Shown here: piece after piece, positions 1-64,000 of the stretch
How the letters are laid out: each line of letters starts with the position of its first letter
How positions within the stretch are numbered: position 1 is the stretch's first letter
NCBI GenBank assembly: GCA_963755715.1
Contig: CAVWLW010000001.1
Span: 32,001 to 96,000, forward strand
DNA: 64,000 nucleotides
Source: an uncultured delta proteobacterium
Lineage (GTDB): Bacteria > Desulfobacterota > Binatia > UBA9968
Reading direction: 5' to 3'
Translations under genes and position numbers: made by a program
The notes under the pieces: model-generated
Databases searched by the model: none
Told to the model about the DNA's origin: nothing
The model's input: only the letters and a program-made list of their open reading frames with translations

Positions 1-2
1 AC

Positions 3-245
3 GCCAAGGAGCGCCAACATTGGGACGATTATATGGAAGCTTACGAAGACATGATCCGGAGCACCGCGACAAAAGCGGCGCCGTGGTACATCGTGCCGGC
101 GGACAACAAATGGTTTACCCGCGTCGTTGTCGCCGCCGCCGTCATCGAAGCGCTCGACTCACTCAATCTCAAATATCCGAAAGTGAGTGAAAGCAAGTTG
201 AAAGAGCTGGCAGGGGCAAAGCGGGCGTTACAGGCTGGGAAGTGA
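3..245 (+). CDS. ppk2: Polyphosphate kinase 2 family protein, C-terminal part (runs off the window start)
   Basis: ERQHWDDYMEAYEDMIRSTAT..APWYIVPADNKWFTR is the typical PPK2 C-terminal lid region. Confidence 0.9.
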   Translation, partial: AKERQHWDDYMEAYEDMIRSTATKAAPWYIVPADNKWFTRVVVAAAVIEALDSLNLKYPKVSESKLKELAGAKRALQAGK

Positions 246-336
246 GGCAAACACGTCAATTCCAAATTCGAAATCCGAAACATGAAACAAATGCAGATTT
301 TCAAAGAGCAGAAAATTCTAAATTTTGGAGAATAGG

Positions 337-423
337 ATGGCAGCGGAATTTAAAATAGAAAGCATGTGGCAGGCATTCGTGCCGACCGCGCAATGGCTGC
401 CTGAATATAAACTCGGAGCATGA
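337..423 (+). pseudogene. Orphan N-terminal fragment of a SulP-type gene
   Basis: RBS followed by MAAEFKIESMWQAFVPTAQWLPEYKLGA*. This resembles the P..WL..Y start of SulP proteins, and its stop overlaps the ATG of the full SulP gene. Confidence 0.45.
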
Positions 424-2100
424 ATCAACATCCGACAGACGCAAAGGCAAGTCAGTCCGGCGCCACCGCACTGCGCTTCGACGTGATCGCCGGCCTGACA
501 GCCGCGGCGGTTGTTCTTCCGAAGGCCATGGCCTACGCGACGGTTGCCGGCTTGCCGATTGCGGTCGGTCTCTATACCGCGTTCATCCCGATGGTGATTT
601 ACGCGCTGCTCGGCTCGTCGCGGGTGCTGAGCGTCAGCTCCACTACCACACTGGGGATCCTGGCCGGCACGCAGCTCGGTCTGGCGGTGCCGGACGGCGA
701 CCCGGCGAAGCTCGTCACGGCGACGGCCACCCTCACCGCGTTGGTCGGCGCGATGCTGCTCCTGGCGCGGCTGATGCGCCTGGGATTTGTCGCCAACTTC
801 ATTTCCACGTCGGTCCTGACAGGCTTCAAAGCGGGGATCGGTGTCGTGATCGTGCTGGACCAGATGCCGAAGCTCCTGGGAATCCACATCGCGAAGCAAG
901 GCTTTTTCCACGACCTTCTCAGCGTTGCGCAGCACGTCCCCGAGACCTCGCTATTGACGCTTGCGGTCGCTGCCGCGACGTTCGCTGGTGCTGATCGGCA
1001 TGGAGCGGCTATGGCCGCATTCTCCGGCGCCGCTGGTCGCCGTTGGCGGCGGCATCGCCGCGGCGTGGTTCTTCGGCCTGCAGGCGCTGGGAGTCTCGAC
1101 AGTCGGCCTGATCCCGCAGGGATTCCCGGCGCTCACGCTGCCGGATCTTGCGCTGGTCGAGCAGTTGGTGCCGGGGGCTCTCGGGATGGCGCTGATGAGT
1201 TTCACCGAATCGATCGCGGTGGGTCGCGCCTTTGCCCGCCCTGACGATCCACCCATCGATGCCAACCGCGAACTGGTCGCCACCGGGGCGGCCAATCTCG
1301 GCGGCGCGCTGTTCGGTGCGATGCCGGGCGGCGGCGGCGCCTCGCAAACCGCGGTCGTGCGCGCCGCGGGAGGCCGGTCGCAAAAGGCTTCGCTGGTGAC
1401 GGCGAGCGCCGCGGCGGCGACCATGCTGCTGCTGGCACCCTTGCTGGGTTTATTGCCAAACGCCACGCTGGCAGCGGTCGTCATTGTCTACTCGGTCGGG
1501 CTGATCCAGCCGGTGGAATTCCTTACCATTCGCAAAGTGCGCAGGATGGAGTTTCGCTGGGCGATCATCGCGGTGCTCGGCGTGCTGATCTTCGGCACGC
1601 TGAAGGGCATCGTGGTGGCGATCATCGTATCGCTGATTGGCCTGTCCAGCCAGGCCGCCTACCCGCGCGTGTCCGTCATCGGCCGCAAGCGCGGTGCCGA
1701 CGTGCTGCGACCGCTGTCGCCCGAGCACCCGGACGACGAGACCTTCGAGGGCCTGCTGATCGTGCGGCCGGAGGGACGGCTCTTCTTCGTCAACGCGCAG
1801 TATGTGGCGGACCAGATCGGCGCACTGGTCACGCAGCACAAGCCGCGCGTGCTGGCGTTGGACATGAGCCGGGTATTCGATATCGAATACTCGGCACTGC
1901 AAATGCTGATAGAGCGCGATAAGCGCGCGACCGAACGCGGCGCCGTTGTCTGGCTGGTGGGACTGAATCCCGGCGCGCTCGAGGTCGTGCGCAACGCCGG
2001 GCTGGACCGGCAACTCGGCCGCGAGCGCATGCTGTTCAACGCGCGCGAGGCGATCGAACGCTACCAGGCGCTGCAGGCGAAGGCGGGCGGCGCGTCCTGA
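420..2100 (+). CDS. SulP family anion permease with C-terminal STAS domain (frameshift near 985)
   Basis: DVIAGLTAAAVVLPKAMAYA, GLYTAFIP, DANRELVATGAANL, and STAS motif EGRLFFVNA..LALDMSRVFDIE. Built from two overlapping ORFs, 420-1244 and 961-2100. Confidence 0.92.
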
Positions 2101-2227
2101 GTAGAAGCGTTCCGGCGCGCGCACATGGCCGCACGCTGGCGAGGTTGAGCGAAGATTTGCAGAGCGGGGCGCTTGCGCCGGGCTGAACGAGCATGTCGTT
2201 AAAAGAAATAAACAGGAGGAAACTTTA

Positions 2228-3664
2228 ATGGCGACGGATACAAACACGACGAAAACGGTCGGTCTTCTCGTAGAGGCTTCCAAGTTGGACACGGTTTATC
2301 GGGACCTCTATCTCAAGCGAGCGCGCCAATTGCTAAGCGCTATCTTGGATGAATCGGCCTATCGGGCCATGGGGTCAGCAGAAAACGAGATCGAAGATCT
2401 GATGCGACGCAGCCGATCGGCGGTGCTGCAGCGAGACTGGGGCCAAGTGGCCGAGCTGTCAGCGAAGGCCGATGGGCTGCGCCAACGGAAAGCGGCCATG
2501 GGCAAGCTGACCGATATCGGAAAAGAGTTATACGAGGGGGACACGGTTGTGTTTGATCCTTTTTCCCCTGGAAAGCACTTGGGGCAACAGTCGGAAGCAA
2601 AGCAACCGGCCTTACGCACAGAGTTGGTGAATACCCTTGCGTCGCTCGGTAAACTAGACCCCAGCCTCAGCGCGTTTTGCGAGAAGCGGCGCGGCTATTT
2701 TTCCGGGTTGGAAATGGCAAGCCCGGGAGCTTCGCAAAAAAAAGGCGCTCAACGGAACCGAGCGCAAGTCGAGCAACTCGCGCTCGAAGCCGCGGAGCGC
2801 GGCGATAATGCAGCGTTGCAAAAGCTCGCTAAAGAATTGCAGCAGTGGAAGATGGAAAGTGCTACGACGACGGCGGGATCCGTCGACGCGTCGGCTGTTA
2901 TAAGCCGCTACCAGTGCCCGGTTAACTTGGACGTCCCGTTCCTCCCGGCTGTGATCGAACGCGCTCGGGATCTTGGTCTGGTCGAAGCCCGCACCGCGCC
3001 TTTGGCCGAATTAGCTAAGGTCCGTGAGGTTATCTACGCGCATGTCGCCCAGCCGGTCCCATCCAACCCGGACATGGAAAAAGAGGGCGTGCTGCGCGCC
3101 CGGGCGCAGGCTGAGCTGGACCTGCCGACGGAATTCGACACCGAAGAACCGCGAACTCTCGCGAGCCAGTTCATCCAACAGATCTTTGTTAATTCCGCCG
3201 GAGCGCGCTACCTTCCTCCGCTCGCTACGGAGACGGCTCTGATTGAGGACTTCGCCGAGAACGAATCCGCCGAGGCGCCGTCAAAGCTACTTCAGGCGTT
3301 AGGGCTCGCTAAGCACAGTGGCCTAGCGCGCACAGAGATCGAGGCGGCGCTCGCGCGTTTCGGGCCGCAGATTTTAGAGGAGCGGCTGGGTCTGGACCCC
3401 ATCGAGTTTCGGCTTGTCTGCATTCCCCATGATTTGTACACGCGTTTCGGCCGTGACCGGGGCTTCGGACAATGGCACCACTGGACTCATTTCGACGGCT
3501 ATCAGGTCATGGGCGGCAACCGGTTGCGCGCGCTCGTCGGCGGGGACGGGCGGTTTGGCGGACTAGCCGATCTCGTCAGCATCAGCCCAAGCGACGCGCG
3601 CGAGAGTGTTTACGCGCGATTCGCGGTGGTGCGGCGCGCGCGCATGGCTGCACGATGGCGATGA
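2228..3664 (+). CDS. Hypothetical protein, 478 aa
   Basis: Long ORF with strong RBS (aggagga); no family recognised. Confidence 0.75.
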   Translation: MATDTNTTKTVGLLVEASKLDTVYRDLYLKRARQLLSAILDESAYRAMGSAENEIEDLMRRSRSAVLQRDWGQVAELSAKADGLRQRKAAMGKLTDIGKELYEGDTVVFDPFSPGKHLGQQSEAKQPALRTELVNTLASLGKLDPSLSAFCEKRRGYFSGLEMASPGASQKKGAQRNRAQVEQLALEAAERGDNAALQKLAKELQQWKMESATTTAGSVDASAVISRYQCPVNLDVPFLPAVIERARDLGLVEARTAPLAELAKVREVIYAHVAQPVPSNPDMEKEGVLRARAQAELDLPTEFDTEEPRTLASQFIQQIFVNSAGARYLPPLATETALIEDFAENESAEAPSKLLQALGLAKHSGLARTEIEAALARFGPQILEERLGLDPIEFRLVCIPHDLYTRFGRDRGFGQWHHWTHFDGYQVMGGNRLRALVGGDGRFGGLADLVSISPSDARESVYARFAVVRRARMAARWR

Positions 3665-3968
3665 TGGAGCTCATTGCTCAATCCTGGCAGCAGTCGAAGG
3701 ACAAAGTTCGCCGAGTGCGAAATGACAACAATCCGGCAGATCAAAGCCAGAGAATGACGGTCTGAATCAAGGTGGCAATGAGTCTGTAGGCCGCGTTGCT
3801 CGCTTTCATCACGCCCTTCGCCGTTCCGGCGGTCTGAGCGCAAGTGAACAGCAAGCTGCCGCAACAAAAGGAGGGAGCGCCATGTGAAAATGAAATTGGA
3901 CTGTGAATGGGTGCTTTAGGTTGGTTGGGTTTTAGAATAAACGTCAGAAAAAATAAGGAGGAATTTAT

Positions 3969-4412
3969 ATGTCAAAGGTTCTAACAGTTTCCCGGCTCGC
4001 TCTATTCTTTATGGTCATCGCGCTAGCAAGCAACGCCGTCGCCGCGGAAAAGGCGACGCCTTCGGGGAAGCTAACGATGGAGAGTAAGTCGATTGCTGCC
4101 GGCATTGGAATCACCTGGGGCGACGGAAAACTGAATTTCAAAGGGAAGGAATACCCGTTCTCCATCGACGGTTTGACGCTGGTAGATTTCGGCATCAGCA
4201 AAGCGAGCGCAACTGGGGACGTATACAATTTGACCGACAGCGCGAAGTTGGCGGGAACCTACGTGGCGGCTGAAGCCGGGATTACCCTGGCCGGAGGCGT
4301 GGGCGGTATGGTGCTAAGGAATCAGGATGGGGTGATTATTCACATTCGTTCGACTTCTACGGGCGCCAAGCTCCAACTCGGCCCCAGTGGACTGACGATC
4401 AAGATGAAGTAA
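3969..4412 (+). CDS. Exported DUF1134/EipA-like protein
   Basis: Signal peptide; GIGITWGDGKL..KEYPFSIDGL, GTYVAAEAG, LRNQDGVIIH pattern. Confidence 0.7.
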   Translation: MSKVLTVSRLALFFMVIALASNAVAAEKATPSGKLTMESKSIAAGIGITWGDGKLNFKGKEYPFSIDGLTLVDFGISKASATGDVYNLTDSAKLAGTYVAAEAGITLAGGVGGMVLRNQDGVIIHIRSTSTGAKLQLGPSGLTIKMK

Positions 4413-4422
4413 AAAGAAGTGA

Positions 4423-4500
4423 TGAGTGTCGAGGGAAAATGCGGTGTCGAGCGGCGGTTGATGAGTGGTCTTCCCCTCGACACCCGGCCCTCGACACTCA
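4423..4500. repeat. Inverted-repeat hairpin built of GTGTCGAG units
   Basis: tgagtgtcgaggg (4423-4435) is the perfect reverse complement of ccctcgacactca (4488-4500); inner pair ggtgtcgag/ctcgacacc. Confidence 0.85.
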
Positions 4501-4510
4501 CGGATTTTTC

Positions 4511-4582
4511 CTACAGGAGACAACGGAGAGAACGGAGATGAAGTTAAAAAGAAACTCCGTTTTCTCTGTTAGCTCCTGGTAG
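4511..4582. repeat. Hairpin of 9-nt-period AACGGAGAG units
   Basis: ctacaggag-caacggagag-aacggag ... ctccgttttctctgtt-agctcctggtag; related copy at about 7463-7535. Confidence 0.75.
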
Positions 4583-4743
4583 ACCCAAAAACTGACCTCT
4601 TCGATCAGGCGTTGGTAGACCTGCGCTAGAGCATGAATCGAGATATTCAAGCGCGCATGTGGCTGAATGCGCAAGAGGTTGTGGTCCTACAACGTTTCTT
4701 TGCAGTCTCTCTTCGATAAGGCCGACCACGGGAGAACAGCATA

Positions 4744-5115
4744 ATGAAAGCAAAAGTTTTCATAGTCATAGCGATAGCCCGTTTTGCAATAGCCGTCGTA
4801 GCAGTGCCGATTATCGTCACGGGCTGTGCCGTCTATGAGCCCGTCCCTGCTTACGCGCCTCCTGCTAACAGCTTTGAGCGGTCGTGGACCGCTGCCGTAG
4901 GAGCGGCGCAAGATGTTGGTATTCGCATCGCGTCTGAAGATCGGGCGCGGGGAGTTATCACCGGCGCCAACGATAGCCGCGATGTAACGATCACTGTCGT
5001 GACCCAGGCGGACGGAAGAGTTCGCGTGGAGATCTCAGCGCGCGGGCCTCAAGGTGGGGATGCGAATTTGGCCAACGATATCTCGCGCGCTTACGACCGG
5101 CGCATGGGACGATGA
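4744..5115 (+). CDS. Lipoprotein, paralog of 9194-9577
   Basis: Lipobox VTGC; C-terminus ISRAYDRRMGR shared with the paralog. Confidence 0.75.
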   Translation: MKAKVFIVIAIARFAIAVVAVPIIVTGCAVYEPVPAYAPPANSFERSWTAAVGAAQDVGIRIASEDRARGVITGANDSRDVTITVVTQADGRVRVEISARGPQGGDANLANDISRAYDRRMGR

Positions 5116-5262
5116 GCGAGGGTTAGCACGCGGAATTCGGAAACGAGCACATGCTCCGTTTCATCCGGCCCCGCCATAAGGCCGGCGTGTCATTTCAAAG
5201 GATCGGGTTCGGTAGTTTCTTTTTGGTATGGATGAAACCTATAAAGTAGAAATACAATTTTT

Positions 5263-5538
5263 ATGACGAAACTTTTTGACACGCTTCGGCAGTTCCCGCT
5301 GGCGTTTGGGATCTTGTTTTGGCTCAGTAGCGCAGCGGCTGCGCACTCCGGAATCACCGATGGCTATGGATGCCATCGCGGTCCGGACAAAGTCAGCTAT
5401 CACTGTCACCAGGGGCAGTTCGCTGGCCGGACGTTTAAATCGAAAGAGGAGTTTCTGCGCCAGTTGCGCGGCGGTAAATCCGAACAATTGTCGCCGAAAA
5501 ACAACCCGCCTCTGGTGGAGAAGAAAAGTGAGAAGTAG
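5263..5538 (+). CDS. YHYH-domain small exported protein
   Basis: Signal peptide then HSGITDGYGCHRGPDKVSYHCH. Confidence 0.75.
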   Translation: MTKLFDTLRQFPLAFGILFWLSSAAAAHSGITDGYGCHRGPDKVSYHCHQGQFAGRTFKSKEEFLRQLRGGKSEQLSPKNNPPLVEKKSEK

Positions 5539-5619
5539 ATTTTAGCTCACGGGCTTGCGCAGAAACCTTATCCAGAGTTGCGAACCACAAACGCTAATAG
5601 CGAAAAATCCGCCGTTGAC

Positions 5620-5800
5620 CAAGACGATCCGCACTGGCGCGATTTGATCCTCTTCCATGAATACTTCCACGGTGATAACGGCGCCGGGCTCGGCGCCAGC
5701 CACCAGACGGGGTGGACGGGCCTGGTCGCGCGCCTGCTCGACTTGTTCGGGCGTGTCGACACCAAAGACCTGGAGCTGGAAATCGAGCAAGTTGCTCCTA
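5620..5800 (+). pseudogene. C-terminal remnant of a GH63/MGH1-like glucosidase
   Basis: [38 protein letters not shown] is the conserved C-terminus of these large enzymes; the rest of the gene is absent. Confidence 0.8.
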
Positions 5801-6000
5801 GGCCTGGCTCATCAGGGAGCAGGTGGGCGGAGAAAAGACGGCCGGGAAGTGAAGAAGCGGGCGCAATGCGCGATCCATTAAATCCTGTTCGTATTGCCGA
5901 TCGACATTCGTGCTTATTATACTCGTCTCCGCAATTTCATGTCCGGCGAAGCCTGGAAGCACAAGGTAATTAAATAGCCACTATAAAGGAAGTTGCCGAT

Positions 6001-6396
6001 GTGAATATGAATTGCTCCAATAAAATGACGCTCGGTGTTCTCTTGCTGAGCCTTCTTACACTTTATGGCTGTGAGGACCTGGTTATACGCGACACGTCGA
6101 GCCTGTTCATCCCCAGGTTTCAACGGTCCGAGATCCTTGGCTTTGTGGCGGGATTTGGAACGACCTTTGCCGCCGTGCCAGACTTAGTCGCAATGCTCAA
6201 GCGGCGGTCAAGCGCGGGGATGAACCCGAGGATGGCGGGCATCATCGGTGTCTTTCAAATAGCCTGGGTCTACTACGGCTTGTTGATTGCTTCACGGCCG
6301 GTGATCCTATGGAACCTTATGGGGATAGTCATCAATTTCGTGAGCGTCGGCGCGTACCTATATTTCCGCAAAGCCAAGCAGTACGCAGTGAAGTGA
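6001..6396 (+). CDS. SemiSWEET/PQ-loop family membrane protein with N-terminal extension
   Basis: EILGFVAGFGTTFAAVP..K.RSS.G..WVYYGLLI.SRPVILWN. Confidence 0.75.
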   Translation: MNMNCSNKMTLGVLLLSLLTLYGCEDLVIRDTSSLFIPRFQRSEILGFVAGFGTTFAAVPDLVAMLKRRSSAGMNPRMAGIIGVFQIAWVYYGLLIASRPVILWNLMGIVINFVSVGAYLYFRKAKQYAVK

Positions 6397-7075
6397 TCGC
6401 GCCGACCGGCCGAGCGATGGAAGTTATTCTCAGATCGCGCAAGACATCAAGAACGTGGCAGGGAAGGAGGACATTGATACTGAACTGATGCAGCTGGTTC
6501 TGGCCATCTTGAACTCGGCCGATAATCTCAAGACCAACGGCCATCTCAAGTGGAAGAGCTCCATCATTCAAACTGTTGTGTCTACCGCGGTTATGAGCCG
6601 ACCAATCAAGTTATCCAGACTTTCAATTTTCTCGACAGCCGGGGATACAAAATAACCCGGAAGTAAAGGCGCGTACGGTGCTCCGCTTCGTTCTCTCTGC
6701 AGCATCGAGGTGGCCCGGTCATGACCGTCAGATGATCTTGGCGAAATCGGAGTGTTAAATTCCCTATTCCAAAATTCCATTCTCTAATAAATGTTGTGGT
6801 TTAGCATGATCAAGCTGTTGTAGCTTTTGGGGATCCTTTGATTGGGGCTTTGCTGCGCAAGGTCTCCGTGGTGAATCCTCCTTCAGGGAAATTCAGAACA
6901 AACGAAATGCGGATCTTGAATTTCTCCTTTAGAACGTGCGTACTCCTATTGGACCAAGGTCCAATGGTGCGGCTTCCGTTTTTAATGGTACATCTCCAGA
7001 AAATTCAAATAGAAGGAACTTCTAATACGCGTATTTTAGACTCGGTTTGCTCCAGTTAACGAAAGCAGCTAAGCG

Positions 7076-7465
7076 ATGCGCATTTTAATTGAGCTTGCAG
7101 CTCAGGCGATCGAAATGTTTGCGGTTGCGATCATTGTGATTGCCATCGTGCATGGAACGATACGCTATCTCATTCGCATCAACCAACAGGTGAGTGACGC
7201 CTATCAGCAACTTAAGGCTCAGCTTGGCAAGGCGCTGCTTTTAGGGCTCGAATTTCTTGTGGCGGCGGACATCATCAGGACTGTGGCGCTCGAACCGAAC
7301 ATGCAGAACGTAATGATTTTAGGCTTGCTCGTGATCATTCGAACATTTCTCAGTTGGTCATTAGTCGTGGAAATCGAAGGGCACTGGCCGTGGCGAAAGG
7401 CCGAGGCAAAGAGTGTCGAGGGTCGGGCGTCGAGGGATGCGGGTGAAAATCGAGGGACGAGTTAA
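7076..7465 (+). CDS. DUF1622 membrane protein
   Basis: LGKALLLGLEFLVAADIIRTV..LVIIRTFLSWSL.VEIEG.WPW signature. Confidence 0.9.
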   Translation: MRILIELAAQAIEMFAVAIIVIAIVHGTIRYLIRINQQVSDAYQQLKAQLGKALLLGLEFLVAADIIRTVALEPNMQNVMILGLLVIIRTFLSWSLVVEIEGHWPWRKAEAKSVEGRASRDAGENRGTS

Positions 7466-7625
7466 CAGGAGCAAACACAGGCAATGGAGCATTTTGTTTT
7501 TGATCACTCTGTTTTCTCTGTCGTCTGCTGTGCAAAATGACAGTCGTTCTTCGAGGTCGAATTTCGCGATTCCGATTTCTGATTTTGCTTGAGCAGTTGG
7601 CTTCAAGGAAGGAGTAAGCCTTGAG

Positions 7626-8015
7626 ATGACAAATGAAGTAACGAAGCTCGATACCTCGACAAGACTTGCTTACGCGCGCACGTTCCTTGCCCACGAACGG
7701 ACTTTGATGGCGTGGGTTAGAACGTCGTCGTCGCTGATCACCTTCGGCTTTTCGATCTACAAATTTTTCCAACTAGAGCGGGGCGCGGGGAACGAGTTTC
7801 CGACGACTCAGGTCGTTGGACCGCGCCAGTTTTCGATGATTTTGATCATCATCGGAGTCGTGTCGCTCGTGCTGGCGACGATCCAGCACCGGCATCAACT
7901 GAAGATCCTCAAGATCGAATACGAAAATATCCCGATGTCGACGGCAGGGATAGTTGCCGGAGTGGTTTCCGTTCTCGGTCTCGGGGCCATCCTCGCGGTT
8001 ATCTTCCGTTTGTAA
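7626..8015 (+). CDS. DUF202/YidH family membrane protein
   Basis: RTFLAHERTLMAWVRTSSSLITFGFSI. Confidence 0.9.
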   Translation: MTNEVTKLDTSTRLAYARTFLAHERTLMAWVRTSSSLITFGFSIYKFFQLERGAGNEFPTTQVVGPRQFSMILIIIGVVSLVLATIQHRHQLKILKIEYENIPMSTAGIVAGVVSVLGLGAILAVIFRL

Positions 8016-8027
8016 GCGTCACGGGGG

Positions 8028-8210
8028 AGAGTGTCGAGGGACGAATGTCGAGTGAAAAACAAGGGACATGAATCAAAAAGATGAATGGTCGCCATTCTCT
8101 TCCCTAGACGCCCGACACTCGGTAGTTCCTCATAGGAGCGTCGAGGCATGAGAGCAAGATGTTTTCCAATCACTCGACCGCGGCACCTCGACACTCGTCC
8201 CCACGACCCT
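8028..8210. repeat. Degenerate GTGTCGAG-family repeat hairpins
   Basis: agagtgtcgagggacgaatgtcgag ... cccgacactcg; gcgtcgagg ... cctcgacactcgtccccacgaccc. Confidence 0.65.
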
Positions 8211-8228
8211 TGCGGCGCAATTGTCCGA

Positions 8229-8725
8229 TGCAAAACAAGGCTAACAGCGGCAGTGCGCCCATGCGGCTACGGCTGATCGAATGCGGATCGTTGGTCGTTT
8301 TGTTGTTATGGGCGTTTGCCATTTTCGCATTTAGCGCGGAGAAGCCTGCCGCCGCAGCTTTACCGGCGCCAGCGCAAAAAAGCGCGGCGGCGCCGGTGCC
8401 CATTGAGACGACCGATGTGATCCCGCGCAGTGTGCGGGCCTTGGACCAGTTGCGGGAAATTCGCGAAAAGCTCGATGCCGACAACAGCGTCAGCGTAGTC
8501 GAGGCCGGACTTCCCGCATTCACGCAGCAATTGGATGAATGGTGGAAGGTGGAAGCAGCGACGATCAAGCAATTGCGTTCCGTGCAACGGATCAACGATG
8601 TCTTATGGCAATGGCGCTTGTACGAAGACCAGGTCGCTGCCTGGAACGGCTTGCTGGCGACCAGCTCCAAGGAGTGGAGCGCGGAGGAGAGCGTCTCTGG
8701 TGTCAAAAGATGTAGGACAAATTAG
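8229..8725 (+). pseudogene. Truncated N-terminal periplasmic helical region, probably of a large MscS/MscK-type channel
   Basis: Signal peptide, Ala/Pro linker and amphipathic helices; the frame ends abruptly at about 8695 in unrelated sequence. Confidence 0.4.
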
Positions 8726-9193
8726 AGGCGGGGAGGGTCATCTTGTTGAGAAGTGAAAATTTAGTGGCGCAGGTGCTTGAGTTGTCGCGTTAGAGTGCTC
8801 TCAACCTGACCCATAGCTCGATAGCCGGTCGCGCAAGTTTGATCCCCCGTCTTTCCGCAGTTCGGCAATTGTCCCTCGAATCGAAGTAAAATTGCTATTT
8901 GTTTACGGATGTGTCTCAGTGGTCTGTGTATACCAGCTCAAGATCTTGTCGGATCGGCTAAGGAACCGGCAGCTCGCAGAACTTGCACTCCTCAACCGGA
9001 ACCTTGGCGCTCGGCACGCGCGGAATCCATATGGTGTTTCTCGCCAGGAAATGCGAACTGGCTCGCCAATTGCCGGCCAGCTTGAAACCTTTTCAAATGA
9101 TCGAGAAAAGCGCAAAGTCGTACATGAAGAGGTTTCGCGCCGCAGGCTGTGAATTTCGAATTTTAATCGGCGATTGACTGTAAGGTATCACAA

Positions 9194-9577
9194 GTGAATA
9201 TTGCATCGAACCAGGCGACTCGCTGGCGGAGCCGTGATAGGATCCGGGCGGCGATACTTTTCGCAGTAGCGCTTTGGCAGGTCTCGGGCTGCGCTAGCGA
9301 GCCGGTTCCGCCCTACACACCGCCACCGAATACTTTCGATCGCGCTTGGAGCGCGGCGATCGGGGCGGCGCGGGACGAGGGTGTGCAGATTCTTTCTGAA
9401 GACCGCGCGAGTGGAACGATCATTGGCAGCAGAGGCGAGCAGGAAGTCACCATCAACATTCGCAGCCAGGCGGACGGCAGTGTTCGCATGGAATTTAGCG
9501 CGCGCGGCCCAAAGGGCGCAGACCCCGGGTTAGCCGGTCGAATCTCTCGTGCCTACGACAGGAGGATGGGGCGATAG
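9194..9577 (+). CDS. Lipoprotein, paralog of 4744-5115
   Basis: Lipobox VSGC; alignable to the paralog over the whole mature length. Confidence 0.75.
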   Translation: MNIASNQATRWRSRDRIRAAILFAVALWQVSGCASEPVPPYTPPPNTFDRAWSAAIGAARDEGVQILSEDRASGTIIGSRGEQEVTINIRSQADGSVRMEFSARGPKGADPGLAGRISRAYDRRMGR

Positions 9578-9619
9578 AAAGGAGATATCCGCCAGTCGAG
9601 TAATTGGCGAGGATCAATC

Positions 9620-11185
9620 ATGGCTAAACGACTAAAAATTTGTCTCATCAATCCCAGGTTTGAACCTTCGTACTGGGGTTTCGATTATGCGTTACCGCTC
9701 TATCCGGGGCGCGTCAAATGCACGATGGTTACCGGCTCGTTGCCTCATCTCGCCAGTCTCACGCCCGACCACGAGGTTTACATCCTCGACGAAAATGTCG
9801 AAGCCATCGATTTTGCCTTTCTTCAGACCTTCGATGTCGTCGGCGTTACCGGCATGAATGTACAAAAATATCGCATGCGGGAGATTCTGCTTGAGCTGCG
9901 TGCACGAAAGATTTTTATCGCGGTGGGCGGCGCCTACGCCTCCGTCGATGAAAAGTTTTTCGATGGGCTGTGTGATGTGCTATTTTCCGGCGAAGCCGAT
10001 GAAACCTGGCCCCAGTTCGTCGAGCAATTTGCCGCGGGCAAGCCCTATGAGAACTTATACAAGCAAGCGCAGCCGACCGACATGTCCACCCTACCGACAC
10101 CAAGATTCGATCTGCTCAAGGTTAAACGCTACGCGACGGGGTCGATCCAGTTTTCGCGCGGCTGTCCGTTTCAATGCGAGTTCTGCGACATCATCGTGAC
10201 CTTTGGCCGCCGGCCGCGGATGAAAAGGCCGGAACAGGTGATCGAGGAACTCGATCAGTTGCGAAAATTAGGATTTTTTGGCGCATTCATCGTCGACGAT
10301 AATTTCATCGGCAACAAAAAGGCGGCCAAAGCATTGCTGCGGGCGATTGTTGCCTGGCAAAAGCAACACGGCTATCCGTTGCGGCTGAACACCGAAGCCA
10401 GCATTAATCTGGCCGATGACCCTGAACTGCTCAACTTGCTCTACGAGGCCAATTTTCGCGCTGTCTTTATCGGTATTGAGACGCCACGAGTGGCGTCCCT
10501 TAAAGAAACCAAGAAATTTCAGAACGTAGCCGGGGATAGCCTCGACGCCAAGCTGGCCCGAATCCAAAATGCCGGTCTGGATATAAGCGCCGGATTCATC
10601 GTCGGTTTCGATAACGACGACGAGTTGATCTTCGAAGATCAGTATCGCTTCATTCAGGGTAACGGAATTGTCTTGGCGATGGTTGGCATGCTTACGGCGA
10701 TACCGAAAACTCCGCTTTTTGAACGCTTGGAAAAAGACGGACGCCTGCGGCTACACGATTTTAATTGCAATTTCGTTCCGAAGAATATGACACCAGAGCG
10801 ACTCAAAAGCGGCTACTGGGAACTTCTACGGCGGCTCTACGCGCCGGAGGCCTTTCTCGAGCGCTACTTCAAAATCTATGAATATCCTGAATTCCGGCAG
10901 CGGCGGGCGGCGATTGTCGCTACAGCCAAAGAGCACAAGGTCCTCAGGACCTTAGTTTACGGGTTGATCTTGACTTGGAACCTTTTCCGGACGTTGGTGA
11001 AGTATAAAAGTTTGAAAACGGTAGGCACAGTGTACTGGCGCTATTTTTGGGAACACCGGCGACGTTACCAAAAAGGGATTACCGGCTATACGCAATTTGT
11101 CAATCGCTGCGTGGCACACTGGCATTTTTGGAAATTTACCGAAGAGGGGACCAACGGCAGGTTGCGTATGTTCAACTCGGGTTAA
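9620..11185 (+). CDS. B12-binding radical SAM protein (DUF4070 type)
   Basis: N-terminal B12-binding domain (DEN, GGAYAS); RGCPFQCEFCD CxxxCxxC motif; FIVDDNFIGN; GFIVGFDND. Confidence 0.9.
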   Translation: MAKRLKICLINPRFEPSYWGFDYALPLYPGRVKCTMVTGSLPHLASLTPDHEVYILDENVEAIDFAFLQTFDVVGVTGMNVQKYRMREILLELRARKIFIAVGGAYASVDEKFFDGLCDVLFSGEADETWPQFVEQFAAGKPYENLYKQAQPTDMSTLPTPRFDLLKVKRYATGSIQFSRGCPFQCEFCDIIVTFGRRPRMKRPEQVIEELDQLRKLGFFGAFIVDDNFIGNKKAAKALLRAIVAWQKQHGYPLRLNTEASINLADDPELLNLLYEANFRAVFIGIETPRVASLKETKKFQNVAGDSLDAKLARIQNAGLDISAGFIVGFDNDDELIFEDQYRFIQGNGIVLAMVGMLTAIPKTPLFERLEKDGRLRLHDFNCNFVPKNMTPERLKSGYWELLRRLYAPEAFLERYFKIYEYPEFRQRRAAIVATAKEHKVLRTLVYGLILTWNLFRTLVKYKSLKTVGTVYWRYFWEHRRRYQKGITGYTQFVNRCVAHWHFWKFTEEGTNGRLRMFNSG

Positions 11186-11358
11186 TCACGTTTCCCTTGG
11201 GGTGCGTCGATACGCCTGCACAGTTGGCAGAGAACGGATCGGCGCGAGCGACGAGCGCGCCCACGGTTCAGCGCAGACTATCCTCTGCAGTTACTACCCA
11301 CGGATGTTCCAGATGTGTTGCTAAAATTTTCGACCTGTTTGATGGGAGAAGGACGGCC

Positions 11359-11988
11359 ATGGTGAGAAACAAGATCGGTAAGTTATTCGGCGCATTGGTG
11401 TGTTTTGGTCTTGCCGCGTGCGGACAGACTGGGATTCGAGAGGCGGTTATCACTCCGGAAAAGAATTTGCCCCGGCCGGCGCGAATCCTCGTCTATGACT
11501 TTGCTGTAAGTGAGCGCGAGGTAACGGAATATCAGGGCATCATGCGCCAGCAACCGACCATAAAGGATCCCGCGGAGCGGGAGCGGCAGATTGCGATTGA
11601 TGTCCAGAATGCGCTGGCCGGCCAAGTCGTGGACGGCTTGCGCGCATTGGGATTCGTGGCGGAACGGGCAAGCCGCGGCACGCCGGCCACTGGCAACGAG
11701 TTGTTGATCGACGGGCAATTTTTCAGGGTCGATGAAGGAAATCCCGTGCGCCGTTTGGTCGGCACCGGGACGTCGACCGTGGAGGCTCAAGCGCAGGCCT
11801 ATCAGGGTAGCGACAAGAAAAAACTGCTCGATTTCGTAACCTATTCCGACGGCGGCATGCACAATTCAGACGTAGCGCAGATGGCCGCCGCGAGCGGCGA
11901 TCAGGTTGTGCGCTATCTATCCGAGTTCTTCGCCCAACAGGGCTGGATCCGTGCGGATCAGGTGCGCAAGGCGCGGATCGCGTACTGA
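11359..11988 (+). CDS. DUF4410 family lipoprotein
   Basis: Lipobox LAAC; RPARILVYDFAV, LLIDGQFFRVDEGN..RRLV, FFAQQGWI. Confidence 0.8.
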   Translation: MVRNKIGKLFGALVCFGLAACGQTGIREAVITPEKNLPRPARILVYDFAVSEREVTEYQGIMRQQPTIKDPAERERQIAIDVQNALAGQVVDGLRALGFVAERASRGTPATGNELLIDGQFFRVDEGNPVRRLVGTGTSTVEAQAQAYQGSDKKKLLDFVTYSDGGMHNSDVAQMAAASGDQVVRYLSEFFAQQGWIRADQVRKARIAY

Positions 11989-12115
11989 TCGCCATGCAAA
12001 GCGAATTTTTGGGCCGCGTTCTGAATCGCTAGGCGCTCAAGAATGTATCTTTAAGCTTCTCTGCAGGTGTTTTTTAAATTCATTTGCTTTTCTCCAAATA
12101 ACTAAAGACGCGATC

Positions 12116-13114
12116 GTGAAAATCGCAACTCGCATTCTCATCGGAGTTGTCGTTACGGCAATGACGATTTGGGGCATGGCAATGCTTTATTTCTCGCCGC
12201 TGCTAGCGGAACAGTGGCGCGCGCTCGCTGCCGGTGCTTACGCGGCGCTGACGCTTCTCGCTTTTCTATTTCTACCGCGGCGCGGACGCACGCTGCTCGT
12301 TTCGCTGTGCGCGTTTGCGTTGCTGGTATTTTTATTTTTCCGGATTCCCGCTTCGAACGAGCGCGACTGGCAGCCGGATGTGTCGGTTACGCCTTATGCG
12401 ACCATCAAGGGAGAATCGATCACGATTCACAACGTGAGAAATTTCGCTTATCGGACGGAAACCGATTTCACGCCGCGCTGGGAGACTCGGACGTACGATC
12501 TCAGCAAGCTCGATTCGGTCGATCTCATTGCGGTGTACTGGGCCGGCAAGGCGATCGCCCATATCATGGTGAGCTTCGGCTTTGCCGGAAAAGATTACCT
12601 CGCCGTATCGATCGAGACGCGCAAAGAGAAGGGCGAGAGCTATTCGACACTAGCGGGTTTTTTCAGGCAGTATGAACTCTACTACGTCGTTGCCGACGAG
12701 CGCGACGTCGTTGGCGTCAGAACCACCTATCGCCAACCGCAGGAGGACGTTTATATCTACCGGGTCAAAGGGCCGTTAAAAAATGCGCGGCGGGTGTTTC
12801 TCGATTATCTCGAGGGCATGAACGAACTGCACGAGCATCCCAGTTACTACAATACGCTGACGACCAACTGCACGACCAGCGTGCTGTTTCACACACGCAT
12901 GAACCCGGAGTCGCCGCCCATGTCGTGGAAAATTTTATTGAGCGGCTATGTGCCGGATTATCTGTATGAGCTCGGCCGCCTCGATACTTCGCATCCTTTC
13001 GTCGAGCTCGAACGGCTTTCGCGAGTGAACGAACGCGCTCATGCCGCCGGCGCAGACGCCGCATTTTCGCGGCGCATTCGAGAGGGCTTGCCTAACCCAG
13101 GTGCCATGCCATGA
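12116..13114 (+). CDS. DUF4105 (Lnb N-terminal, papain-like) membrane protein
   Basis: Three TM helices; HNVRNFAYRTETDF, AHIMVSFGF, SIETRKEKGE, YNTLTTNCTT. Confidence 0.9.
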   Translation: MKIATRILIGVVVTAMTIWGMAMLYFSPLLAEQWRALAAGAYAALTLLAFLFLPRRGRTLLVSLCAFALLVFLFFRIPASNERDWQPDVSVTPYATIKGESITIHNVRNFAYRTETDFTPRWETRTYDLSKLDSVDLIAVYWAGKAIAHIMVSFGFAGKDYLAVSIETRKEKGESYSTLAGFFRQYELYYVVADERDVVGVRTTYRQPQEDVYIYRVKGPLKNARRVFLDYLEGMNELHEHPSYYNTLTTNCTTSVLFHTRMNPESPPMSWKILLSGYVPDYLYELGRLDTSHPFVELERLSRVNERAHAAGADAAFSRRIREGLPNPGAMP

Positions 13115-14988
13115 AATTATTTGGACTGCATAAAAGTTTGACCCGCCAACTGAGGGAGTTTATTCCGGTTGCTGCTTTACTCTGTCTCGCAGCGGGGTGC
13201 GCGACGCCGATCGGCGTAAGCTATGTGGATCGCCGTGTGGCGTATGAATCGCTCACCACGAATGTGCTTTCCACCGAAAGAATGAGTTCCTTCTCCGCGC
13301 GAGAGCTGGTCAATTTTAACCTATACCAGGAATTCGAGGACAATCCGCAAAAGGCGCTTGCCGATCTGCATTCGGCTTTGGCGCCAACAGGCGACGAGGA
13401 GCGCCTGTTCGCCTTGGCCGAGCTTTCTTTTCTTCACGCCGAGAACAGCGGTGAGAGATCCTATTACCTAGCGTCCGCGGTGTACGCTTACGCGTTTTTA
13501 TATCCGGGAAAGCAAGGCACGCCGCCACGGGGAATCGACCCGCGACTGCGTTGGGCGGTGGATCTCTACAACCAGTCGCTCACCCAAGCCGCCAAGTCAG
13601 ACGAAGCCGCCTACGCCATACCGATGGGCGGCAAGTTCAAGCTGCCCTTCGGCGAGCTTACCGTTTCATTCAATGAGCGCGATCTCATATGGGGCGACTT
13701 TCGCATGAAGGATTTTGTTCCCGCAGCCGACATCGAGGTGCGCGGTTTGCGCAATCGCTACCGAACTCCGGGCATCGGTGCGGCGCTCGCCGCGTCGATC
13801 GAGCCGCTCGAGGCGAGCCCAAACAGTCCATGCGTATTCCACCCCGGCTGAAAATTCCGGTCACGGCGTTTTTGCGACTGGAAAATCCACGCGCAGCATT
13901 GGCTTCGGGAAAGCTTGAGCGGCAACCTGGAATTCTACACTCCGGACTCCGCCAGATCGCTCAAGATCGAAGGCGTCGAAGTTCCGATCGAATACGAAAC
14001 AACTTCGGCCCTCGCCCTGACTCTGGAAGGGGCGCCGGTTTGGGATTCCGAGATCGCCGGTTTTCGCTCCGGCGACTTCGCCATCGGCGGCGCGAATTTG
14101 CGCGAAGGACTGTTCATGCTCCACCCGCACAAGACCGGCCGTATCCCGGTCGTGCTCGTGCACGGCACAGCCTCGAGCCCGGCGCGCTGGGCCGAGCTCA
14201 TCAACGAATTGGAGAACGACCCGCAGTTTTGGGAAAATTACGAGATCTGGCTGTTCATGTACAACACCGGCAATCCCGTCGCTTATTCGGCGATGCTCCT
14301 GCGCGACGCTTTGATTAAAGTTGTGAAAGAGTTGGATCCCGACGATAAAGACACGGGGCTCAAGCGGATGGTGGTCGCGGGGCACAGCCAGGGCGGATTG
14401 CTGACCAAGATGACGGTGATCGACAGCGGCATGCACCTCTGGCCTTTCAGTGTGCCGCCGGAAGAGTTGGATCTTGACGTTGAAACACGCGACCTTCTTA
14501 CCCACGCACTGATGATCAAGCCTCTGCCGTTCGTGCGCCGGGTCATTTTTATTGCAACGCCGCATCGCGGCAGTTACCAGGCTCTGGGCATTCTGGGAAG
14601 CTTCGCCTCTTGGATGGTTAACTTGCCGGGCCGTTTTACAAAAATGAGTGTCGACTTCTTGACCCTGCAACGGAAGGGAATTTTTCTCGGTCCAGCGAGT
14701 AGCCGCCTCCCGACCAGCATCGATAACATGAACCCGAACAATCGCTTCATCGTGGGTTTATCCGCGATCCCCATCGCGGATGGAGTCGTCGCCAACTCCA
14801 TCGTTGGCGTTGAAGGCGGTGGCCCGCCGGCAGAGGGCGGAGACGGCGTCGTCAAGTATTCGAGCGCGCACATCGAAGGGGTCGAATCGGAGAAGATCGT
14901 AAATTCGCCACACTCGATGCAGGGTAATCCAGAAACGATCCAGGAAGTGAAGCGCATCCTGCTCAAGCACGCAAACAGTCTGCCTTGA
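13111..14988 (+). CDS. Alpha/beta-hydrolase (lipase/esterase-like) lipoprotein, frameshifted near 13820-13920
   Basis: Lipobox AAGC; PVVLVHGTASSP, GHSQGG nucleophile, ATPHRGS, GDGVVKYSSAH. Confidence 0.85.
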
Positions 14989-15052
14989 TTAACGACGAGA
15001 ATGAGTCCGCGAGCGTCGAAACGATGAACTGTTAACTCGATCAAACTGGTAG

Positions 15053-15115
15053 GGACACCCGGAGACAATCGAAGAAGTGCGGCGTATCTTGCGCGAGCAT
15101 ATCGACGCGCGGTAA
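15053..15115 (+). pseudogene. Second, paralogous C-terminal tail of the upstream hydrolase
   Basis: Translates as GHPETIEEVRRILREHIDAR*, versus GNPETIQEVKRILLKHANSLP* in the upstream gene. Confidence 0.75.
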
Positions 15116-15178
15116 GTCCGCGTATCTCGACCTCAAACATCCAATCAGGCGTGTACGCTCGCCGCTCTTATGGGTATC

Positions 15179-15964
15179 CTACACAGGCAAAGTCGCCCTG
15201 CATTCAGGATATCCCGAACAGCCCCAGAACTGCGACCCGGCCTTGCTTCCCTTGCGCGCGGTACGTAACACCATCACTTTGCCGCAGGCCGAGCAGGAGG
15301 GCGCAGCCGGAGTCTTTGCTTTATCCGACCGATCGGTCTGATCAGTCGGATCGGTCCGATGAGAGTTTGCTTGCCGCCGGTTCTCCAACCGCGCAGCCGC
15401 AAGCCGCTCGCTGTAACCGCCGCCTTCAACGAACTGCCGCTCCAGCCCCTGGATCTGCCGGTCGAGCAGATAGTTCGCCTGGTGGATCAAGCAGATCAGC
15501 GCGTTAGCAATCACCGCCGGGTCGTGGTGGTCAAGCCACTCCGAGTAGAGTTTTTTTTGATCCGTCCGATCGGTCTGATCCGGCCGCTCAGTCCGATCTC
15601 TCTTCACCCCCGCCTCTCGCACCCGCCGCGCCTCGGGGTCGTCTTTTTCCCACTGCTTCAGACCACGCTGGCGCAGAAAGTCCTCGTAGTCGAGCAGCAG
15701 CTCATCGAGGCTGGCGCGCGCGACGTTCACCAACCGCAGCTCCGTCTGACTCGAAGTCGCCGAAGCCCTGCTACCCTCCGCGATGTTCTGCCGTCCGCTG
15801 CGCGCCGCCTGCACCATTTGGTCGTGCGTCCGCGACCGTTTGTCAACGAACCGATCGCAGAACACCACGGTGCCGTCGTAGATAATCTCCGTCACCTGAA
15901 ACGAGCGCAGCCGCCGGTAACCGCCATGCGGACGCAGCGTGGAATTATCGCTGCTCATTAGCAT
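15179..15964 (-). CDS. Four-helix-bundle (23S rRNA IVP/Avd-like) protein with suffix domain and C-terminal topoisomerase-type C4 zinc ribbon
   Basis: HGGYRRLRSFQ, RTHDQMVQAARSGRQNIAEGS, ARASLDELLLDYEDFLRQ, F..GGGYSERL; CSACGKVMVLR..FWGCSGYPEC. Confidence 0.9.
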   Translation of the reverse strand: MLMSSDNSTLRPHGGYRRLRSFQVTEIIYDGTVVFCDRFVDKRSRTHDQMVQAARSGRQNIAEGSRASATSSQTELRLVNVARASLDELLLDYEDFLRQRGLKQWEKDDPEARRVREAGVKRDRTERPDQTDRTDQKKLYSEWLDHHDPAVIANALICLIHQANYLLDRQIQGLERQFVEGGGYSERLAAARLENRRQANSHRTDPTDQTDRSDKAKTPAAPSCSACGKVMVLRTARKGSKAGSQFWGCSGYPECRATLPV

Positions 15965-16109
15965 CCGCCTTTATGCGCACGCGCGGAACAGGAGACTTGA
16001 AAATTGAGAGAGTATGAGTTTGGCTCACAATGAACTCGACAATTGCTCGCGGATTCTACGCGATTAGAAGACGGCTTGCCAAGGCGCCGATAGAATGGCG
16101 CTCTACAGC

Positions 16110-16471
16110 TCAGGGCAGCTTAGCAAATTTCAGCAGCTCTGGATTAATGCGGTCCCACGGCTGCGCGCTGGACGTGTAGACATCCTCTGCGGGTTTGGGA
16201 TGCTGGGATCGTCGAGGCTTCCGGCATAGATTTCGATGACGGTCGGGTTGGCGCTGGATTTTGCGAATAAACGTGCGCCGCAGTTTGGGCAAAAACCGCG
16301 ACTGGCGACGCTGCCACTATCCGCAGCACTTTCGTAATATTTCGGCTAGTAGGCACCGTCGCTTGCGCGCTGGCAATCGCGGCAATGGCAATTGCCACAA
16401 AACGACGGCTCTCCGGAAAATTCATACCGCACGGCGCCGCATTGGCAGCCGCCCGTCAATGAATCGCTCAT
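16110..16471 (-). pseudogene. GFA family protein with in-frame stop, apparent internal deletion and frameshift
   Basis: [23 protein letters not shown] at 16346-16348, then RGFCPNCG and AGSLDDPS. Confidence 0.75.
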
Positions 16472-16821
16472 AACTTTTTCCTCCGCGTCAAATTGCGAAT
16501 TTTCTTCTGGCAGGAAATAGCTTGCGCGGTCCACTCGCCGAGCCGCTCGGCATCTTCGAGAATTTCCAGCGGCACTTGGTAATAGCTCTTGAGAGTCTGT
16601 CTGGCGTTGGGCCGGAACGGTTTCATCTTGCGCTTGCGGTATTCGCCGACGGTCGAATCATCGATTTTGAAGTACACGCGATCTTTGTGAATGATGCCGA
16701 AAAAAGTTTCATCTTGATAAAGGCCATAGCCGCCGAACATCCGCCGCGCCTCGACGTCATCTAAGCCTCGCAGCTGGTCGAGCACAAAATCTTTGAACGA
16801 CTCGTCTTTCTGATTCATCAC
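16468..16821 (-). CDS. TfoX/Sxy N-terminal domain protein
   Basis: [27 protein letters not shown]. Confidence 0.9.
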
Positions 16822-16878
16822 GCGGCAAATTATGGCTTGCGGCTTCGGAACGGTTTGAACGTTTTGAACACGTTTAGT

Positions 16879-17739
16879 TTATCCGATCGCCAACCCGACG
16901 ACGCCCAACACCATCGCGCACGCCCCGGCCAAACGCCGGCGCACGTCGCCTTCGCCGAGCAGGCGCGTGCCCATGATCGTGCCGATCAGAATACTGATCT
17001 CGCGCGCCGGCGCGACGTAGCTCACCGGCGTGAAGCGCATCGCCGTGAGCACCAGAATATACGCCAGCGGGATCAAGACGGCACAGGCGATCGCCTCGTA
17101 TTTGTGCTCATGCCATTCCGTCACCGCTTGGTCTGAATATTTCAGAGCGAAGGGCGTAAGAAAAATCGCCCGGCCGACGTTGGCGCCCCAATCTAAAACC
17201 AGCGGCGTGATCGCGAAATGGCTCACCGCCCGTTTATCCCACAGCGTGTAAGCAGCGATGAACATGCCGGTGATGAGCGCATAGACGAGCGCATCGCGCG
17301 CTTCGCTCCGGCGCAATCGGGTGAGGTTGGTCGTCAAGACAACGGCGCCGCCAATGATCAGCAGGGCGCCGGCGAGCGCCAAAATGGACGGCCGCTCGCC
17401 GAGAAAAACAATCGCTGCGAGGCTCGACAGCAGCGGCCCGGTGCCACGCGCCAGCGGATAGACTAACGATAGATCACCGACTCGATAGCCCTGGTTTAGC
17501 AGCACGAAGTAGGCCGTGTGCAGCGCGGCGCTCCCGGCCATGATGCCGATCGTGACAAAGCTAATCTGTATCTGCCAAACTTCGATGATCGTGATCGTTG
17601 CTGGGGCATAGAGCAACGCCGATAGAATAGCGACCAACCAAGTAAAGGTGGCGTGCCCGCCGGCGTGCTTGTTGAGAAAATTCCAGGTGGCGTGGATGAC
17701 GGCCGCGGCCAGGATCAACGCCAATGCCGAAATGGTCAT
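16879..17739 (-). CDS. EamA/DMT family transporter
   Basis: AAVIHATWN, GDLSLVYPLARGTGP, VSYVAPAREISI. Confidence 0.9.
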   Translation of the reverse strand: MTISALALILAAAVIHATWNFLNKHAGGHATFTWLVAILSALLYAPATITIIEVWQIQISFVTIGIMAGSAALHTAYFVLLNQGYRVGDLSLVYPLARGTGPLLSSLAAIVFLGERPSILALAGALLIIGGAVVLTTNLTRLRRSEARDALVYALITGMFIAAYTLWDKRAVSHFAITPLVLDWGANVGRAIFLTPFALKYSDQAVTEWHEHKYEAIACAVLIPLAYILVLTAMRFTPVSYVAPAREISILIGTIMGTRLLGEGDVRRRLAGACAMVLGVVGLAIG

Positions 17740-17764
17740 GGAAAAAAAATCGCCGCGCCGCGCT

Positions 17765-18238
17765 CTAATCGCCCATCGGAGTAATTGTGTCGCCGATCCG
17801 AATGACACCGCCGGTGATGATCTCGGCACGCAGGCCGCCGCGATGGATCAAGCCGCGCAGCGCGCCCTTGCGACTGAGTTTTTCCAAGTGCGCGCAGGGA
17901 TCGCAGAGGCGCGTACCGCGAAGCGTCACTGCGCCGACGGTAAACTGCCGCTCGATGAGATGATTCAAGGCCACGCCGCGGGTGACGAGATTGCGCCGCG
18001 CTTGAGCCGCAGCGATTTCGACGCCGTAGTCGCGCTTGAGCGCTTCGATCGCCTCGCTTTCGATCAACGTCACCTCCCGGCCCGAGCCGGCGTTATTGGA
18101 ATACGTTCCAATTCTGGCGAAGTAGCGATCTCCTTCGAGACCGCGGCCGGCGACGGCTTGTACCTGATTTAGGGTTTGCATCACCGCCGCGCCCGCTGGC
18201 GCGATGTGCAATGAAACCACGGAGCCTACAGCGTTCAT
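17765..18238 (-). CDS. MOSC domain protein
   Basis: GRGLEGDRY, REVTLIE, RRNLVTRGV, CDPCAHL, GGLRAEI. Confidence 0.9.
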   Translation of the reverse strand: MNAVGSVVSLHIAPAGAAVMQTLNQVQAVAGRGLEGDRYFARIGTYSNNAGSGREVTLIESEAIEALKRDYGVEIAAAQARRNLVTRGVALNHLIERQFTVGAVTLRGTRLCDPCAHLEKLSRKGALRGLIHRGGLRAEIITGGVIRIGDTITPMGD

Positions 18239-18252
18239 GTTCTTTGAGTGAA

Positions 18253-19111
18253 TTATTTCTTGCTCGCGACCAACGCCGTGATTTCCGGCGTCTGCATGCC
18301 GTCTTTGAGCAAGTCGCACGTGCCTTTTTGTAAAATCTCCTGCGCTAAACGCTTCGCGCCGGTGATCGCGGCTTTCATAAAACCCGAGCCGTAGCTCACC
18401 CGCGCCACGCCTAAATCTTGCAGCTCTTTAATGCTCGGCGATTGCGGTCCGGCGAGAATACTGACCGGCGCTTTCACTTCCTTCGCCACGGTGCCCAATC
18501 GTTTCAGCGGCATGGAGACTGAGATAAAAAATGCAATCGCCGCCAGCCTCGGCGTAGGCATTGCCGCGCCGAATCGCTTCGTCGAGCGCCTTCTTCGGAT
18601 CGTCGGGCATAACGTGAAACGCATCGACCCGCGCGTTGAGAAAAAACTCGCTGCCGAGTTCGCGCTTTGCATCCATGACAGTTTTTATTTTGCGCAGTTG
18701 CTGCGACAGCTCGACCAATCCGCCTTTGCCTTTGGCGGCGCCGTCCTCGAGATTCATGCCGGCCACACCGCGCGCCACCAGCGCGCGCACCGTGTCGCCG
18801 ACGCCGGCTTCATCGCCGTAGCCCCTCTCGCCATCGGCGTTGAATGGCACTGTCACGGCGGCGGCGAAACTGCCACTGACCTCGATAAACATTTCCCGGC
18901 TCATCACCTCGCCGTCGGGATAACCCAACGCGACGGCGATGCCGCCGCTGGTTCCTTGGATCGCTTTGAATCCCATCTGTTCGAACAAGAGCGCGCTCAA
19001 AACATCGTAGGCGCCGGGCATGACAAGTATCTCCGGCGCGCGCACAAGCTCGCGGAGCTTGCGGCTTTTGGCGTTGGCGGTAGTGATCATCGCATTTGGT
19101 ATCGGCTCCAT
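18253..19111 (-). CDS. Isocitrate lyase/PEP mutase family protein (frameshift near 18495)
   Basis: PGAYDVLSA, ADGERGYG, GMNLEDG, LNARVDA, RVSYGS. Confidence 0.85.
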
Positions 19112-19229
19112 CGTGACCTCCAGATATTTTTACAATAGTCGATCGTATCGTACGGCCTAACGGCGGATGGACGCAAGCGCCGGCGCGGGATGGACGCCGA
19201 TGCGATGCGCCGGGAAAAAATGAATGGCG

Positions 19230-20588
19230 CTATAGTGCGCGCGCGCCGCCGTGCCACTTATCCATGTGCGCGCGTTCGCTTTCGGAGAGCGCCTCGGCCC
19301 GGTAGAAGCGCTCGTAGAACTCGCTGTCGAGATGGCAGGCTTGAAAGCCGAGCACCGTGCGAAAAGGCGGCATGTACGCGGGAAATCGACCGTAGCGAGC
19401 ATGAATGTATTCGCAGTAAGCAATGGTCGCGTCGACCGCAGCGGAACTGATTTCCGGTAACAGCCTCGGCGATCGCCGCCGGATCGCGCCAGGCGCTGTG
19501 CGCCGCGCCGCCGCGGAACAGGCCTTGCGCGCCAAACTTCGCTTCCACGACGGCGCGCACGGCGTCTTTCATGCTCGGGTAGTACGGCGGACAGTAGGGC
19601 TGGAGCAAAATGTCGCCATCCCGCTCCAAGCCCAAAGCATAACGAATAGCCTGATTGCGACCGAGCAGACGCATCACCTCCCGGGTGAAAATATTCGCGC
19701 CGAGATATTTGCTCGCTGGCATCGCGCCCATGCGAAAACCCAAGGCTTCAAACCAGCTGAACTCATGCTCGGCAAAGTTGGGAAAACCGCCGAGCCCCAT
19801 GGCTTGGCAGATCAAGCCCAAATTTTGCAACATCATGCCTTGCTCTGCGGTGACCAGCTCCGAAACCATCAACTCCAAGCGCTGCACCGTGAGCACGCGG
19901 CCGTCAGAAGGATCGTCATGCAAATGGCCGCCTTTGCTGCGCGCGAAACGGCCGAGGCCGGCGGCGCGGAAGCCGGCGCGCTCATCGACGACAAAAGCGC
20001 CGCTATGTTCGTTAAAAATCTCGAGCAACCCGTTGATGTACATGAAGGTCAATTCATTGATCGGCAAGAAATAGCTCGTCCCGGAGCGTAGAGCGACCAG
20101 CGGTTGACATTGACATTAAACATCGGCGCCACCGGCGGCGCTGCCCGTCCGTCCTTGATTTTCACTCGCAGGCGCTGATAGAGCGCGGTGAAATCTTTTT
20201 TGTTCGCCTGTTCGACCAATCTCGCGATTTCCTGCGCTGGAAAATCTTGCGGCCGCTTGATCAAGTAAGTACCGTCGTCGTTGATGACAACTAACGAAAC
20301 CGTTTGGATCGCGTCGCCGCTGGCGATGGTCCGGCCGAGGGAGCGCGCTACGATCGCGCCGCCCTGGCCTTCGGCAAAGGGTAAATCGAGCAGAGCAAAT
20401 CCCGTAATGCCGCCGGCAGCAAACGTCAAACAGGCCTCTTCTTCTTCGCTTAGCGGAAACGGCGCATGCCGGCTTTGGTACGCCAGCGGTCCGGCCGGCA
20501 TCTTCATGCCCAAGCCAAAGCGCCGCGAGCGACGCTTCGTCAGCGCATCGAGCAGCGAATAATCGCCGAGCGTGTTTGTTGTCGACAT
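19230..20588 (-). CDS. Uncharacterised nitroreductase-like protein (two frameshifts)
   Basis: RRSRRF motif, EQGMMLQNLGLICQAMGLGG; three consecutive frames join up. Confidence 0.55.
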
Positions 20589-20664
20589 AGAAGCGCCTCC
20601 CATGCCCGCTTCTTATCACAGGAAGAAGCCGCGTAAGAGGCGCAAAATCCGGCCTTGAAATAGC

Positions 20665-21139
20665 CTAAGACTTTTCGACGATATCGCTCTTGAGGCTGGC
20701 AAACAGAGTAAGGATCTCGTTTCTCTCTTTATCGGGCACTTTAAATTTGTCCATTGTCGCCGTCAGGTGCTTCACGGTGATTTGCCAGTCCGACTCGGTA
20801 ATTCCCAGGCCCGCATGAACGGTCTTCATGCTTCTGCCGAAATAGTAGCAGGGTCCACCGCTCGCTTCGCAAAGCTGGTCGACCACGTGCTGGCGCAACT
20901 TACGCAGCGAATCCGCGCTGACACCGACAAAAAAACGGCTCATCTGTTTATCCGCGGCCAGCCGGCCAAGAAAATCATCCGTGACCGCCGCGATCGCATC
21001 GTAACCACCGAGGCGCTTGTACAACGACGGCGCGGCGCTGGATGATTGGGCTTGCGCCGGGCGACTCGGGACTGAACGTTCCGCACAACGTGACTGCCAA
21101 AATCACCAAGCCGACTTTTAAAGCTAATTTGCCTCTCAT
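20665..21139 (-). CDS. Group 1 truncated hemoglobin with N-terminal signal peptide (frameshift near 21060)
   Basis: SLYKRLGGYDAIAAV, LCEASGGPCYYFGRSMKTVHAGLGIT; upstream RBS and MRGKLALKVGLVILAVTLCG. Confidence 0.85.
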
Positions 21140-21172
21140 GTTTTTTCCTCCGATCGATAGTTATTCCCAGCC

Positions 21173-22773
21173 TCACAACCGAATGAAACCGCCGCTCACG
21201 AGCGCTTGGCAGGTGAGTCCGACGCCAAAGAGCACGATGAACACGGACGAAGTCAAAGGCAGCCAGCGGGTCACGATTCGCCCTTCGCCGTGAAACCGCG
21301 CCATGAATTGGCGCGCATAAACCATCAAAACACCGATGGCGATCAGCACGGCCGCCAAGCCCATGCTAAAGGCAACGATCAGCAGCAAGCCGAAGCCGAT
21401 CCGCTGCATCGATACCGCGCTCAAGAGCACGACCAGAGCCGCGGGGCACGGCACGATGCCGCCGCTGATGCCGAGGGTCATGAGCTCGCGCAATGATACT
21501 TGGCCCTCGTGATGATCGTGCTGGTGCCCATGGCCGTGATGGTGCGCGTGATGATGTGGGTGGCCCAGCCCATGATGCGAATGACCGTGATGAACATGAC
21601 CCGAGAGCGCGTCTTTCCCAGATAACGCCGCACCAAAAGAATCACGCCGAGCACCAAGATCATGACCCCGGATACCAATCCCAACCAGGGATAAAGCTGC
21701 TCCGGCACGATGTACTGCGAAGCATAGAGAGTGACCGCGCCGAGCAGATACACGCCCGCGGTGTGCGCCGCGGTGACGATCAAGCCGAGCAGCAACGCAT
21801 GCTTGAACGTGCCGCGCGAGCCGACGAGATACGCCGCGACCAAAGTCTTGCCATGTCCGGGCTCAAGGGCGTGAAACGCGCCGAGGCCGACGGCAACGCC
21901 AAGCGCCAGCAGAACGATTCCCAAGCCGAGCTGCTTGGTTGCCATAATATCCGTGAACGAATTGCGCGGCGTCGTTTGCCTGTTGGCTGCGAGTTGGACG
22001 GAAGAATCGTCGCTTGACCTTGCAGAATTCAAGTTTGTGTCTACCCTGTAGGTTTGCTCCGGCGGTAGAATTTCGTTCGACGGCTCTAACGTCTGACGAG
22101 TTGTTTTGGCGACCGAGATCGGACTGCGCACGGGAAGAACCGCTGGCGGAACGGTGCCGACGGTAAAATTGATGCGCGCTTCCAACTGCTGCGGCGGGCT
22201 GTTTAGGAGATCGGTCGGGTAATCGCTTAATTGTCGGCTGCGATCCGTGCCGGGAACCGAACTATTAATCAACTTCAAGCCGGCATCTGCTACCGCGATA
22301 ATTTCTTTCCAGCCGGCTCGTCCGGGAAAATTGCCATCGCGATAATCCAATGACCGTTCTTCGCCCATCGATGCTTCTTCGAGCTTTGCTCTAAAAAGCA
22401 TGCCGATTTTCATCGTCGGCAAACCACCCGCGCCCGGCGGAAAAATGATCTCCCTCGAATCAAGTTGAAGCCATAGTGGCTTGCCGCCGACCTGCAGCGA
22501 CAAACCATCGCGCAGAATCTCCGCCTTGCGTGTGAGATAGGCTTGTAAGTTGACGTCGTCGAGATCGACGGTGATCCTGTTTTCTTGCATTTCCTGGAAA
22601 GTCGGAATTTCGGCCATATCGATGATGTATCTGAGCTCGACCGCGTCTTTGCCGATACGAATCGCCGAATAATGGCTGATGCTGAAATTTCCCAGAGGAT
22701 GAGCCGTCGCTCGGTCGGCGCCGAAAATCGTCAAAACGGCGAACCAGATAACGGCGATCCGGCGCATGTCCAT
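21173..22773 (-). CDS. RcnA/NicO-type Ni/Co transporter fused to an exported N-terminal domain (frameshift near 21610)
   Basis: HPLGNFSISHY; HALEPGHGKT; AHTAGV; His-rich loop GHVHHGHSHH..HQHDHH; GGIVPCPAALVVLL. Confidence 0.9.
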
Positions 22774-22777
22774 CGCT

Positions 22778-24088
22778 TTATCCTCCTTGGCCTTGCCTCT
22801 CGACGCCGGCTCGGTCAGTGCTGTGCTCCGAGCGCTCGAGGATTTCTGCGGCAGTTGCGCTAAAGACGGGATGAAAATTGCGATTGGTGCTGAGCGCGAG
22901 AGAAAGAAATTCGGTAGCTTTCGCCTTCGCGTCCAAAGACGAGTAAATCATGCCCGCGTGGAAAAACAGCTTGGCGTCTTTCGTGCCTAACTTGAGCGCT
23001 TCTTCGATAGCGGCGCGCGCTTCGTCGAGTCTGCCGTTCTTGTAAAGATTCCAGGCCAAAAGATCGTAGGCATAAATATCGCGGCGGTAATCCAACTCGC
23101 GCTGCGCCAGCTCCAGCCCGACATTTAATTTCAGGTCGTGATCGGCGTAAAAGTAAGCGAGCTCCCGGTTGTAAAGAACCTTGTTGATCTCGTTCAGCCG
23201 GCCGATGTATTCGACCAGCGCATACTGTTGACGCGCTTGCTCGTCTCGCCCCGTCTTCGCGTAGATGTCGCCCAGCGCCGCGGCATAGTCGGGCATCGGC
23301 AGTATGGCGATGGCCTTTTGATAGAAATCGATCGCTTCATCGTAGCTCTTTTGCGCGGTGCGTAACTGCGCCATGCCGGCTAGAGCCCGATAGTAATTCG
23401 GATACGTTTGCAGCGATTGTCGATAACAACTCTCCGCCTTCAGTAAGTCACCGATGGCGAAATGCTCCATGCCGAGCTGCCACTCCGCCCAGGCGATGCC
23501 CTCGCTCGGCTGTTTTGCTGCTTTCCCAAGGGCGACAGCACGTTCTAAATCCGCAATCGCGCCCGCGCTATCGCCGCGCGTGCTCTTCAGCCCTGCCAAC
23601 CGGCTATACGAGTAGAGACTTTGTTCCAGCTGCACCATGTGATCGTACGCCGCCTCGGCTTCGGCGTACCGACCGACTTCGAGCAGCGCGTCGCCGAGAA
23701 TGCCGTAGGCGTCGCCGTCCTCGGAATTGATCTCCAAGGCTCGGCGTGCCTGAACCGCGGCGGGCGCAAATTCGTGGCGCGAATAAAAAACATAAGCGAG
23801 ATGGCGTAAAGCGCCGGCGTTTTGCGGCGCGATCGCCAAAGCCTTTTGCAATGCTTCCTCGGCGCGGTTGAAATAGCTCGGGTCGCCGGATTCTCTGGCT
23901 TTACGGATCAAAGCGTCGCCGAGCCCGAGTAAGACAGTCGTATTGCGCGGATTGCGCTTGAGCATTTGCTGGTAGTAGCCGATCTGATAATCGGTGCGAG
24001 CTTGCTGCGCCAGTGAAAGCTCCACCGCGACGCTGAAAATACTTAACGCGGTGAGAATCGTCACGATCATGCTTTGTTGGAATTTCAT
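22778..24088 (-). CDS. Exported tetratricopeptide-repeat protein
   Basis: Signal peptide and many TPR units; ARESGDPSY, RRDIYAYDLLAW. Confidence 0.88.
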   Translation of the reverse strand: MKFQQSMIVTILTALSIFSVAVELSLAQQARTDYQIGYYQQMLKRNPRNTTVLLGLGDALIRKARESGDPSYFNRAEEALQKALAIAPQNAGALRHLAYVFYSRHEFAPAAVQARRALEINSEDGDAYGILGDALLEVGRYAEAEAAYDHMVQLEQSLYSYSRLAGLKSTRGDSAGAIADLERAVALGKAAKQPSEGIAWAEWQLGMEHFAIGDLLKAESCYRQSLQTYPNYYRALAGMAQLRTAQKSYDEAIDFYQKAIAILPMPDYAAALGDIYAKTGRDEQARQQYALVEYIGRLNEINKVLYNRELAYFYADHDLKLNVGLELAQRELDYRRDIYAYDLLAWNLYKNGRLDEARAAIEEALKLGTKDAKLFFHAGMIYSSLDAKAKATEFLSLALSTNRNFHPVFSATAAEILERSEHSTDRAGVERQGQGG

Positions 24089-24152
24089 GTCCGGTCTCCT
24101 TCGCACGCAGTCGCCGGAGGAGGACGCTCATCCTCCTCCGGCGAACAGCCGG

Positions 24153-25695
24153 TCAATTACAGGGATTGGCGCCCGCTTCACCGCAGTCGATGTGCCGGCG
24201 ATTCCGGCCGTCGTATGGCGTTGGCAAATAGGGAAACACTTTGTAGATTCCGTTGGGCGTCAGATTCGATCCTTGCGCGCCCTGGAGAAAATTGACCCCG
24301 TCACCGACGCGCGCGGCGATATAGTTCGCGCCGCCCACGACTCGAATTGCGATGTCGGTTACGTCGTCGTTGGGACGGCGGCCGTTCGGAAAACCCGCCG
24401 CATCGCCCGCGAGTCCACCGAGCCGCTTTTGATTTTCCGGCTGAGTCGGCGCGACTTTCAAGTTCACGCGCAACAGCTCGGAACAGGGATTGCCGCAGTC
24501 ATTGCCGTTCAGAGCTTGACCCGGATATTTGAGCAGCAGGCCCATGAGATCGGTACGCGGCGTCTGGCGTGACCGGAACGTTGAAGATGAGCGCCAGCGC
24601 CTGGGCGATCGATGGATTTTTGTAGAATTCTTGAAACCGCGCTTCGTCCTCGGGCTCTTGTGAATTCCAAAAGTCCTTCGACGGCGTATCGATGATCAAT
24701 TCGTTAACCAACGGATTGGCCAAGCGCGAGACTTGCGTCCACGGGCCCGCGAGCACTGACGTTCCATCGCCCGCTAGGTGTTTGGTTTTTTGCCTGGCGG
24801 TCGACGCATACATGCCAATCAATGGAGTGTTCGTTTGCTCGGCCGGTTTGCCGTCCCGCGTAATTCTTGCGATCGGCACCTCGATGACGATGCTGTTCAC
24901 GTTGGTACCGCTGAACCGGTTAACACCGAATGGATTCACCGAGTCATTGGCGTCTTCTGCCTCCGTCAGCAGCGGCAGAAAGCGACGCAGATTTACCGTG
25001 TCGAACACCGCGCCGAGATCGATGTAAAAAGTTTCCGCCCGCTGACCGGCGAAAACCTTGATGCCGGTCGATGCATCGGCGTAAATCCCCTGGGCGGCGA
25101 GATCCTCATAATTCGGCATCGTCGCCGGTCCGGCGTTGGACGGCACAGCGATCAGCCTTTGGCCCTTGAACAGCTCGGTCCGCTTGTGGCCTCTGACTTC
25201 GGTGACCGTATAGGTCTGACGACGGCTGAGGCCTTCCGATCCCGCGCCGTCGAGCTTGATGATCCCTTGGACCTCGGGAACCGGAATATGAGGATTACCG
25301 ACATAGGGCAGCGGAAAAAGCAGTGAGCCTAGGATGGGGCGGGTTTCGGTCTTGAATCTGAACTCGTAGACGATATCTTCCGCCTTGCCGTCTTGGTTGT
25401 TGTCGATATTGAAGCTGTAGAGCACTTCGTCATCGAAGTTAAAATAGTTCGGCCCGTCGGCGGGATCCTGGCCGGGGATGACGTTCATAACGAACACCGC
25501 TTTGCTCGGATCTTGCCAACTGCGAAACGCGTAAGTGTCGGTGTTATCTGCCGCCGGATCGAGCGCGATCAGCGGCGCTTCTCGATGGCTGGCCGCGCGC
25601 GCGAGCGGCGCTGTCGTCGCCGTGATCATAAGCGCAGCCAGAGACACTGCCGTAAACTGATAAAAGACATGGCTCGACAAATTTTTCATGGTCAT
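24153..25695 (-). CDS. DUF4331 family exported protein (frameshift near 24560)
   Basis: ASHREAPLI..DPAADNTDTYAF, QVSRLANPLVNE, GFPNGRRPNDDVTDI, FPYL. Confidence 0.9.
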
Positions 25696-25791
25696 TTTCC
25701 TTTCTTGATTTTGATGGGAACGTCGCTTTCAGCTCAAACCCAACCAGGTCATTGTTGCTCTGGCCGGGTTTTTGAGTTTGCAATTATTCGG

Positions 25792-26442
25792 TTATCGGTT
25801 CGCAAAACGCTCGGGAAATTGTTTCACGATGGCGGCGGCCAGAGGGTCGGCGATCATTCCCATGTGGCCGGCTGCGCTGCGAATCGCCATGAAAGTTTTG
25901 TTCATATCGCCCGTCGCCTGCGCGTCGATGACATCTTTCAACGTCAGGACATGATCTTTCACCAGATTGGCGACCACGTCCTTGGGCAAATTAGGATTTG
26001 CCGAGGCGAGGAAGGCGCCGAAGTCTTGTGTATATTGGACGAGATCGGTGACGGCTTTATTTTTCTTGGCGTCGTCCTTGGTTGCGACGCCGACGGTATA
26101 ATCGACAACGAAGCCGATATGCTTGCGCCATAAGGGAAGAAAGGCCTGCTCGGCGCCAGCGCCATAAACCGCGCCGATAGCTTTGGCAATATCGATGGAG
26201 TTGGCGTCGAGGGCACCGGCGGCGGCTTTGAATTCGCCGTCGCGGCCGGCCAGCGCGGCGCCCGTAGCCGCGGCCGCCAGGAAAACATGCTCGCGAAACA
26301 ATGAATTGAGACCCGTTCTTAAATCCGAGCTCATCGCGCCATGGTGGCTCATCTCGGCCGCGACTGCGCTCGCCGTGTGGCCGGCGCCGAGTAACGCGAC
26401 CATCACGGCCGCGCCGACAAAGTTTTTGCATGCGATCTTCAT
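25792..26442 (-). CDS. Exported alpha-helical His-containing protein of unknown function
   Basis: Signal peptide; DLRTGLNSLFREH, IGAVYG..AFLPLWRKHIGFVVDY, LVKDHV, AGHM, AIVKQFP. Confidence 0.7.
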   Translation of the reverse strand: MKIACKNFVGAAVMVALLGAGHTASAVAAEMSHHGAMSSDLRTGLNSLFREHVFLAAAATGAALAGRDGEFKAAAGALDANSIDIAKAIGAVYGAGAEQAFLPLWRKHIGFVVDYTVGVATKDDAKKNKAVTDLVQYTQDFGAFLASANPNLPKDVVANLVKDHVLTLKDVIDAQATGDMNKTFMAIRSAAGHMGMIADPLAAAIVKQFPERFANR

Positions 26443-26496
26443 TTTCAGTTCTCTCCTTTTTTGTTTGTATTGCGTAGGTCAGAATTGCCGACAATT

Positions 26497-26907
26497 TTAT
26501 TGGACGTGGATTTGTCCGCGCATGGATGGGTGGCGGTCGCAGAAATACTCGTAAACACCCGGACGATCGAAGGTGTAACTGGCTGTGGCACCCTTGGCGG
26601 GAAAATTGAGACTTACATTTTCCAGTCTTTCCGGTGTGCCCAAAGTGACGGTGTGCCGGATGTCGTCCTGATTTACCCACGTCACCGTCGTGCCGGCTTT
26701 GATCTCCAATTGGCCCGGCTGATATTGGAAGAGTTGAATCGTTACCGCGGCTGGCGGCTGGGAACGTGGGCCCACGCTTTCGCCGCTCGCCACAACAGCG
26801 CTCTGTTTCTGAGGAATGTCGTCACAGTCCTCATGTGCATGCAGCGGCGAACTCCCGGCCAAGACGCTCGCGGTCAAGACTGCTGCGCTCCGCCAATGCC
26901 CTTTCAT
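26497..26907 (-). CDS. Cupredoxin (plastocyanin/amicyanin-like type-1 copper protein)
   Basis: GTTVTWVNQDDIRHTVT ... YEYFCDRHPSMRG gives His/Cys/His/Met ligands; signal peptide. Confidence 0.9.
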   Translation of the reverse strand: MKGHWRSAAVLTASVLAGSSPLHAHEDCDDIPQKQSAVVASGESVGPRSQPPAAVTIQLFQYQPGQLEIKAGTTVTWVNQDDIRHTVTLGTPERLENVSLNFPAKGATASYTFDRPGVYEYFCDRHPSMRGQIHVQ

Positions 26908-26966
26908 CGCGTCTCCTCCTTGTCTGTCGTTGTCAGCTAAACCGACTTTGGCTTTCTGTGTCGGTC

Positions 26967-26992
26967 TACGAACGAGCAGCAAGCTTTGGATT
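26967..26992 (-). promoter_or_regulatory. Putative ECF sigma promoter for the cupredoxin-DUF4331 operon
   Basis: AATCCAAA-N14-CGTA on the minus strand; same boxes and spacing as the divergent copy. Confidence 0.7.
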
Positions 26993-27040
26993 GCTCAAAT
27001 CTTCGATTTCTTTTGCCGCAAAAAATTCTTTGCAGCGCTA

Positions 27041-27066
27041 AATCCAAACCGGTGGGTTCGAACGTA
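27041..27066 (+). promoter_or_regulatory. Putative autoregulatory ECF sigma promoter
   Basis: AATCCAAA-ccggtgggttcgaa-CGTA upstream of the anti-sigma/sigma operon. Confidence 0.7.
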
Positions 27067-27141
27067 AAGAGTATTAGGTGTTGTTTGCGCCGCGAAATTG
27101 ACTCGGGCTAGAATGGCTCGGTTCAATCGAGCAGGTGACTT

Positions 27142-27700
27142 ATGGATCACGAAAATTGGTTGGAATTGGCAGATGTCTACGCTGCGGAGGCCTTGGACGG
27201 GGAAGACCTGAGCGAGTTCAACGCGCACCTGGCCGCGGGCTGCCCGCTCTGCCAAGCGCGTATTCGCGAGACTCACGAAGCCCTGGCTGGTATTTCAGTT
27301 TCCTTGGAACCCATCTCTCCCGCTCCTGCGCTCAAAGAAAAAATCTTAGAACGAATCGATGCAGAACAGCCGGGCCTGGTGTTCATTCGCGCCAATGAAG
27401 GTTCGTGGATCGAGGCCGAGCCGGGCATCTTCGCAAAGATCTTGAACATGGACGCCGAGCGCGGGCGTGATCACCGCGCTGGTGCGTCTGGCGCCGGGCT
27501 CGCGCTACGCCGCTCATCGGCACCTTGGTACTGAAGAAGTTTTGGTCTTAGAGGGAAGTTGCTATTGCGGCGGCCGCCTGCTGCGCAAAGGCGACTATCA
27601 TCGCGCCGAGGTCGGCAGCGTTCATGTCGATATGCGCAGCGACGAAGGTTCGCTGATGTTGATTAGCGCGCCACTGCAAAGCGACATGCTTCCCACGTGA
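27142..27700 (+). CDS. ChrR-like anti-sigma factor (zinc-binding ZAS plus cupin domain), frameshift near 27465
   Basis: HLAAGCPLC; cupin HRHLGTEEVLVLEG..GDYHRA..SVH. Confidence 0.85.
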
Positions 27701-27746
27701 TTCCAGGGATGGAGTAAACGTTGATGCTGCTCAAGACGACAGATCG

Positions 27747-28313
27747 GTGATGCCTGTGGAGCCGTTGGTCGATCCTGTGAGTTTAATCCAGCGAATCGCG
27801 GCGCAAAATCGCGACGCCTTCAGCCAGTTCTACGATCGCTACTCTCCGATAGTTTATTCCCTGGCGCTGCGCATGCTGAGAGCGCAATCCGATGCCGAAG
27901 ATTTGCTCCAAGAAATTTTTCTTCAAGTGTGGCGCCAAGCCACGGTCTATAGCGCCGAGCGCGGCAGCCCGGAAGCCTGGCTGATCAACATCGCGCGCAG
28001 CCGCGCCATCGATAAGCTCCGTTCCATACGTAGAAGAGAAAGGAGTTTTGTCTTGACCGACGATCCGGCCGCGGCGGAGTCGCCGGATAACGTAGAGACC
28101 TCAGCCGGAGAATCGGAATCTAAGTTGGTCATGAATAGCGCTTTGGCGAATTTGCCGGAAGCCCAGCGGCGCGTGCTCGAGCTCGCTTACTTTGATGGCT
28201 TGAGCCAAAGCGAGATCGCCGCGCGCCTCGCGGAACCGCTCGGCACCGTGAAAACGCGAATGCGCTCGGGTATTCAGCGCCTGAGAGGAATGCTTGGAAC
28301 ACAGGCCGCATGA
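27747..28313 (+). CDS. ECF RNA polymerase sigma factor (SigK-like)
   Basis: DAEDLLQEIFLQVW, RGSPEAWLINIARSRAID, LAYFDGLSQSEIA..PLGTVKTRMR. Confidence 0.93.
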   Translation: MMPVEPLVDPVSLIQRIAAQNRDAFSQFYDRYSPIVYSLALRMLRAQSDAEDLLQEIFLQVWRQATVYSAERGSPEAWLINIARSRAIDKLRSIRRRERSFVLTDDPAAAESPDNVETSAGESESKLVMNSALANLPEAQRRVLELAYFDGLSQSEIAARLAEPLGTVKTRMRSGIQRLRGMLGTQAA

Positions 28314-29041
28314 TGTCTACGGAGCACGCACATTGGCTGGAGCGCGGCGACATCTATGCTCTCGGTGCGCTGGACGGTGAGGAGCTGAAAGACTTCCAAG
28401 CGCATCTCGCGATGGACTGCGCGATGTGCGCTGCGTACCTCCGTGAAACCCGCGAGACTTTGAATCTGCTGCACCGCTCCCTTCGTCCGATCACGCCGCG
28501 ACCCGAGCTCAAAGCGCGACTTCTTGAGAAGGTCCGCAGTGAAAAAGTTGTTCCCATCGCGGCACTGCAGCCAAAAGCGTCGCAGTGCTGGCAGCGAATC
28601 ACGGGAATGATCGCCGCTGGAATTATTGCTGTCGTTCTGGTCGGCGCGTTTTACCAATATCGCAATCGCGCGGTGATCAATACCGCGGTCGTCAATTTAT
28701 TGCGCGATCCGTCGACCCGCGATCTGCCGCTCTACGGTGCCGGGGCCAATGCCGCAAGCCAAGGGCGATTTCTCTGGAACGATTCCGGCGAGGGTCATAT
28801 CTTCGTCGCCAATTTACCGTCGGCGCCGCGAGGAAAAACCTACGCGGTGTGGACGATTGCGCGCAACTCCGCCCCGCGCTACGTCGGCGCACTCAACACC
28901 GACGCGAACGGACAAGGCGGTGTGCACATCAAATCAACTGCCAGCGCAGCGCCCATTGAAACCTTTGCCGTCACATTGGAAAACGCAGGCACGACCACCG
29001 CTCCTGCCGGGCCGATGGTGCTGGTATCAAAACAATCCTAA
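28310..29041 (+). CDS. RskA-like transmembrane anti-sigma factor
   Basis: YALGALD..HLAMDCAMC, one TM helix, LPSAPRGKTYAVW, FAVTLE..G..PAGP. Confidence 0.88.
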   Translation: MMSTEHAHWLERGDIYALGALDGEELKDFQAHLAMDCAMCAAYLRETRETLNLLHRSLRPITPRPELKARLLEKVRSEKVVPIAALQPKASQCWQRITGMIAAGIIAVVLVGAFYQYRNRAVINTAVVNLLRDPSTRDLPLYGAGANAASQGRFLWNDSGEGHIFVANLPSAPRGKTYAVWTIARNSAPRYVGALNTDANGQGGVHIKSTASAAPIETFAVTLENAGTTTAPAGPMVLVSKQS

Positions 29042-29048
29042 GAACCCA

Positions 29049-29099
29049 AGGGCGACCGCCGGTCACCCCTACACGGGCGCAGCATGCTGCGCCCCTACA
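29049..29099 (-). repeat. Tandem GTAG-type REP palindromes
   Basis: Minus strand reads GTAGGGGCGCAGCATGCTGCGCCC and GTAGGGGTGACCGGCGGTCGCCC. Confidence 0.75.
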
Positions 29100-29572
29100 T
29101 TTTTTGTGTTCTTTGCGTTCTTTGTGGCCATTTTCTTGTCTTTTTCAGAATCATTTTCCGGTGTGGAATGCCGGCTTCGTCGAAAACCGCACCGACGCAG
29201 CGAAATCCCAGCTTCTCATAGAACTCGATCACCGGCACTTGCGCGTGCAAATAGATTGATCGCGCGCCCAGCTTCTTTGCCGTCGCAATCGCCCGCCGGA
29301 GCAATTTTTTCCCCACGCCTTTACCACGATAACTTTTGAGCACCGCCATGCGGCCGATTTTGGCGCTACCGTGATGCGACACGACTCTCGCGGTCCCAAC
29401 GGCTTTTCCCTCGGAAGTTGCCAGAAAATGAATCGCGCGGTCATCGTCGCGATCGAGCTCGATTGCAGCGGGCACGCGCTTGTTCGCGCACAAATACACG
29501 CATGCGGATCGCGAAGGCTTGTGCCTTTGCTTCGTCCGAAGAAATCTGTTTTATCTGAATGACTGTTTTCAC
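29095..29572 (-). CDS. GNAT acetyltransferase (ElaA/YjcF-like), frameshift near 29480
   Basis: AFAIRMRVFVREQ..ELDRDD, AKIGRMAVLKSYRGKGVG, LHAQ..FYEKLGF..FDEAGIPH. Confidence 0.88.
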
Positions 29573-29631
29573 GGCTACTCTCTACATAATTTTCTTTGCG
29601 CCAACGACTGAAGCATAAAGGATTGACACTA

Positions 29632-30676
29632 ATGAGCGAGAAAACCAACGGTAAGTCGCCACACTTGACCTTTGGCGTCCGGGTTCCCAACTCCGGGCCG
29701 CTGGCGACGGTCGAATCAATGGTCGAAGTCGCTCAGGAAGCGGAGTCTCTCGGTTTCGATTCGGTTTGGGTTCACGATCATCTTACTTGGTCGGACGAAA
29801 TCCATCGCACGCACATTTCATCGGGAGCCGACCATTCGCACCAGAGCAACGAGAGTCCGGACTTTTACGAAGCGATGACTTCACTGCTCGTATCTCGCCG
29901 GACTGGTTCATTCGGTGCGCCTCGGCATCGCTTGCGTTGTGGTCCCCTGTCGCAATCCGCTGCTCGCCGCCAAGCAGATCGCCACCCTCGACGTGCTCTG
30001 CAAAGGCCGACTGGATATCGGCGTCGGCATCGGCTCGCCGTCGACGATCAAGTCGCGTGAATATGAAGTGCTCGGCGTCAATCGCAAACAGCGCGGCAAA
30101 ATCGCCGACGATCACCTGCGCGCGATGAAACGGATTTGGACCACACATCCGTCCAGCTACGAAGGATCGTTTGTGAGTTTTAAAGACGCCGAGATTTGTC
30201 CAAAGCCATTGCAGAAGCCTCATCCGCCACTGTGGGTCGGCGGCTGGACCGAGGCCGCCATGAAACGAGCCGCCGCGCTTGGCGACGGCTGGCTGCCGGC
30301 GTGGCTGCTGCCGGAAGACATTGGCAAGCGCTTTCGCGAGCTCAAGGAAATGGCCGAGCGCCACGGCCGCGATCCGGAAAAAATCCATCTCGGCATCGAA
30401 GTCTACGGCTGCATCGACGAGGATCCGGCCAAAGCGCGGCGCGAGGGCTTCGGCACCCTGGCGATCGGCCAAAGCACCTTCGAGAGATTCATGAGTGTCG
30501 AACAGTTGGCGGAAGTGAGTTTGATCGGCTCACCGGAAGAAATCCGCCGCCGGGTCAAAGCCTACAGCGACGCCGGCGTGTCGCACTTCGAGATCAAGTT
30601 CATCTACCCCAGCCTCGAGCGTCATTCACAAATGCTGCAGCTCTTCGCCCGCGAAGTCTTGGCGGCTTTCAGCTAA
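29632..30676 (+). CDS. LLM-class (luciferase-like) flavin/F420-dependent oxidoreductase, frameshift near 29885
   Basis: AESLGFDSVWVHDH, RNPLLAAKQIATLDVL..GRL, PKPLQKPHPPLWVGG, GDGWLP. Confidence 0.9.
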
Positions 30677-30728
30677 TTTGGTGTCTCTGAAGTTGGCTGA
30701 ACATTCCGCGTCGTGCCGCCCTGTCGTT

Positions 30729-30762
30729 CCTCCCTTTAGCAAAGGGAGGTTAGGAGGGATTT
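30729..30762. repeat. CCTCCCTTT-AGC-AAAGGGAGG hairpin repeat between convergent genes; possible terminator
   Basis: 9-bp perfect stem followed by ttaggaggg. Confidence 0.55.
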
Positions 30763-30847
30763 TTCAAAGTGGGAACACCGGCCAATGTCGGCGTCAGGAT
30801 TCTTAGACGAACTTGACGAGTGCCTCGCCAAAATCACGCAGCGCCGC

Positions 30848-31558
30848 TTATTTGAACTCGCTCAAGAGCCGGCCATAGCCGGGAATGGGATCGCGCATAT
30901 CCATCAGCCGTAGCGCTTCCCACACCCACGCTTGGGTGTTGGTCACCACCGGCTTGCCGTGATCTTTTTCAATACGCTCGATGACCGAGACCGTGCGCCA
31001 CTTGTTGCACGGCAGGTAGATGCCATCCACGTCGGGATGTTCACGCAGCAGCGCGGCCGCCAGCTCATACCCGGTTTCTGGCGCCAACTCCCAAATCACA
31101 TCGGCGTTTGGACAGCCGAGACCGCGAAACGCAACAACGTCGATGCCGTAGTGCGCGAGAAATTTCACCAAGCGCTCATCCTGATCTTCGGGAAACGGCG
31201 ATGCCATCACGATGCGTTTAAGACCAAGGGCCCGGCAGCCGCGCACGACTGCCGTCAGAACTGTGGAAGCCGGCGTCGGCGTGAGGGTCTTGACCAGATC
31301 AAGAATTTCTAAGTCCGATCCGGGCCCTTTGTACGAAAGAAACAACTCTCCTGTGATCATCAGAAAGTCCAACGGCGAGCGCACCAGATCGCGCACAAGA
31401 TCCGCGAACGCCAGCTCGGCCCGATGAAATTCATCGTCCGTATATTTCCCGACTTTCAAAGTCCGTCCTTCGATGCGAATCCCCGCAGGAAAAACCTTGT
31501 ACACATCTTCCAACGTATCCTCGCTCAGATTGGGCGAAATGAGTCCGATTAATTTCAT
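30848..31558 (-). CDS. Maleate cis-trans isomerase / arylmalonate decarboxylase-like (Asp/Glu racemase fold) protein
   Basis: ALGLKRIVMASPF, DGIYLPCNKW, IEKDHGKPVVTNTQA..W, GYGRLL. Confidence 0.8.
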   Translation of the reverse strand: MKLIGLISPNLSEDTLEDVYKVFPAGIRIEGRTLKVGKYTDDEFHRAELAFADLVRDLVRSPLDFLMITGELFLSYKGPGSDLEILDLVKTLTPTPASTVLTAVVRGCRALGLKRIVMASPFPEDQDERLVKFLAHYGIDVVAFRGLGCPNADVIWELAPETGYELAAALLREHPDVDGIYLPCNKWRTVSVIERIEKDHGKPVVTNTQAWVWEALRLMDMRDPIPGYGRLLSEFK

Positions 31559-31635
31559 CCTATTTCTCTCCCTTTTATTTGTTTGACCTCTGCGGCTAGT
31601 CTCGACTAGCTTTAGGCGAATCCAGGAACCGGTCA

Positions 31636-32643
31636 ATGGGCACAACGTTAGGCGCTCGCGTCACGATGGTCTTCTCGTTCGTTGTGGCGGCTATTTTTTT
31701 TCCCGTCCGAGCATCAAGCCAAGAGCGGCTCAAAGTGATCTACAGCCAATTCACCATGACAAACTCGGCGACCTGGTTCGCCCGCGAGGCCGGTCTCTTC
31801 GAGCGCCATGGCCTGATGGCCGATTTAGTTTATGTCGATTCTACCCCGGCCGTGCAAGCGCTCACTGCTGGAGCGGCGCCGGTCGCCACGATGTCCGGCG
31901 GCCTGGCCGTCGGTCCCTATTTGAACGGCTTGGACTTGGTGATGCTCGCCGGCTGGTGCAATTTAAATTCATACCAGCTCATCACGCGTCCCGAGATTCG
32001 CCGGGTCGAAGACCTGCGCGGCAAAGTCATCGGCATTGGCCGCTTCGGCGCCGCCGCCGATTGGGGGCTGCGCTTGATCCTCAGGAAGCTCGGCATCAAT
32101 GAGAATAAGGATGTGCAAATTATCCAGGCCGGCGGCGGCGGTCCATCCACACGCCTCGCCGCGATGGAGGCCAAGAAGCTCGACGCCACCGTGCTCGATT
32201 CGCCGCAGACCGTGCAGGCTCGCCGTTTAGGTTTTCGCGCTTTAGCCGACGGCGTCGAATTGGGTATTCCGTTCTTGCAGGGCGGTTTAGTGACGCGGCG
32301 CGCTTACATTCAAGCTCATGAGGATACGATCCGGCGGCTCGTCCGCGTCATCGTCGAAGCGATTCATTACGCCAAGACCAATCGGGAAGCGGCGCTCAAG
32401 ATCATGCAAAAGTACCTGCGCGTGCAGGATCGCGAAGCTCTCGAAGACGCCTACGAATCTTTCGTGCTCAAACAGTTTCCGCGCGCTCCGTACGCGGTGC
32501 CCGCCGCCGTCCAGATTATCTTCGATCTAGCCGGCGCGCGCGACCCGCGCGCAAAAACCGCCGACCCGCAGGGATTCATCGATATGCGTTTCGTGCGTGA
32601 GATCGAGCAGAGCGGCGCGATCGACCAGCTGTACGGACGTTGA
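31636..32643 (+). CDS. NMT1/THI5-like ABC substrate-binding protein
   Basis: AREAGLFERHGL, DLRGKVIGIGRFG, signal peptide. Confidence 0.88.
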   Translation: MGTTLGARVTMVFSFVVAAIFFPVRASSQERLKVIYSQFTMTNSATWFAREAGLFERHGLMADLVYVDSTPAVQALTAGAAPVATMSGGLAVGPYLNGLDLVMLAGWCNLNSYQLITRPEIRRVEDLRGKVIGIGRFGAAADWGLRLILRKLGINENKDVQIIQAGGGGPSTRLAAMEAKKLDATVLDSPQTVQARRLGFRALADGVELGIPFLQGGLVTRRAYIQAHEDTIRRLVRVIVEAIHYAKTNREAALKIMQKYLRVQDREALEDAYESFVLKQFPRAPYAVPAAVQIIFDLAGARDPRAKTADPQGFIDMRFVREIEQSGAIDQLYGR

Positions 32644-32690
32644 GGACCGCCGTAAAATCCACCTGCTTTTGCGAAATGCTTATGCGAAAA

Positions 32691-33069
32691 TTAGAGTGGC
32701 ACAACATCGACGGTCGCGATTGTCGATCCACGCTCGATGAGCCGTACATCGGTTGGCTGAGCGCTGGGCGGCGGCAACGTCGCCATTTCGTAAAAAATTC
32801 TGGCGCCAGCGGCGTTTCCGGTGCCTTGACGCTCGACGAACTCGGCCACATCTTCGAGATTTTGGCAAAAAATGAACTGCTCACCTCTGGCGAGGACGGG
32901 CACGGTGCGCACGCCGAGTTTAAACAGCTGCGCGCGCCCGGCAGTATCGTTCAGACATCGACGCCGCTGAAGGCGATGCTCCTTTTTTCGAAAGAAACTC
33001 TTTCGTTCCGAGGCAACTGCTTCAACCCGGTTGAGTGAACAAAACAAATTGATCGGCGCCAATTTCCAT
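32691..33069 (-). pseudogene. Selenocysteine (UxxC) glutaredoxin-like gene, multiply frameshifted and 3'-degenerate
   Basis: AGGAG RBS and ATG at 33069: MEIGADQFVLFTQPG-TGA-SSCLGTKEFLSKKG, then in shifted frames IAFSGVDV, LGVRTVPVL, QNLEDVAEFV. Confidence 0.7.
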
Positions 33070-33266
33070 ATCGATTCCGCTCCTGTCGAACACCTACCAA
33101 TGACTTCCGTAGCTTGCAAGTCCAATCCTCATGGGAAATTTTGCGCCGGCATGAATGCTTTTCGCACTGGATAATAAATTTGACCTCCAATGCCGGTCTC
33201 CGATAGGATTTCCTGTCAAAGCAGCGTCGGCAACAATTGTCTAGGCGATCACGAAGGAGTTGCGAG

Positions 33267-34217
33267 ATGAAGCGCACAGGATCAGTGAGCGTTATTCTGT
33301 TGGCGATCAGTCTGTTATTACCTGGAATCACACCCGCAGCCGAGAGCCTCCAGAAAATCCGCGTCGGCCTGCCATCGCTCGCGTTGACCTACATGCCCTA
33401 TTACGTTGCCCAAGAGAAAGGCTTGCTTAGAAAGTCGGGGCTCGAAGCCGAATACATACAGATGAATTCGGGGATCCAGCCGCAAGCGGTCATTGGCGGC
33501 AACATCAATTTTTTTCCATCTTTGTCGACAGGGATCTCAGCCGCGGTTTCCGGCTTGCCATTGGTGGTGGTGCTCAATTTCTACAATATGACGCCGTGGA
33601 TGCTGGTAACCACCAAAGAAGTCAACAAACCGCAGGATCTGATCGGCAAAAAGCTCGCCGTCTCGGGCATCCGAACCTCGCCGCATCAATTCTTGATGGC
33701 GTGGTTCAAAAAGATCGAGTTCAACGAGAAAGACGTCGGCTTTATTATGACCGGCGGCACCGCCTCGAGCTTCGCGTCGCTCGCCAGCGGCCAAGTCGCC
33801 GGCGCCGTGCTAACACCACCCTTCGATGACAAGGCGGTAAGCCTCGGCTTTAAGAAATTCGCGCTTGTCGGCGACCTCGTCGATATTCCGACTTCGGGAT
33901 TGATCGCTTCCCGGGCGGAAGTCACCAACCAGCGCGATCGGGTTCAAAAAACCGTTGCAGCGCTCCTCGAAGCCGTAGCTTGGATACGCGCCAACCGCGC
34001 CGAGTCCGTAAAGATGATCGCGGAGAAGTTTAAGATCACGCCGGCCGAAGCCGAACGCACTCACGAAACCTTCGTCGGCACGTTCAATAAAGACGGCCGC
34101 TTGCCGCTGAAAGTGGCCCGCGGCTATTTGGACTTGCTGCGCCAGGAAAGACCCGTGCCGGCGGATGTCGACCCGCAAAAGTTCCTAGACTTTTCCCTGC
34201 TGCCGGGAGCGAAGTAA
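33267..34217 (+). CDS. NMT1/THI5-like ABC substrate-binding protein
   Basis: PYYVAQEKGL, DLIGKKLAVS, signal peptide. Confidence 0.88.
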   Translation: MKRTGSVSVILLAISLLLPGITPAAESLQKIRVGLPSLALTYMPYYVAQEKGLLRKSGLEAEYIQMNSGIQPQAVIGGNINFFPSLSTGISAAVSGLPLVVVLNFYNMTPWMLVTTKEVNKPQDLIGKKLAVSGIRTSPHQFLMAWFKKIEFNEKDVGFIMTGGTASSFASLASGQVAGAVLTPPFDDKAVSLGFKKFALVGDLVDIPTSGLIASRAEVTNQRDRVQKTVAALLEAVAWIRANRAESVKMIAEKFKITPAEAERTHETFVGTFNKDGRLPLKVARGYLDLLRQERPVPADVDPQKFLDFSLLPGAK

Positions 34218-34287
34218 GCAGGTCGACGGGATTCGCAATCCATCGCCTAGAGGCCAACACCATGCGTTCCCGCGCCATAAAGGTTAT

Positions 34288-35232
34288 ATGAAAAATTTCC
34301 TGCCGGCTTTATTCTTGTTGCTATCCGTTTGCCAACTCGCCCGCGCGGCGGAAGTTCAAGTGGTCACCGTCGCTTTGGTGTCGCCGAGCTGGAATACCGG
34401 CTTACCCACTGCGGTTGCGCGGGGCGCCGGCTTTTTTAAGGAAGAAGGTTTGGATGTCAGACCCGTAACGCTGTCCAGCAGCGGCCCGATCATGATGGCG
34501 CTGCTCATGAGCGGTCACGCGGACTTAGTCATAGCCGGCGCGGTAGCGATCTTGCGCGGCATCTCGCAAAACGCTCCTGTGGTGGTGGTCAGCGGTCATC
34601 TGAATCGAATGAGCTACGCGCTCATGAGCGCCAAGGACTTGAAGACGGTGGCGGATTTGCGCGGCAAGACCATCGGCATTACCGGCATCGGCGGCATGGG
34701 AGAATTTACCGTGGTCGAGTCGTTGCGCCGCAGCGGCTTGGTCAAAGATCGGGATTTTACCGTACTGAATATTGAAGGCGGGCCGGCAGCGCGAATTGCC
34801 GCGCTAAAAACCGGCAAAGTGCAGGCAGTGCCGCTGACACCGGGACAACGCGTGCAGATTGAAAACGAAGGATATCCCGTGCTCTTGGATACCCGCGAGT
34901 CGCTCCCGGAGATTCCTTCGACGATCATCGCGTCGACAAAGGAATTCACCAGCTCCAGCCCGGATAAGATCACGCGTTTTTTACGCGCGCTGTCGAGAGC
35001 GATGGAGCTGATCCGCCGGGACAAAGACAAGGCGATCGCGCTCGGCAAGAGCCAGGGATTGCGCGGCGATCTTGCGCTGGAACGCAAAGCGCTGGACTAT
35101 TACGCCGACGACCTCGACATCCGTCTTAAGAAGGAAAACATCGCCGCGCTTTTGAAACCGATCGGGATTTCGGAAGCGCCGCAAAAATATTTCGATGAAA
35201 GCTTCTTGACGCGGGCCACCGGGCTTCGTTAA
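34288..35232 (+). CDS. NMT1/THI5-like ABC substrate-binding protein
   Basis: GFFKEEGLDV, DLRGKTIGITGIG, signal peptide. Confidence 0.88.
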   Translation: MKNFLPALFLLLSVCQLARAAEVQVVTVALVSPSWNTGLPTAVARGAGFFKEEGLDVRPVTLSSSGPIMMALLMSGHADLVIAGAVAILRGISQNAPVVVVSGHLNRMSYALMSAKDLKTVADLRGKTIGITGIGGMGEFTVVESLRRSGLVKDRDFTVLNIEGGPAARIAALKTGKVQAVPLTPGQRVQIENEGYPVLLDTRESLPEIPSTIIASTKEFTSSSPDKITRFLRALSRAMELIRRDKDKAIALGKSQGLRGDLALERKALDYYADDLDIRLKKENIAALLKPIGISEAPQKYFDESFLTRATGLR

Positions 35233-35250
35233 GAAAGAATCAACATTGTC

Positions 35251-35887
35251 ATGACTCGGAGGTTTCCAATGGACTCAGAACGGACAATCGAACTCGCCGC
35301 GGAGCGCACCGGTCTGATCATCGTCGATATGCAGGCTGAAGGCTGCGCAAGGCACGGACCGGGACTCAAACCGGTGATCAAAAATATTCGCTCTTTATTG
35401 GACCGTTTTCGCGAGGCCGGTGGCAAGATCATCCATATTCAATCGGTCAGGGCGAAAGATCATCCCGAGTTCACTTTCTTTGGCAAGCCCTACTCTCTTC
35501 TCGACAACAGCCCCGCCGTGGAGTTTGTCGACGAATTGAAACCTGATCCGAGCGAGGTCGTCGTCAAAAAATACTCCCATGACTGTTTCTATCAAACGAC
35601 CCTGGAAGATCGCCTCAAAGAGCTCGATCTTCGCCCTTGCAGAGACCACGTGGTCGTCACGGGAATCGGCTCGAACAATTGTGTTTACCACGCGGTTATC
35701 GGCTTTCACATTCGCAACTACATCATCCACGTCCCGGAAGATTGCATCCATGCGAGCCAAGCCGAGGGCCAGCAGTTTGCGCTGAGCCAGTTCCGCTCAC
35801 CCGCATACAATTACAACGTGGGTGTTACCACGATCGGAAAACATCAAGCTTTCGGCAGTCATGGATCGAGCGGCGGTCAATCTTTAA
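35251..35887 (+). CDS. Isochorismatase-family cysteine hydrolase (probable frameshift near 35833; the uncorrected ORF runs to 36003)
   Basis: IIVDMQ, KKYSHDCF and SNNCV supply the D-K-C triad. Confidence 0.85.
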
Positions 35888-36051
35888 GATCGGCTTCGAA
35901 TCGCATCGTTAGCTCGTTCTTGCGCTGGATTAAACCAAGCATACGCTCCAGACTGCGCTGGGCGTTTCCAATGGCCAAGCAAAATCGAGATCCTTTCCCC
36001 TGAAATCAGTATCCTCGCAACGATCGTCCGGCTTTGCTACGATGCCGCTCG

Positions 36052-36849
36052 ATGAAAGCCATCCGTAAAGCGTTGACGATCGCCGGTTCCGACTCCGGCG
36101 CCGGCGCGGGCATTCAAGCCGATCTGAAAACTTTTGCCGCCCTCGGCGTCTACGGCACTTCGGCGCTTACCGCGATCACCGCGCAGAACACGATCGGCGT
36201 AACCCAAGTCTTGGCGTTACATCCGGATCTCGTCGCGGCTGAGATCGACGCGGTCATTTCAGACATCGGCGCGCATGCGCTTAAGACCGGCATGCTGGCC
36301 AATACGGCGATCATTCAAATGGTCGCCAAGAAAATTCAACAGCATCGCTTGAAAAATCTCGTCGTCGATCCGGTGATGGTGGCGACTTCCGGCGACCTGC
36401 TGATCAAAAAAAATGCCGTCACGGCGCTTCGCTCGATTCTAATTCCGCTCGCCGCCGTGGTAACGCCCAATATCCCGGAAGCGGAAGAGCTCACGGGTTT
36501 AAAGCTGCGCACGCCCCAAGACATCGAAGAGGCGGCGCGGCGCATCGTCGAGATGGGCGCTAAGACGGTCGTGATCAAAGGCGGTCATCGCCGCGGACCG
36601 GCGGTGGATTTATTTTTTGACGGGAAAAAATTTCGCTCGCTGCACGCGGCCCGCGTTCGCACCAAGAATACGCACGGCACCGGCTGCACTTTTTCGGCGG
36701 CGATCGCCGCCTACCTCGCTAAAGGCGAAACATCGGCAAGAGCCGTTTCATTGGCCAAGCAGTACATCACCCGCGCCATTCGCGCCGGCTTTGTCGTCGG
36801 CGCCGGTCATAGCCCGGTGCATCATTTTTATCGGTTTTGGAGAAACTAA
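36052..36849 (+). CDS. thiD: Hydroxymethylpyrimidine/phosphomethylpyrimidine kinase
   Basis: LTIAGSDSGAGAGIQADLKTF, VVDPVM, NTHGTGCTFS. Confidence 0.96.
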   Translation: MKAIRKALTIAGSDSGAGAGIQADLKTFAALGVYGTSALTAITAQNTIGVTQVLALHPDLVAAEIDAVISDIGAHALKTGMLANTAIIQMVAKKIQQHRLKNLVVDPVMVATSGDLLIKKNAVTALRSILIPLAAVVTPNIPEAEELTGLKLRTPQDIEEAARRIVEMGAKTVVIKGGHRRGPAVDLFFDGKKFRSLHAARVRTKNTHGTGCTFSAAIAAYLAKGETSARAVSLAKQYITRAIRAGFVVGAGHSPVHHFYRFWRN

Positions 36850-36850
36850 A

Positions 36851-36909
36851 GGTGGAAGATAGAGGATTGAGAATCGCGATCTTCGATCCTCTATCCTCGA
36901 TTCTCACCT
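36851..36909. repeat. 7-nt-period GAGGATA/TATCCTC hairpin between convergent thiD and pyrF
   Basis: ggtggaagatagaggattgagaatcgcgatcttcgatcctctatcctcgattctcacc. Confidence 0.7.
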
Positions 36910-36952
36910 GACATCGACTATCGAAATAGGGCAAATTTAAGACTACCCAGAA

Positions 36953-37708
36953 TTACTTGCCACCGTCTTCCATGTCAGCGACGATCGCGCGCGCAGCGCC
37001 GACTGGATCTTTGGCTTCGAGGATCGGCCGGCCTACGACTATATAATCGACGCCGGCCCGGATCGCTTGGGACGGCGTCATCACCCGCTGCTGATCATTG
37101 CGGTTGGCTTCGGCCGGCCGGATACCCGGCGTCACGATTACGAAACGGCGGCCGCAGGCGGCGCGAATATCAGCAACTTCGTGCGGCGACGCGACCACGC
37201 CGTCCATCCCCGCCTCTTTAGTCAAAAGCGCCAGGCGCACGACTTGATCCGCGACTTTGTGTTCCACCCCGACGCGTTGCAAATCGTCTTGGCCCAGACT
37301 CGTCAACACCGTCACCGCCAGCATGATCGGCCGGCGCAGCTTTGTCCGGCGACAGACGCGCTCCACGTCTTTGGCTGTGGTGCGCATCATCTCGAGACTG
37401 CCCGAGGCGTGGACGTTAAACATCTTGACGCCCAGTCGGGTTGCCTCGATGGCCGCTTTGGCGACCGTGTTGGGAATGTCGTGAAATTTCAAGTCGAGAA
37501 AAATCTCGCCGCCGAGATGCTGAATCAAACGCACCGCCTGCGGCCCGGCATGGGTAAAGAGCTGCTTGCCGATCTTGAACATGCCGACTTCGCGGGCAAG
37601 CAGGCGGACCAATTCTTCCGCTTGTTCGAGATTGTCAACGTCGAGGGCAACGATCAATCGCTCGCGCATGGACCCGTGTCGACGAACCAGCTCGAGCTTG
37701 GAAGCCAT
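36953..37708 (-). CDS. pyrF: Orotidine-5'-phosphate decarboxylase
   Basis: LIVALD, IFLDLKFHDIPNTV, VTPGIRP, VVGRPI. Confidence 0.97.
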   Translation of the reverse strand: MASKLELVRRHGSMRERLIVALDVDNLEQAEELVRLLAREVGMFKIGKQLFTHAGPQAVRLIQHLGGEIFLDLKFHDIPNTVAKAAIEATRLGVKMFNVHASGSLEMMRTTAKDVERVCRRTKLRRPIMLAVTVLTSLGQDDLQRVGVEHKVADQVVRLALLTKEAGMDGVVASPHEVADIRAACGRRFVIVTPGIRPAEANRNDQQRVMTPSQAIRAGVDYIVVGRPILEAKDPVGAARAIVADMEDGGK

Positions 37709-37711
37709 GTT

Positions 37712-39439
37712 TTACGCCTGCAGCGCCTGGTTGACGATCGCGCGAATTTTTGTTGCGCCGTCGGCGACCGGCACCTCTTCGGTCTTGCCCTCGCGGCGCG
37801 AGCGCAGCTCAAGACAACCCTTTTCCAGACCTTTGGCGCCGATGGTGACGCGCAAGGGAATGCCGACCAAGTCGGCGTCCTTGAACTTCACGCCGGGGCG
37901 CTCGTCACGGTCGTCGAGCAAAACTTCCACACCGTGCTTTTGCAGCTCGCCGTAGAGGTTGTCAGTGGCTTCGCGAATCGACTGGTCTTTGTAATTGATC
38001 GGCAACAGTAAGACTTGAAATGGCGCGACGGAAAACGGCCAGATGATGCCGTTCGCGTCGTGATTTTGTTCGATGGCGGCGGCAACTAGGCGGCTCACGC
38101 CAATGCCGTAGCAGCCCATCTCGATCGGCCGTTCGCGTCCCTCGGCGTCGAGATAGGTAGCGCCCATAGCGACGCTGTATTTTGTGCCGAGATAAAATAC
38201 TTGGCCGACTTCGATGCCGCGATGCGCTTCGAGCCGGCCGTGCTCACAGCGTGGGCAGGGATCGCCGGCGATCGCGAGTCTCAGATCCGCGAACACCGTC
38301 GGCGTAAAGTCACGCTCCTGATCGACGTTGATGAAGTGGGCGTTGGGCTCGTTGGCGCCGGTGACCGCCGCGCGCATACCGTGCACCGAGAGGTCGGCCA
38401 GGACGCGGAGCTTTAAGCCGATCGGCCCGAGAAATCCCGGTGCCACGCCGATGGCCGTGGCGACTGAAGCTTCATCCGCCAAAGCAATCTCGCGACAGCC
38501 TAAAACCGTCTTGAGCTTGAGCTCGTTGACCTCGTGGTCGCCGCGCGCGAGAACGGCGACGAACTCGCCGCTATCGGTCCTGTAGACCAGCGTCTTGATA
38601 AAATTTTCGCTCGGCAGCTTGAGATACTCGGCCACTTCGGCGACGCTTTTCTTTCCCGGCGTGGAAACTTTTTCCAGCTTGGGCGACACTTCGGCGATGT
38701 CGCGCCCGGTGGGGCGAGCGGCTTTGACTTCCGCCTTTTCCACGTTGGCGGCATAATCGCAGGTATTGCAGCTTACGATGGCGTCTTCGCCGGACTCCGC
38801 GAGCACTTGAAATTCATGGGATTGACTTCCTCCGATCGTGCCGGTGTCGGCTTCAACGGGCCGAAAGCGCAAACCGCAACGGCTGAAGATCCGCTTATAG
38901 GTTTGGTACATGTTGTCGTATTCCCGGCGGCAGTCTTCGACATCCGTGTGAAAACTGTAAGCGTCCTTCATGATGAATTCGCGACCGCGCATCAAGCCGA
39001 AGCGGGGCCGTGGTTCGTCGCGAAATTTTGTTTGAATCTGATAAAGATTGAACGGCAGCTCGCGATAGGAGCGCACGGAACGGCGCACCAAATCGGTGAC
39101 AATTTCTTCGTGGGTCGGACCGAGACAGAAGTCGCGCTCATTGCGATCTTTGAAACGCAAGAGCTCTTTACCGTACATCTCCCATCGGCCGCTCTCCTGC
39201 CAAAGTTCCGCCGGCGCCGTGATCGGCATGAGCAGCTCCTGGGCGCCCGCCCGGTTCATTTCCTCTCGGACAATTTGCTCGATCTTGCGAATGACGCGCA
39301 GCGCCAAAGGAAAGTAGTCATAGACGCCGCGGCTCACTTGCCGAATAAAGCCGGCACGGACCAGAAGCTTGTGGCTGATGACTTCGGCGTCAGCCGGATC
39401 TTCTTTGAGCGTGGGTATGAGGATTTTGCTCCAACGCAT
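37712..39439 (-). CDS. proS: Proline--tRNA ligase with editing insertion domain
   Basis: LGPTHEE, QTKFRDEPRPRFGLMRGREFIMKDAYSF, MGCYGIGVSR. Confidence 0.97.
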   Translation of the reverse strand: MRWSKILIPTLKEDPADAEVISHKLLVRAGFIRQVSRGVYDYFPLALRVIRKIEQIVREEMNRAGAQELLMPITAPAELWQESGRWEMYGKELLRFKDRNERDFCLGPTHEEIVTDLVRRSVRSYRELPFNLYQIQTKFRDEPRPRFGLMRGREFIMKDAYSFHTDVEDCRREYDNMYQTYKRIFSRCGLRFRPVEADTGTIGGSQSHEFQVLAESGEDAIVSCNTCDYAANVEKAEVKAARPTGRDIAEVSPKLEKVSTPGKKSVAEVAEYLKLPSENFIKTLVYRTDSGEFVAVLARGDHEVNELKLKTVLGCREIALADEASVATAIGVAPGFLGPIGLKLRVLADLSVHGMRAAVTGANEPNAHFINVDQERDFTPTVFADLRLAIAGDPCPRCEHGRLEAHRGIEVGQVFYLGTKYSVAMGATYLDAEGRERPIEMGCYGIGVSRLVAAAIEQNHDANGIIWPFSVAPFQVLLLPINYKDQSIREATDNLYGELQKHGVEVLLDDRDERPGVKFKDADLVGIPLRVTIGAKGLEKGCLELRSRREGKTEEVPVADGATKIRAIVNQALQA

Positions 39440-39678
39440 AACGTTGTCTGACGATTCGTAAGATTGACTGCGGCTTGCGCACTTTGTTTAGCGCCGGTTC
39501 CTAGCGCTGCGCTTCGTCAATGAAGTCAGTGTTTACCACAAAACGCACAAAGGACGCGAAGGTTTCGGATAAAAAGAAGTTTGGCCTTCGTGCCATTGGC
39601 GATAAAAACTTCCGTCTTGTTCCTCGGCCGCGGCGCCGCCGCGCGATATCGAGCTGATTGGGAAAGGGAAGAGAGCAA

Positions 39679-40776
39679 TCAGGCGTCGGCCGCCGCCGCT
39701 TGTTCCAATTTTTTTTCGGCAGCGAATTTTTCGACTTCTTCCATCAACGCGTCGACGATTTGCGCTTCGGGGACCTTGCGAATGATTTCACCGCGCTTGA
39801 AGATCAGGCCGATTCCCTTACCGCCCGCCACGCCAAGATCGGCCGCACGCGCTTCACCGGGGCCATTCACTTCGCAGCCCATCACCGCCACGTGAATGTC
39901 GAGGTTGCTATAAGGCAGCATTCTTTCTTCGACGGTTTTGGCCAATCCGACGAGATCCACGTCGGCGCGGCCACAAGACGGACAGGCAACGAAGGTCAAG
40001 CCTTCCTTTTTGAGCCCGAGCGATTTGAGGATTTCTCTACCGACGCGCACTTCTTCCACCGGATCGGCGGCCAGCGAAACCCGAATCGTGTCGCCGATAC
40101 CCTCGGCGAGCAGGGTGCCCAAACCGACGGCGGATTTGATCGTGCCGATCGACGGCGTGCCCGCCTCGGTGACGCCCAAGTGGAACGGATACTCGACCTG
40201 CTCGGCGAGCATGCGATAGGCTTCGATCATCATCAGCGGATCGGAGGCTTTGAGCGAAATCTTGATTTCGTTATAGCCGACGTCTTCGAGGATACGGATA
40301 TGGCGCAGGCCACTTTCGACCATGCCCGCAGCGGTCGGTCCGTCGTATTTTTGCAGCAAATCTTTTTCCAGCGAGCCGGCGTTGACGCCGATGCGAATCG
40401 GGATCTTGCGCTCGGAGGCGGCACGCACCACCTCTTCGACGTATTTGCGCGCGCCGATGTTGCCCGGATTGAGGCGCAAGCCGTCGACTCCCTGCTCGAT
40501 CGCGATCAGCGCAAGTTTATAGTTGAAGTGAATGTCGGCGACCAACGGGATGCGGATTCTCTTTTTTATATCGCCCAACTGCAACGCGGCTTCGCGCACC
40601 GGCACGGCACAGCGAATGATTTCGCAGCCGGCCGCCTCGAGATCCCATATTTGCTGCACCGTGGCGCGCACGTCGCGCGTGTCGGTCTTGGTCATCGACT
40701 GCACGGTGATCGGCGCGTCGCCGCCGACTTTGACTTTGCCGAGCTGGATGGGTCTGGTTTTACGGCGTTGTATCAT
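39679..40776 (-). CDS. ispG: HMB-PP synthase
   Basis: ITVQSMT, VADIHF, RLNPGNIG, CPSCGR, VMGCEVNGPGE. Confidence 0.97.
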   Translation of the reverse strand: MIQRRKTRPIQLGKVKVGGDAPITVQSMTKTDTRDVRATVQQIWDLEAAGCEIIRCAVPVREAALQLGDIKKRIRIPLVADIHFNYKLALIAIEQGVDGLRLNPGNIGARKYVEEVVRAASERKIPIRIGVNAGSLEKDLLQKYDGPTAAGMVESGLRHIRILEDVGYNEIKISLKASDPLMMIEAYRMLAEQVEYPFHLGVTEAGTPSIGTIKSAVGLGTLLAEGIGDTIRVSLAADPVEEVRVGREILKSLGLKKEGLTFVACPSCGRADVDLVGLAKTVEERMLPYSNLDIHVAVMGCEVNGPGEARAADLGVAGGKGIGLIFKRGEIIRKVPEAQIVDALMEEVEKFAAEKKLEQAAAADA

Positions 40777-40859
40777 TTGTCCACTATAGAGAACCGACAG
40801 CGGCGGGTCAACAAACTGAAATGGGCGGACGGATGGCGGCCCGGCGCTTGTTGATCATC

Positions 40860-41672
40860 CTACTCATCGTCCTCGGACTCCGCAGTTGCCGGCGTTTTGC
40901 CGCCGCTCGATAGGGACGGCGCCGCCTGTTTTTCGGCTTGCGCTGGTTCGCCTTCCTTTTTTCTGCGGTCCCCTTCGGGAATGATCAAAAGACGCCGATA
41001 GGAGCCTTGGCCAAGGCTGCGGGTCGAGAGCCAAGGGTCGTCTTGCAAGGCGGCATGAACGATCCGACGGTCGGCGGCGCTGAGCGCATCCACGGTGACC
41101 GTCTTTCTCTGCCGTTTGGCTTTTTCGCCGAGGCGTAGTGCCATATCTTCAAGGGTTTTGCGCCGTCGTTCGCGATATTTTTCGATATCGATGACGATGT
41201 GCGGGCCTTCGCCCGCGAAGCGTTCGCCGGCGATCCGGCTGACGAGATATTGCAGGGCTTCGAGTGTCTGGCCTTTGCGTCCGATCAGTAAGCCGCTGTC
41301 ATCGGCGCGGATCTCGAGAATGGTTTCTTCGCCGTTGGCCGAAGCGCTCTGCGTCACCGTCGCCTTCACTCCCATGAGATTTAAGATTTCCTGTAACGCG
41401 GCTTGGGCCTTTTCCGTCATCGCGGAGTTATCGATCGGCGCTGCGGCCAGCTCGCCGCTGACTGGCAGCGGCTCTGCAGTGATTTTATGCTCGAGTGGCG
41501 ATTTTCGCAGTTCGGCGCGAACGCGCGCTTTCTGCGCGCCGAAGCCTAGTATTCCCTTGCGTCCTTCGGCGATAATATCGACCGTGATCTTGTCGCGTCC
41601 GACGCCGAGTAACTTGAGCGCGCCTTCTATCGCCGCGTCTATGGTGTCGCCCTCGGTTTCCACGGAATCCAT
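40860..41672 (-). CDS. jag: Jag/EloR (KhpB) RNA-binding protein
   Basis: Jag_N, KH motif LLIGRKGQTLEALQ, R3H motif DRRIVHAAL. Confidence 0.93.
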   Translation of the reverse strand: MDSVETEGDTIDAAIEGALKLLGVGRDKITVDIIAEGRKGILGFGAQKARVRAELRKSPLEHKITAEPLPVSGELAAAPIDNSAMTEKAQAALQEILNLMGVKATVTQSASANGEETILEIRADDSGLLIGRKGQTLEALQYLVSRIAGERFAGEGPHIVIDIEKYRERRRKTLEDMALRLGEKAKRQRKTVTVDALSAADRRIVHAALQDDPWLSTRSLGQGSYRRLLIIPEGDRRKKEGEPAQAEKQAAPSLSSGGKTPATAESEDDE

Positions 41673-41696
41673 AAGTCAAACCTCTGCAAAAGGGGC

Positions 41697-43326
41697 TTAT
41701 TTCACACTGCGGTTGATCCAATACTGCTGACCGATGGTGAGAACATTATTGACCAGCCAATAAACAGTTAATCCTGCCGGAAAAGACACGAACATGAACG
41801 TAAACATCAAAGGCATCAGCATCATCATCTTACGCTGATTTGGATCCCCCGCGGTCGGCGTCATCCATTGTTGCAAAAACATGCTGGCGCCCATGAGAAT
41901 TGTCAGCACTGGAATACCCGAAGGCAAGGCAGAAGGCCACCATGTGGGGACTGCAAAAGGCAACGACTGCCAATCGGGCCGCGAAAGATCTTTGATCCAC
42001 AAAAACGACGCGTGGCGTAATTCGATAGGCGTGCTCAAAGCGTTGTAGAGCCCGATAAAGACCGGAAACTGCAGCACCATCGGCAGACAACCGCCGAGCG
42101 GATTGACGCCGTTGCGCTTGTACAGCTCCATAATCTCTTTATTGAGCTTTTCCTTGTCGTCGGCGTAGCGCTCTTTCAACCGCTCCATCTGGGGTTGCAG
42201 CTTTTGCATTTGCTTCATCGACACGTAGCTCTTATGCGTCAACGGCGCCAGCAGAAGTTTAATCAGCACCGTCAGGATGATGATATCGAGGCCGTAACTC
42301 CCCGTGAAGCGATTGAAAAAATGCAGGACATATAACAGGGGCTTCGAGATAAAGCCGAAGTAGCCGAAGTCGATCGCGCGTTCGATGCCTTTGCCGACCG
42401 ATTCTAATATATTGATTTCCTTCGGGCCGATGAAGATCGTGTATCGCTCGCTCGCGCTCGGCCCGCCGAGCGCGCTTACCAGAGCGGCGCCGGCCTGTCG
42501 CACCGAGACTTTGTGCCCGGCACCGTTCTCGGGGAGCAACGCGAAGAGAAAGTAGGTGTGGCCAAACCCGGCCCAGGAAATATCGCCAGTAAATTCGTGT
42601 CCCTTTGCGGCTTCGGCCGGTGGTTCTCTTTTGATTTTGCCATCGACCAATGCGATGAATCCCTCAAATGGAGCATCGTGATTAGGCACCGAATCGCTCT
42701 GATCTGTAAGTAAAATTTCCGGAGCCGGCGCCGTTCCGTCCGCGGTTTTCACAGAAACTTCGAACTGAATCGGATAAGACGAGCCTGAGAAGGTGAAAGA
42801 TTTTGTGATGACCGCGCCGTTGCCACTTTGTCCCTGGAAAGCCAAGCTCCCTTTGCCGTCGCCGCTTAGCTTGAGATCGTTTCCCTGTACCGAATAGACG
42901 ATCTCGCTGTCTTCGAATGGCGTCGGCGCCTGCCAGCGAACACCCAACGGTAAGGGCACGCCGGGCGCCGTGCGAACGATCTCAAATGGCGGGCTGTGCT
43001 CGTCGACCGAGCTGCGATATTTTTTGAATTTAAAGCTCTTGAGCCGCGCCCCCTGGGTCGTAAATACGGCGATGTAGTGATCCGTTTCGACCGTAATTTC
43101 TTTGGCCGATTTGGCCGGAGAAAGCGTTGCCGGGGTAGCAGCCGGCAATGCGGCTGACGGCGCGGCGGCGCTTGGCGCCGCCGGCACAGCTTTTTCCGCC
43201 TGACTCGTCTCCGTTTCAGGGATTGGAGCGGACGGGTGGCGGGCCGTAAAAGTGCGTCACCAATTGTTGATAGACAACCAGCACGAGTATCGAGAGAGCG
43301 ATGCCGATGAGTGCGCGCTTATCCAT
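41697..43326 (-). CDS. yidC: Membrane protein insertase YidC (frameshift near 43200-43240)
   Basis: MDKRALIGIALS; NPLGGCLPMVLQFPVFIGLY, FPAGLTVYW. Confidence 0.95.
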
Positions 43327-43333
43327 GGAAAAT

Positions 43334-43555
43334 TTACTTCACTGGGTCGTATCCGCCGGGATGCCAAGGATGGCAACGGAGGATCCGGCTAATTCCGCTG
43401 GCAACTCCTTTGCGGATTCCGTATCTGCGAATGGCTTGTTCCGTGTAAGCCGAGCAACTTGGGTAGAAGCGGCACGCTGGCGGCAAGAACGGCGAGAGCG
43501 CTTTGCGATAGCTGAAAATGAGCCAGGCCAAAACTGTACGCGCCATCCGATTCAC
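43334..43555 (-). CDS. yidD: Membrane protein insertion efficiency factor
   Basis: CRFYPSCSAY, RILRCHPWHPGGYDPV. Confidence 0.95.
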   Translation of the reverse strand: MNRMARTVLAWLIFSYRKALSPFLPPACRFYPSCSAYTEQAIRRYGIRKGVASGISRILRCHPWHPGGYDPVK

Positions 43556-43914
43556 TATTTGCGCCGTTGGCCTTGACCCACCAGAGCCCGTTGCAGTTCG
43601 TCCGCGACGATGTTAGCCCCGGCTGCGGCGCTTTTGCGCGCGATGACGAGGATATCGGTTGCCGGCGGCAGATCGGCGCGGTGGCGCCGAAAGTATTCGC
43701 GAATCCGTCGCTTGATGCGATTGCGCGTCACCGAGTTCCCGACCTTGCCGCTGACCGTTACCCCTAATCGATTCTCTGACCCGTTATTGGCCCGGGTGAT
43801 GATCACGAAATTGGCCGTCTGGGTTTTAACACCGGTCCGCGACAGCTTTAGGAACTCGGCTCGTTTTCTTAAGCGCGCCGTTTTCGGGAACTGCTGCGAG
43901 CCTGCGAGCGACAT
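43555..43914 (-). CDS. rnpA: Ribonuclease P protein component
   Basis: RLGVTVSGKVGNSVTRNRIKRRIRE. Confidence 0.95.
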   Translation of the reverse strand: MSLAGSQQFPKTARLRKRAEFLKLSRTGVKTQTANFVIITRANNGSENRLGVTVSGKVGNSVTRNRIKRRIREYFRRHRADLPPATDILVIARKSAAAGANIVADELQRALVGQGQRRK

Positions 43915-43928
43915 GCGCTCGGTCGCGA

Positions 43929-44090
43929 TCAAGTCCGCGCGCGTTTCGGCGGCACGGTCACCGTCAATCGCTTTCGCCCCTTAGCGCGGCGCCGCCTGAG
44001 CACGTTGCGGCCACCGGGCGTTGCCATGCGGGCGAGAAATCCATGCGTTCGCTTTCTCTTAATGTTGCTGGGCTGATACGTTCGTTTCAT
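43929..44090 (-). CDS. rpmH: 50S ribosomal protein L34 (not in the ORF track)
   Basis: [44 protein letters not shown]. Confidence 0.97.
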
Positions 44091-44164
44091 AAAAAGAAGA
44101 CTCCCTCGGGCCTTTTAAAGGGCCAAGTGTTTATTAGAATCATACCAACTTATTGTTGTCAATT

Positions 44165-45172
44165 TTAGCCGGCTTCAGGCTTGAGCGAGCGCAGCATTAA
44201 ATCACGCACCGCGTCGGCCGGCTCCTTGCCCGCGTAAAGCACCTGATACATTTGCCCGACGATTGGCATATCGACGCCAAGCCGCTCCGCCAAAGCGTAC
44301 AGCGAACGCGTATTGCGCACACCCTCGGCCACGGTCCGGGTCGATGCGGTAATCTCGTGCAAGCTTCTACCGCGCGCGATCTGCAATCCAACAGCTCGAT
44401 TGCGGCTCAAATCACCCGTGCAGGTAAGAATCAAATCACCCAGACCCGGCAGCCCGGCGAGCGTCAAAGGGTCGGCCTTCATGCGCACGGCTAAGCGGGT
44501 CATCTCGGCGAGACCGCGGGTAATTAATGCCGCGCGAGCGTTGTGGCCCAAACTCAAACCGTCGCTGATACCAGCGGCAATCGCGATCACGTTTTTTACC
44601 ACGCCGCCAATCTGAACGCCGATCACGTCGGCCGACGTGTAAACTCGGAAATTTTGGGTGCTGAGAATCTGTTGGATGGATTTGGCGATGCTTTCATCGG
44701 CGGCGGCGACGGTTACCGCTGCGGGAAGCATTCTGGCGACCTCGAGAGCAAACGTCGGTCCGGAAAGAAAAGCGAGATTTTTTTTGCGCCCGGCGCCAAG
44801 CAGGTCGACAAAAAGCTCGCCCATCGTTTTCAGACTTCCCTCTTCGAGGCCTTTCGTGCCGCAAAGAATCATTGTCGTCTGGGCAAGGTCGTCCATGGCT
44901 CTGGAAAACACTTCTCGAACCACGTGCGACGGCACCGCGCAAATCACCAGGCGCTTGTTCGAGACGGTTTCACCGAGCGACTGCGTCACTGTGAGCTCGG
45001 CCGGGAGGGAAATACCGGCGAGGTAAGCGCGGTTTTCCCGCGTTTCGACAATTTGGCGGAAACTATCGGCGCCATGACACCAGAGCGTTACCCGTTCGCC
45101 TGTGTCAGCGAGAATTTTGGCGAGCGCGGTGCCCCAGCCACCGGCTCCCACCACTCCGATATCACTGGACAT
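44165..45172 (-). CDS. gpsA: NAD(P)H-dependent glycerol-3-phosphate dehydrogenase
   Basis: GAGGWGTALA, SGPTFA, KNVIAIAAG, GLGDLILTCTGDLSRNR. Confidence 0.96.
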   Translation of the reverse strand: MSSDIGVVGAGGWGTALAKILADTGERVTLWCHGADSFRQIVETRENRAYLAGISLPAELTVTQSLGETVSNKRLVICAVPSHVVREVFSRAMDDLAQTTMILCGTKGLEEGSLKTMGELFVDLLGAGRKKNLAFLSGPTFALEVARMLPAAVTVAAADESIAKSIQQILSTQNFRVYTSADVIGVQIGGVVKNVIAIAAGISDGLSLGHNARAALITRGLAEMTRLAVRMKADPLTLAGLPGLGDLILTCTGDLSRNRAVGLQIARGRSLHEITASTRTVAEGVRNTRSLYALAERLGVDMPIVGQMYQVLYAGKEPADAVRDLMLRSLKPEAG

Positions 45173-45237
45173 GATCAATATTGAGAGAAGTCATGTTGGC
45201 GAGGCCCAACAGCGCCCGCGCCGCCGAAGACTGCCGA

Positions 45238-47701
45238 TTATTCGTCGGTCTTCTCTTCCTCGTCCTCTTCTTCTTTTTCTGCCAGGCGCGCCACCGACAC
45301 GACTCGCTCGCCTTCTTCGAGCTCGATCAGCCGCACGCCCTGAGTGTTGCGGCCGATCACTCGGATATCCTTGATGCGCAGGCGAATGATTTTCCCTATG
45401 TTGGTAATCATCATGAGCTGGTCCTCTTCGGTCACGAGCTGAACGCCGATGACACGACCGGTTTTGTCCGTCGTCTTCATCGTGATGACGCCTTTGCCGC
45501 CGCGCGATTGCAGGCGATACTCGTCCATCGCGGTGCGCTTGCCGTAGCCGCCTTCGGCAACGGTCAGAATATCGACGCCAAGGCTGAGAATTTCCATGCT
45601 CACGACCTTATCTTCAGGGTCGAGTTTCATGCCCACGACCCCGAACGTACCGCGACCCGTCGGACGCACCTGCTCCTCTTTGAAGCGGATCGACTGCCCT
45701 TCTGCCGTCGACAAGATAATCTCCTGATTGCCGTCGGTGAGGCGCACGCCGATCACCTCGTCGCGTTCTTCGAGACCGATGGCGCGAATTCCCGACGCGC
45801 GCGGATTGGCGTAGGCCATTAGCTCGGTCTTCTTGATCAAGCCGTTCTTGGTGGCAAACACGATATAGCGCCCTTCCTGGAACTCTCGCACGGTGAGAAA
45901 GGCGGAAACTCTTTCACCGGGCTCAAGACTGAGCAGATTGACGATCGGTTTGCCCCGCGCCGCCCGGCTCGCCTGCGGCAGCTCGTGCACTTTGATCCAG
46001 TAGACTTTTCCTATGGTGGTGAAAAAGAGGATGTAGGAATGCATCGACGCGATAAACAGGTACTCGACAAAGTCTTCCTCTTTCGTCGTCGTGCCGATCT
46101 TGCCCTTGCCGCCGCGCCGCTGCGCGCGATAAAGGGTGACCGGATTGCGCTTGATGTAACCTTCGTGGGAGATCGTCACCGCCATGTCTTCGTCGACCAT
46201 GGTATCTTCTATGGAAATCTCGTCGGAACGATCAACGATCTGCGTGCGGCGTTCATCGCCGTACTTTTTCTTGATCTCCTTCAGCTCCTCGACGATGATT
46301 CTGTAGATTTCCTTTTCGTCGGCGAGGATGGCGCGGAGCTTACCGATCAACTCGACGGTCTCGCGGTGCTCCTCCATGATTTTGTCGCGCTCTAAACCGG
46401 TCAAGCGCTGCAACCGCAAGTCCAAGATCGCCTGCGCTTGGATGTCGCTCAAGGCAAAGTTCGACATCAAGCCTTCTTTGGCGACCCTCGGATCCGAAGA
46501 ATTCCGGATCAGGGCGATCACGGCGTCAAGATTGTCGAGAGCGATCCGATAGCCTTCCAAAATATGCAGCCGTTCTTCGGCCTTGCGCAGATCGTAGGCC
46601 GTGCGCCGCGTGACGACTTCTTTGCGATGATCGAGGAAGGCTTTGAGCGCCTCTTTGAGATTCAGCAGTCTCGGGCTTGCCGTCGACGATTGCGAGCATA
46701 TTGACGCCGAAGGAATCCTGCAGCGCGGTGTGCTTGTAAAGTTGATTGATGACGATCTCGGCGACCGCGTCGCGTTTTAGCTCGATGACGATGCGCATCC
46801 CTTCGCGGTCGGATTCGTCGCGCAGGTCACCGATGCCTTCGATCTTTTTGTCGTTGACCAGGTCGGCGATTTGCTCGATCAGACGCTTTTTATTGACCAT
46901 GTAGGGGATTTCACTGATGATGACTTGTTCTTTCCCCGTACGCTTGACGGTCTCGGTGAAGGCCTTGCCACGCATCTGCACGATGCCTTTGCCTTCGTGG
47001 TAAGCCTGCACGATCGGCTCTTTGCCGTGAATGAATCCCGCAGTGGGAAAATCCGGCCCCGGAATATGCCGCATCAATTGCTTAATCGTGATATCGGGAT
47101 TTTCGATCAACCCGATCAAGCCGTCGATGACTTCGCTCAAATTATGCGGCGGAATGTTGGTCGCCATGCCGACGGCGATTCCCGCGGAGCCATTGATCAA
47201 GAGATTCGGAATGCGCGACGGCAAAACCGCCGGCTCTTTGAGCGAATCGTCATAGTTCGCAATGAAGTCGACGGTTTCCTTTTCGATATCGGCGAGCATT
47301 TCCTCGGCCAGTGGCGTCATGCGAATTTCCGTATAACGCATCGCCGCGGGATTATCGCCGTCGATGGAGCCAAAATTCCCCTGGCCGTCGACCAGCGGAT
47401 AACGCAGGTTAAAATCTTGCGCCATGCGCACGATGGTATCGTAGATCGCCGTATCGCCATGGGGATGATATTTACCCATGATATCGCCGACCAGGCGGGC
47501 GGATTTCTTGTACGGCTTATCGGAAGTATTGCTCGCGTCGTACATCGCGTAGAGCACGCGCCGATGCACCGGCTTTAAGCCGTCGCGCACATCGGGCAGA
47601 GCGCGGCTGATGATAACGCTCATGGCGTAAGCCATGAACGACTCGCGCATCTCTTCTTCGATGTAAACGGGTACCTTTTGCGGTCTACTTGTCGCTTCCA
47701 T
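45238..47701 (-). CDS. gyrA: DNA gyrase subunit A (frameshift near 46670, probably an artefact)
   Basis: [29 protein letters not shown], GyrA-box QRRGGKG. Confidence 0.97.
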
Positions 47702-47785
47702 GAATTGCTCGCCTGTCAGGATTGCTGCAGGATTTTAAAGTGCGAATGTATTGAACCGATTGAACGGTTTGAACTCTTTTATCTT

Positions 47786-50221
<2,436 letters not shown>

Positions 50222-50453
50222 CTAGCGCCGAGTTTTAAATTTTCCTGTAATCTTAGAGAGTTAGGGAGACTTATCAGCACTCTGAATAATACCGGAAAGG
50301 GGACGAAAAGTAAAGCGCAAAGCGATCTATAAACCATTGATTTATTTAAATAATTTAAGCATTTTTGACAGTTGCGCGCGGGTTTGACTAAAAACCTGTT
50401 TCGCAGTGAGAAACCGATTGACAGCCTGGGGTTCGTGAGCGAAAAGGAATGCC

Positions 50454-51163
50454 GTGCAAAAACTCTTTACCGCAGTTAAATATTTGACGATTTGGCGCAA
50501 TTTTGCCGCCGTTCAGGCGATCTCCGGCAGCGCTCGGCGCATCAATGATCTATTTTCCGGTGATTGGCTTGGCATTGGGACTCTTTCTTGCGCTGATCAA
50601 TTACTTGCTCGCACCGTATCTGGCTCCGGAAATCCTCAGCATGATTCTGATTACCGCGTTGGTCGTCCTGACTGGCGGCAACCACCTCACCGCGCTCAAA
50701 AATAGTTTTGCCGCCGGCGCAGTTGGGACATCGGCGAAAAAAGACGACTGCGGCGAAACGCTGGGATTTATCGCGATCGTTCTGGTGATTTTATTCAAAG
50801 CCGCTGCCGTCGACAGCATGGATGAAAAGCTGTCTTTCAGCTTGTTGCTGGCCCCGGTTCTCGCGCGCTGGGGAGTACTGATCTTCGTTTACGGTTATCA
50901 AGATCGCTGCGATGAAATCTTGCGGCCTTCTGCCGAGCAGGTGAAATTTTGGCATCTCATGTTAACGACGTTAGGCACTCTGGCGCTGGGTTTCTATGGC
51001 TTGGGCAAGCGCGGATTCTGGATCGCTCTCGCGCTTTCGCTTTTTGTTTTGTCGGCGAGAAGTCTGCTGTGTCGTCTCCGTGCGAATCTTACCGTCCCAC
51101 GATCTCGGCGCCATGATCGAGCTCGGCGAAACGCTCAGCCTCATCCTGCTCGCCTCGCTGTGA
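50454..51163 (+). CDS. Divergent CobS-like membrane protein (frameshifts near 50520 and 51095)
   Basis: VKYLT, FPVIG, LTGGNHL, LVILFK, APVLARW and GAMIELGE align to CobS, but the HxDGxxDxxD motif is lost. Confidence 0.7.
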
Positions 51164-51187
51164 ACAACGCCGAATCGTTTCGTCGCA

Positions 51188-52064
51188 ATGGAAATTTTTA
51201 CAGCCGCTCGCGCCCGTCATTCCGGTTTTTCTGTTGATCGCCGCCGGATTTGTTTTTGCCCATTGGAAAAAAATAAACCTGACTTCGGTGACCGAGATCA
51301 TCGTTTATTTGGGCACGCCTTCGTTGGTATTTAGCTCGCTTGCCGGAAAACCGCTCTTCGCCACTGATATAGCCGTGCTTTCGGCCGGCATCCTGCTGAT
51401 TTTCGCCATTGTCGGTTTTTTTATACGGTTTTATTTTTTTGTTTCCGGTTTCAGCTCGCGCGGCTTTGCCTTGCCGACTTTGTTCATGAATGCCGGCAAC
51501 ATGGGTATTCCATTAGCGTTGTTCGCCTTCGGTCAAGCCGGTCTGCAACGCGCGACGCTGATGTTTGTGATCATCACTTTTCTGCAATATTCGCTGGGAA
51601 TTTATATTTTAAACGGCCGCAGCAACTGGACTGAAATATTTCGTCTGCCGTTGATTTATGCGGCGCTCGCCGGCCTGTCCGTAAATCTCGCACAAATCAG
51701 TCTGCCCGAAGTATTGCTGCGGCCGATCATTATGCTCGGGCAAGCCACAATTCCGATCATGCTGATCAGCTTGGGCTACCGCTTGCATGAGGTCGAATCC
51801 CTCCAGTGGGGCCACGCTCTGGGCGGTGCGCTGGCACGCATTGGTGGCGGCTTTGCTGCCGCGAACTTAGCGGTGCATTTGATCGGCGCCGAAGGCGTTA
51901 ACCGTCAAGTCCTGCTTCTCTACGGCGCCCTGCCGGCAGCCGTCGTCAACTTCGTTCTAACCGAAAAGTATCGACAGGATCCCGCGCTGGCGGCATCAAT
52001 CGTCGTGATCAGCACGTTCATTTCGATTTTTACCATTCCGGTCGTCTTCTGGCTGATACTTTAG
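51188..52064 (+). CDS. AEC (auxin efflux carrier/malate permease) family transporter (N-terminal frameshift)
   Basis: YLGTPSLVF, NAGNMGIPL, GQATIPIMLISLG, LPAAV. Confidence 0.88.
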
Positions 52065-52116
52065 CGCTGGAGTGTTGCTTGAATCGGACGCTTTAGCGCA
52101 AAACAAAATAGAAGCC

Positions 52117-52145
52117 TTGACAGCTTAGATCGCTCGTTGTAATTT
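52117..52145 (+). promoter_or_regulatory. Putative sigma70 promoter for the B12 operon
   Basis: TTGACA-N17-TAATTT about 20 nt before riboswitch 1. Confidence 0.5.
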
Positions 52146-52164
52146 CCGCCTACATTTTGTTCAC

Positions 52165-52322
52165 AGCTCTGGGTTCCTAGGGAAGTCCGGTGTAAATCCG
52201 GCGCGGTCCCGCCACTGTGATGGCTACGAAAGCCGCAAGACAGCCACTGTCCTGAGTCAAGCGAAGGATGGGAAGGCGCGGCGAGTAGAAAAAAGCCTAA
52301 GTCAGGAAACCTGCCCAGAGTC
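52165..52322 (+). ncRNA. Cobalamin riboswitch 1 (upstream of tonB)
   Basis: AGGGAAgtccGGTGtAAATCCggcgCggtCCCgCcACTGT ... GCCACTG ... GGGAAG ... AGTCAGGAAACCTGCC. Confidence 0.95.
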
Positions 52323-52401
52323 GTTTTACCGGCCTCTCCGGAGAAGAGAGAAAGGTGTTTCGTTCTTTCCCTGCTCACCTTGAGGCCACGCATGGGCGAA
52401 C

Positions 52402-53178
52402 ATGAGATTGGCCTCTTTCTTTTTGATATCCGTGACTCTGCACGCGCTTGCGCTGGTCTATCCGGTTTCGTTTGCAGACCCGAAACAGGCCCAGCTTATT
52501 CGGGTGATGATTCTGCCGGTAGAGCACGAGACGTCCGGCGCCAACGGGCAAGACGGCGGTAGCGGAAGTCGTGCTTCACGCGCCGGCGCCAAAGCGCCCG
52601 GACACGCAGCGCGCGCCCTTCAAAGTCTCGTTCAATCAAACCAGACCGGCAGCCCAGAGCCGCGACCTCAATTTGGCGAAGCGCCAATAGATTTAAACGA
52701 AAACAACAGCGCTGCGCTCGTTTTTGTACCGTCAAAATCTGGCGAGGCCGACGGCGCGGCAAAAATTCCTTTAGCGGGCGATGACGGCAATGGCTCCGAC
52801 AAGGGTGCGATCGGAAACGGCGCGAATGGATTCGGATCATCTGGCAGCGGTGCGGGACTCGGCAACGGTCAAGGTTCATCGGGGAATGGCGCCGTTTTGA
52901 TTCAAGCGCGCTATAGCGAAACGCCCAAACCGGTTTACCCGGAGAGCGCTCGAAGCGAGGGCCGTGAAGGGCAGGTAATTCTGCGCGTTCTGGTTGACGA
53001 TCAAGGTCGATCGAAACATGTGGAGATCAACCGCAGCTCCGGCAGCGAAGCGTTGGACCGAGCCGCCGCTGAAGCGATCAAGCGGTGGCGATTTATCCCG
53101 GCGCGCTACGGTGACAAGGCCGTTGAAAGTTGGATTCGCATTCCCATCGAGTTTCGCCTCGCCGACGCGAAACCTTAG
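52402..53178 (+). CDS. tonB: Energy transducer TonB
   Basis: TM segment SVTLHAL, Gly-rich linker, PVYPESAR..EGQVILRVLV, SSG..LDRAA..WRFIPA. Confidence 0.9.
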   Translation: MRLASFFLISVTLHALALVYPVSFADPKQAQLIRVMILPVEHETSGANGQDGGSGSRASRAGAKAPGHAARALQSLVQSNQTGSPEPRPQFGEAPIDLNENNSAALVFVPSKSGEADGAAKIPLAGDDGNGSDKGAIGNGANGFGSSGSGAGLGNGQGSSGNGAVLIQARYSETPKPVYPESARSEGREGQVILRVLVDDQGRSKHVEINRSSGSEALDRAAAEAIKRWRFIPARYGDKAVESWIRIPIEFRLADAKP

Positions 53179-53219
53179 GAAATTTTTTAGGAGGTCATCA
53201 AGGCAAGTATTATTAACCG

Positions 53220-53532
53220 CAGACGGATGTAAGGGAATGGGGTGACTCCGAAAAGGATAAAGGCGGAAGGCAAAAGGATAAATGAAAGTTTTATCCTTTA
53301 GCCCTTATCCTTTAGCCTTTCCGAGAATTCCCCTGCTGCCCCGCAACTGTAGGAGCCACGAAAGCCGCACGAATAGCCACTGTCCTCGGCCCGAGCGACG
53401 GATGGGAAGGCGCGGCGAGTAGGTAAAATCGTGATCGTCACTCGTGATCGTGTTCATTGGAAGGAATTTCCGAGCACGAGACACAGGCGAGAACACGAAC
53501 TAGACGCTCGAGCCAGGAGACCTGTCCATCTG
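53220..53532 (+). ncRNA. Cobalamin riboswitch 2 (upstream of btuB) containing two ~80-bp hairpin insertions
   Basis: AAGGGAAtgggGGTGA[insert]AATTCCCCtgCTGCCCCGCAACTGT ... GCCACTG ... GGGAAG ... [insert] ... AGCCAGGAGACCTGTCC; a hairpin covering the SD follows. Confidence 0.88.
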
Positions 53533-53571
53533 TTTTCAACATTCCCCTTTCGCGGGAAAAGGAGAGGTTTT

Positions 53572-55487
53572 ATGGTTTTCTTCTGTGTTCTTCTATTTTT
53601 TATTTTGTTTCCAAGCTTTTCCCAGGGCGCGGACCCTGCGCCAGAACAAAGTCTTCCTCCGGTCGTTGTGACGGCCACACGCACGGAAGTTCCCCTCAAT
53701 CAGCTCACAACATCTCTGACCGTAATCACGAGTGAGGAAATTCGCGAGCGGCAAGCGGAACTCGTATCGGAGGTCCTGCGCGACGTCGCTGGCGTCAATG
53801 TCGTTCAAACAGGCTCCATGGGAACGGCCACTTCCGTTTTCATTCGTGGCTCCGACATCAAATCAGGTGTTGGTTTTGGTCGACGGTGTTGAAATAAACA
53901 GCACGACCACGGGTGCCTACGACTTCGCTAACCTGACCACCGAAAGCGTCGAGCGCATCGAAGTCCTCCGCGGCGCCGGTGGAACTCTTTACGGCTCGCA
54001 AGCCATCGGCGGCGTGATCAATATTATTACCAAAAGAGGACAGGGGCCGTTGGATGTGGGGGTATCCGCGCAGGGCGGCAACGGTTGGACCAACCGTCAA
54101 GTCGCAACCCTGAGAGGCGGCCTGGGTAAACTCGGCTATGCGTTCAGCGTAGGCCATATCGGGAGTCAAGGCTTCAGGAGCGTCAACGATGATTATCGCA
54201 ACCTCTCGACGTCGGCGCGGCTGGACTATCAACTGACAGAGAATGCCAGCCTCAAGGGTATCTTCCACTATATCAACAGCGATGCGGGGCTGTTCAATAA
54301 CAACAACTTCGCCTCCACACCCGACCCCAACGCTCGCCAGGCCACGACTCAATACGTGGGCAAACTCGAGTGGGAACAAAAAATCCTGGCGAACTGGGAT
54401 TACCGAATTTCCGGATCCATCTTCAAAGAGCATGACAAGTTTAGCGACGATGTCGATTCCTGCGTCTCTTTCGGCTTCCCCTGCGATTCGCGCACCCGCG
54501 ATTTCTTTCGCCCGCAAATCGTTAGCGGGGAATTTCAAACCAACTACCGCCTTGAGGATTGGAGCACTGCGACTTTTGGCGTCCAATACAATCGGAGGTC
54601 GGCCAGCACCAACGGTGGAATCGACGAAACCATCGGCAATGTCGGCTACTACCTGCAACAACAATTTCAGTTTCTCGATCGCAGCCTGATCATGATCCCG
54701 GGAATCCGATCTGGACGATAATCAACAGTTCGGCACCGCATGGACGCCATCGTTTTCCGCGGCCTATTTATTCAAGGAGATCGGCACCAAGTTGAAGGGT
54801 GGCTATGCCAGCGGTTTTAGAGCGCCGTCGTTGAACGAGCTGTTTTTCCCTGCGGGCTTCGGTTGCCCGGCCTTCGGTAATCCGAACCTAGGTCCGGAGA
54901 AAAGTTGGGAAATAAACTTCGGCGTCGAGCAGAGCCTCCTCGCCGAGCGACTTACAATGGGTGCGAACTATTTTCATCGCGAGGTGAAGGACCTCATCGA
55001 AGGGAGACCCATTCCCGGAGACCCATTTGGTTGTTTCCGCGCCGAGAATGTGGGGCGCGCACGTTTCGACGGCGTCGAGTTGACTTTGGGAATAAAGCTC
55101 TTCGAGGGCCTCACCTTGAACGCCAATTACACCTATCTCGACTGGGATACTGCGGATGGGACACTGCCGCGCCGGCCGCGCAATAGTGGGAACGTGATCC
55201 TGAATTATCTGCAGGATGCTTTGAACGTCAACCTCATCGTCAATATCGTCGGCCTCCGCGATGATTTTCGTGCCGCCTCGCCGTTTGGCAACACGGTCAC
55301 GGCCGGTTATGGGATTGTTGATCTGGCTTCATCCTATAGGCTTCCCTGGCGAAATTCCCTCGTAAAGGAAATAAGCCTGATTGGCAGGATCCAAAACCTG
55401 TTTAATAAAAGGTACGATCAAGCGGACGGGTTCCGCGCCCCGCCGTTAAACTTTTTGCTCGGCTTTCGCACTACTTTCGGGAGCTAG
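53572..55487 (+). CDS. btuB: TonB-dependent cobalamin receptor (frameshifts near 53855 and 54710)
   Basis: VVVTATRT, VLVLVDGV, VERIEVLRG..LYGSQAIGGVINIIT, GFRAPSLNEL, NPNLGPEKS; riboswitch context. Confidence 0.9.
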
Positions 55488-55536
55488 AGGTTTCGATCTC
55501 CGGCGTTGCGGTGGACCCTCGACGCTGGAGAGAGCA

Positions 55537-55857
55537 TTGGAAAAACAGATGATCGAAGTCACGGTGACCATCGACTTTGGACCGGCTGGTAAGCAACCGT
55601 TCGAAGCGATGGTCACTGTTTCCGAAAAGAGCACGGTACTCGAAGTCTTGTTGGAACGGCTGCCGGTAACGACGGCCCCTCGATATGGGATGGAACATTT
55701 CGTCGAGGAAATTGATGGAGTCAGAAACGACTTTGCCGCCGACTGCGGTTGGCGCTTTCAGGTTAACGGCCGTGGATCGAATGTTCCTGCCGAGCGCTAT
55801 CTCGTAAAGAACGGTGACTGGATCAAATGGCTCTACGTCGCCGGCTCCTGCTCTTAA
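55537..55857 (+). CDS. DUF4430 (transcobalamin-like beta-domain) protein
   Basis: STVLEVL, FVEEIDGV, GWRFQVNG, YLVKNGDWIKWLY. Confidence 0.8.
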   Translation: MEKQMIEVTVTIDFGPAGKQPFEAMVTVSEKSTVLEVLLERLPVTTAPRYGMEHFVEEIDGVRNDFAADCGWRFQVNGRGSNVPAERYLVKNGDWIKWLYVAGSCS

Positions 55858-55872
55858 ACGCGAATAACAGAA

Positions 55873-57473
55873 GTGAACGCACCCCGACCCAAAAATGCTC
55901 TGATGATCCTCGGCACGGCTTCCCACGTCGGCAAATCGATTCATTACGGCAGGCCTTGGGCGCGTGTTCGCCGACGACGGCTATCGGGTCGCGCCTTTCA
56001 AGGCGCAGAACATGTCGCTCAATTCCGCCGCAACATCCGGACGGTGGCGAGATCGGTCGTGCGCAAGCGCTGCAAGCCGAAGCCTGCCGCGCCATGCCTT
56101 GCGTGGAAATGAATCCCGTCCTGCTCAAACCTTCGACAGACACCGGCGCCCAGGTGATTTTATTGGGAAAGATCTGGGGACAAGTCACGGCGTCGGATTA
56201 TCACACCCGGCGCGTCGAGCAGCTTTTTCCCGAGGTGCTCGCCGCCTATAAACGGCTATACGCTAATTATGACCTAATCTTGCTCGAAGGCGCCGGTTCG
56301 CCGGCGGAGATCAATCTGCGCGAGCACGATATCGTCAACATGCGCATGGCCCATGCCGCCGATGCCGCCTGCTTGCTGGTCGGCGATATCGATCGCGGCG
56401 GCGTTTTCGCATCCCTACTTGGCACGCTGGAATTGCTCGAACCCGAAGATCGCGCCCGCATTCGCGGCTTTATCATCAACAAATTTCGCGGCGATGAATC
56501 GCTGCTGCGGCCGGGCGTCGCGATGATCGAGCAACCGCCTTGGCTTGCCTTGCGTCGGCGTGGTGCCCTTTCTTCCGATCTCGGCCTCGACGAAGAGGAC
56601 GGCGTCGCCTTGGAAGATCGCGCTTCAGCGGCGCGCCGCTGGAGAAATTTGGAATCGGGACCGGCGCGCGCGCTGCGCATCGGCGTCATCGCGCTGCCGC
56701 ACATGGCGAATTTTACCGACTTCGACGCGTTGGCACTGGAGCCTTCGATCTCGCTCGCATTCCTCGAAGCGCCCGAAGAAATGGCCGCGGCTGATCTACT
56801 CATTTTACCCGGCACCAAGCAGACACTTGACGATCTACACTGGCTTGAGCGGCGCGGTTTTGCCCAAGAGCTTCGGCGGCTCACTGAAACCGGTGTCCCG
56901 ATCGTCGGCATCTGCGGCGGCTTTCAGATGCTTGGAGTTTCCATCGATGATCCTCAGGGTATCGAGAATCAGGAGGAGCCCTGTAGCCGAACGGCGCTCG
57001 GTCTTCTGCCGGTGCGAACCGTACTGCACGCCGAAAAAACCGTGCGGCGTGTGCACGGCCGCTTGCGACAAAATTTTTTCCGTAGTGGCTCACCCGAGCA
57101 AGTTGCATTTGAAGGCTACGAGATCCACGTCGGTGAAACGCTCTACGAAACCGGAGCGTTTCCGCTAACCGATATTGAGCGCCAAGAAGCAACGGAACTT
57201 GTTCCCGACGGCGCCGTCAGCAAATCAGGCCGCGTCTTTGGCACCTACGTTCACGGCTTCTTCGACAACGACGATTTTCGTCATGGGTTCATCCAAGCCG
57301 CGCGCGCCGCGGTCGATCTCGCGCCCGCGGCCTCGTACGTGAATATCAACGCGGAGCGCGACGCGCGCATCGATCGCCTGGCAGATCACCTTCGAAAATC
57401 GTTGGATATGAATCTGATCAAGAGTTGGATTGTCGATCCATCCGCTGCGACAGTAGAAAAGTGGCGAGCTTAA
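55873..57473 (+). CDS. cobQ: Cobyric acid synthase (several frameshifts)
   Basis: [61 protein letters not shown]. Confidence 0.93.
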
Positions 57474-57478
57474 GGCTA

Positions 57479-58162
57479 ATGGCACGACCGATGAGGGCGC
57501 CATTCGCCACTCGCGTTGATCAAGATGCATTGATTGTGAGTTTTCTCGCGCCGGCTCGCGCTTTGAGCTGGGCTGTTCTCAACGGCGGATACTGTCACGC
57601 CGATCATGTCATCAATCACCATGTCAGTGGCGACGATCGCTGGTTCTGCGCCGAACCGCAGCGATGGCTGGAAAAATCGGCTTCGCGGCTCGCGCTCCAA
57701 GGCACGGTCGTCGCGATGGCCACTGCCGTGGAGATAAAAAACCTAGTCGAAGTTTCTCTCTTCGGCGGCGGCAAGAGAGTCACATGCTTCGCGACTGTAG
57801 GCTGCGGCAATGCGCTTTCGGTTGGTGACCCCGCATCTGTGGCAATCGAACAAACAGCGCCGTCGCCGCTCCACACCATCAACCTGATACTGACGATTCA
57901 ACCGGGACTGCGCGACGAAGCCTTGGTGGAAGCGATCCAGATCGCCACAGAAGGCCGCGTGCGCGCGCTCTATGAAGCGGGTATCCAGAGTTCGCTGTCC
58001 CATCTCGCCGCCACGGGCACGGGCACCGATTGCATTGCCGTCGTTTCTCTCGGTGCCGAACGTGAACGCTACTGCGGCAAGCATACTCAGCTGGGCGAAT
58101 TGATCGGCCTGGCGGCATACACTGCCGTTGGAAAAGGAATAGCAGCAACCTTTCACTCGTAG
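57479..58162 (+). CDS. cbiZ: Adenosylcobinamide amidohydrolase
   Basis: LSWAVLNGG, ATVGCGNA, TINL, ATGTGTDCI, GKHTQLGELIG. Confidence 0.88.
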   Translation: MARPMRAPFATRVDQDALIVSFLAPARALSWAVLNGGYCHADHVINHHVSGDDRWFCAEPQRWLEKSASRLALQGTVVAMATAVEIKNLVEVSLFGGGKRVTCFATVGCGNALSVGDPASVAIEQTAPSPLHTINLILTIQPGLRDEALVEAIQIATEGRVRALYEAGIQSSLSHLAATGTGTDCIAVVSLGAERERYCGKHTQLGELIGLAAYTAVGKGIAATFHS

Positions 58163-58173
58163 AAGTTGTCTTT

Positions 58174-59142
58174 ATGAATTCGCAAGTTTTTTGCAGTTCC
58201 TCGGCAGCGCTCCTGATCAGCGCGTTTCTCTTGGATCTCGCCGTCGGCGATCCACGCTGGTTGCCACATCCGGTCGTCTTGATGGGGAGATTTATTTCCC
58301 ATGGCGAGACTTTGCTGCGAAGTGGCAATCCACGTCGCGATTTCATCGCCGGCATGGCGCTGTCTTTTTTCGCGATCGCCATCTCGGTGTCAATCGCATG
58401 CGCACTCGTAGTGCTTTGTCGTTTGCTTCCTGATTGGCTGTTTTTTATCGCCACCTCTGCGCTGGCGTCGACCACACTCGCGACGCGGGGTTTAATTGAT
58501 GCCGTAAGGCGGATCGAAGCGCCGCTCCGCACCGGCGACCTAACGATCGCGCGCGAAAAACTCTCGCACATCGTTGGGCGTGAGACAGCTCATTTGAGTC
58601 AAGACAAAGTGCTGCGCGCCAGCCTCGAATCTTTGTCGGAAAGCACCTGCGACGGCATCGTGGCGCCGCTCTTCTATCTATTTCTCGGCGGTGTCCCGCT
58701 CGCGATGGCCTACAAAGCCGTCAGTACACTGGACTCCATGATCGGATACCGCACGGAACGGTATTTCTACTTTGGCAAGTTTGCCGCGCGCCTGGACGAC
58801 GTGATGAATTTTATCCCGGCGCGACTTACCGCTTTGTTCATCGTCATCGCCACGCTGGTGCTTCGTTTGACTCCGGCGCGCGCCTTGCGCGTCACATGGC
58901 GCGATCACGCTAACCACCTGAGCCCCAATGCCGGCTATCCCGAGGCGGCGCTGGCAGGCGCCTTCGGCATCCGACTGGGCGGTCCAAGTATTTACTTCGG
59001 CAAAGAAGTCCATAAACCTTACCTGGGCGACGACTCGACGCCGGTCAAAATCGAAATGCTAAAGGAGGGACGGATTTTATGTCTGGTCACGGCGATTCTC
59101 TCGCTCGCGACTTTCGTCCTACTGGCGATCGCGCGCTGCTAG
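58174..59142 (+). CDS. cbiB: Adenosylcobinamide-phosphate synthase
   Basis: GDPRWLPHPV, IVGRET, DGIVAPLFY, YKAVSTLDSMIGY, SPNAGYPEAA. Confidence 0.95.
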   Translation: MNSQVFCSSSAALLISAFLLDLAVGDPRWLPHPVVLMGRFISHGETLLRSGNPRRDFIAGMALSFFAIAISVSIACALVVLCRLLPDWLFFIATSALASTTLATRGLIDAVRRIEAPLRTGDLTIAREKLSHIVGRETAHLSQDKVLRASLESLSESTCDGIVAPLFYLFLGGVPLAMAYKAVSTLDSMIGYRTERYFYFGKFAARLDDVMNFIPARLTALFIVIATLVLRLTPARALRVTWRDHANHLSPNAGYPEAALAGAFGIRLGGPSIYFGKEVHKPYLGDDSTPVKIEMLKEGRILCLVTAILSLATFVLLAIARC

Positions 59143-60230
59143 CGCCACGCCTCGACAGAACTCACGGCGGCAATGTCGACGCCTGGGCGCGTAGCTCCGG
59201 CGTCGAAGTCGGCGAGCTGCTCGATTTCAGCGCCAGCATCAATCCACTGGGACCACCCTCTTCAGCACGCGAGGCTTTTGTGGAAAGCTACGCTGAAATC
59301 TTGCGCTATCCCGATCCCTATGGCGACAAACTGAAGGAAGCTTTAGCTGAACGCCATGGGTTGAGCCCCGCGGAAGTCCTTATCGGCAACGGTTCTACCC
59401 AACTTATTTATCTGTTATGCGCCGCCCTGCGCCCGCGGAACGCATTGATTGTTGGTCCGGCATTTTCCGAATATGCCAATGCTCTGACGCTCATCGGTGC
59501 CAAGGTCGCTTCGTTCAATCTTTCCCCCGATAATGGTTTCCAATTCTCAACGAAGCGGTTGAGCGCAGCTTGGGACAAAGATTGCGACATCGTCTTTCTC
59601 GCCACGCCCAATAGTGTCACGGGACAGATGATTCCCAAAGTCGAAATTGAAAAGGTTGCGCACATCGCTTTGGCGAGAAAAACTATACTCGTCATCGATG
59701 AAGCCTTCGTCGATTTTGTCGAGACGGAATCGATCAAAGCGCTGGTGCGGCGGAATCCCTATCTAATAGTTTTGCGCTCGCTTACAAAGTACTATGCCCT
59801 GCCGGGACTTCGGCTCGGCTATTTGCTCGGGGAAACCGGCCAAGTCGCCGAGCTCGCGGCTTATCAAGAACCCTGGTCCATCAATGGCCCAGCATTGAAT
59901 GTGGCGCTGGCGTCGCTTAAGGACTCGAGCTTCGCGACCAAGACCGAGCGTTGGTTGGAACGGGAAAAAAAGTTTTTGTTTGAGCGTCTGACGGCGCTCG
60001 AAGGATTGCATCCCTTGGCATCGAGAACCAACTTTTTGCTCGTCAAGATCGAGCGCGGCCACGGTGACGCCCTTCGGCTTCGTTCGTTTCTCCTGCAGAA
60101 AAACATACTCATCCGCGCCTGTGATACCTTTGGCCTCGGAGTCAACTATTTCCGCATTGCGATCAAACAGCGAAAAGACAACCAACGGCTCCTGGCGGCG
60201 CTTACCGAATGGACGTCATTGAGCGGATAG
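59079..60230 (+). CDS. cobD: Threonine-phosphate decarboxylase (exact start uncertain)
   Basis: HGGN, DFSASINPLG, IDEAF, RSLTKYYALPGLRLGY. Confidence 0.9.
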   Translation: MSGHGDSLARDFRPTGDRALLAPRLDRTHGGNVDAWARSSGVEVGELLDFSASINPLGPPSSAREAFVESYAEILRYPDPYGDKLKEALAERHGLSPAEVLIGNGSTQLIYLLCAALRPRNALIVGPAFSEYANALTLIGAKVASFNLSPDNGFQFSTKRLSAAWDKDCDIVFLATPNSVTGQMIPKVEIEKVAHIALARKTILVIDEAFVDFVETESIKALVRRNPYLIVLRSLTKYYALPGLRLGYLLGETGQVAELAAYQEPWSINGPALNVALASLKDSSFATKTERWLEREKKFLFERLTALEGLHPLASRTNFLLVKIERGHGDALRLRSFLLQKNILIRACDTFGLGVNYFRIAIKQRKDNQRLLAALTEWTSLSG

Positions 60231-60234
60231 TGGC

Positions 60235-60771
60235 ATGGCCAAGCAAATTATTTTAGTTACCGGCGGCGCGCGCTCTGGAAAGAGCAGATACGCCGAACAG
60301 CGTTCCACAGAGCTAGGCTCGCGGCGGCTCTATGTCGCCACGGCCGAAGCCAAAGACGAAGAAATGGCGCAACGCATCGCCGAACATAAAAAGCGGCGTG
60401 GCGATGAGTGGATTACCATCGAAGAAAGCGTGCAATTAACCGAAGTGCTCTTGGCGCAGCGCGGCCGGACAGATTGCGCGCTAGTGGATTGCATCACCCT
60501 TTGGCTGAGCAATCTTCTGCTCCGGCGCGATACAAAATATGCGGAGGAAAAAGTCGAAGAACTGCTGAAGATACTGCCGCGGCTGGATTTTCATCGCGTT
60601 CTTGTCACCAACGAAGTGGGCTGGGGCATCGTGCCGGACAATCCACTGGCGCGGCAATTTCGTGACCTCGCAGGCTGGACAAATCAACGACTCGCGGCGA
60701 TCGCAAACGAGGTAGTGTTTACCGTTGCCGGAATCCCCATGATCGTGAAGCAGGCAACTTCATGTCCCTAG
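60235..60771 (+). CDS. cobU: Adenosylcobinamide kinase / adenosylcobinamide-phosphate guanylyltransferase
   Basis: GGARSGKS, RIAEHKKRR, DCITLWLSN, VTNEVGWGIVP. Confidence 0.95.
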   Translation: MAKQIILVTGGARSGKSRYAEQRSTELGSRRLYVATAEAKDEEMAQRIAEHKKRRGDEWITIEESVQLTEVLLAQRGRTDCALVDCITLWLSNLLLRRDTKYAEEKVEELLKILPRLDFHRVLVTNEVGWGIVPDNPLARQFRDLAGWTNQRLAAIANEVVFTVAGIPMIVKQATSCP

Positions 60772-61817
60772 ACGAGACACTCAAGCAAATCCGCCCGTTG
60801 GCTCTATCCATCGAGCGCGTTGCGCAGGAGCGGCTCGACTCATTGACCAAGCCCCAAGGAAGCCTTGGAAAGTTGGAAGAGATCGCGCGCCGCATCGCTG
60901 TTATCCAAGGAAGAGTCCCGCCGCAGCTCGGTCGAAAACTTTTGTTCGTCTTTGCCGCGGACCATGGGATTACGCAGGAAGGCGTCAGCGCCTATCCGAA
61001 AGACGTCACGGCGCAGATGACTTACAATTTTCTCAACGGCGGCGCGGCGATCAATGTTTTAGCGCGCCATCATGGCGTCGAAACCGAAGTCGTCGACGTC
61101 GGCGTCGATTACGAATTTAAAGACGCATCCGGCTTGCGTAACCGCAAGTTGCGCCCCGGCACGGCGAATTTCGCACGCGGACCGGCGATGACACGCGATG
61201 AGGCGATACGTTCTGTGGAGCTCGGCATTGAGCTGGTTAAAGAGGCGGCTGCGAAGAGTCTTTTTCTCCTCGGTGCCGGTGACATGGGCATCGGCAACAC
61301 CAGCAGTGCCGCAGCCATTCTTTGCGCTCTGACTGGCGCCGCGCCCGCCGACGCGACCGGCCGAGGCGCGGGCATCAACGATGCGACTCTAAAAATAAAA
61401 ATCGCGGCGATCCAAAAGGGTCTCGATGTAAATCAACCCGATGCCAATGATCCCATCGACGTTCTCGCCAAGGTTGGCGGCTTGGAGATCGGCGCCATAA
61501 CGGGAGTTATTTTAGGCGCGGCGGCATTTCGTATCCCAATGGTGCTCGATGGCTTCATATCCGGCGCCGCGGCGCTGCTCGCGCAAAGATTTAATCCGCT
61601 CGTCCGAGATATTCTCTTCGCCTCGCATCTTTCCGCCGAAAGAGGCCATCAGTTGATGCTCGACCAGCTCAAGCTTGCGCCTGTCCTCGATCTTGAGATG
61701 CGCCTCGGCGAGGGCACCGGCGCTTGTTTGCTCATGGGTTTGATCGAAGCATCGGTAAAACTCATCGGCGAGATGGCGACCTTCGAATCCGCCGGCGTAA
61801 AAGAGAAACTTTCGTGA
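60762..61817 (+). CDS. cobT: Nicotinate-nucleotide--dimethylbenzimidazole phosphoribosyltransferase
   Basis: LTKPQGSLGKLE, FAADHG, MGIGNT, RLGEGTGA. Confidence 0.96.
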   Translation: MSLDETLKQIRPLALSIERVAQERLDSLTKPQGSLGKLEEIARRIAVIQGRVPPQLGRKLLFVFAADHGITQEGVSAYPKDVTAQMTYNFLNGGAAINVLARHHGVETEVVDVGVDYEFKDASGLRNRKLRPGTANFARGPAMTRDEAIRSVELGIELVKEAAAKSLFLLGAGDMGIGNTSSAAAILCALTGAAPADATGRGAGINDATLKIKIAAIQKGLDVNQPDANDPIDVLAKVGGLEIGAITGVILGAAAFRIPMVLDGFISGAAALLAQRFNPLVRDILFASHLSAERGHQLMLDQLKLAPVLDLEMRLGEGTGACLLMGLIEASVKLIGEMATFESAGVKEKLS

Positions 61818-62547
61818 GCTCATTTTTCGCCGCGCTGCAGTTTTTGACCATTATTCCATGGCCTAGGCGCGCGGAACTGTTCAGCTGATGAATTAGGACG
61901 AGCGACGATTTTCTTTCCCGTGATCGGCTTCTTGCTGGGTCTGACCTTAGTGTCTGGTGAATGTGTCGTTGAAATCGTTTGCCAGCCCAGTGCTCTCGAG
62001 TGTGGCGCTCGTAACCCTACTGGCTTGGCTGACACGCGGCCTGCACTTGGACGGCCTCGGCGATACTTTCGATGGCCTAGGCGCCGGCGGCGACCGTGAA
62101 CACATGCTGCGCGTCATGGACGACAGTCACACCGGCGCGTTTGGTGTGATTGCAATCGTTTTGCTGTTGTTCTTCAAAATCCACGCAATCGAGGCCATCG
62201 ACAGCGAGCGCTGGCGCGCATTGCTCGCCGTGCCGGTCCTCAGCCGTTGGGCGATGGTGCTGCTCGCCTACCGTTCCAAAGCGGCAAAGGAGGGACTGGG
62301 TTCGACTTTAATACATCACTTGTCGACGAAACATTTTTTCATCTCCACGTTCGTCACACTGCTCTTGGTTGCAGCAGTTTTGCGCGGTACCGGTGTCTTC
62401 ATGATGGCGTGGGTCGCCATCTTCAGCTTGGCGAGCAAGAATTATTTTCAGCGCCGCTTGGGTGGTGTGACTGGCGACACTTTCGGCGCCGTTGGCGAAT
62501 TGAGCGAGACCTCGGTATTCGTTTTCTTGGCTTTGGGCGCTAAATGA
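61814..62547 (+). CDS. cobS: Adenosylcobinamide-GDP ribazoletransferase (frameshift near 61955)
   Basis: ALQFLT, FFPVIG, TRGLHLDGLGDTFDG, MDDSHTGAFG, GGVTGDTFGA. Confidence 0.93.
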
Positions 62548-63461
62548 AACACTTTCAACGGCTGATTACTCTTCATCTACTGACCGTAAGCTTGTTCGTC
62601 TTGTGCAATTCCGCTTTTTTCGCGCATGCCGCATCTGCGCCCCGCTCGCAGAGAATCGTTTCCCTCGCGCCCAGCGTGACCGAGACCTTATTTGCATTGG
62701 GTTTCGGCAATCGTGTGGTCGGCGTGACGACCTACTGCGATTATCCCGCCGAGGCGCGTAAGCTTCCCAAGATCGGCGGCTTTATGAATCCCAGTCTCGA
62801 AGCGATCGCCGCAAAGCGACCGGACTTCGTGATCGGCGTCAGCAGCGCCACCGACCCGGTGAAGGCGCGGGAGATGGAACGCTTGGGTCTCAAAGTGACT
62901 CTGATCTCACTGGCGAGCGTGAACGACATTTTGAGCTCCATTAAAAGCATCGCGCGCTTGTTAGGAAGCCCCGAAGCGGGCGAAAAACTCGTCGACAAAA
63001 TCACCCTCCAATTCGACGAAATAAAAAAGCGCGTTGCTTCGGCGCCGCGTCGCACAACTTTATTGGCCGTGGGGCTACGCCCGCTGGTCGTAGTCGGCGG
63101 CAAAAATTTTATTAACGAGCTGATTTTTCTTGCCGGCGGTGAAAACATCGCCGGCAATGCCGATCAACCGTGGCTCAATCTACCGGACGAATATGTCGTG
63201 GCCAAAGCGCCGCAAGTGATCATCGAGGCCGGCATGGGATCGGAGCGCGGTGATTCCGCCAAACATTGGGGCGATCTCAAGTCCATTCCCGCTGTCAGGG
63301 AACACCGAGTTTACGCTTATCAGTCGGACAAGATTCTTCGGCCCGGGCCGCGCATCGGTGAAGGACTGGAAGAAATCGCTCGACTCGTTCACCCGGAGTG
63401 CTTCGCGGAAGCTAAACGCGGAGTCAATAAAGGAAATGGTTGTGAAGGTCCTCGACCGTAG
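62544..63461 (+). CDS. btuF: Cobalamin ABC transporter substrate-binding protein
   Basis: RIVSLAPSVTETLFALG, VGVTTYCDYP, IPAVR, RPGPR. Confidence 0.9.
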   Translation: MKHFQRLITLHLLTVSLFVLCNSAFFAHAASAPRSQRIVSLAPSVTETLFALGFGNRVVGVTTYCDYPAEARKLPKIGGFMNPSLEAIAAKRPDFVIGVSSATDPVKAREMERLGLKVTLISLASVNDILSSIKSIARLLGSPEAGEKLVDKITLQFDEIKKRVASAPRRTTLLAVGLRPLVVVGGKNFINELIFLAGGENIAGNADQPWLNLPDEYVVAKAPQVIIEAGMGSERGDSAKHWGDLKSIPAVREHRVYAYQSDKILRPGPRIGEGLEEIARLVHPECFAEAKRGVNKGNGCEGPRP

Positions 63462-64000
63462 GAAGATGATTTTCGTCAATGGCGTGCTGCTCGCGCTTTT
63501 GACGCTCTCGATGGTCGCCTGCACTCTTCTTGGACCAGTGCACCTCGATCTATCGCGAGCTCTGCGTGATTTATCTTTCGCGAATCCGGACGCGGAAATA
63601 CTTTTTCGTGCGCGTCTGCCGCGGGTGCTCCTGGGCGTCGCCATCGGCGGCGGGATGGCGGCCTGCGGCGTGGTGCTGCAGGCTTTGCTCGGCAATCCGC
63701 TCGCTTGTCCGCAGATGCTCGGTGTGTCGGGCGGCGCTTCCTTGGGCGGAATTTTGGGACTGATTCTTTTCCCCAATTGGCTTCTGCCCATCGCCGGCGG
63801 GCTGCTCGGTGAAATCTCCTGGGTCCCGTTGGCGGCGTTTCTCGGCGCGCTGTGCAGCATGACGCTGGTCTACCGCTTTTCTCTGTTCCATGGGCGGCTG
63901 CATCCCTATCACTTGCTGCTTTCCGGCGTGATTTTTAATTCCTTTATTGCCGCCGTGATCATGTTTCTCAACTCGATCATTGATTTCTATCAAGCGCAGG
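63436..64000 (+). CDS. btuC: FecCD/BtuC-family ABC permease, partial (runs off the window end)
   Basis: RLPRVLLG, GVVLQALLGNPLA, LGVSGGASLG, LLLSGV. Confidence 0.88.
   Translation, partial: MVVKVLDRRKMIFVNGVLLALLTLSMVACTLLGPVHLDLSRALRDLSFANPDAEILFRARLPRVLLGVAIGGGMAACGVVLQALLGNPLACPQMLGVSGGASLGGILGLILFPNWLLPIAGGLLGEISWVPLAAFLGALCSMTLVYRFSLFHGRLHPYHLLLSGVIFNSFIAAVIMFLNSIIDFYQAQ

Follow-up and report, generated by a model that had tools for sequence, protein, structure and literature searches.

A DUF4331–TPR–permease gene set beside an ECF sigma operon in a soil bacterium: a possible envelope module for copper- or nickel-type metals

The stretch of DNA analysed here (the window, 64 kb) carries six minus-strand genes diverging from a trio of plus-strand genes. 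This layout had been put forward in an earlier sequence-only reading, together with a family for each of the nine genes; all of its coordinates were confirmed and the Pfam profile search returned the same families. The gaps between the minus-strand genes range from 4 to 96 nt. A signal peptide had also been claimed for every minus-strand gene, and our reading by eye, which looked for a hydrophobic core and a small-x-small site, agreed with this; the signal peptide of the globin, however, lies in a different frame from the globin ORF. While the gene identities stood, that reading had passed through four frame breaks without mentioning them.

The four genes broken in frame in the assembly encode DUF4331 (break near 24565), the NicO permease fusion (near 21614–21616), the globin (near 21061), and the ChrR-like protein (near 27468). 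The window was compared at these sites with short-read contigs from DNA runs of other studies, which are 95–99% identical to it. Next to its counterparts at the related loci L022 and L023, the DUF4331 gene of the window contains one additional G, and the contigs of three DNA runs have one base fewer at 24565. The permease gene is one base short, and the contigs of four runs carry an additional base at 21614 or 21616. One extra base is present in the globin gene near 21061/21062 (missing at 21061 or 21062 in the contigs of three DNA runs) and another in the ChrR-like gene near 27468 (missing at 27468 or 27470 in the contigs of three runs). Thus, three DNA runs, each belonging to a different other study, gave short-read contigs with none of the four one-base indels. 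Breaks of this kind also interrupt other window genes: gyrA, which is single-copy and essential, a SulP gene, and a gene for a TonB-dependent receptor. Because the indels are absent from the contigs of other studies and single-copy gyrA is broken too, we conclude that the four frameshifts are assembly errors and that this copy of the module is intact.

The plus-strand trio begins with a candidate soluble anti-sigma protein of the ChrR-like kind (27142..27700), in which a ChrR-type cupin follows an N-terminal anti-sigma domain. ORF 27142–27534 gave a weak match to RskA_N, and the cupin half, which ends at 27700, is read in a second frame; the intact 204-aa orthologue at L023 matched Cupin_7 with 72.8 bits (cut-off 27). 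The next gene (27747..28313) encodes an ECF sigma factor (Sigma70_r2, 70.7 bits; Sigma70_r4, 53.9 bits) of a SigK-like kind in the neighbourhood of ECF18/19. The best NCBIfam models for its L023 orthologue were PRK12519 (178 bits) and SigK PRK09646 (159 bits), both under their cut-offs. As the sigma factor has no cysteines, it cannot be governed by the sigma-4 disulphide switch described in the literature. The third gene (28310..29041) overlaps the sigma gene by 4 nt and encodes a membrane-spanning RskA-like anti-sigma factor, which matched RskA_C with 58.2 bits (cut-off 29.4) and the NCBIfam anti-sigma factor model NF052375 with 110.7 bits (cut-off 100). Located 3' of it on the plus strand, a GC-rich terminator-like hairpin with a T run (29075–29094; 8-pair stem with 7 GC pairs), recognised by a consensus scan, may end the sigma operon.

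The motif AATCCR-N15-17-CGTAR occurs twice in the 64-kb window against 0.37 expected matches, and both matches lie in the divergent intergenic region. The minus-strand match (26966..26992; −35 AATCCA, 16-nt spacer, −10 CGTAG) is the putative promoter of the six-gene exported operon, and the plus-strand match (27041..27067) that of the chrR-like/ECF sigma/rskA-like operon. The motif was present 5' of the first gene of the exported operon in all eight same-genus loci, and on the ECF side it was likewise found in 8/8. In distant loci, AATCC-N15-17-CGTA preceded DUF4331 in 19 of 74 cases (background, 0.0038 per 400 nt). The 45 genome-wide matches are about the number given by chance on a rough estimate, the expression being too loose to define a regulon. 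The proposed tie of the exported genes to the ECF sigma/anti-sigma pair is thus upheld by a promoter motif common to both divergent operons, and the sigma operon is probably autoregulated via 27041..27067. According to PMC7826278, ECF18 promoters carry CGTA at −10 and ECF19 promoters ATC at −35, and DUF4331 is a listed conserved neighbour of ECF18s13 and ECF214s1.

The secreted DUF4331 protein is encoded at 24153..25695 (minus strand). Its Pfam match is split over two ORFs, 24499–25695 covering positions 2–308 of the profile and 24153–24545 covering positions 335–421; the gene is intact in relatives, encoding 524–535 aa. With the cleavage site placed by eye, the predicted mature end of the window protein is Ala-Ser-His-Arg-Glu-Ala-Pro. 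In 49 of 54 diverse DUF4331 proteins, also read by eye, the signal peptide is followed by two residues and then H-R-E-A-P, and four of the remaining five have the same Ser-His; three representatives start with M-[S/T]-S-H. His as the third residue behind a free N-terminus makes up the ATCUN pattern, which binds Cu(II) and Ni(II). The mature X-Ser-His end of DUF4331 is therefore predicted to be a copper/nickel-type tip. The structure model (pLDDT 87) found no Foldseek match at E ≤ 0.001, and its best VIA-align match was a generic beta-sandwich (Z 7.6). Only one His is near-invariant in the family, and the many conserved Asp/Asn residues would fit calcium as well as a transition metal.

The gene following DUF4331 (22778..24106, minus strand) encodes a TPR protein (TPR_2, 86.2 bits; TPR_1, 79.2 bits), at the N-terminus of which lies a signal or anchor segment. 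It is followed by the permease fusion (21173..22773, minus strand), the NicO match of which is split over ORFs 21478–22773 and 21173–21493. In order, the fusion comprises a signal peptide, a beta-sandwich whose mature sequence starts at His1 (H-P-L-G-N-F), a linker, and a NicO/RcnA-type membrane domain with a His-rich loop readable in the second frame. The intact 606-aa orthologue at L020 matched NicO with 57.3 bits (cut-off 27.7), and the best NCBIfam model for the permease was an RcnA-type efflux transporter (135.5 bits, under the cut-off of 195). Among the 32 NicO fusions listed, 29 have A↓H-P-[L/M]-G-N-F and the other three are fragments; in HupE fusions, the motif is A↓H-K-[P/A]-S-D-S-Y.

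The model of the permease N-domain (pLDDT 84.9) had the Cu-bound RbAng-1a (9gce) as its top Foldseek match (E 1.2e-4). The VIA-align comparison with 9gce gave Z 8.8 over 147 aligned residues with an rmsd of 5.6; the next-best matches were two zinc proteins, ZrgA (Z 7.5) and PA4063 (Z 6.6). The match to 9gce is modest (TM 0.31/0.45) and has no counterpart in sequence; profile comparison likewise revealed no similarity between the N-domains of NicO and HupE fusions (hhalign probability 0.8%). As modelled, the N-domain of the permease appears to resemble the copper-binding anglerase Ang-1.

The three other members of the exported operon are small proteins. The first gene (26497..26907, minus strand) encodes an exported type-1 copper protein of 136 aa, an amicyanin-like cupredoxin (Pfam Copper-bind, 47.4 bits, cut-off 21.2). 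Among PDB sequences, it best matched a copper nitrite reductase at the C-terminal cupredoxin domain (E 2.9e-14), as well as amicyanins (E 7e-11); the His, Cys, His, and Met positions align. The start TTG 26982 (ORF 26497–26982) was rejected because the promoter motif spans 26966–26992; on this ground, and from the ribosome-binding site, ATG 26907 is the most likely start. The second gene (25792..26442, minus strand) is an ORF for an exported helical protein with a signal peptide predicted by eye, directly after which there is a Met/His-rich stretch, M-S-H-H-G-A-M. This protein matched nothing in Pfam, NCBIfam, or the PDB sequences; it has 1760 metagenomic relatives, single or in tandem, and a sample of 301 genomes of the phylum contained it in 4. 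The last gene (20665..21139, minus strand) encodes an exported group-I truncated haemoglobin (Bac_globin, 61.2 bits, 20665–21024), for which M. tuberculosis HbN is the nearest solved structure (E 4.9e-16). Its signal peptide, read from ATG 21139, is contiguous with the globin only at L020, where the intact 157-aa orthologue has it in frame.

The neighbourhood of DUF4331 was surveyed in 80 loci from many phyla, the denominators being the loci with enough flanking sequence. Of the 71 loci in which the sequence downstream extended for 1.5 kb or more, 56 had a TPR gene directly downstream of DUF4331. A permease fusion lay downstream in 33/62 loci (NicO in 21, HupE/UreJ-2 in 12) and on either side in 38/62; the other 24 (~40%) had none, and the genes after the TPR gene in 13 permease-less loci had no family in common. 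As the permease type switches at least four times on the DUF4331 tree, two unrelated metal-permease families occupy the same slot. An ECF sigma gene was found within 6.5 kb in 15 of 40 loci, accompanied by an anti-sigma gene in 13, and in all eight same-genus loci the ECF genes stood opposite DUF4331–TPR–NicO, within the limits of the contigs. The conserved core consists of DUF4331, the TPR protein, and a metal permease.

The sequence-only reading had counted the cupredoxin, the helical protein, and the globin as members of the system as well. The co-occurrence held across phyla for DUF4331, TPR, and NicO/HupE but not for these three. Outside the genus, the helical protein was matched once among the 80 loci (L095) and the cupredoxin once, weakly (L072). 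Within it, the cupredoxin and the helical protein were present in only 4/8 loci (the window not being among the eight), and an intact globin at L020 only. Other relatives have cytochrome P460 (L019, 91 bits) or an uncharacterised protein (L017) in the slot of these genes, or nothing. The three proteins are lineage-specific additions in the same transcription unit, and they are probably clients or redox partners.

The source organism is a soil bacterium with an intact copy of a widespread envelope gene set. The proposal of an uncharacterised extracytoplasmic system was supported: the DUF4331 module is widespread and experimentally unstudied, and no paper on DUF4331 was found in the literature searched. 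We give about an even chance to the reading that it is an envelope module for handling Cu/Ni-type metals under its own ECF sigma factor. In such a module, the SigK/RskA-type sigma factor, with the ChrR-like protein as an extra soluble anti-sigma candidate, would use the two divergent AATCC-N16-CGTA promoters, one for its own operon and the other for the six-gene operon of exported proteins. The core would comprise the secreted DUF4331 with its X-Ser-His end, the periplasmic TPR protein, and the RcnA/NicO-type permease with a cytoplasmic His-rich loop, whose Ang-1-like periplasmic N-domain begins with His1. Upon release of the sigma factor, a Cu- or Ni/Co-type ion may pass between the periplasmic carriers and the permease. 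We infer, rather than observe, the binding of metal, which metal it is, the direction of transport, and the contacts between the proteins. ECF control is commoner in stress responses than in metal uptake. RpoP, an ECF18 member, acts in Ni/Co resistance (PMC7826278).

A model along the lines of the sequence-only reading would have DUF4331 as a catalytic metalloenzyme; maturing it and supplying its metal would fall to the TPR protein and the permease, and the cupredoxin and globin would feed it electrons or O2/NO. No member is better conserved than DUF4331, which has numerous invariant polar residues, and operons of the genus recruit small redox proteins at the same positions (the cupredoxin in 4/8 loci and the window, cytochrome P460 at L019, truncated haemoglobin at L020 and in the window). 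We nevertheless consider this improbable: almost none of the 80 distant loci has the redox proteins, which therefore cannot be obligate partners, DUF4331 yielded no enzyme-like fold or motif, and Ang-type domains are described as being without substantial oxidase or peroxidase activity (PMC12537917). We rate no higher a redox or nitrosative envelope-stress regulon, in which a SigK/RskA and ChrR-like switch would sense oxidants. The envelope would be shielded by the gene products, with haemoglobin N serving as an NO dioxygenase, the cupredoxin carrying electrons, and the permease and DUF4331 in a supporting part only. SigK-RskA responds to redox state, although the signal itself is described as not yet known (PMC7509140; PMC7826278), a ChrR-type cupin is present, HbN is the nearest solved globin, and one relative has cytochrome P460 in the same slot. 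However, a sigma factor without any cysteine has no sigma-4 disulphide switch, and DUF4331, TPR, and the permease are conserved across phyla rather than the haem and copper proteins.

Still less probable is a role in surface structure or adhesion, with DUF4331 as a beta-sandwich surface protein comparable to MPT70/MPT83, the fasciclin antigens in the SigK regulon, the TPR protein as an assembly factor, and the permease as incidental. For the DUF4331 model, structural similarity was limited to beta-sandwiches of the Ig-like or carbohydrate-binding type (Z at most 7.6), and ECF18/ECF19 contexts often include surface proteins such as those with fasciclin domains (PMC7826278); against this, two unrelated metal-permease families have been repeatedly recruited beside DUF4331–TPR, and His is conserved at position 3 of the mature DUF4331 end and position 1 of that of the permease. 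Finally, the operon might be decaying, its frameshifts being genuine and the organism losing the module. Four of the nine genes are broken in the assembly, and DUF4331 was found in only 10/24 other same-genus genomes searched (9/23 without the unpublished genome G005) and would hence be dispensable. The absence of each indel from the nearly identical contigs, together with the same kind of break in gyrA and other window genes, makes such decay extremely improbable.

Several known systems resemble parts of the proposed metal-handling module. RpoE-ChrR of Rhodobacter sphaeroides (ECF11) has a role in the response to singlet oxygen, and the soluble protein of the window resembles ChrR in having an anti-sigma domain at its N-terminus together with a ChrR-type cupin. 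It differs in its TIGR02451 score (24.4 bits, cut-off 124.5), in its Cys motif (H-x4-C-x2-C, counted by hand, versus H-x3-C-x2-C), and in adjoining an RskA-type anti-sigma factor instead of acting alone. E. coli RcnA-RcnB is a nickel/cobalt efflux system that, like the window, combines a NicO/RcnA-family permease having a His-rich loop with a periplasmic accessory protein. RcnA, however, is not known to have a His1 domain in the periplasm, nor RcnB to be related to DUF4331, and the regulator is the repressor RcnR, whereas the window has an ECF sigma factor. The SigK-RskA system of M. tuberculosis is similar in the succession of an ECF sigma factor and a single-pass anti-sigma factor with RskA_C and, with ECF18/ECF19, in the ATC(−35)/CGTA(−10) kind of promoter and probable autoregulation (PMC7509140; PMC7826278); ECF18s13/ECF214s1 further share DUF4331 as a conserved neighbour (PMC7826278). 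In the window, by contrast, the sigma factor is without cysteines (its L023 orthologue scoring under the NCBIfam SigK cut-off), the sigma gene comes after that of a second, soluble protein of the ChrR-like kind, and the targets are DUF4331, TPR, and permease, not MPT70/MPT83. Cable bacteria likewise have a truncated haemoglobin with a signal peptide outside the cytoplasm, fused to pentahaem cytochromes in a proposed periplasmic oxidase (PMC11976967), whereas the window globin is a separate small protein ending the operon of the proposed metal module.

Ang-1 binds Cu with a Kd of 74 nM and Ni with a Kd of 220 nM (PMC12537917). The main text of that paper does not mention DUF4331, TPR, NicO, or a sigma factor; in the source data, DUF4331 figures solely among neighbouring genes, at counts of 1 to 2. 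The membrane part of the window permease is of the NicO/RcnA type with a His-rich loop, not HupE/UreJ-2, and its N-domain has no sequence match to 9gce or to the N-domains of HupE fusions. Both proteins nonetheless have a signal peptide followed at once by His1, which starts a periplasmic beta-sandwich attached to a metal permease. The window domain has 9gce as its best structural match, and HupE/UreJ-2 fusions follow DUF4331–TPR in 12/62 related loci.

The module extends over window positions 20665–29041 and comprises six co-oriented genes on the minus strand and three divergent genes on the plus strand. The Pfam matches on the window ORFs bore out the gene list and the coordinates of the sequence-only reading. 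The minus-strand genes encode a plastocyanin/amicyanin-type copper protein (26497–26982; PF00127, 47.4 bits vs a cut-off of 21.2), a helical protein of 216 aa without a Pfam family (25792–26442), a DUF4331 protein matched by two adjacent ORFs (24499–25695, profile positions 2–308, and 24153–24545, profile positions 335–421), a TPR protein (22778–24106), a NicO permease fusion also matched by two adjacent ORFs (21478–22773 and 21173–21493), and a truncated globin (20665–21024; Bac_globin, PF01152, 61.2 bits vs 21). The plus-strand genes encode a ChrR-like protein with a weak match to an anti-sigma N-domain (27142–27534), an ECF sigma factor (27747–28313), and an RskA_C anti-sigma factor (28310–29041; 58.2 bits vs 29.4). 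Directly after the globin lie two overlapping minus-strand ORFs in different frames (19258–20603; 184 and 269 aa), neither of which matched Pfam or NCBIfam. The two may be a single gene with a broken frame, and they are conserved beside the module in the loci L016 and L017, on different sides.

Several of these genes are broken in frame. The three-frame translation showed that the His-rich loop and the last helices of the NicO fusion run on in a second frame, as does the C-terminal quarter of DUF4331. The signal peptide of the globin (ATG at 21139) is in another frame than the globin itself, and in the ChrR-like protein the frame changes near 27468, ahead of the cupin half, which ends at 27700. 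Such breaks could be read as gene decay. However, nine DUF4331 places in the same-genus genomes cover profile positions 2–421 (one of them 2–419) without stops, and the intact forms of the genus measure 524–535 aa for DUF4331, 606 aa for the NicO fusion, 204 aa for the ChrR-like protein, and 157 aa for the globin, the last with its signal peptide in frame. The DNA alignments with these relatives place a single-base indel at each of the four break sites. Logan contigs from three soil-metagenome DNA runs of three studies, aligned at ≥90% likeness, show a difference of a single base to the window at each of the same four sites (21061/21062, 21614/21616, 24565, and 27468). The single-copy gene gyrA (45241–47734, minus strand) is frame-broken as well. 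Because the genes of the relatives are whole, the contigs of other runs lack the indels, and even gyrA is broken, we conclude that the four breaks in the module are consensus errors of the draft assembly (76 contigs, 93.6% complete) and not gene decay. Like gyrA, the SulP permease gene (411–2097, plus strand) is split over overlapping same-strand ORFs, and the gene of a TonB-dependent receptor (53377–55484, plus strand) is split twice. As the error rate is roughly one indel per several kb, any "pseudogene" call in this genome needs a check against the reads. The window thus illustrates how indel errors of a draft assembly can mimic gene decay.

The sequence-only reading had proposed an uncharacterised periplasmic system with DUF4331 as its metalloprotein core, the TPR and NicO proteins serving maturation and metal supply, and the cupredoxin and the globin as partners. 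This interpretation is partly supported by the comparison of genomes: the co-occurrence of DUF4331, TPR, and a NicO or HupE permease reaches beyond the genus; the cupredoxin, the helical protein, and the globin fell outside the conserved module. DUF4331 is present in 10 of the 24 other same-genus genomes including the unpublished G005 (9 of 23 without it), and in the eight same-genus loci the ECF gene stands opposite DUF4331–TPR–NicO wherever the contig reaches. For the distant comparison, one genome per species was scanned, and the ORFs of the resulting 80 DUF4331 loci were searched with purpose-built profiles. These loci span the Acidobacteriota, Actinomycetota, Chloroflexota, Nitrospirota, Pseudomonadota (including Nitrosomonas, Methylomonas, Competibacteraceae, and Variovorax), Verrucomicrobiota, and others. 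In 56 of the 71 loci with at least 1.5 kb of downstream sequence, the next gene after DUF4331 encodes a TPR protein. A permease fusion follows in 33 of the 62 loci whose downstream sequence reaches 4.5 kb or more (21 of NicO type and 12 of HupE type) and is found on either side of DUF4331 in 38 of the 62. The cultivable species Variovorax flavidus has the HupE type of the module, in locus L087. In 13 DUF4331–TPR loci without a permease match, the genes after the TPR gene belong to no common family. Among the 40 loci with both flanks, an ECF sigma gene occurs within 6.5 kb in 15, accompanied by an anti-sigma gene in 13.

The FastTree tree of the 80 DUF4331 proteins shows at least four changes of permease type; the same slot has therefore been filled repeatedly by two unrelated metal-permease families. 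This repeated recruitment is the strongest argument, albeit an indirect one, that the module may handle a metal. The clade with the window type of DUF4331 is sister (support 100) to the HupE-type loci of a Nitrosomonas and a gammaproteobacterium. The genus's own DUF4331 loci fall into three separate clades, which suggests that the module was probably acquired horizontally more than once. One same-genus genome, G017, carries two DUF4331 modules on different contigs (L021 on C168 and L022 on C477), one of the globin/no-cupredoxin type and the other of the cupredoxin/helical type. A second, divergent DUF4331 paralogue was seen in genome G000 (contig C58:1051–2055, plus strand; E 9.5e-21 to the purpose-built profile), and no other NicO, HupE, or helical match was found elsewhere in that genome.

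The remaining minus-strand genes vary even within the genus. The cupredoxin and the helical protein occur in four of the eight genus loci in addition to the window, and the ChrR-like gene in five of the eight. An intact globin is present in L020, and L021 gives only a 38-residue match. In L019 (genome G004), the stretch from the ECF-type promoter to DUF4331 contains a cytochrome P460 gene (L019:11173–11688, minus strand; PF16694, 91 bits), and in L017 this position is taken by an uncharacterised exported protein. The small redox proteins in this operon slot differ between loci, with P460 in L019 vs the cupredoxin and the helical protein in the window. Among the 80 distant loci, where the globin was searched for with a single sequence, a relative of the helical protein was seen only in L095 and a weak cupredoxin match only in L072. 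Judged by these neighbourhoods, the cupredoxin, the helical protein, and the globin are not part of the conserved module. In two Competibacteraceae loci, only the C-terminal half (~58 residues) of a truncated haemoglobin was observed (L096:14030–14203 and L052 at ~14110–14290, both plus strand), at the extreme end of the module's HupE-fusion gene or just past it (phmmer E ~1e-8, no Pfam call). This half may be what is left of a globin that was formerly joined to the module in a distant lineage.

Among the 301 genomes sampled from the phylum, four had the helical protein. It had no Pfam, NCBIfam, or PDB match, and the atlas search returned only unnamed clusters; its relatives give faint matches to DUF6478, of which one barely exceeds the cut-off and the others fall short of it. 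The motifs R-H-T-V and F-C-D-R-H-P-S-M of the cupredoxin align with the His/Cys/His/Met pattern of a nitrite-reductase cupredoxin domain, and we take these four residues to be the type-1 copper ligands. The globin is a group I truncated haemoglobin. The nearest solved structure for its L020 orthologue is HbN of M. tuberculosis (E 4.9e-16), and the His of M-K-T-V-H in the L020 globin, presumably the proximal His, aligns with that of M-K-Q-V-H in HbN. In this lineage, the three proteins hint at a connection with copper and with O2/NO chemistry.

The 159-bp intergenic region between the divergent operons contains two copies of AATCCA-N16-CGTA[A/G], one directed toward each operon. They are the only matches in the 64-kb window, where 0.37 are expected, and both are conserved in all eight same-genus loci. 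A slightly looser motif is present between −250 and +150 of the DUF4331 start in 19 of the 74 eligible distant loci (background 0.0038 per 400 nt), and these 19 include loci without a nearby sigma gene. As the 45 genome-wide matches of the loose expression are about what a rough chance expectation gives, the claim is limited to the two divergent sites, with no wider regulon. Since the promoter spans 26966–26992, the cupredoxin most likely starts at the ATG at 26907, which is preceded by a ribosome-binding site. No second copy of the motif lies ahead of DUF4331 within the window, so the cupredoxin and helical genes stand between the promoter and the core genes. The 96-nt gap between the helical gene and DUF4331 holds an imperfect inverted repeat with arms of ~11 nt and without a T run (25740–25790, minus strand), a possible element of RNA processing or attenuation. 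At 25747, within this gap, contigs from two other runs have four additional bases. In the rhizosphere metatranscriptome library X15, short contigs of low depth (2.5–4.4), for which DNA carry-over is possible, partly cover the genes of the NicO, TPR, DUF4331, helical, and ChrR-like proteins, and one of them begins inside the promoter. We do not take these contigs as evidence that the genes are expressed, and the uncovered stretches are uninformative.

The sigma factor was compared through its L023 orthologue, which is 86% identical to it. The orthologue exceeds the cut-off of the generic ECF model TIGR02937 (105.3 bits vs 42.9) and stays below those of SigK PRK09646 (159.4 vs 226 bits) and PRK12519 (178.4 vs 222 bits). 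The single-pass RskA-like anti-sigma factor (NCBIfam NF052375, 110.7 bits, cut-off 100) occupies position +1 of the sigma gene, with a 4-nt overlap. The L023 orthologue of the ChrR-like protein matches Cupin_7 with 72.8 bits vs a cut-off of 27 and reaches only 24.4 bits vs 124.5 for the ChrR family model TIGR02451. According to supplement file 1 of PMC7826278, ECF18 has CGTA at −10 and ECF19 has ATC at −35, and the promoter motif of the window, as a sequence pattern, fits these descriptions. The same file lists DUF4331 as a conserved neighbour of the subgroups ECF18s13 and ECF214s1 and attributes a role in Ni/Co resistance to one ECF18 member.

The two DUF4331 ORFs of the window score 288.6 and 70.5 bits (PF14224, cut-off 27), and the intact L023 protein scores 385.6 bits over profile positions 2–421. 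The family is very large: of the 8,000 examined candidates, more than 7,800 proteins had E ≤ 1e-5, and 5,097 cluster representatives had E ≤ 0.001. The full-text literature search, which covered papers outside subscription-only access, found no paper on DUF4331, PF14224, or IPR025566; in two supplements, the family is a mere list item (PMC7826278; source data of PMC12537917).

The N-terminus of DUF4331 follows a common pattern. In 49 of 54 diverse representatives, a signal peptide and a small-x-small site are followed by exactly two residues and then by His-Arg-Glu-Ala-Pro, which gives the predicted cleavage pattern [small]-x-[A/G] | X-[S/N]-H-R-E-A-P. Four of the other five have the same Ser-His, as judged by eye, and three representatives without a signal peptide begin with Met-[Ser/Thr]-Ser-His. 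It should be noted that the cleavage sites of both DUF4331 and the permease are predictions made by eye. Because cleavage is predicted two residues before His-Arg-Glu-Ala-Pro, the mature protein would bear His at position 3, which is the ATCUN sequence pattern. This pattern (a free N-terminus with His as the third residue and any residue but Pro as the second) binds Cu(II) and Ni(II). The model of DUF4331 (pLDDT 87, pTM 0.86) has a beta-sandwich core and a helical part. It had no Foldseek match at E ≤ 0.001, and DUF4331 had no PDB sequence match; the best hit of the wide VIA-align search, a starch-binding protein (Z 7.6), was within the noise band of the tool. The complex prediction of DUF4331 (residues 46–524) with TPR (30–436), both given as alignments, scored 0.07 vs the mark of 0.32, a result that speaks neither for nor against an interaction of the two.

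The NicO fragments of the window reach 26.3 and 25.9 bits vs the PF03824 cut-off of 27.7 because the gene is split, and the intact L020 fusion exceeds it with 57.3 bits. The permease scores 135.5 bits against NCBIfam PRK10019 (cut-off 195). A His-rich run (G-H-V-H-H-G-H-S-H-H ...) lies in the second frame just before the last permease helices and is found in L020 too. The predicted signal-peptide cleavage, A-T-A | H-P-L-G-N-F, would leave His as the first residue of the mature protein. The predicted mature start H-P-[L/M]-G-N-F is present in 29 of the 32 listed NicO fusions, the other three being fragments, and the HupE fusions have the predicted mature end H-K-[P/A]-S-D-S-Y; the rows of alignment A2 were picked by the H1 motif, so that the invariance of H1 there is by construction. 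The profile comparison found no detectable sequence likeness between the N-domains of the two fusion types (probability 0.8%). Profile searches of the PDB sequences gave no match for the NicO-fusion N-domain and no relevant one for the HupE N-domain. For the model of the NicO-fusion N-domain (pLDDT 84.9), Foldseek (E 1.2e-4, probability 1.00, TM 0.31/0.45) and VIA-align (Z 8.8, rmsd 5.6, with 147 of the 168 residues aligned) both ranked 9gce, the Cu-bound Ang-1 domain, first; in VIA-align, two zinc proteins of the periplasm, ZrgA (Z 7.5) and PA4063 (Z 6.6), came next. The match to 9gce is modest, and the matches as a set would point consistently toward periplasmic metal-binding sandwiches. The membrane domain in the window is of NicO type, and the search of the genome for a HupE fusion gave no match; in related loci, HupE_UreJ_2 fusions score 144–169 bits in Pfam.

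Two further gene groups were observed in the window. The cobalamin salvage/lower-ligand cluster (50488–63999, plus strand), a second cobalt-related locus ~25 kb from the module, encodes CobS, a CobQ-type amidotransferase, CbiZ, CobD, an aminotransferase, CobU, CobT, CobS, a periplasmic binding protein, and an FecCD permease and is preceded by TonB and a TonB-dependent receptor. Positions 31636–36846 (plus strand) hold an unusual thiamine-pyrimidine-related array of three tandem NMT1/THI5-like periplasmic-binding-type paralogues, an isochorismatase-family gene, and phosphomethylpyrimidine kinase (ThiD).

Taken together, the module is an ECF-controlled putative envelope metal system with an anglerase-like permease, and its best-supported putative role is that, with a SigK-like sigma factor in control, it handles a metal of the copper or nickel type in the envelope. 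A more far-reaching model, which we consider rather unlikely as a whole, is that DUF4331 would be a new class of secreted metalloprotein with a Cu/Ni-type tip, forming with TPR and the His1 permease a three-part extracytoplasmic Cu/Ni relay under a SigK-type sigma switch across many phyla. In this lineage, the relay would be wired to redox and gas proteins, namely the cupredoxin, the Met/His helical protein, and the exported haemoglobin N, or, in one relative, cytochrome P460, and would supply or protect a periplasmic copper/haem chain dealing with O2 or NO. Should such a relay model hold, the DUF4331 family gains a testable function, the anglerase idea extends to a second permease family and a multi-protein relay, and a target common beyond the mycobacteria is added for SigK-like sigma factors, for which no activating signal has been established (PMC7509140). 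Copper- or nickel-type metal handling would then have gone unrecognised in soil-dominant Acidobacteriota, Actinomycetota, Binatia, and nitrifiers.

Parts of the system resemble known ones. Exported truncated-haemoglobin domains are known from cable bacteria (PMC11976967), and the globin of the window, by its predicted export, would likewise be a truncated haemoglobin outside the cytoplasm. The RskA-like anti-sigma gene right after the sigma gene is shared with SigK/ECF19–ECF18. Unlike SigK, the 188-aa sigma factor of the window contains zero cysteines, and therefore the sigma-4 disulphide switch described for SigK cannot apply to it; the sigma-4 cysteine pair is not defining for all SigK/ECF19–ECF18 subgroups (PMC7826278). 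The nearest published concept to the permease is the anglerase, in which the His1 domains Ang-1 and Ang-2, binding Cu at ~60–75 nM and Ni at 220 nM, are fused to HupE/UreJ-2 (PMC12537917). The permease of the window would share His1 after the predicted cleavage, but its membrane part is of NicO type, whereas that of the anglerase is HupE/UreJ-2 (PF13795). The main text of the anglerase paper does not mention DUF4331, TPR, NicO, or a sigma factor, and its source data include DUF4331 as a neighbour only one or two times (PMC12537917). What is new relative to the anglerase is the addition of two conserved partners, DUF4331 and TPR.

Follow-up and report, generated by a model that had tools for sequence, protein, structure and literature searches.

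Heptamer-repeat hairpins within a cobalamin riboswitch upstream of btuB in an uncultured soil bacterium

The window (i.e., the whole 64-kb stretch of DNA that was analyzed, from the genome referred to below as G000) contains two cobalamin riboswitches, RS1 and RS2, each located upstream of a TonB-related gene. The features of this locus are as follows:

52154..52332, + strand: cobalamin riboswitch 1 (RS1), matched by RF00174 at 98.3 bits over 179 nt (cmscan), without inserts, 5′ of the tonB-like gene
52402..53178, + strand: gene for a TonB-like protein of 258 aa (Pfam TonB_C, E 1e-23)
53208..53543, + strand: aptamer of cobalamin riboswitch 2 (RS2), matched by RF00174 at 62.6 bits over 336 nt, with two hairpin inserts
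53246..53325, + strand: insert 1 (site A), an AAGGNNN/NNNCCTT heptamer-repeat hairpin in the P4 T-loop, left as an unaligned block by cmscan
53425..53500, + strand: insert 2 (site C), a hairpin of TCGTGNN/NNCACGA repeats located in the P6 extension (3′ strand)
53544..53574, + strand: expression platform, with CCCCTTT (anti-SD), a CGCGGGA loop, and AAAGGAG (SD), then the ATG at 53572
53572..55487, + strand: gene for a btuB-like TonB-dependent receptor (Pfam Plug and TonB_dep_Rec_b-barrel), in three frames in this assembly

The RS1 and RS2 matches each span the full RF00174 model (positions 1–189; cmscan). RS2 is located 5′ of a B12-related gene, which is the setting characteristic of cobalamin riboswitches. 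The TonB-dependent receptor gene (Plug and barrel) is followed by genes for a GATase_3 (CobQ-type) protein, CbiZ, CobD/CbiB, and a class I/II aminotransferase, and a CobS-like gene lies upstream of the RS2 locus (all by Pfam). The match of RS2 has an E-value of 4e-13, and its score of 62.6 bits exceeds the gathering score of 31.5 and is 36 bits lower than that of RS1. A preliminary description of this DNA, made from the sequence alone, held that RS2 shares its core with RS1 and keeps all conserved boxes while being about twice as long. These points were confirmed. The common core includes 29 nt with 96.6% identity and has 81% identity over about 89 nt, the aptamers measure 336 and 179 nt (cmscan), and the full-length match of RS2 includes every conserved box. 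The B12 box (GCCACTG) occupies 53376–53382, the L5 region GCTGCCCCGC is found at approximately 53335–53344, and GGGAAGGCGC and GCCAGGAGACC are both present; the B12 box and the junction nucleotides are also kept in 20 related leaders. Among the best 150 of the 350 RF00174 matches found in 150 genomes of the phylum, lengths range from 163 to 214 nt, and inserted riboswitch forms are expected among the 200 lower-scoring matches.

Insert 1 consists of 80 nt that separate GGUGA from AAUUCC in the P4 loop, at model positions 58/59 of the cmscan alignment. That an 80-nt hairpin splits this loop, as first described, is supported by the unaligned cmscan block, by the predicted fold (−30.2 kcal/mol, z −4.4, closed by CUC/GAG, with 0 of 200 shuffles as stable), and by the TRF arrays of its two arms (period 7, with 3.9 and 4.4 copies). 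The second unaligned block of RS2 is found at model positions 151/152. For insert 2, comparison with relatives in which the site is empty set the bounds at 53425–53500, so that the TCGTGA/CACGAG hairpin initially placed at about 53425–53505 is real and has a predicted fold, but is 76 nt long rather than about 80 bp. Its TCGTG words are spaced 6–7 nt apart, and its fold (−27.7 kcal/mol, z −2.1) is matched in stability by 6 of 200 shuffles. The minimum-energy fold of the whole 336-nt aptamer keeps both hairpins.

In the expression platform, the CCCGC of L5 is complementary to the GCGGG in the loop of the CCCCTTT/AAAGGAG hairpin, a match of sequence complementarity only. Pairing of the platform together with a kissing loop to L5 would hide the SD, and RS2 is probably an adenosylcobalamin-type OFF switch on btuB translation, acting presumably through ligand binding. 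The platform lies within 95 nt of the aptamer end in 21 of the 22 leaders displayed, including five sister-family leaders. In the remaining leader (L027), the platform is shifted downstream by an extra hairpin, CCTCTCCCT...AGGGAGAGG, between P1 and the SD-sequestering hairpin, and this represents a fourth insertion site.

A search of 40 relatives, a scan of genome contigs, and a later fetch yielded 20 distinct RS2-type leaders, namely those of G000, 16 of 24 same-genus genomes (including G005, an unpublished genome), and L025–L027; RS2 was not found in the remaining eight same-genus genomes. L023 is masked at the RS2 site, and L024 has no leader. For comparison, five leaders from two sister families were included, and all leaders were cut at conserved anchors. 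Three sites were compared:

Site A, the P4 loop: 7 nt in the five sister-family leaders (baseline); occupied in all 20 leaders
Site B, the terminal loop behind the B12 box: 12–20 nt in the sister families (baseline); filled in 9 of 20 leaders (66–101 nt)
Site C, the junction of the P6 extension: 9 nt in one sister family and a native hairpin of 29–31 nt in the four leaders of the other; filled in 2 of 20 leaders (86 nt)

None of the five sister-family leaders has a heptamer insert. The fillings of site A vary in length (67–145 nt), sequence, and repeat family. AAGGNNN-type heptamer hairpins are found in 13 leaders, and six leaders have a GC-rich outer stem around an ATTTTGG/CCAAAAT inner hairpin. 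G011 has a plain GC-rich hairpin with about 40 nt inserted and without heptamers. All three forms have in common the base ACU(C)...GAGAAU. The G011 hairpin looks like the outer stem alone, and this resemblance would fit nesting into a pre-existing loop. Site B, which is empty in G000, is filled by TTTGGAT/ATCCAAA-type hairpins. Site C is filled in G000 and G022 only, with inserts that are homologous including the loop; its length is 86 nt in G000 compared with 9–10 nt in 18 of the 20 leaders. The G022 leader has all three sites filled, and its aptamer reaches 388 nt. In comparison, RS1-type elements are 169–200 nt long and have no insert in any of 18 related loci. The preliminary description had spoken of an invaded riboswitch. 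Insert 1 is not a recent invasion, because site A is filled in all 20 leaders, whereas insert 2 is lineage-restricted (2 of 20). The long arm at site A in all 20 leaders partly refutes that description, but the three forms it takes differ among close relatives.

Despite this variation, the core is conserved, and the Rfam scores of the leaders drop stepwise with the number of inserts, the unfilled state being represented by natural orthologs that lack inserts: 84.5–89.6 bits with no insert (n = 5), 64.4–78.0 bits with one (n = 7), 62.5–66.6 bits with two (n = 4), and 46.5 bits with three (n = 1), leaving out G012 and G005, for which the cmscan matches began inside an insert. For 16 of the 25 riboswitch inserts tested, the fold is better than those of all 200 shuffles; the weakest are the site B insert of G015 (33/200) and the site A insert of G002 (17/200). 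Covariation gives thin support, with double changes at four of the 13 pairs predicted for site A and at none of the 13 for site B; the underlying MAFFT alignments are poor because of register shifts. One clear compensatory change at site A, from A-U to G-C, distinguishes G000 and G019.

The view that these hairpins are repeat elements was borne out, as both types recur at other loci of the genus. Insert 1 has 72–77% identity over about 70 nt to other places in G000 (contigs C31, C33, C27, and C43), and similar places also occur in five other genomes of the genus; no match was found in the 16 sister-family genomes searched. Hairpins of the insert 2 type were fetched from four other loci of G022 and one of G014, and a complete one is present in G000 (C38:103802-103862); several single arms occur elsewhere. 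Genome-wide, TRF detected 973 period-7 arrays, of which 452 are at least 18 nt after merging (calls of periods 14 and 21 were merged into the period-7 set). An inverted partner within 160 nt, with a score of at least 12, accompanies 117 of these 452 arrays, compared with 0 of 452 random segments. At a score of 14, inverted partners were found for 89/452 arrays of period 7, and for 0/62, 2/285, 48/296, 21/400, 2/266, 0/206, and 1/338 arrays of periods 5, 6, 8, 9, 10, 11, and 12, respectively. The period-7 arrays collapse to 77 hairpin elements (median, 86 nt). Discounting a GC-rich false call leaves about 76 in a genome of 7.4 Mb. The inverted-pair hairpins span 50–180 nt and belong to many unit families (AGGCAAT, AAAGGAT, ATTTTGG, AATGGAG, CGAGGAT, GAGTSCT, GTTCAAR, TCGTGNN, and others). 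Among the 77 elements, 17 lie wholly within a stop-free frame of at least 150 codons, compared with 87% of genome bases.

Several further observations concern these repeats. Larger elements of 129–177 nt, with arms AAATCCGAAA / TTTCGGATTT and alignable interiors, are present in G000 at C14:74641, C24:662, C27:271906, C35:11114, C46:1886 and 2491, C59:132084, C70:33157, and C73:146432; their appearance is that of MITE-like elements related to the shorter heptamer hairpins. Heptamer hairpins and arrays also form clusters of a few kb in G000 (C34:114075-124198, C43:44173-46886, and C5:229-7820), and composite arrays exist in which two unit types abut (e.g., AAGGATA then TCGTGAT at C50:124141-124197). 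A search with Rfam for other structured-RNA hosts, in 74 regions around 75 other elements, returned only three tRNAs. The corresponding hairpin, of the GAGYGCT type (G000 C76:113035-113098; L113 301-364), lies in the spacer of a three-tRNA cluster; since it is situated between two tRNA genes, it is probably inside a tRNA precursor transcript. The RNase P RNA of G000 has no insert (369 nt, compared with a model of 367 positions). Close relatives of G000 have been deposited as Thermodesulfobacteriota, delta proteobacterium, Binatia, and Blastocatellia, and more distant btuB matches as Nitrospira; for this lineage, an uncultured soil group, such labels are uncertain.

The evolution of the sites was examined on quick maximum-likelihood trees of 22 rows, based on the first 1250 nt of btuB and on 970 nt upstream; both trees lack bootstraps, carry long-branch warnings, and leave out the three later-fetched leaders. 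On the btuB and upstream trees, respectively, the state of site A changed 7 and 6 times, that of site B 6 and 6 times, and that of site C 2 and 2 times. L026, the nearest btuB relative of G000 (93% identity), differs from it at all three sites, and the repeat families at site A in these sister genomes are unrelated. Moreover, similarity to G000 shifts along the locus: G022 has 72% identity before site B and 82% from site B onward, and G019 has 92% identity in the 5′ leader and 69% in btuB. The G022 riboswitch (L007) is a mosaic, with a 5′ half like that of the G003/G004 group and a 3′ half, including insert 2, like that of G000/G019. This mosaic points to recombination inside the aptamer, and as judged from these sequences the patchiness of site states is probably due in part to recombination. 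The changes on the trees and the recombination together indicate that site states have been exchanged, gained, and lost. In addition, the btuB receptors behind the homologous leaders split very deeply into two clades, separated by a branch of 1.57 changes per site, suggesting either gene replacement behind a conserved riboswitch or rapid divergence.

The reading favored here, with a probability of roughly 60%, is that RS2 is a functional switch that carries self-folding passenger hairpins at permissive sites. The hairpins would be copies or local offshoots of a genus-wide palindromic family, in which each arm of an element is a short imperfect tandem array of 6–7-nt units. They would persist only where the aptamer tolerates an outward-pointing helix: the GNR turn of the P4 T-loop (A), the terminal loop behind the B12 box (B), and the junction of the P6 extension (C). 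That the inserts occupy such helix-tolerant positions, as had been proposed, is supported by the native hairpin at site C in one sister family and by the P4 T-loop helix described in the relevant part of PMC2258182. Self-pairing of an insert during transcription would bring the flanking conserved nucleotides back together, and excision would for this reason not be needed. The elements may have arrived by insertion into existing hairpin loops, by recombination between lineages, or by both. Three points count against regarding the hairpins as passengers. First, site A is filled in every leader, so that the extension could equally be useful or necessary. Second, hairpins at three to four sites in a single aptamer of about 190 nt would not be expected from random landing of about 76 elements in 7.4 Mb. 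Third, the sister riboswitch 1 kb upstream is free of hairpins in 18 loci.

How the hairpins arose is a separate question. They may not be mobile at all, having grown in place from long-lived, unconstrained hairpins by slippage of about 7-nt units and arm-to-arm copying; mutational bias or gene conversion would then explain why unit types are shared. This origin, which seems unlikely although it deserves serious weight, is compatible with any functional reading because it concerns only where the hairpins came from. It would account for the differences in unit number and order among orthologous copies and for the plain hairpin at site A in G011. It is also consistent with the comparison of filled and empty sites, which revealed no target-site duplication and no fixed element ends at sites A, B, and C; insertion as such is therefore not demonstrated, and a MITE identity of the elements fails on the same grounds. 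The filling of site B replaces the whole terminal stem-loop. A link to RAYT transposases and REPINs was ruled out, as the surroundings of all nine Y1_Tnp genes are free of period-7 arrays to a distance of 1.5 kb and of hairpin elements to 3 kb. Furthermore, PMC4679880 reports that, in many bacteria, slippage repeats with heptanucleotide units are the most frequent of the long repeats. However, growth in place does not readily explain why a few unit families recur at many loci with 72–77% identity over about 70 nt, why unrelated families occupy site A in sister genomes with 93% identity in btuB, or why two distant leaders have copies of insert 2 whose homology extends to the loop.

The inserts may instead be functional parts of the switch, a rather improbable reading in which the P4 extension slows or guides co-transcriptional folding, binds a protein, or retunes the response. 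For the last of these, which the preliminary description had also considered, the AAGGA (SD-like) and CCTT (anti-SD-like) arms of insert 1 might compete with the AAAGGAG/CCCCTTT pairing of the platform, whose SD and anti-SD words they resemble. The occupancy of site A (20/20, albeit in changing form), the hairpin potential kept in most copies, and the compensatory change (A-U to G-C) that distinguishes G000 from G019 are all in line with a function. Nevertheless, at site A neither the sequence, nor the length (67–145 nt), nor the repeat family is conserved, and sites B and C vary between presence and absence among close relatives. No insert at all is present in the sister-family switches, although they have the core and platform in common with RS2, and the same hairpin types are found at about 75 other, unrelated places. 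A broader proposal is that the btuB leader is a hot spot in which undescribed heptamer palindromes were repeatedly nested in hairpin loops, swapped, and lost, that the "variable insertions" of riboswitches are born from such repeats, and that the P4-loop extension was co-opted through folding kinetics or SD/anti-SD competition. As a whole, this proposal is speculative and quite doubtful.

Contigs from other sequencing runs bear on both the assembly and the fate of the inserts. An assembly artefact was ruled out for the inserts because independent contigs from two DNA runs span both of them: record 2 of run X1 covers 53143–53535, including both inserts, with two differences and no gap, and records 27 and 28 of run X3, from another study, cover the remainder of RS2. 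Among the RNA-library contigs, X16 record 22 runs through insert 1 (53180–53388), and X15 record 11 runs through insert 2 (53302–53528) with zero differences. Record 20 of RNA library X16 (word depth 31) is confined to the RS1 aptamer (52191–52361), and the adjoining gene has little coverage, as might be expected if the leader RNA were stable or terminated, although contig depth cannot be used for ranking. In rRNA, intervening sequences form an extra helix in a loop of the structured RNA and are excised by RNase III. By this analogy, and as first suggested for RS2, its long imperfect duplexes in loops of a structured RNA might be cut out by RNase III or a similar enzyme, leaving the switch as non-covalently held pieces. 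No excision joint was seen at the inserts in contigs of the four runs (two DNA and two RNA libraries), and the RNA-library contigs continue uninterrupted through both inserts; this evidence is weak, given that rare forms are lost from contigs, that RNA ends are not visible in them, and that RNA libraries can hold DNA. In addition, cleavage of the P4 loop would separate the mRNA from the 5′ strand of P1–P4. Excision is on these grounds very improbable, and RS2 resembles the rRNA case in having an extra helix in an RNA loop and differs from it in that the contigs give no sign of removal.

The btuB gene in this assembly is frameshifted twice, by single extra bases near 53855 and 54710. Neither extra base appears in any contig that covers these places in the DNA runs X1 and X3, which come from different studies, and the base near 54710 is also absent from the covering contigs of the RNA-library runs X15 and X16. 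Relatives have neither extra base; those assembled from short reads have intact btuB ORFs of 653–680 aa, and two long-read-style MAGs among the relatives have btuB fragmented at other places. Because the relatives and the contigs of the other runs are without the extra bases, the frameshifts are read as assembly errors or private mutations. A third single extra base relative to the contigs of other samples is found at 53533, in a T-run of the P1 3′ strand. The three positions (53855, 54710, and 53533) suggest indel errors of a long-read assembly, and such errors call for caution regarding other "pseudogenes" in this genome. The simple decay of riboswitch and btuB, with the inserts as junk in a dead leader, had been named at the outset as a competing explanation and might be read from the two frameshifts and from the 36 bits by which RS2 falls below RS1, but it is very unlikely and was rejected for the locus, given that the frameshift bases are absent from the covering contigs of other runs and from relatives, the short-read relatives have intact ORFs, and the aptamer core and platform are conserved over 20 insert-bearing leaders.

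A close parallel for dispersed repeats inside a structured RNA may come from cyanobacteria. In work attributed to Vioque in 1997, STRR heptanucleotide repeats are said to lie within the gene for RNase P RNA in heterocyst-forming species, where they reportedly occupy helix P12 and are dispensable. In both cases, a peripheral helix of a functional, structured RNA is extended by genome-wide tandem heptamers; in the cyanobacterial case the host is a ribozyme in another phylum with other units, and in RS2 it is a riboswitch. Dispersed tandem heptamers, as in STRR, are present here as the 452 merged period-7 arrays. The STRR unit sequences and the heterocystous host, by which STRR are reportedly defined, are not found here, as the units include AAAGGAT, AGGCAAT, ATTTTGG, etc., and the relatives are deposited as soil MAGs from other phyla.

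Intergenic heptanucleotide direct repeats of patchy distribution have been described in Beggiatoaceae, cyanobacteria, and Bacteroidetes, and their origin is given as unknown in the sections of PMC4679880 devoted to them. The G000 arrays share with these repeats the short 7-nt-unit arrays in mostly intergenic positions. However, those sections report no predicted structure and list 169 direct sets compared with one indirect set, whereas the G000 arrays are inverted pairs that form predicted hairpins. REP/REPIN sequences are short palindromic extragenic repeats mobilized by RAYT (Y1) transposases, according to the description in PMC3116915. The G000 elements are likewise short, palindromic, mostly extragenic, and dispersed; unlike REP/REPINs as described there, their arms are tandem arrays instead of one conserved palindrome, and no Y1 gene is nearby.

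Riboswitches are known to tolerate "variable insertions", i.e., stem-loops at specific sites that leave the core undisturbed (Barrick & Breaker 2007, PMC2258182). In the same account, the P4 T-loop of AdoCbl riboswitches is sometimes interrupted by a helix, and L4 appears as a T-loop in the solved structures discussed in PMC7367189. The RS2 stem-loops are like the insertions described there in being non-conserved, in occupying permissive sites that include the GNR turn of the P4 T-loop, and in leaving the core unaffected, although the "specific position" of that account was compared by its text and may not be exactly site A. They differ from the insertions in that account in being traceable to a dispersed repeat family and in having been swapped, gained, or lost within one genus. 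RS2-type leaders also go beyond those insertions in having up to three sites filled together, with aptamers of up to 388 nt. In the literature searched, which had subscription journals outside its scope, neither a report of dispersed repeats filling riboswitch insertion sites nor a description of heptamer-repeat hairpins (inverted array pairs) in this lineage was found. Permissive-site stem-loops in riboswitches are thus already published (PMC2258182), and the filling of such sites by dispersed repeats would be the new part.

Taken together, these findings tie the "variable insertions" of riboswitches to a concrete genomic source, namely dispersed heptamer-repeat palindromes, and document a repeat family made of inverted pairs of heptamer arrays. 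As covariance scores fall by tens of bits when inserts are present, inserted riboswitches may be under-annotated. The leaders amount to a natural insertion scan of a large aptamer, in which each of 20 switches has between one and three unrelated hairpins (about 40–140 nt) at a few shared positions with the core untouched. For engineering and structural work, these sites are a useful guide to the positions at which the cobalamin aptamer can accept an extension.
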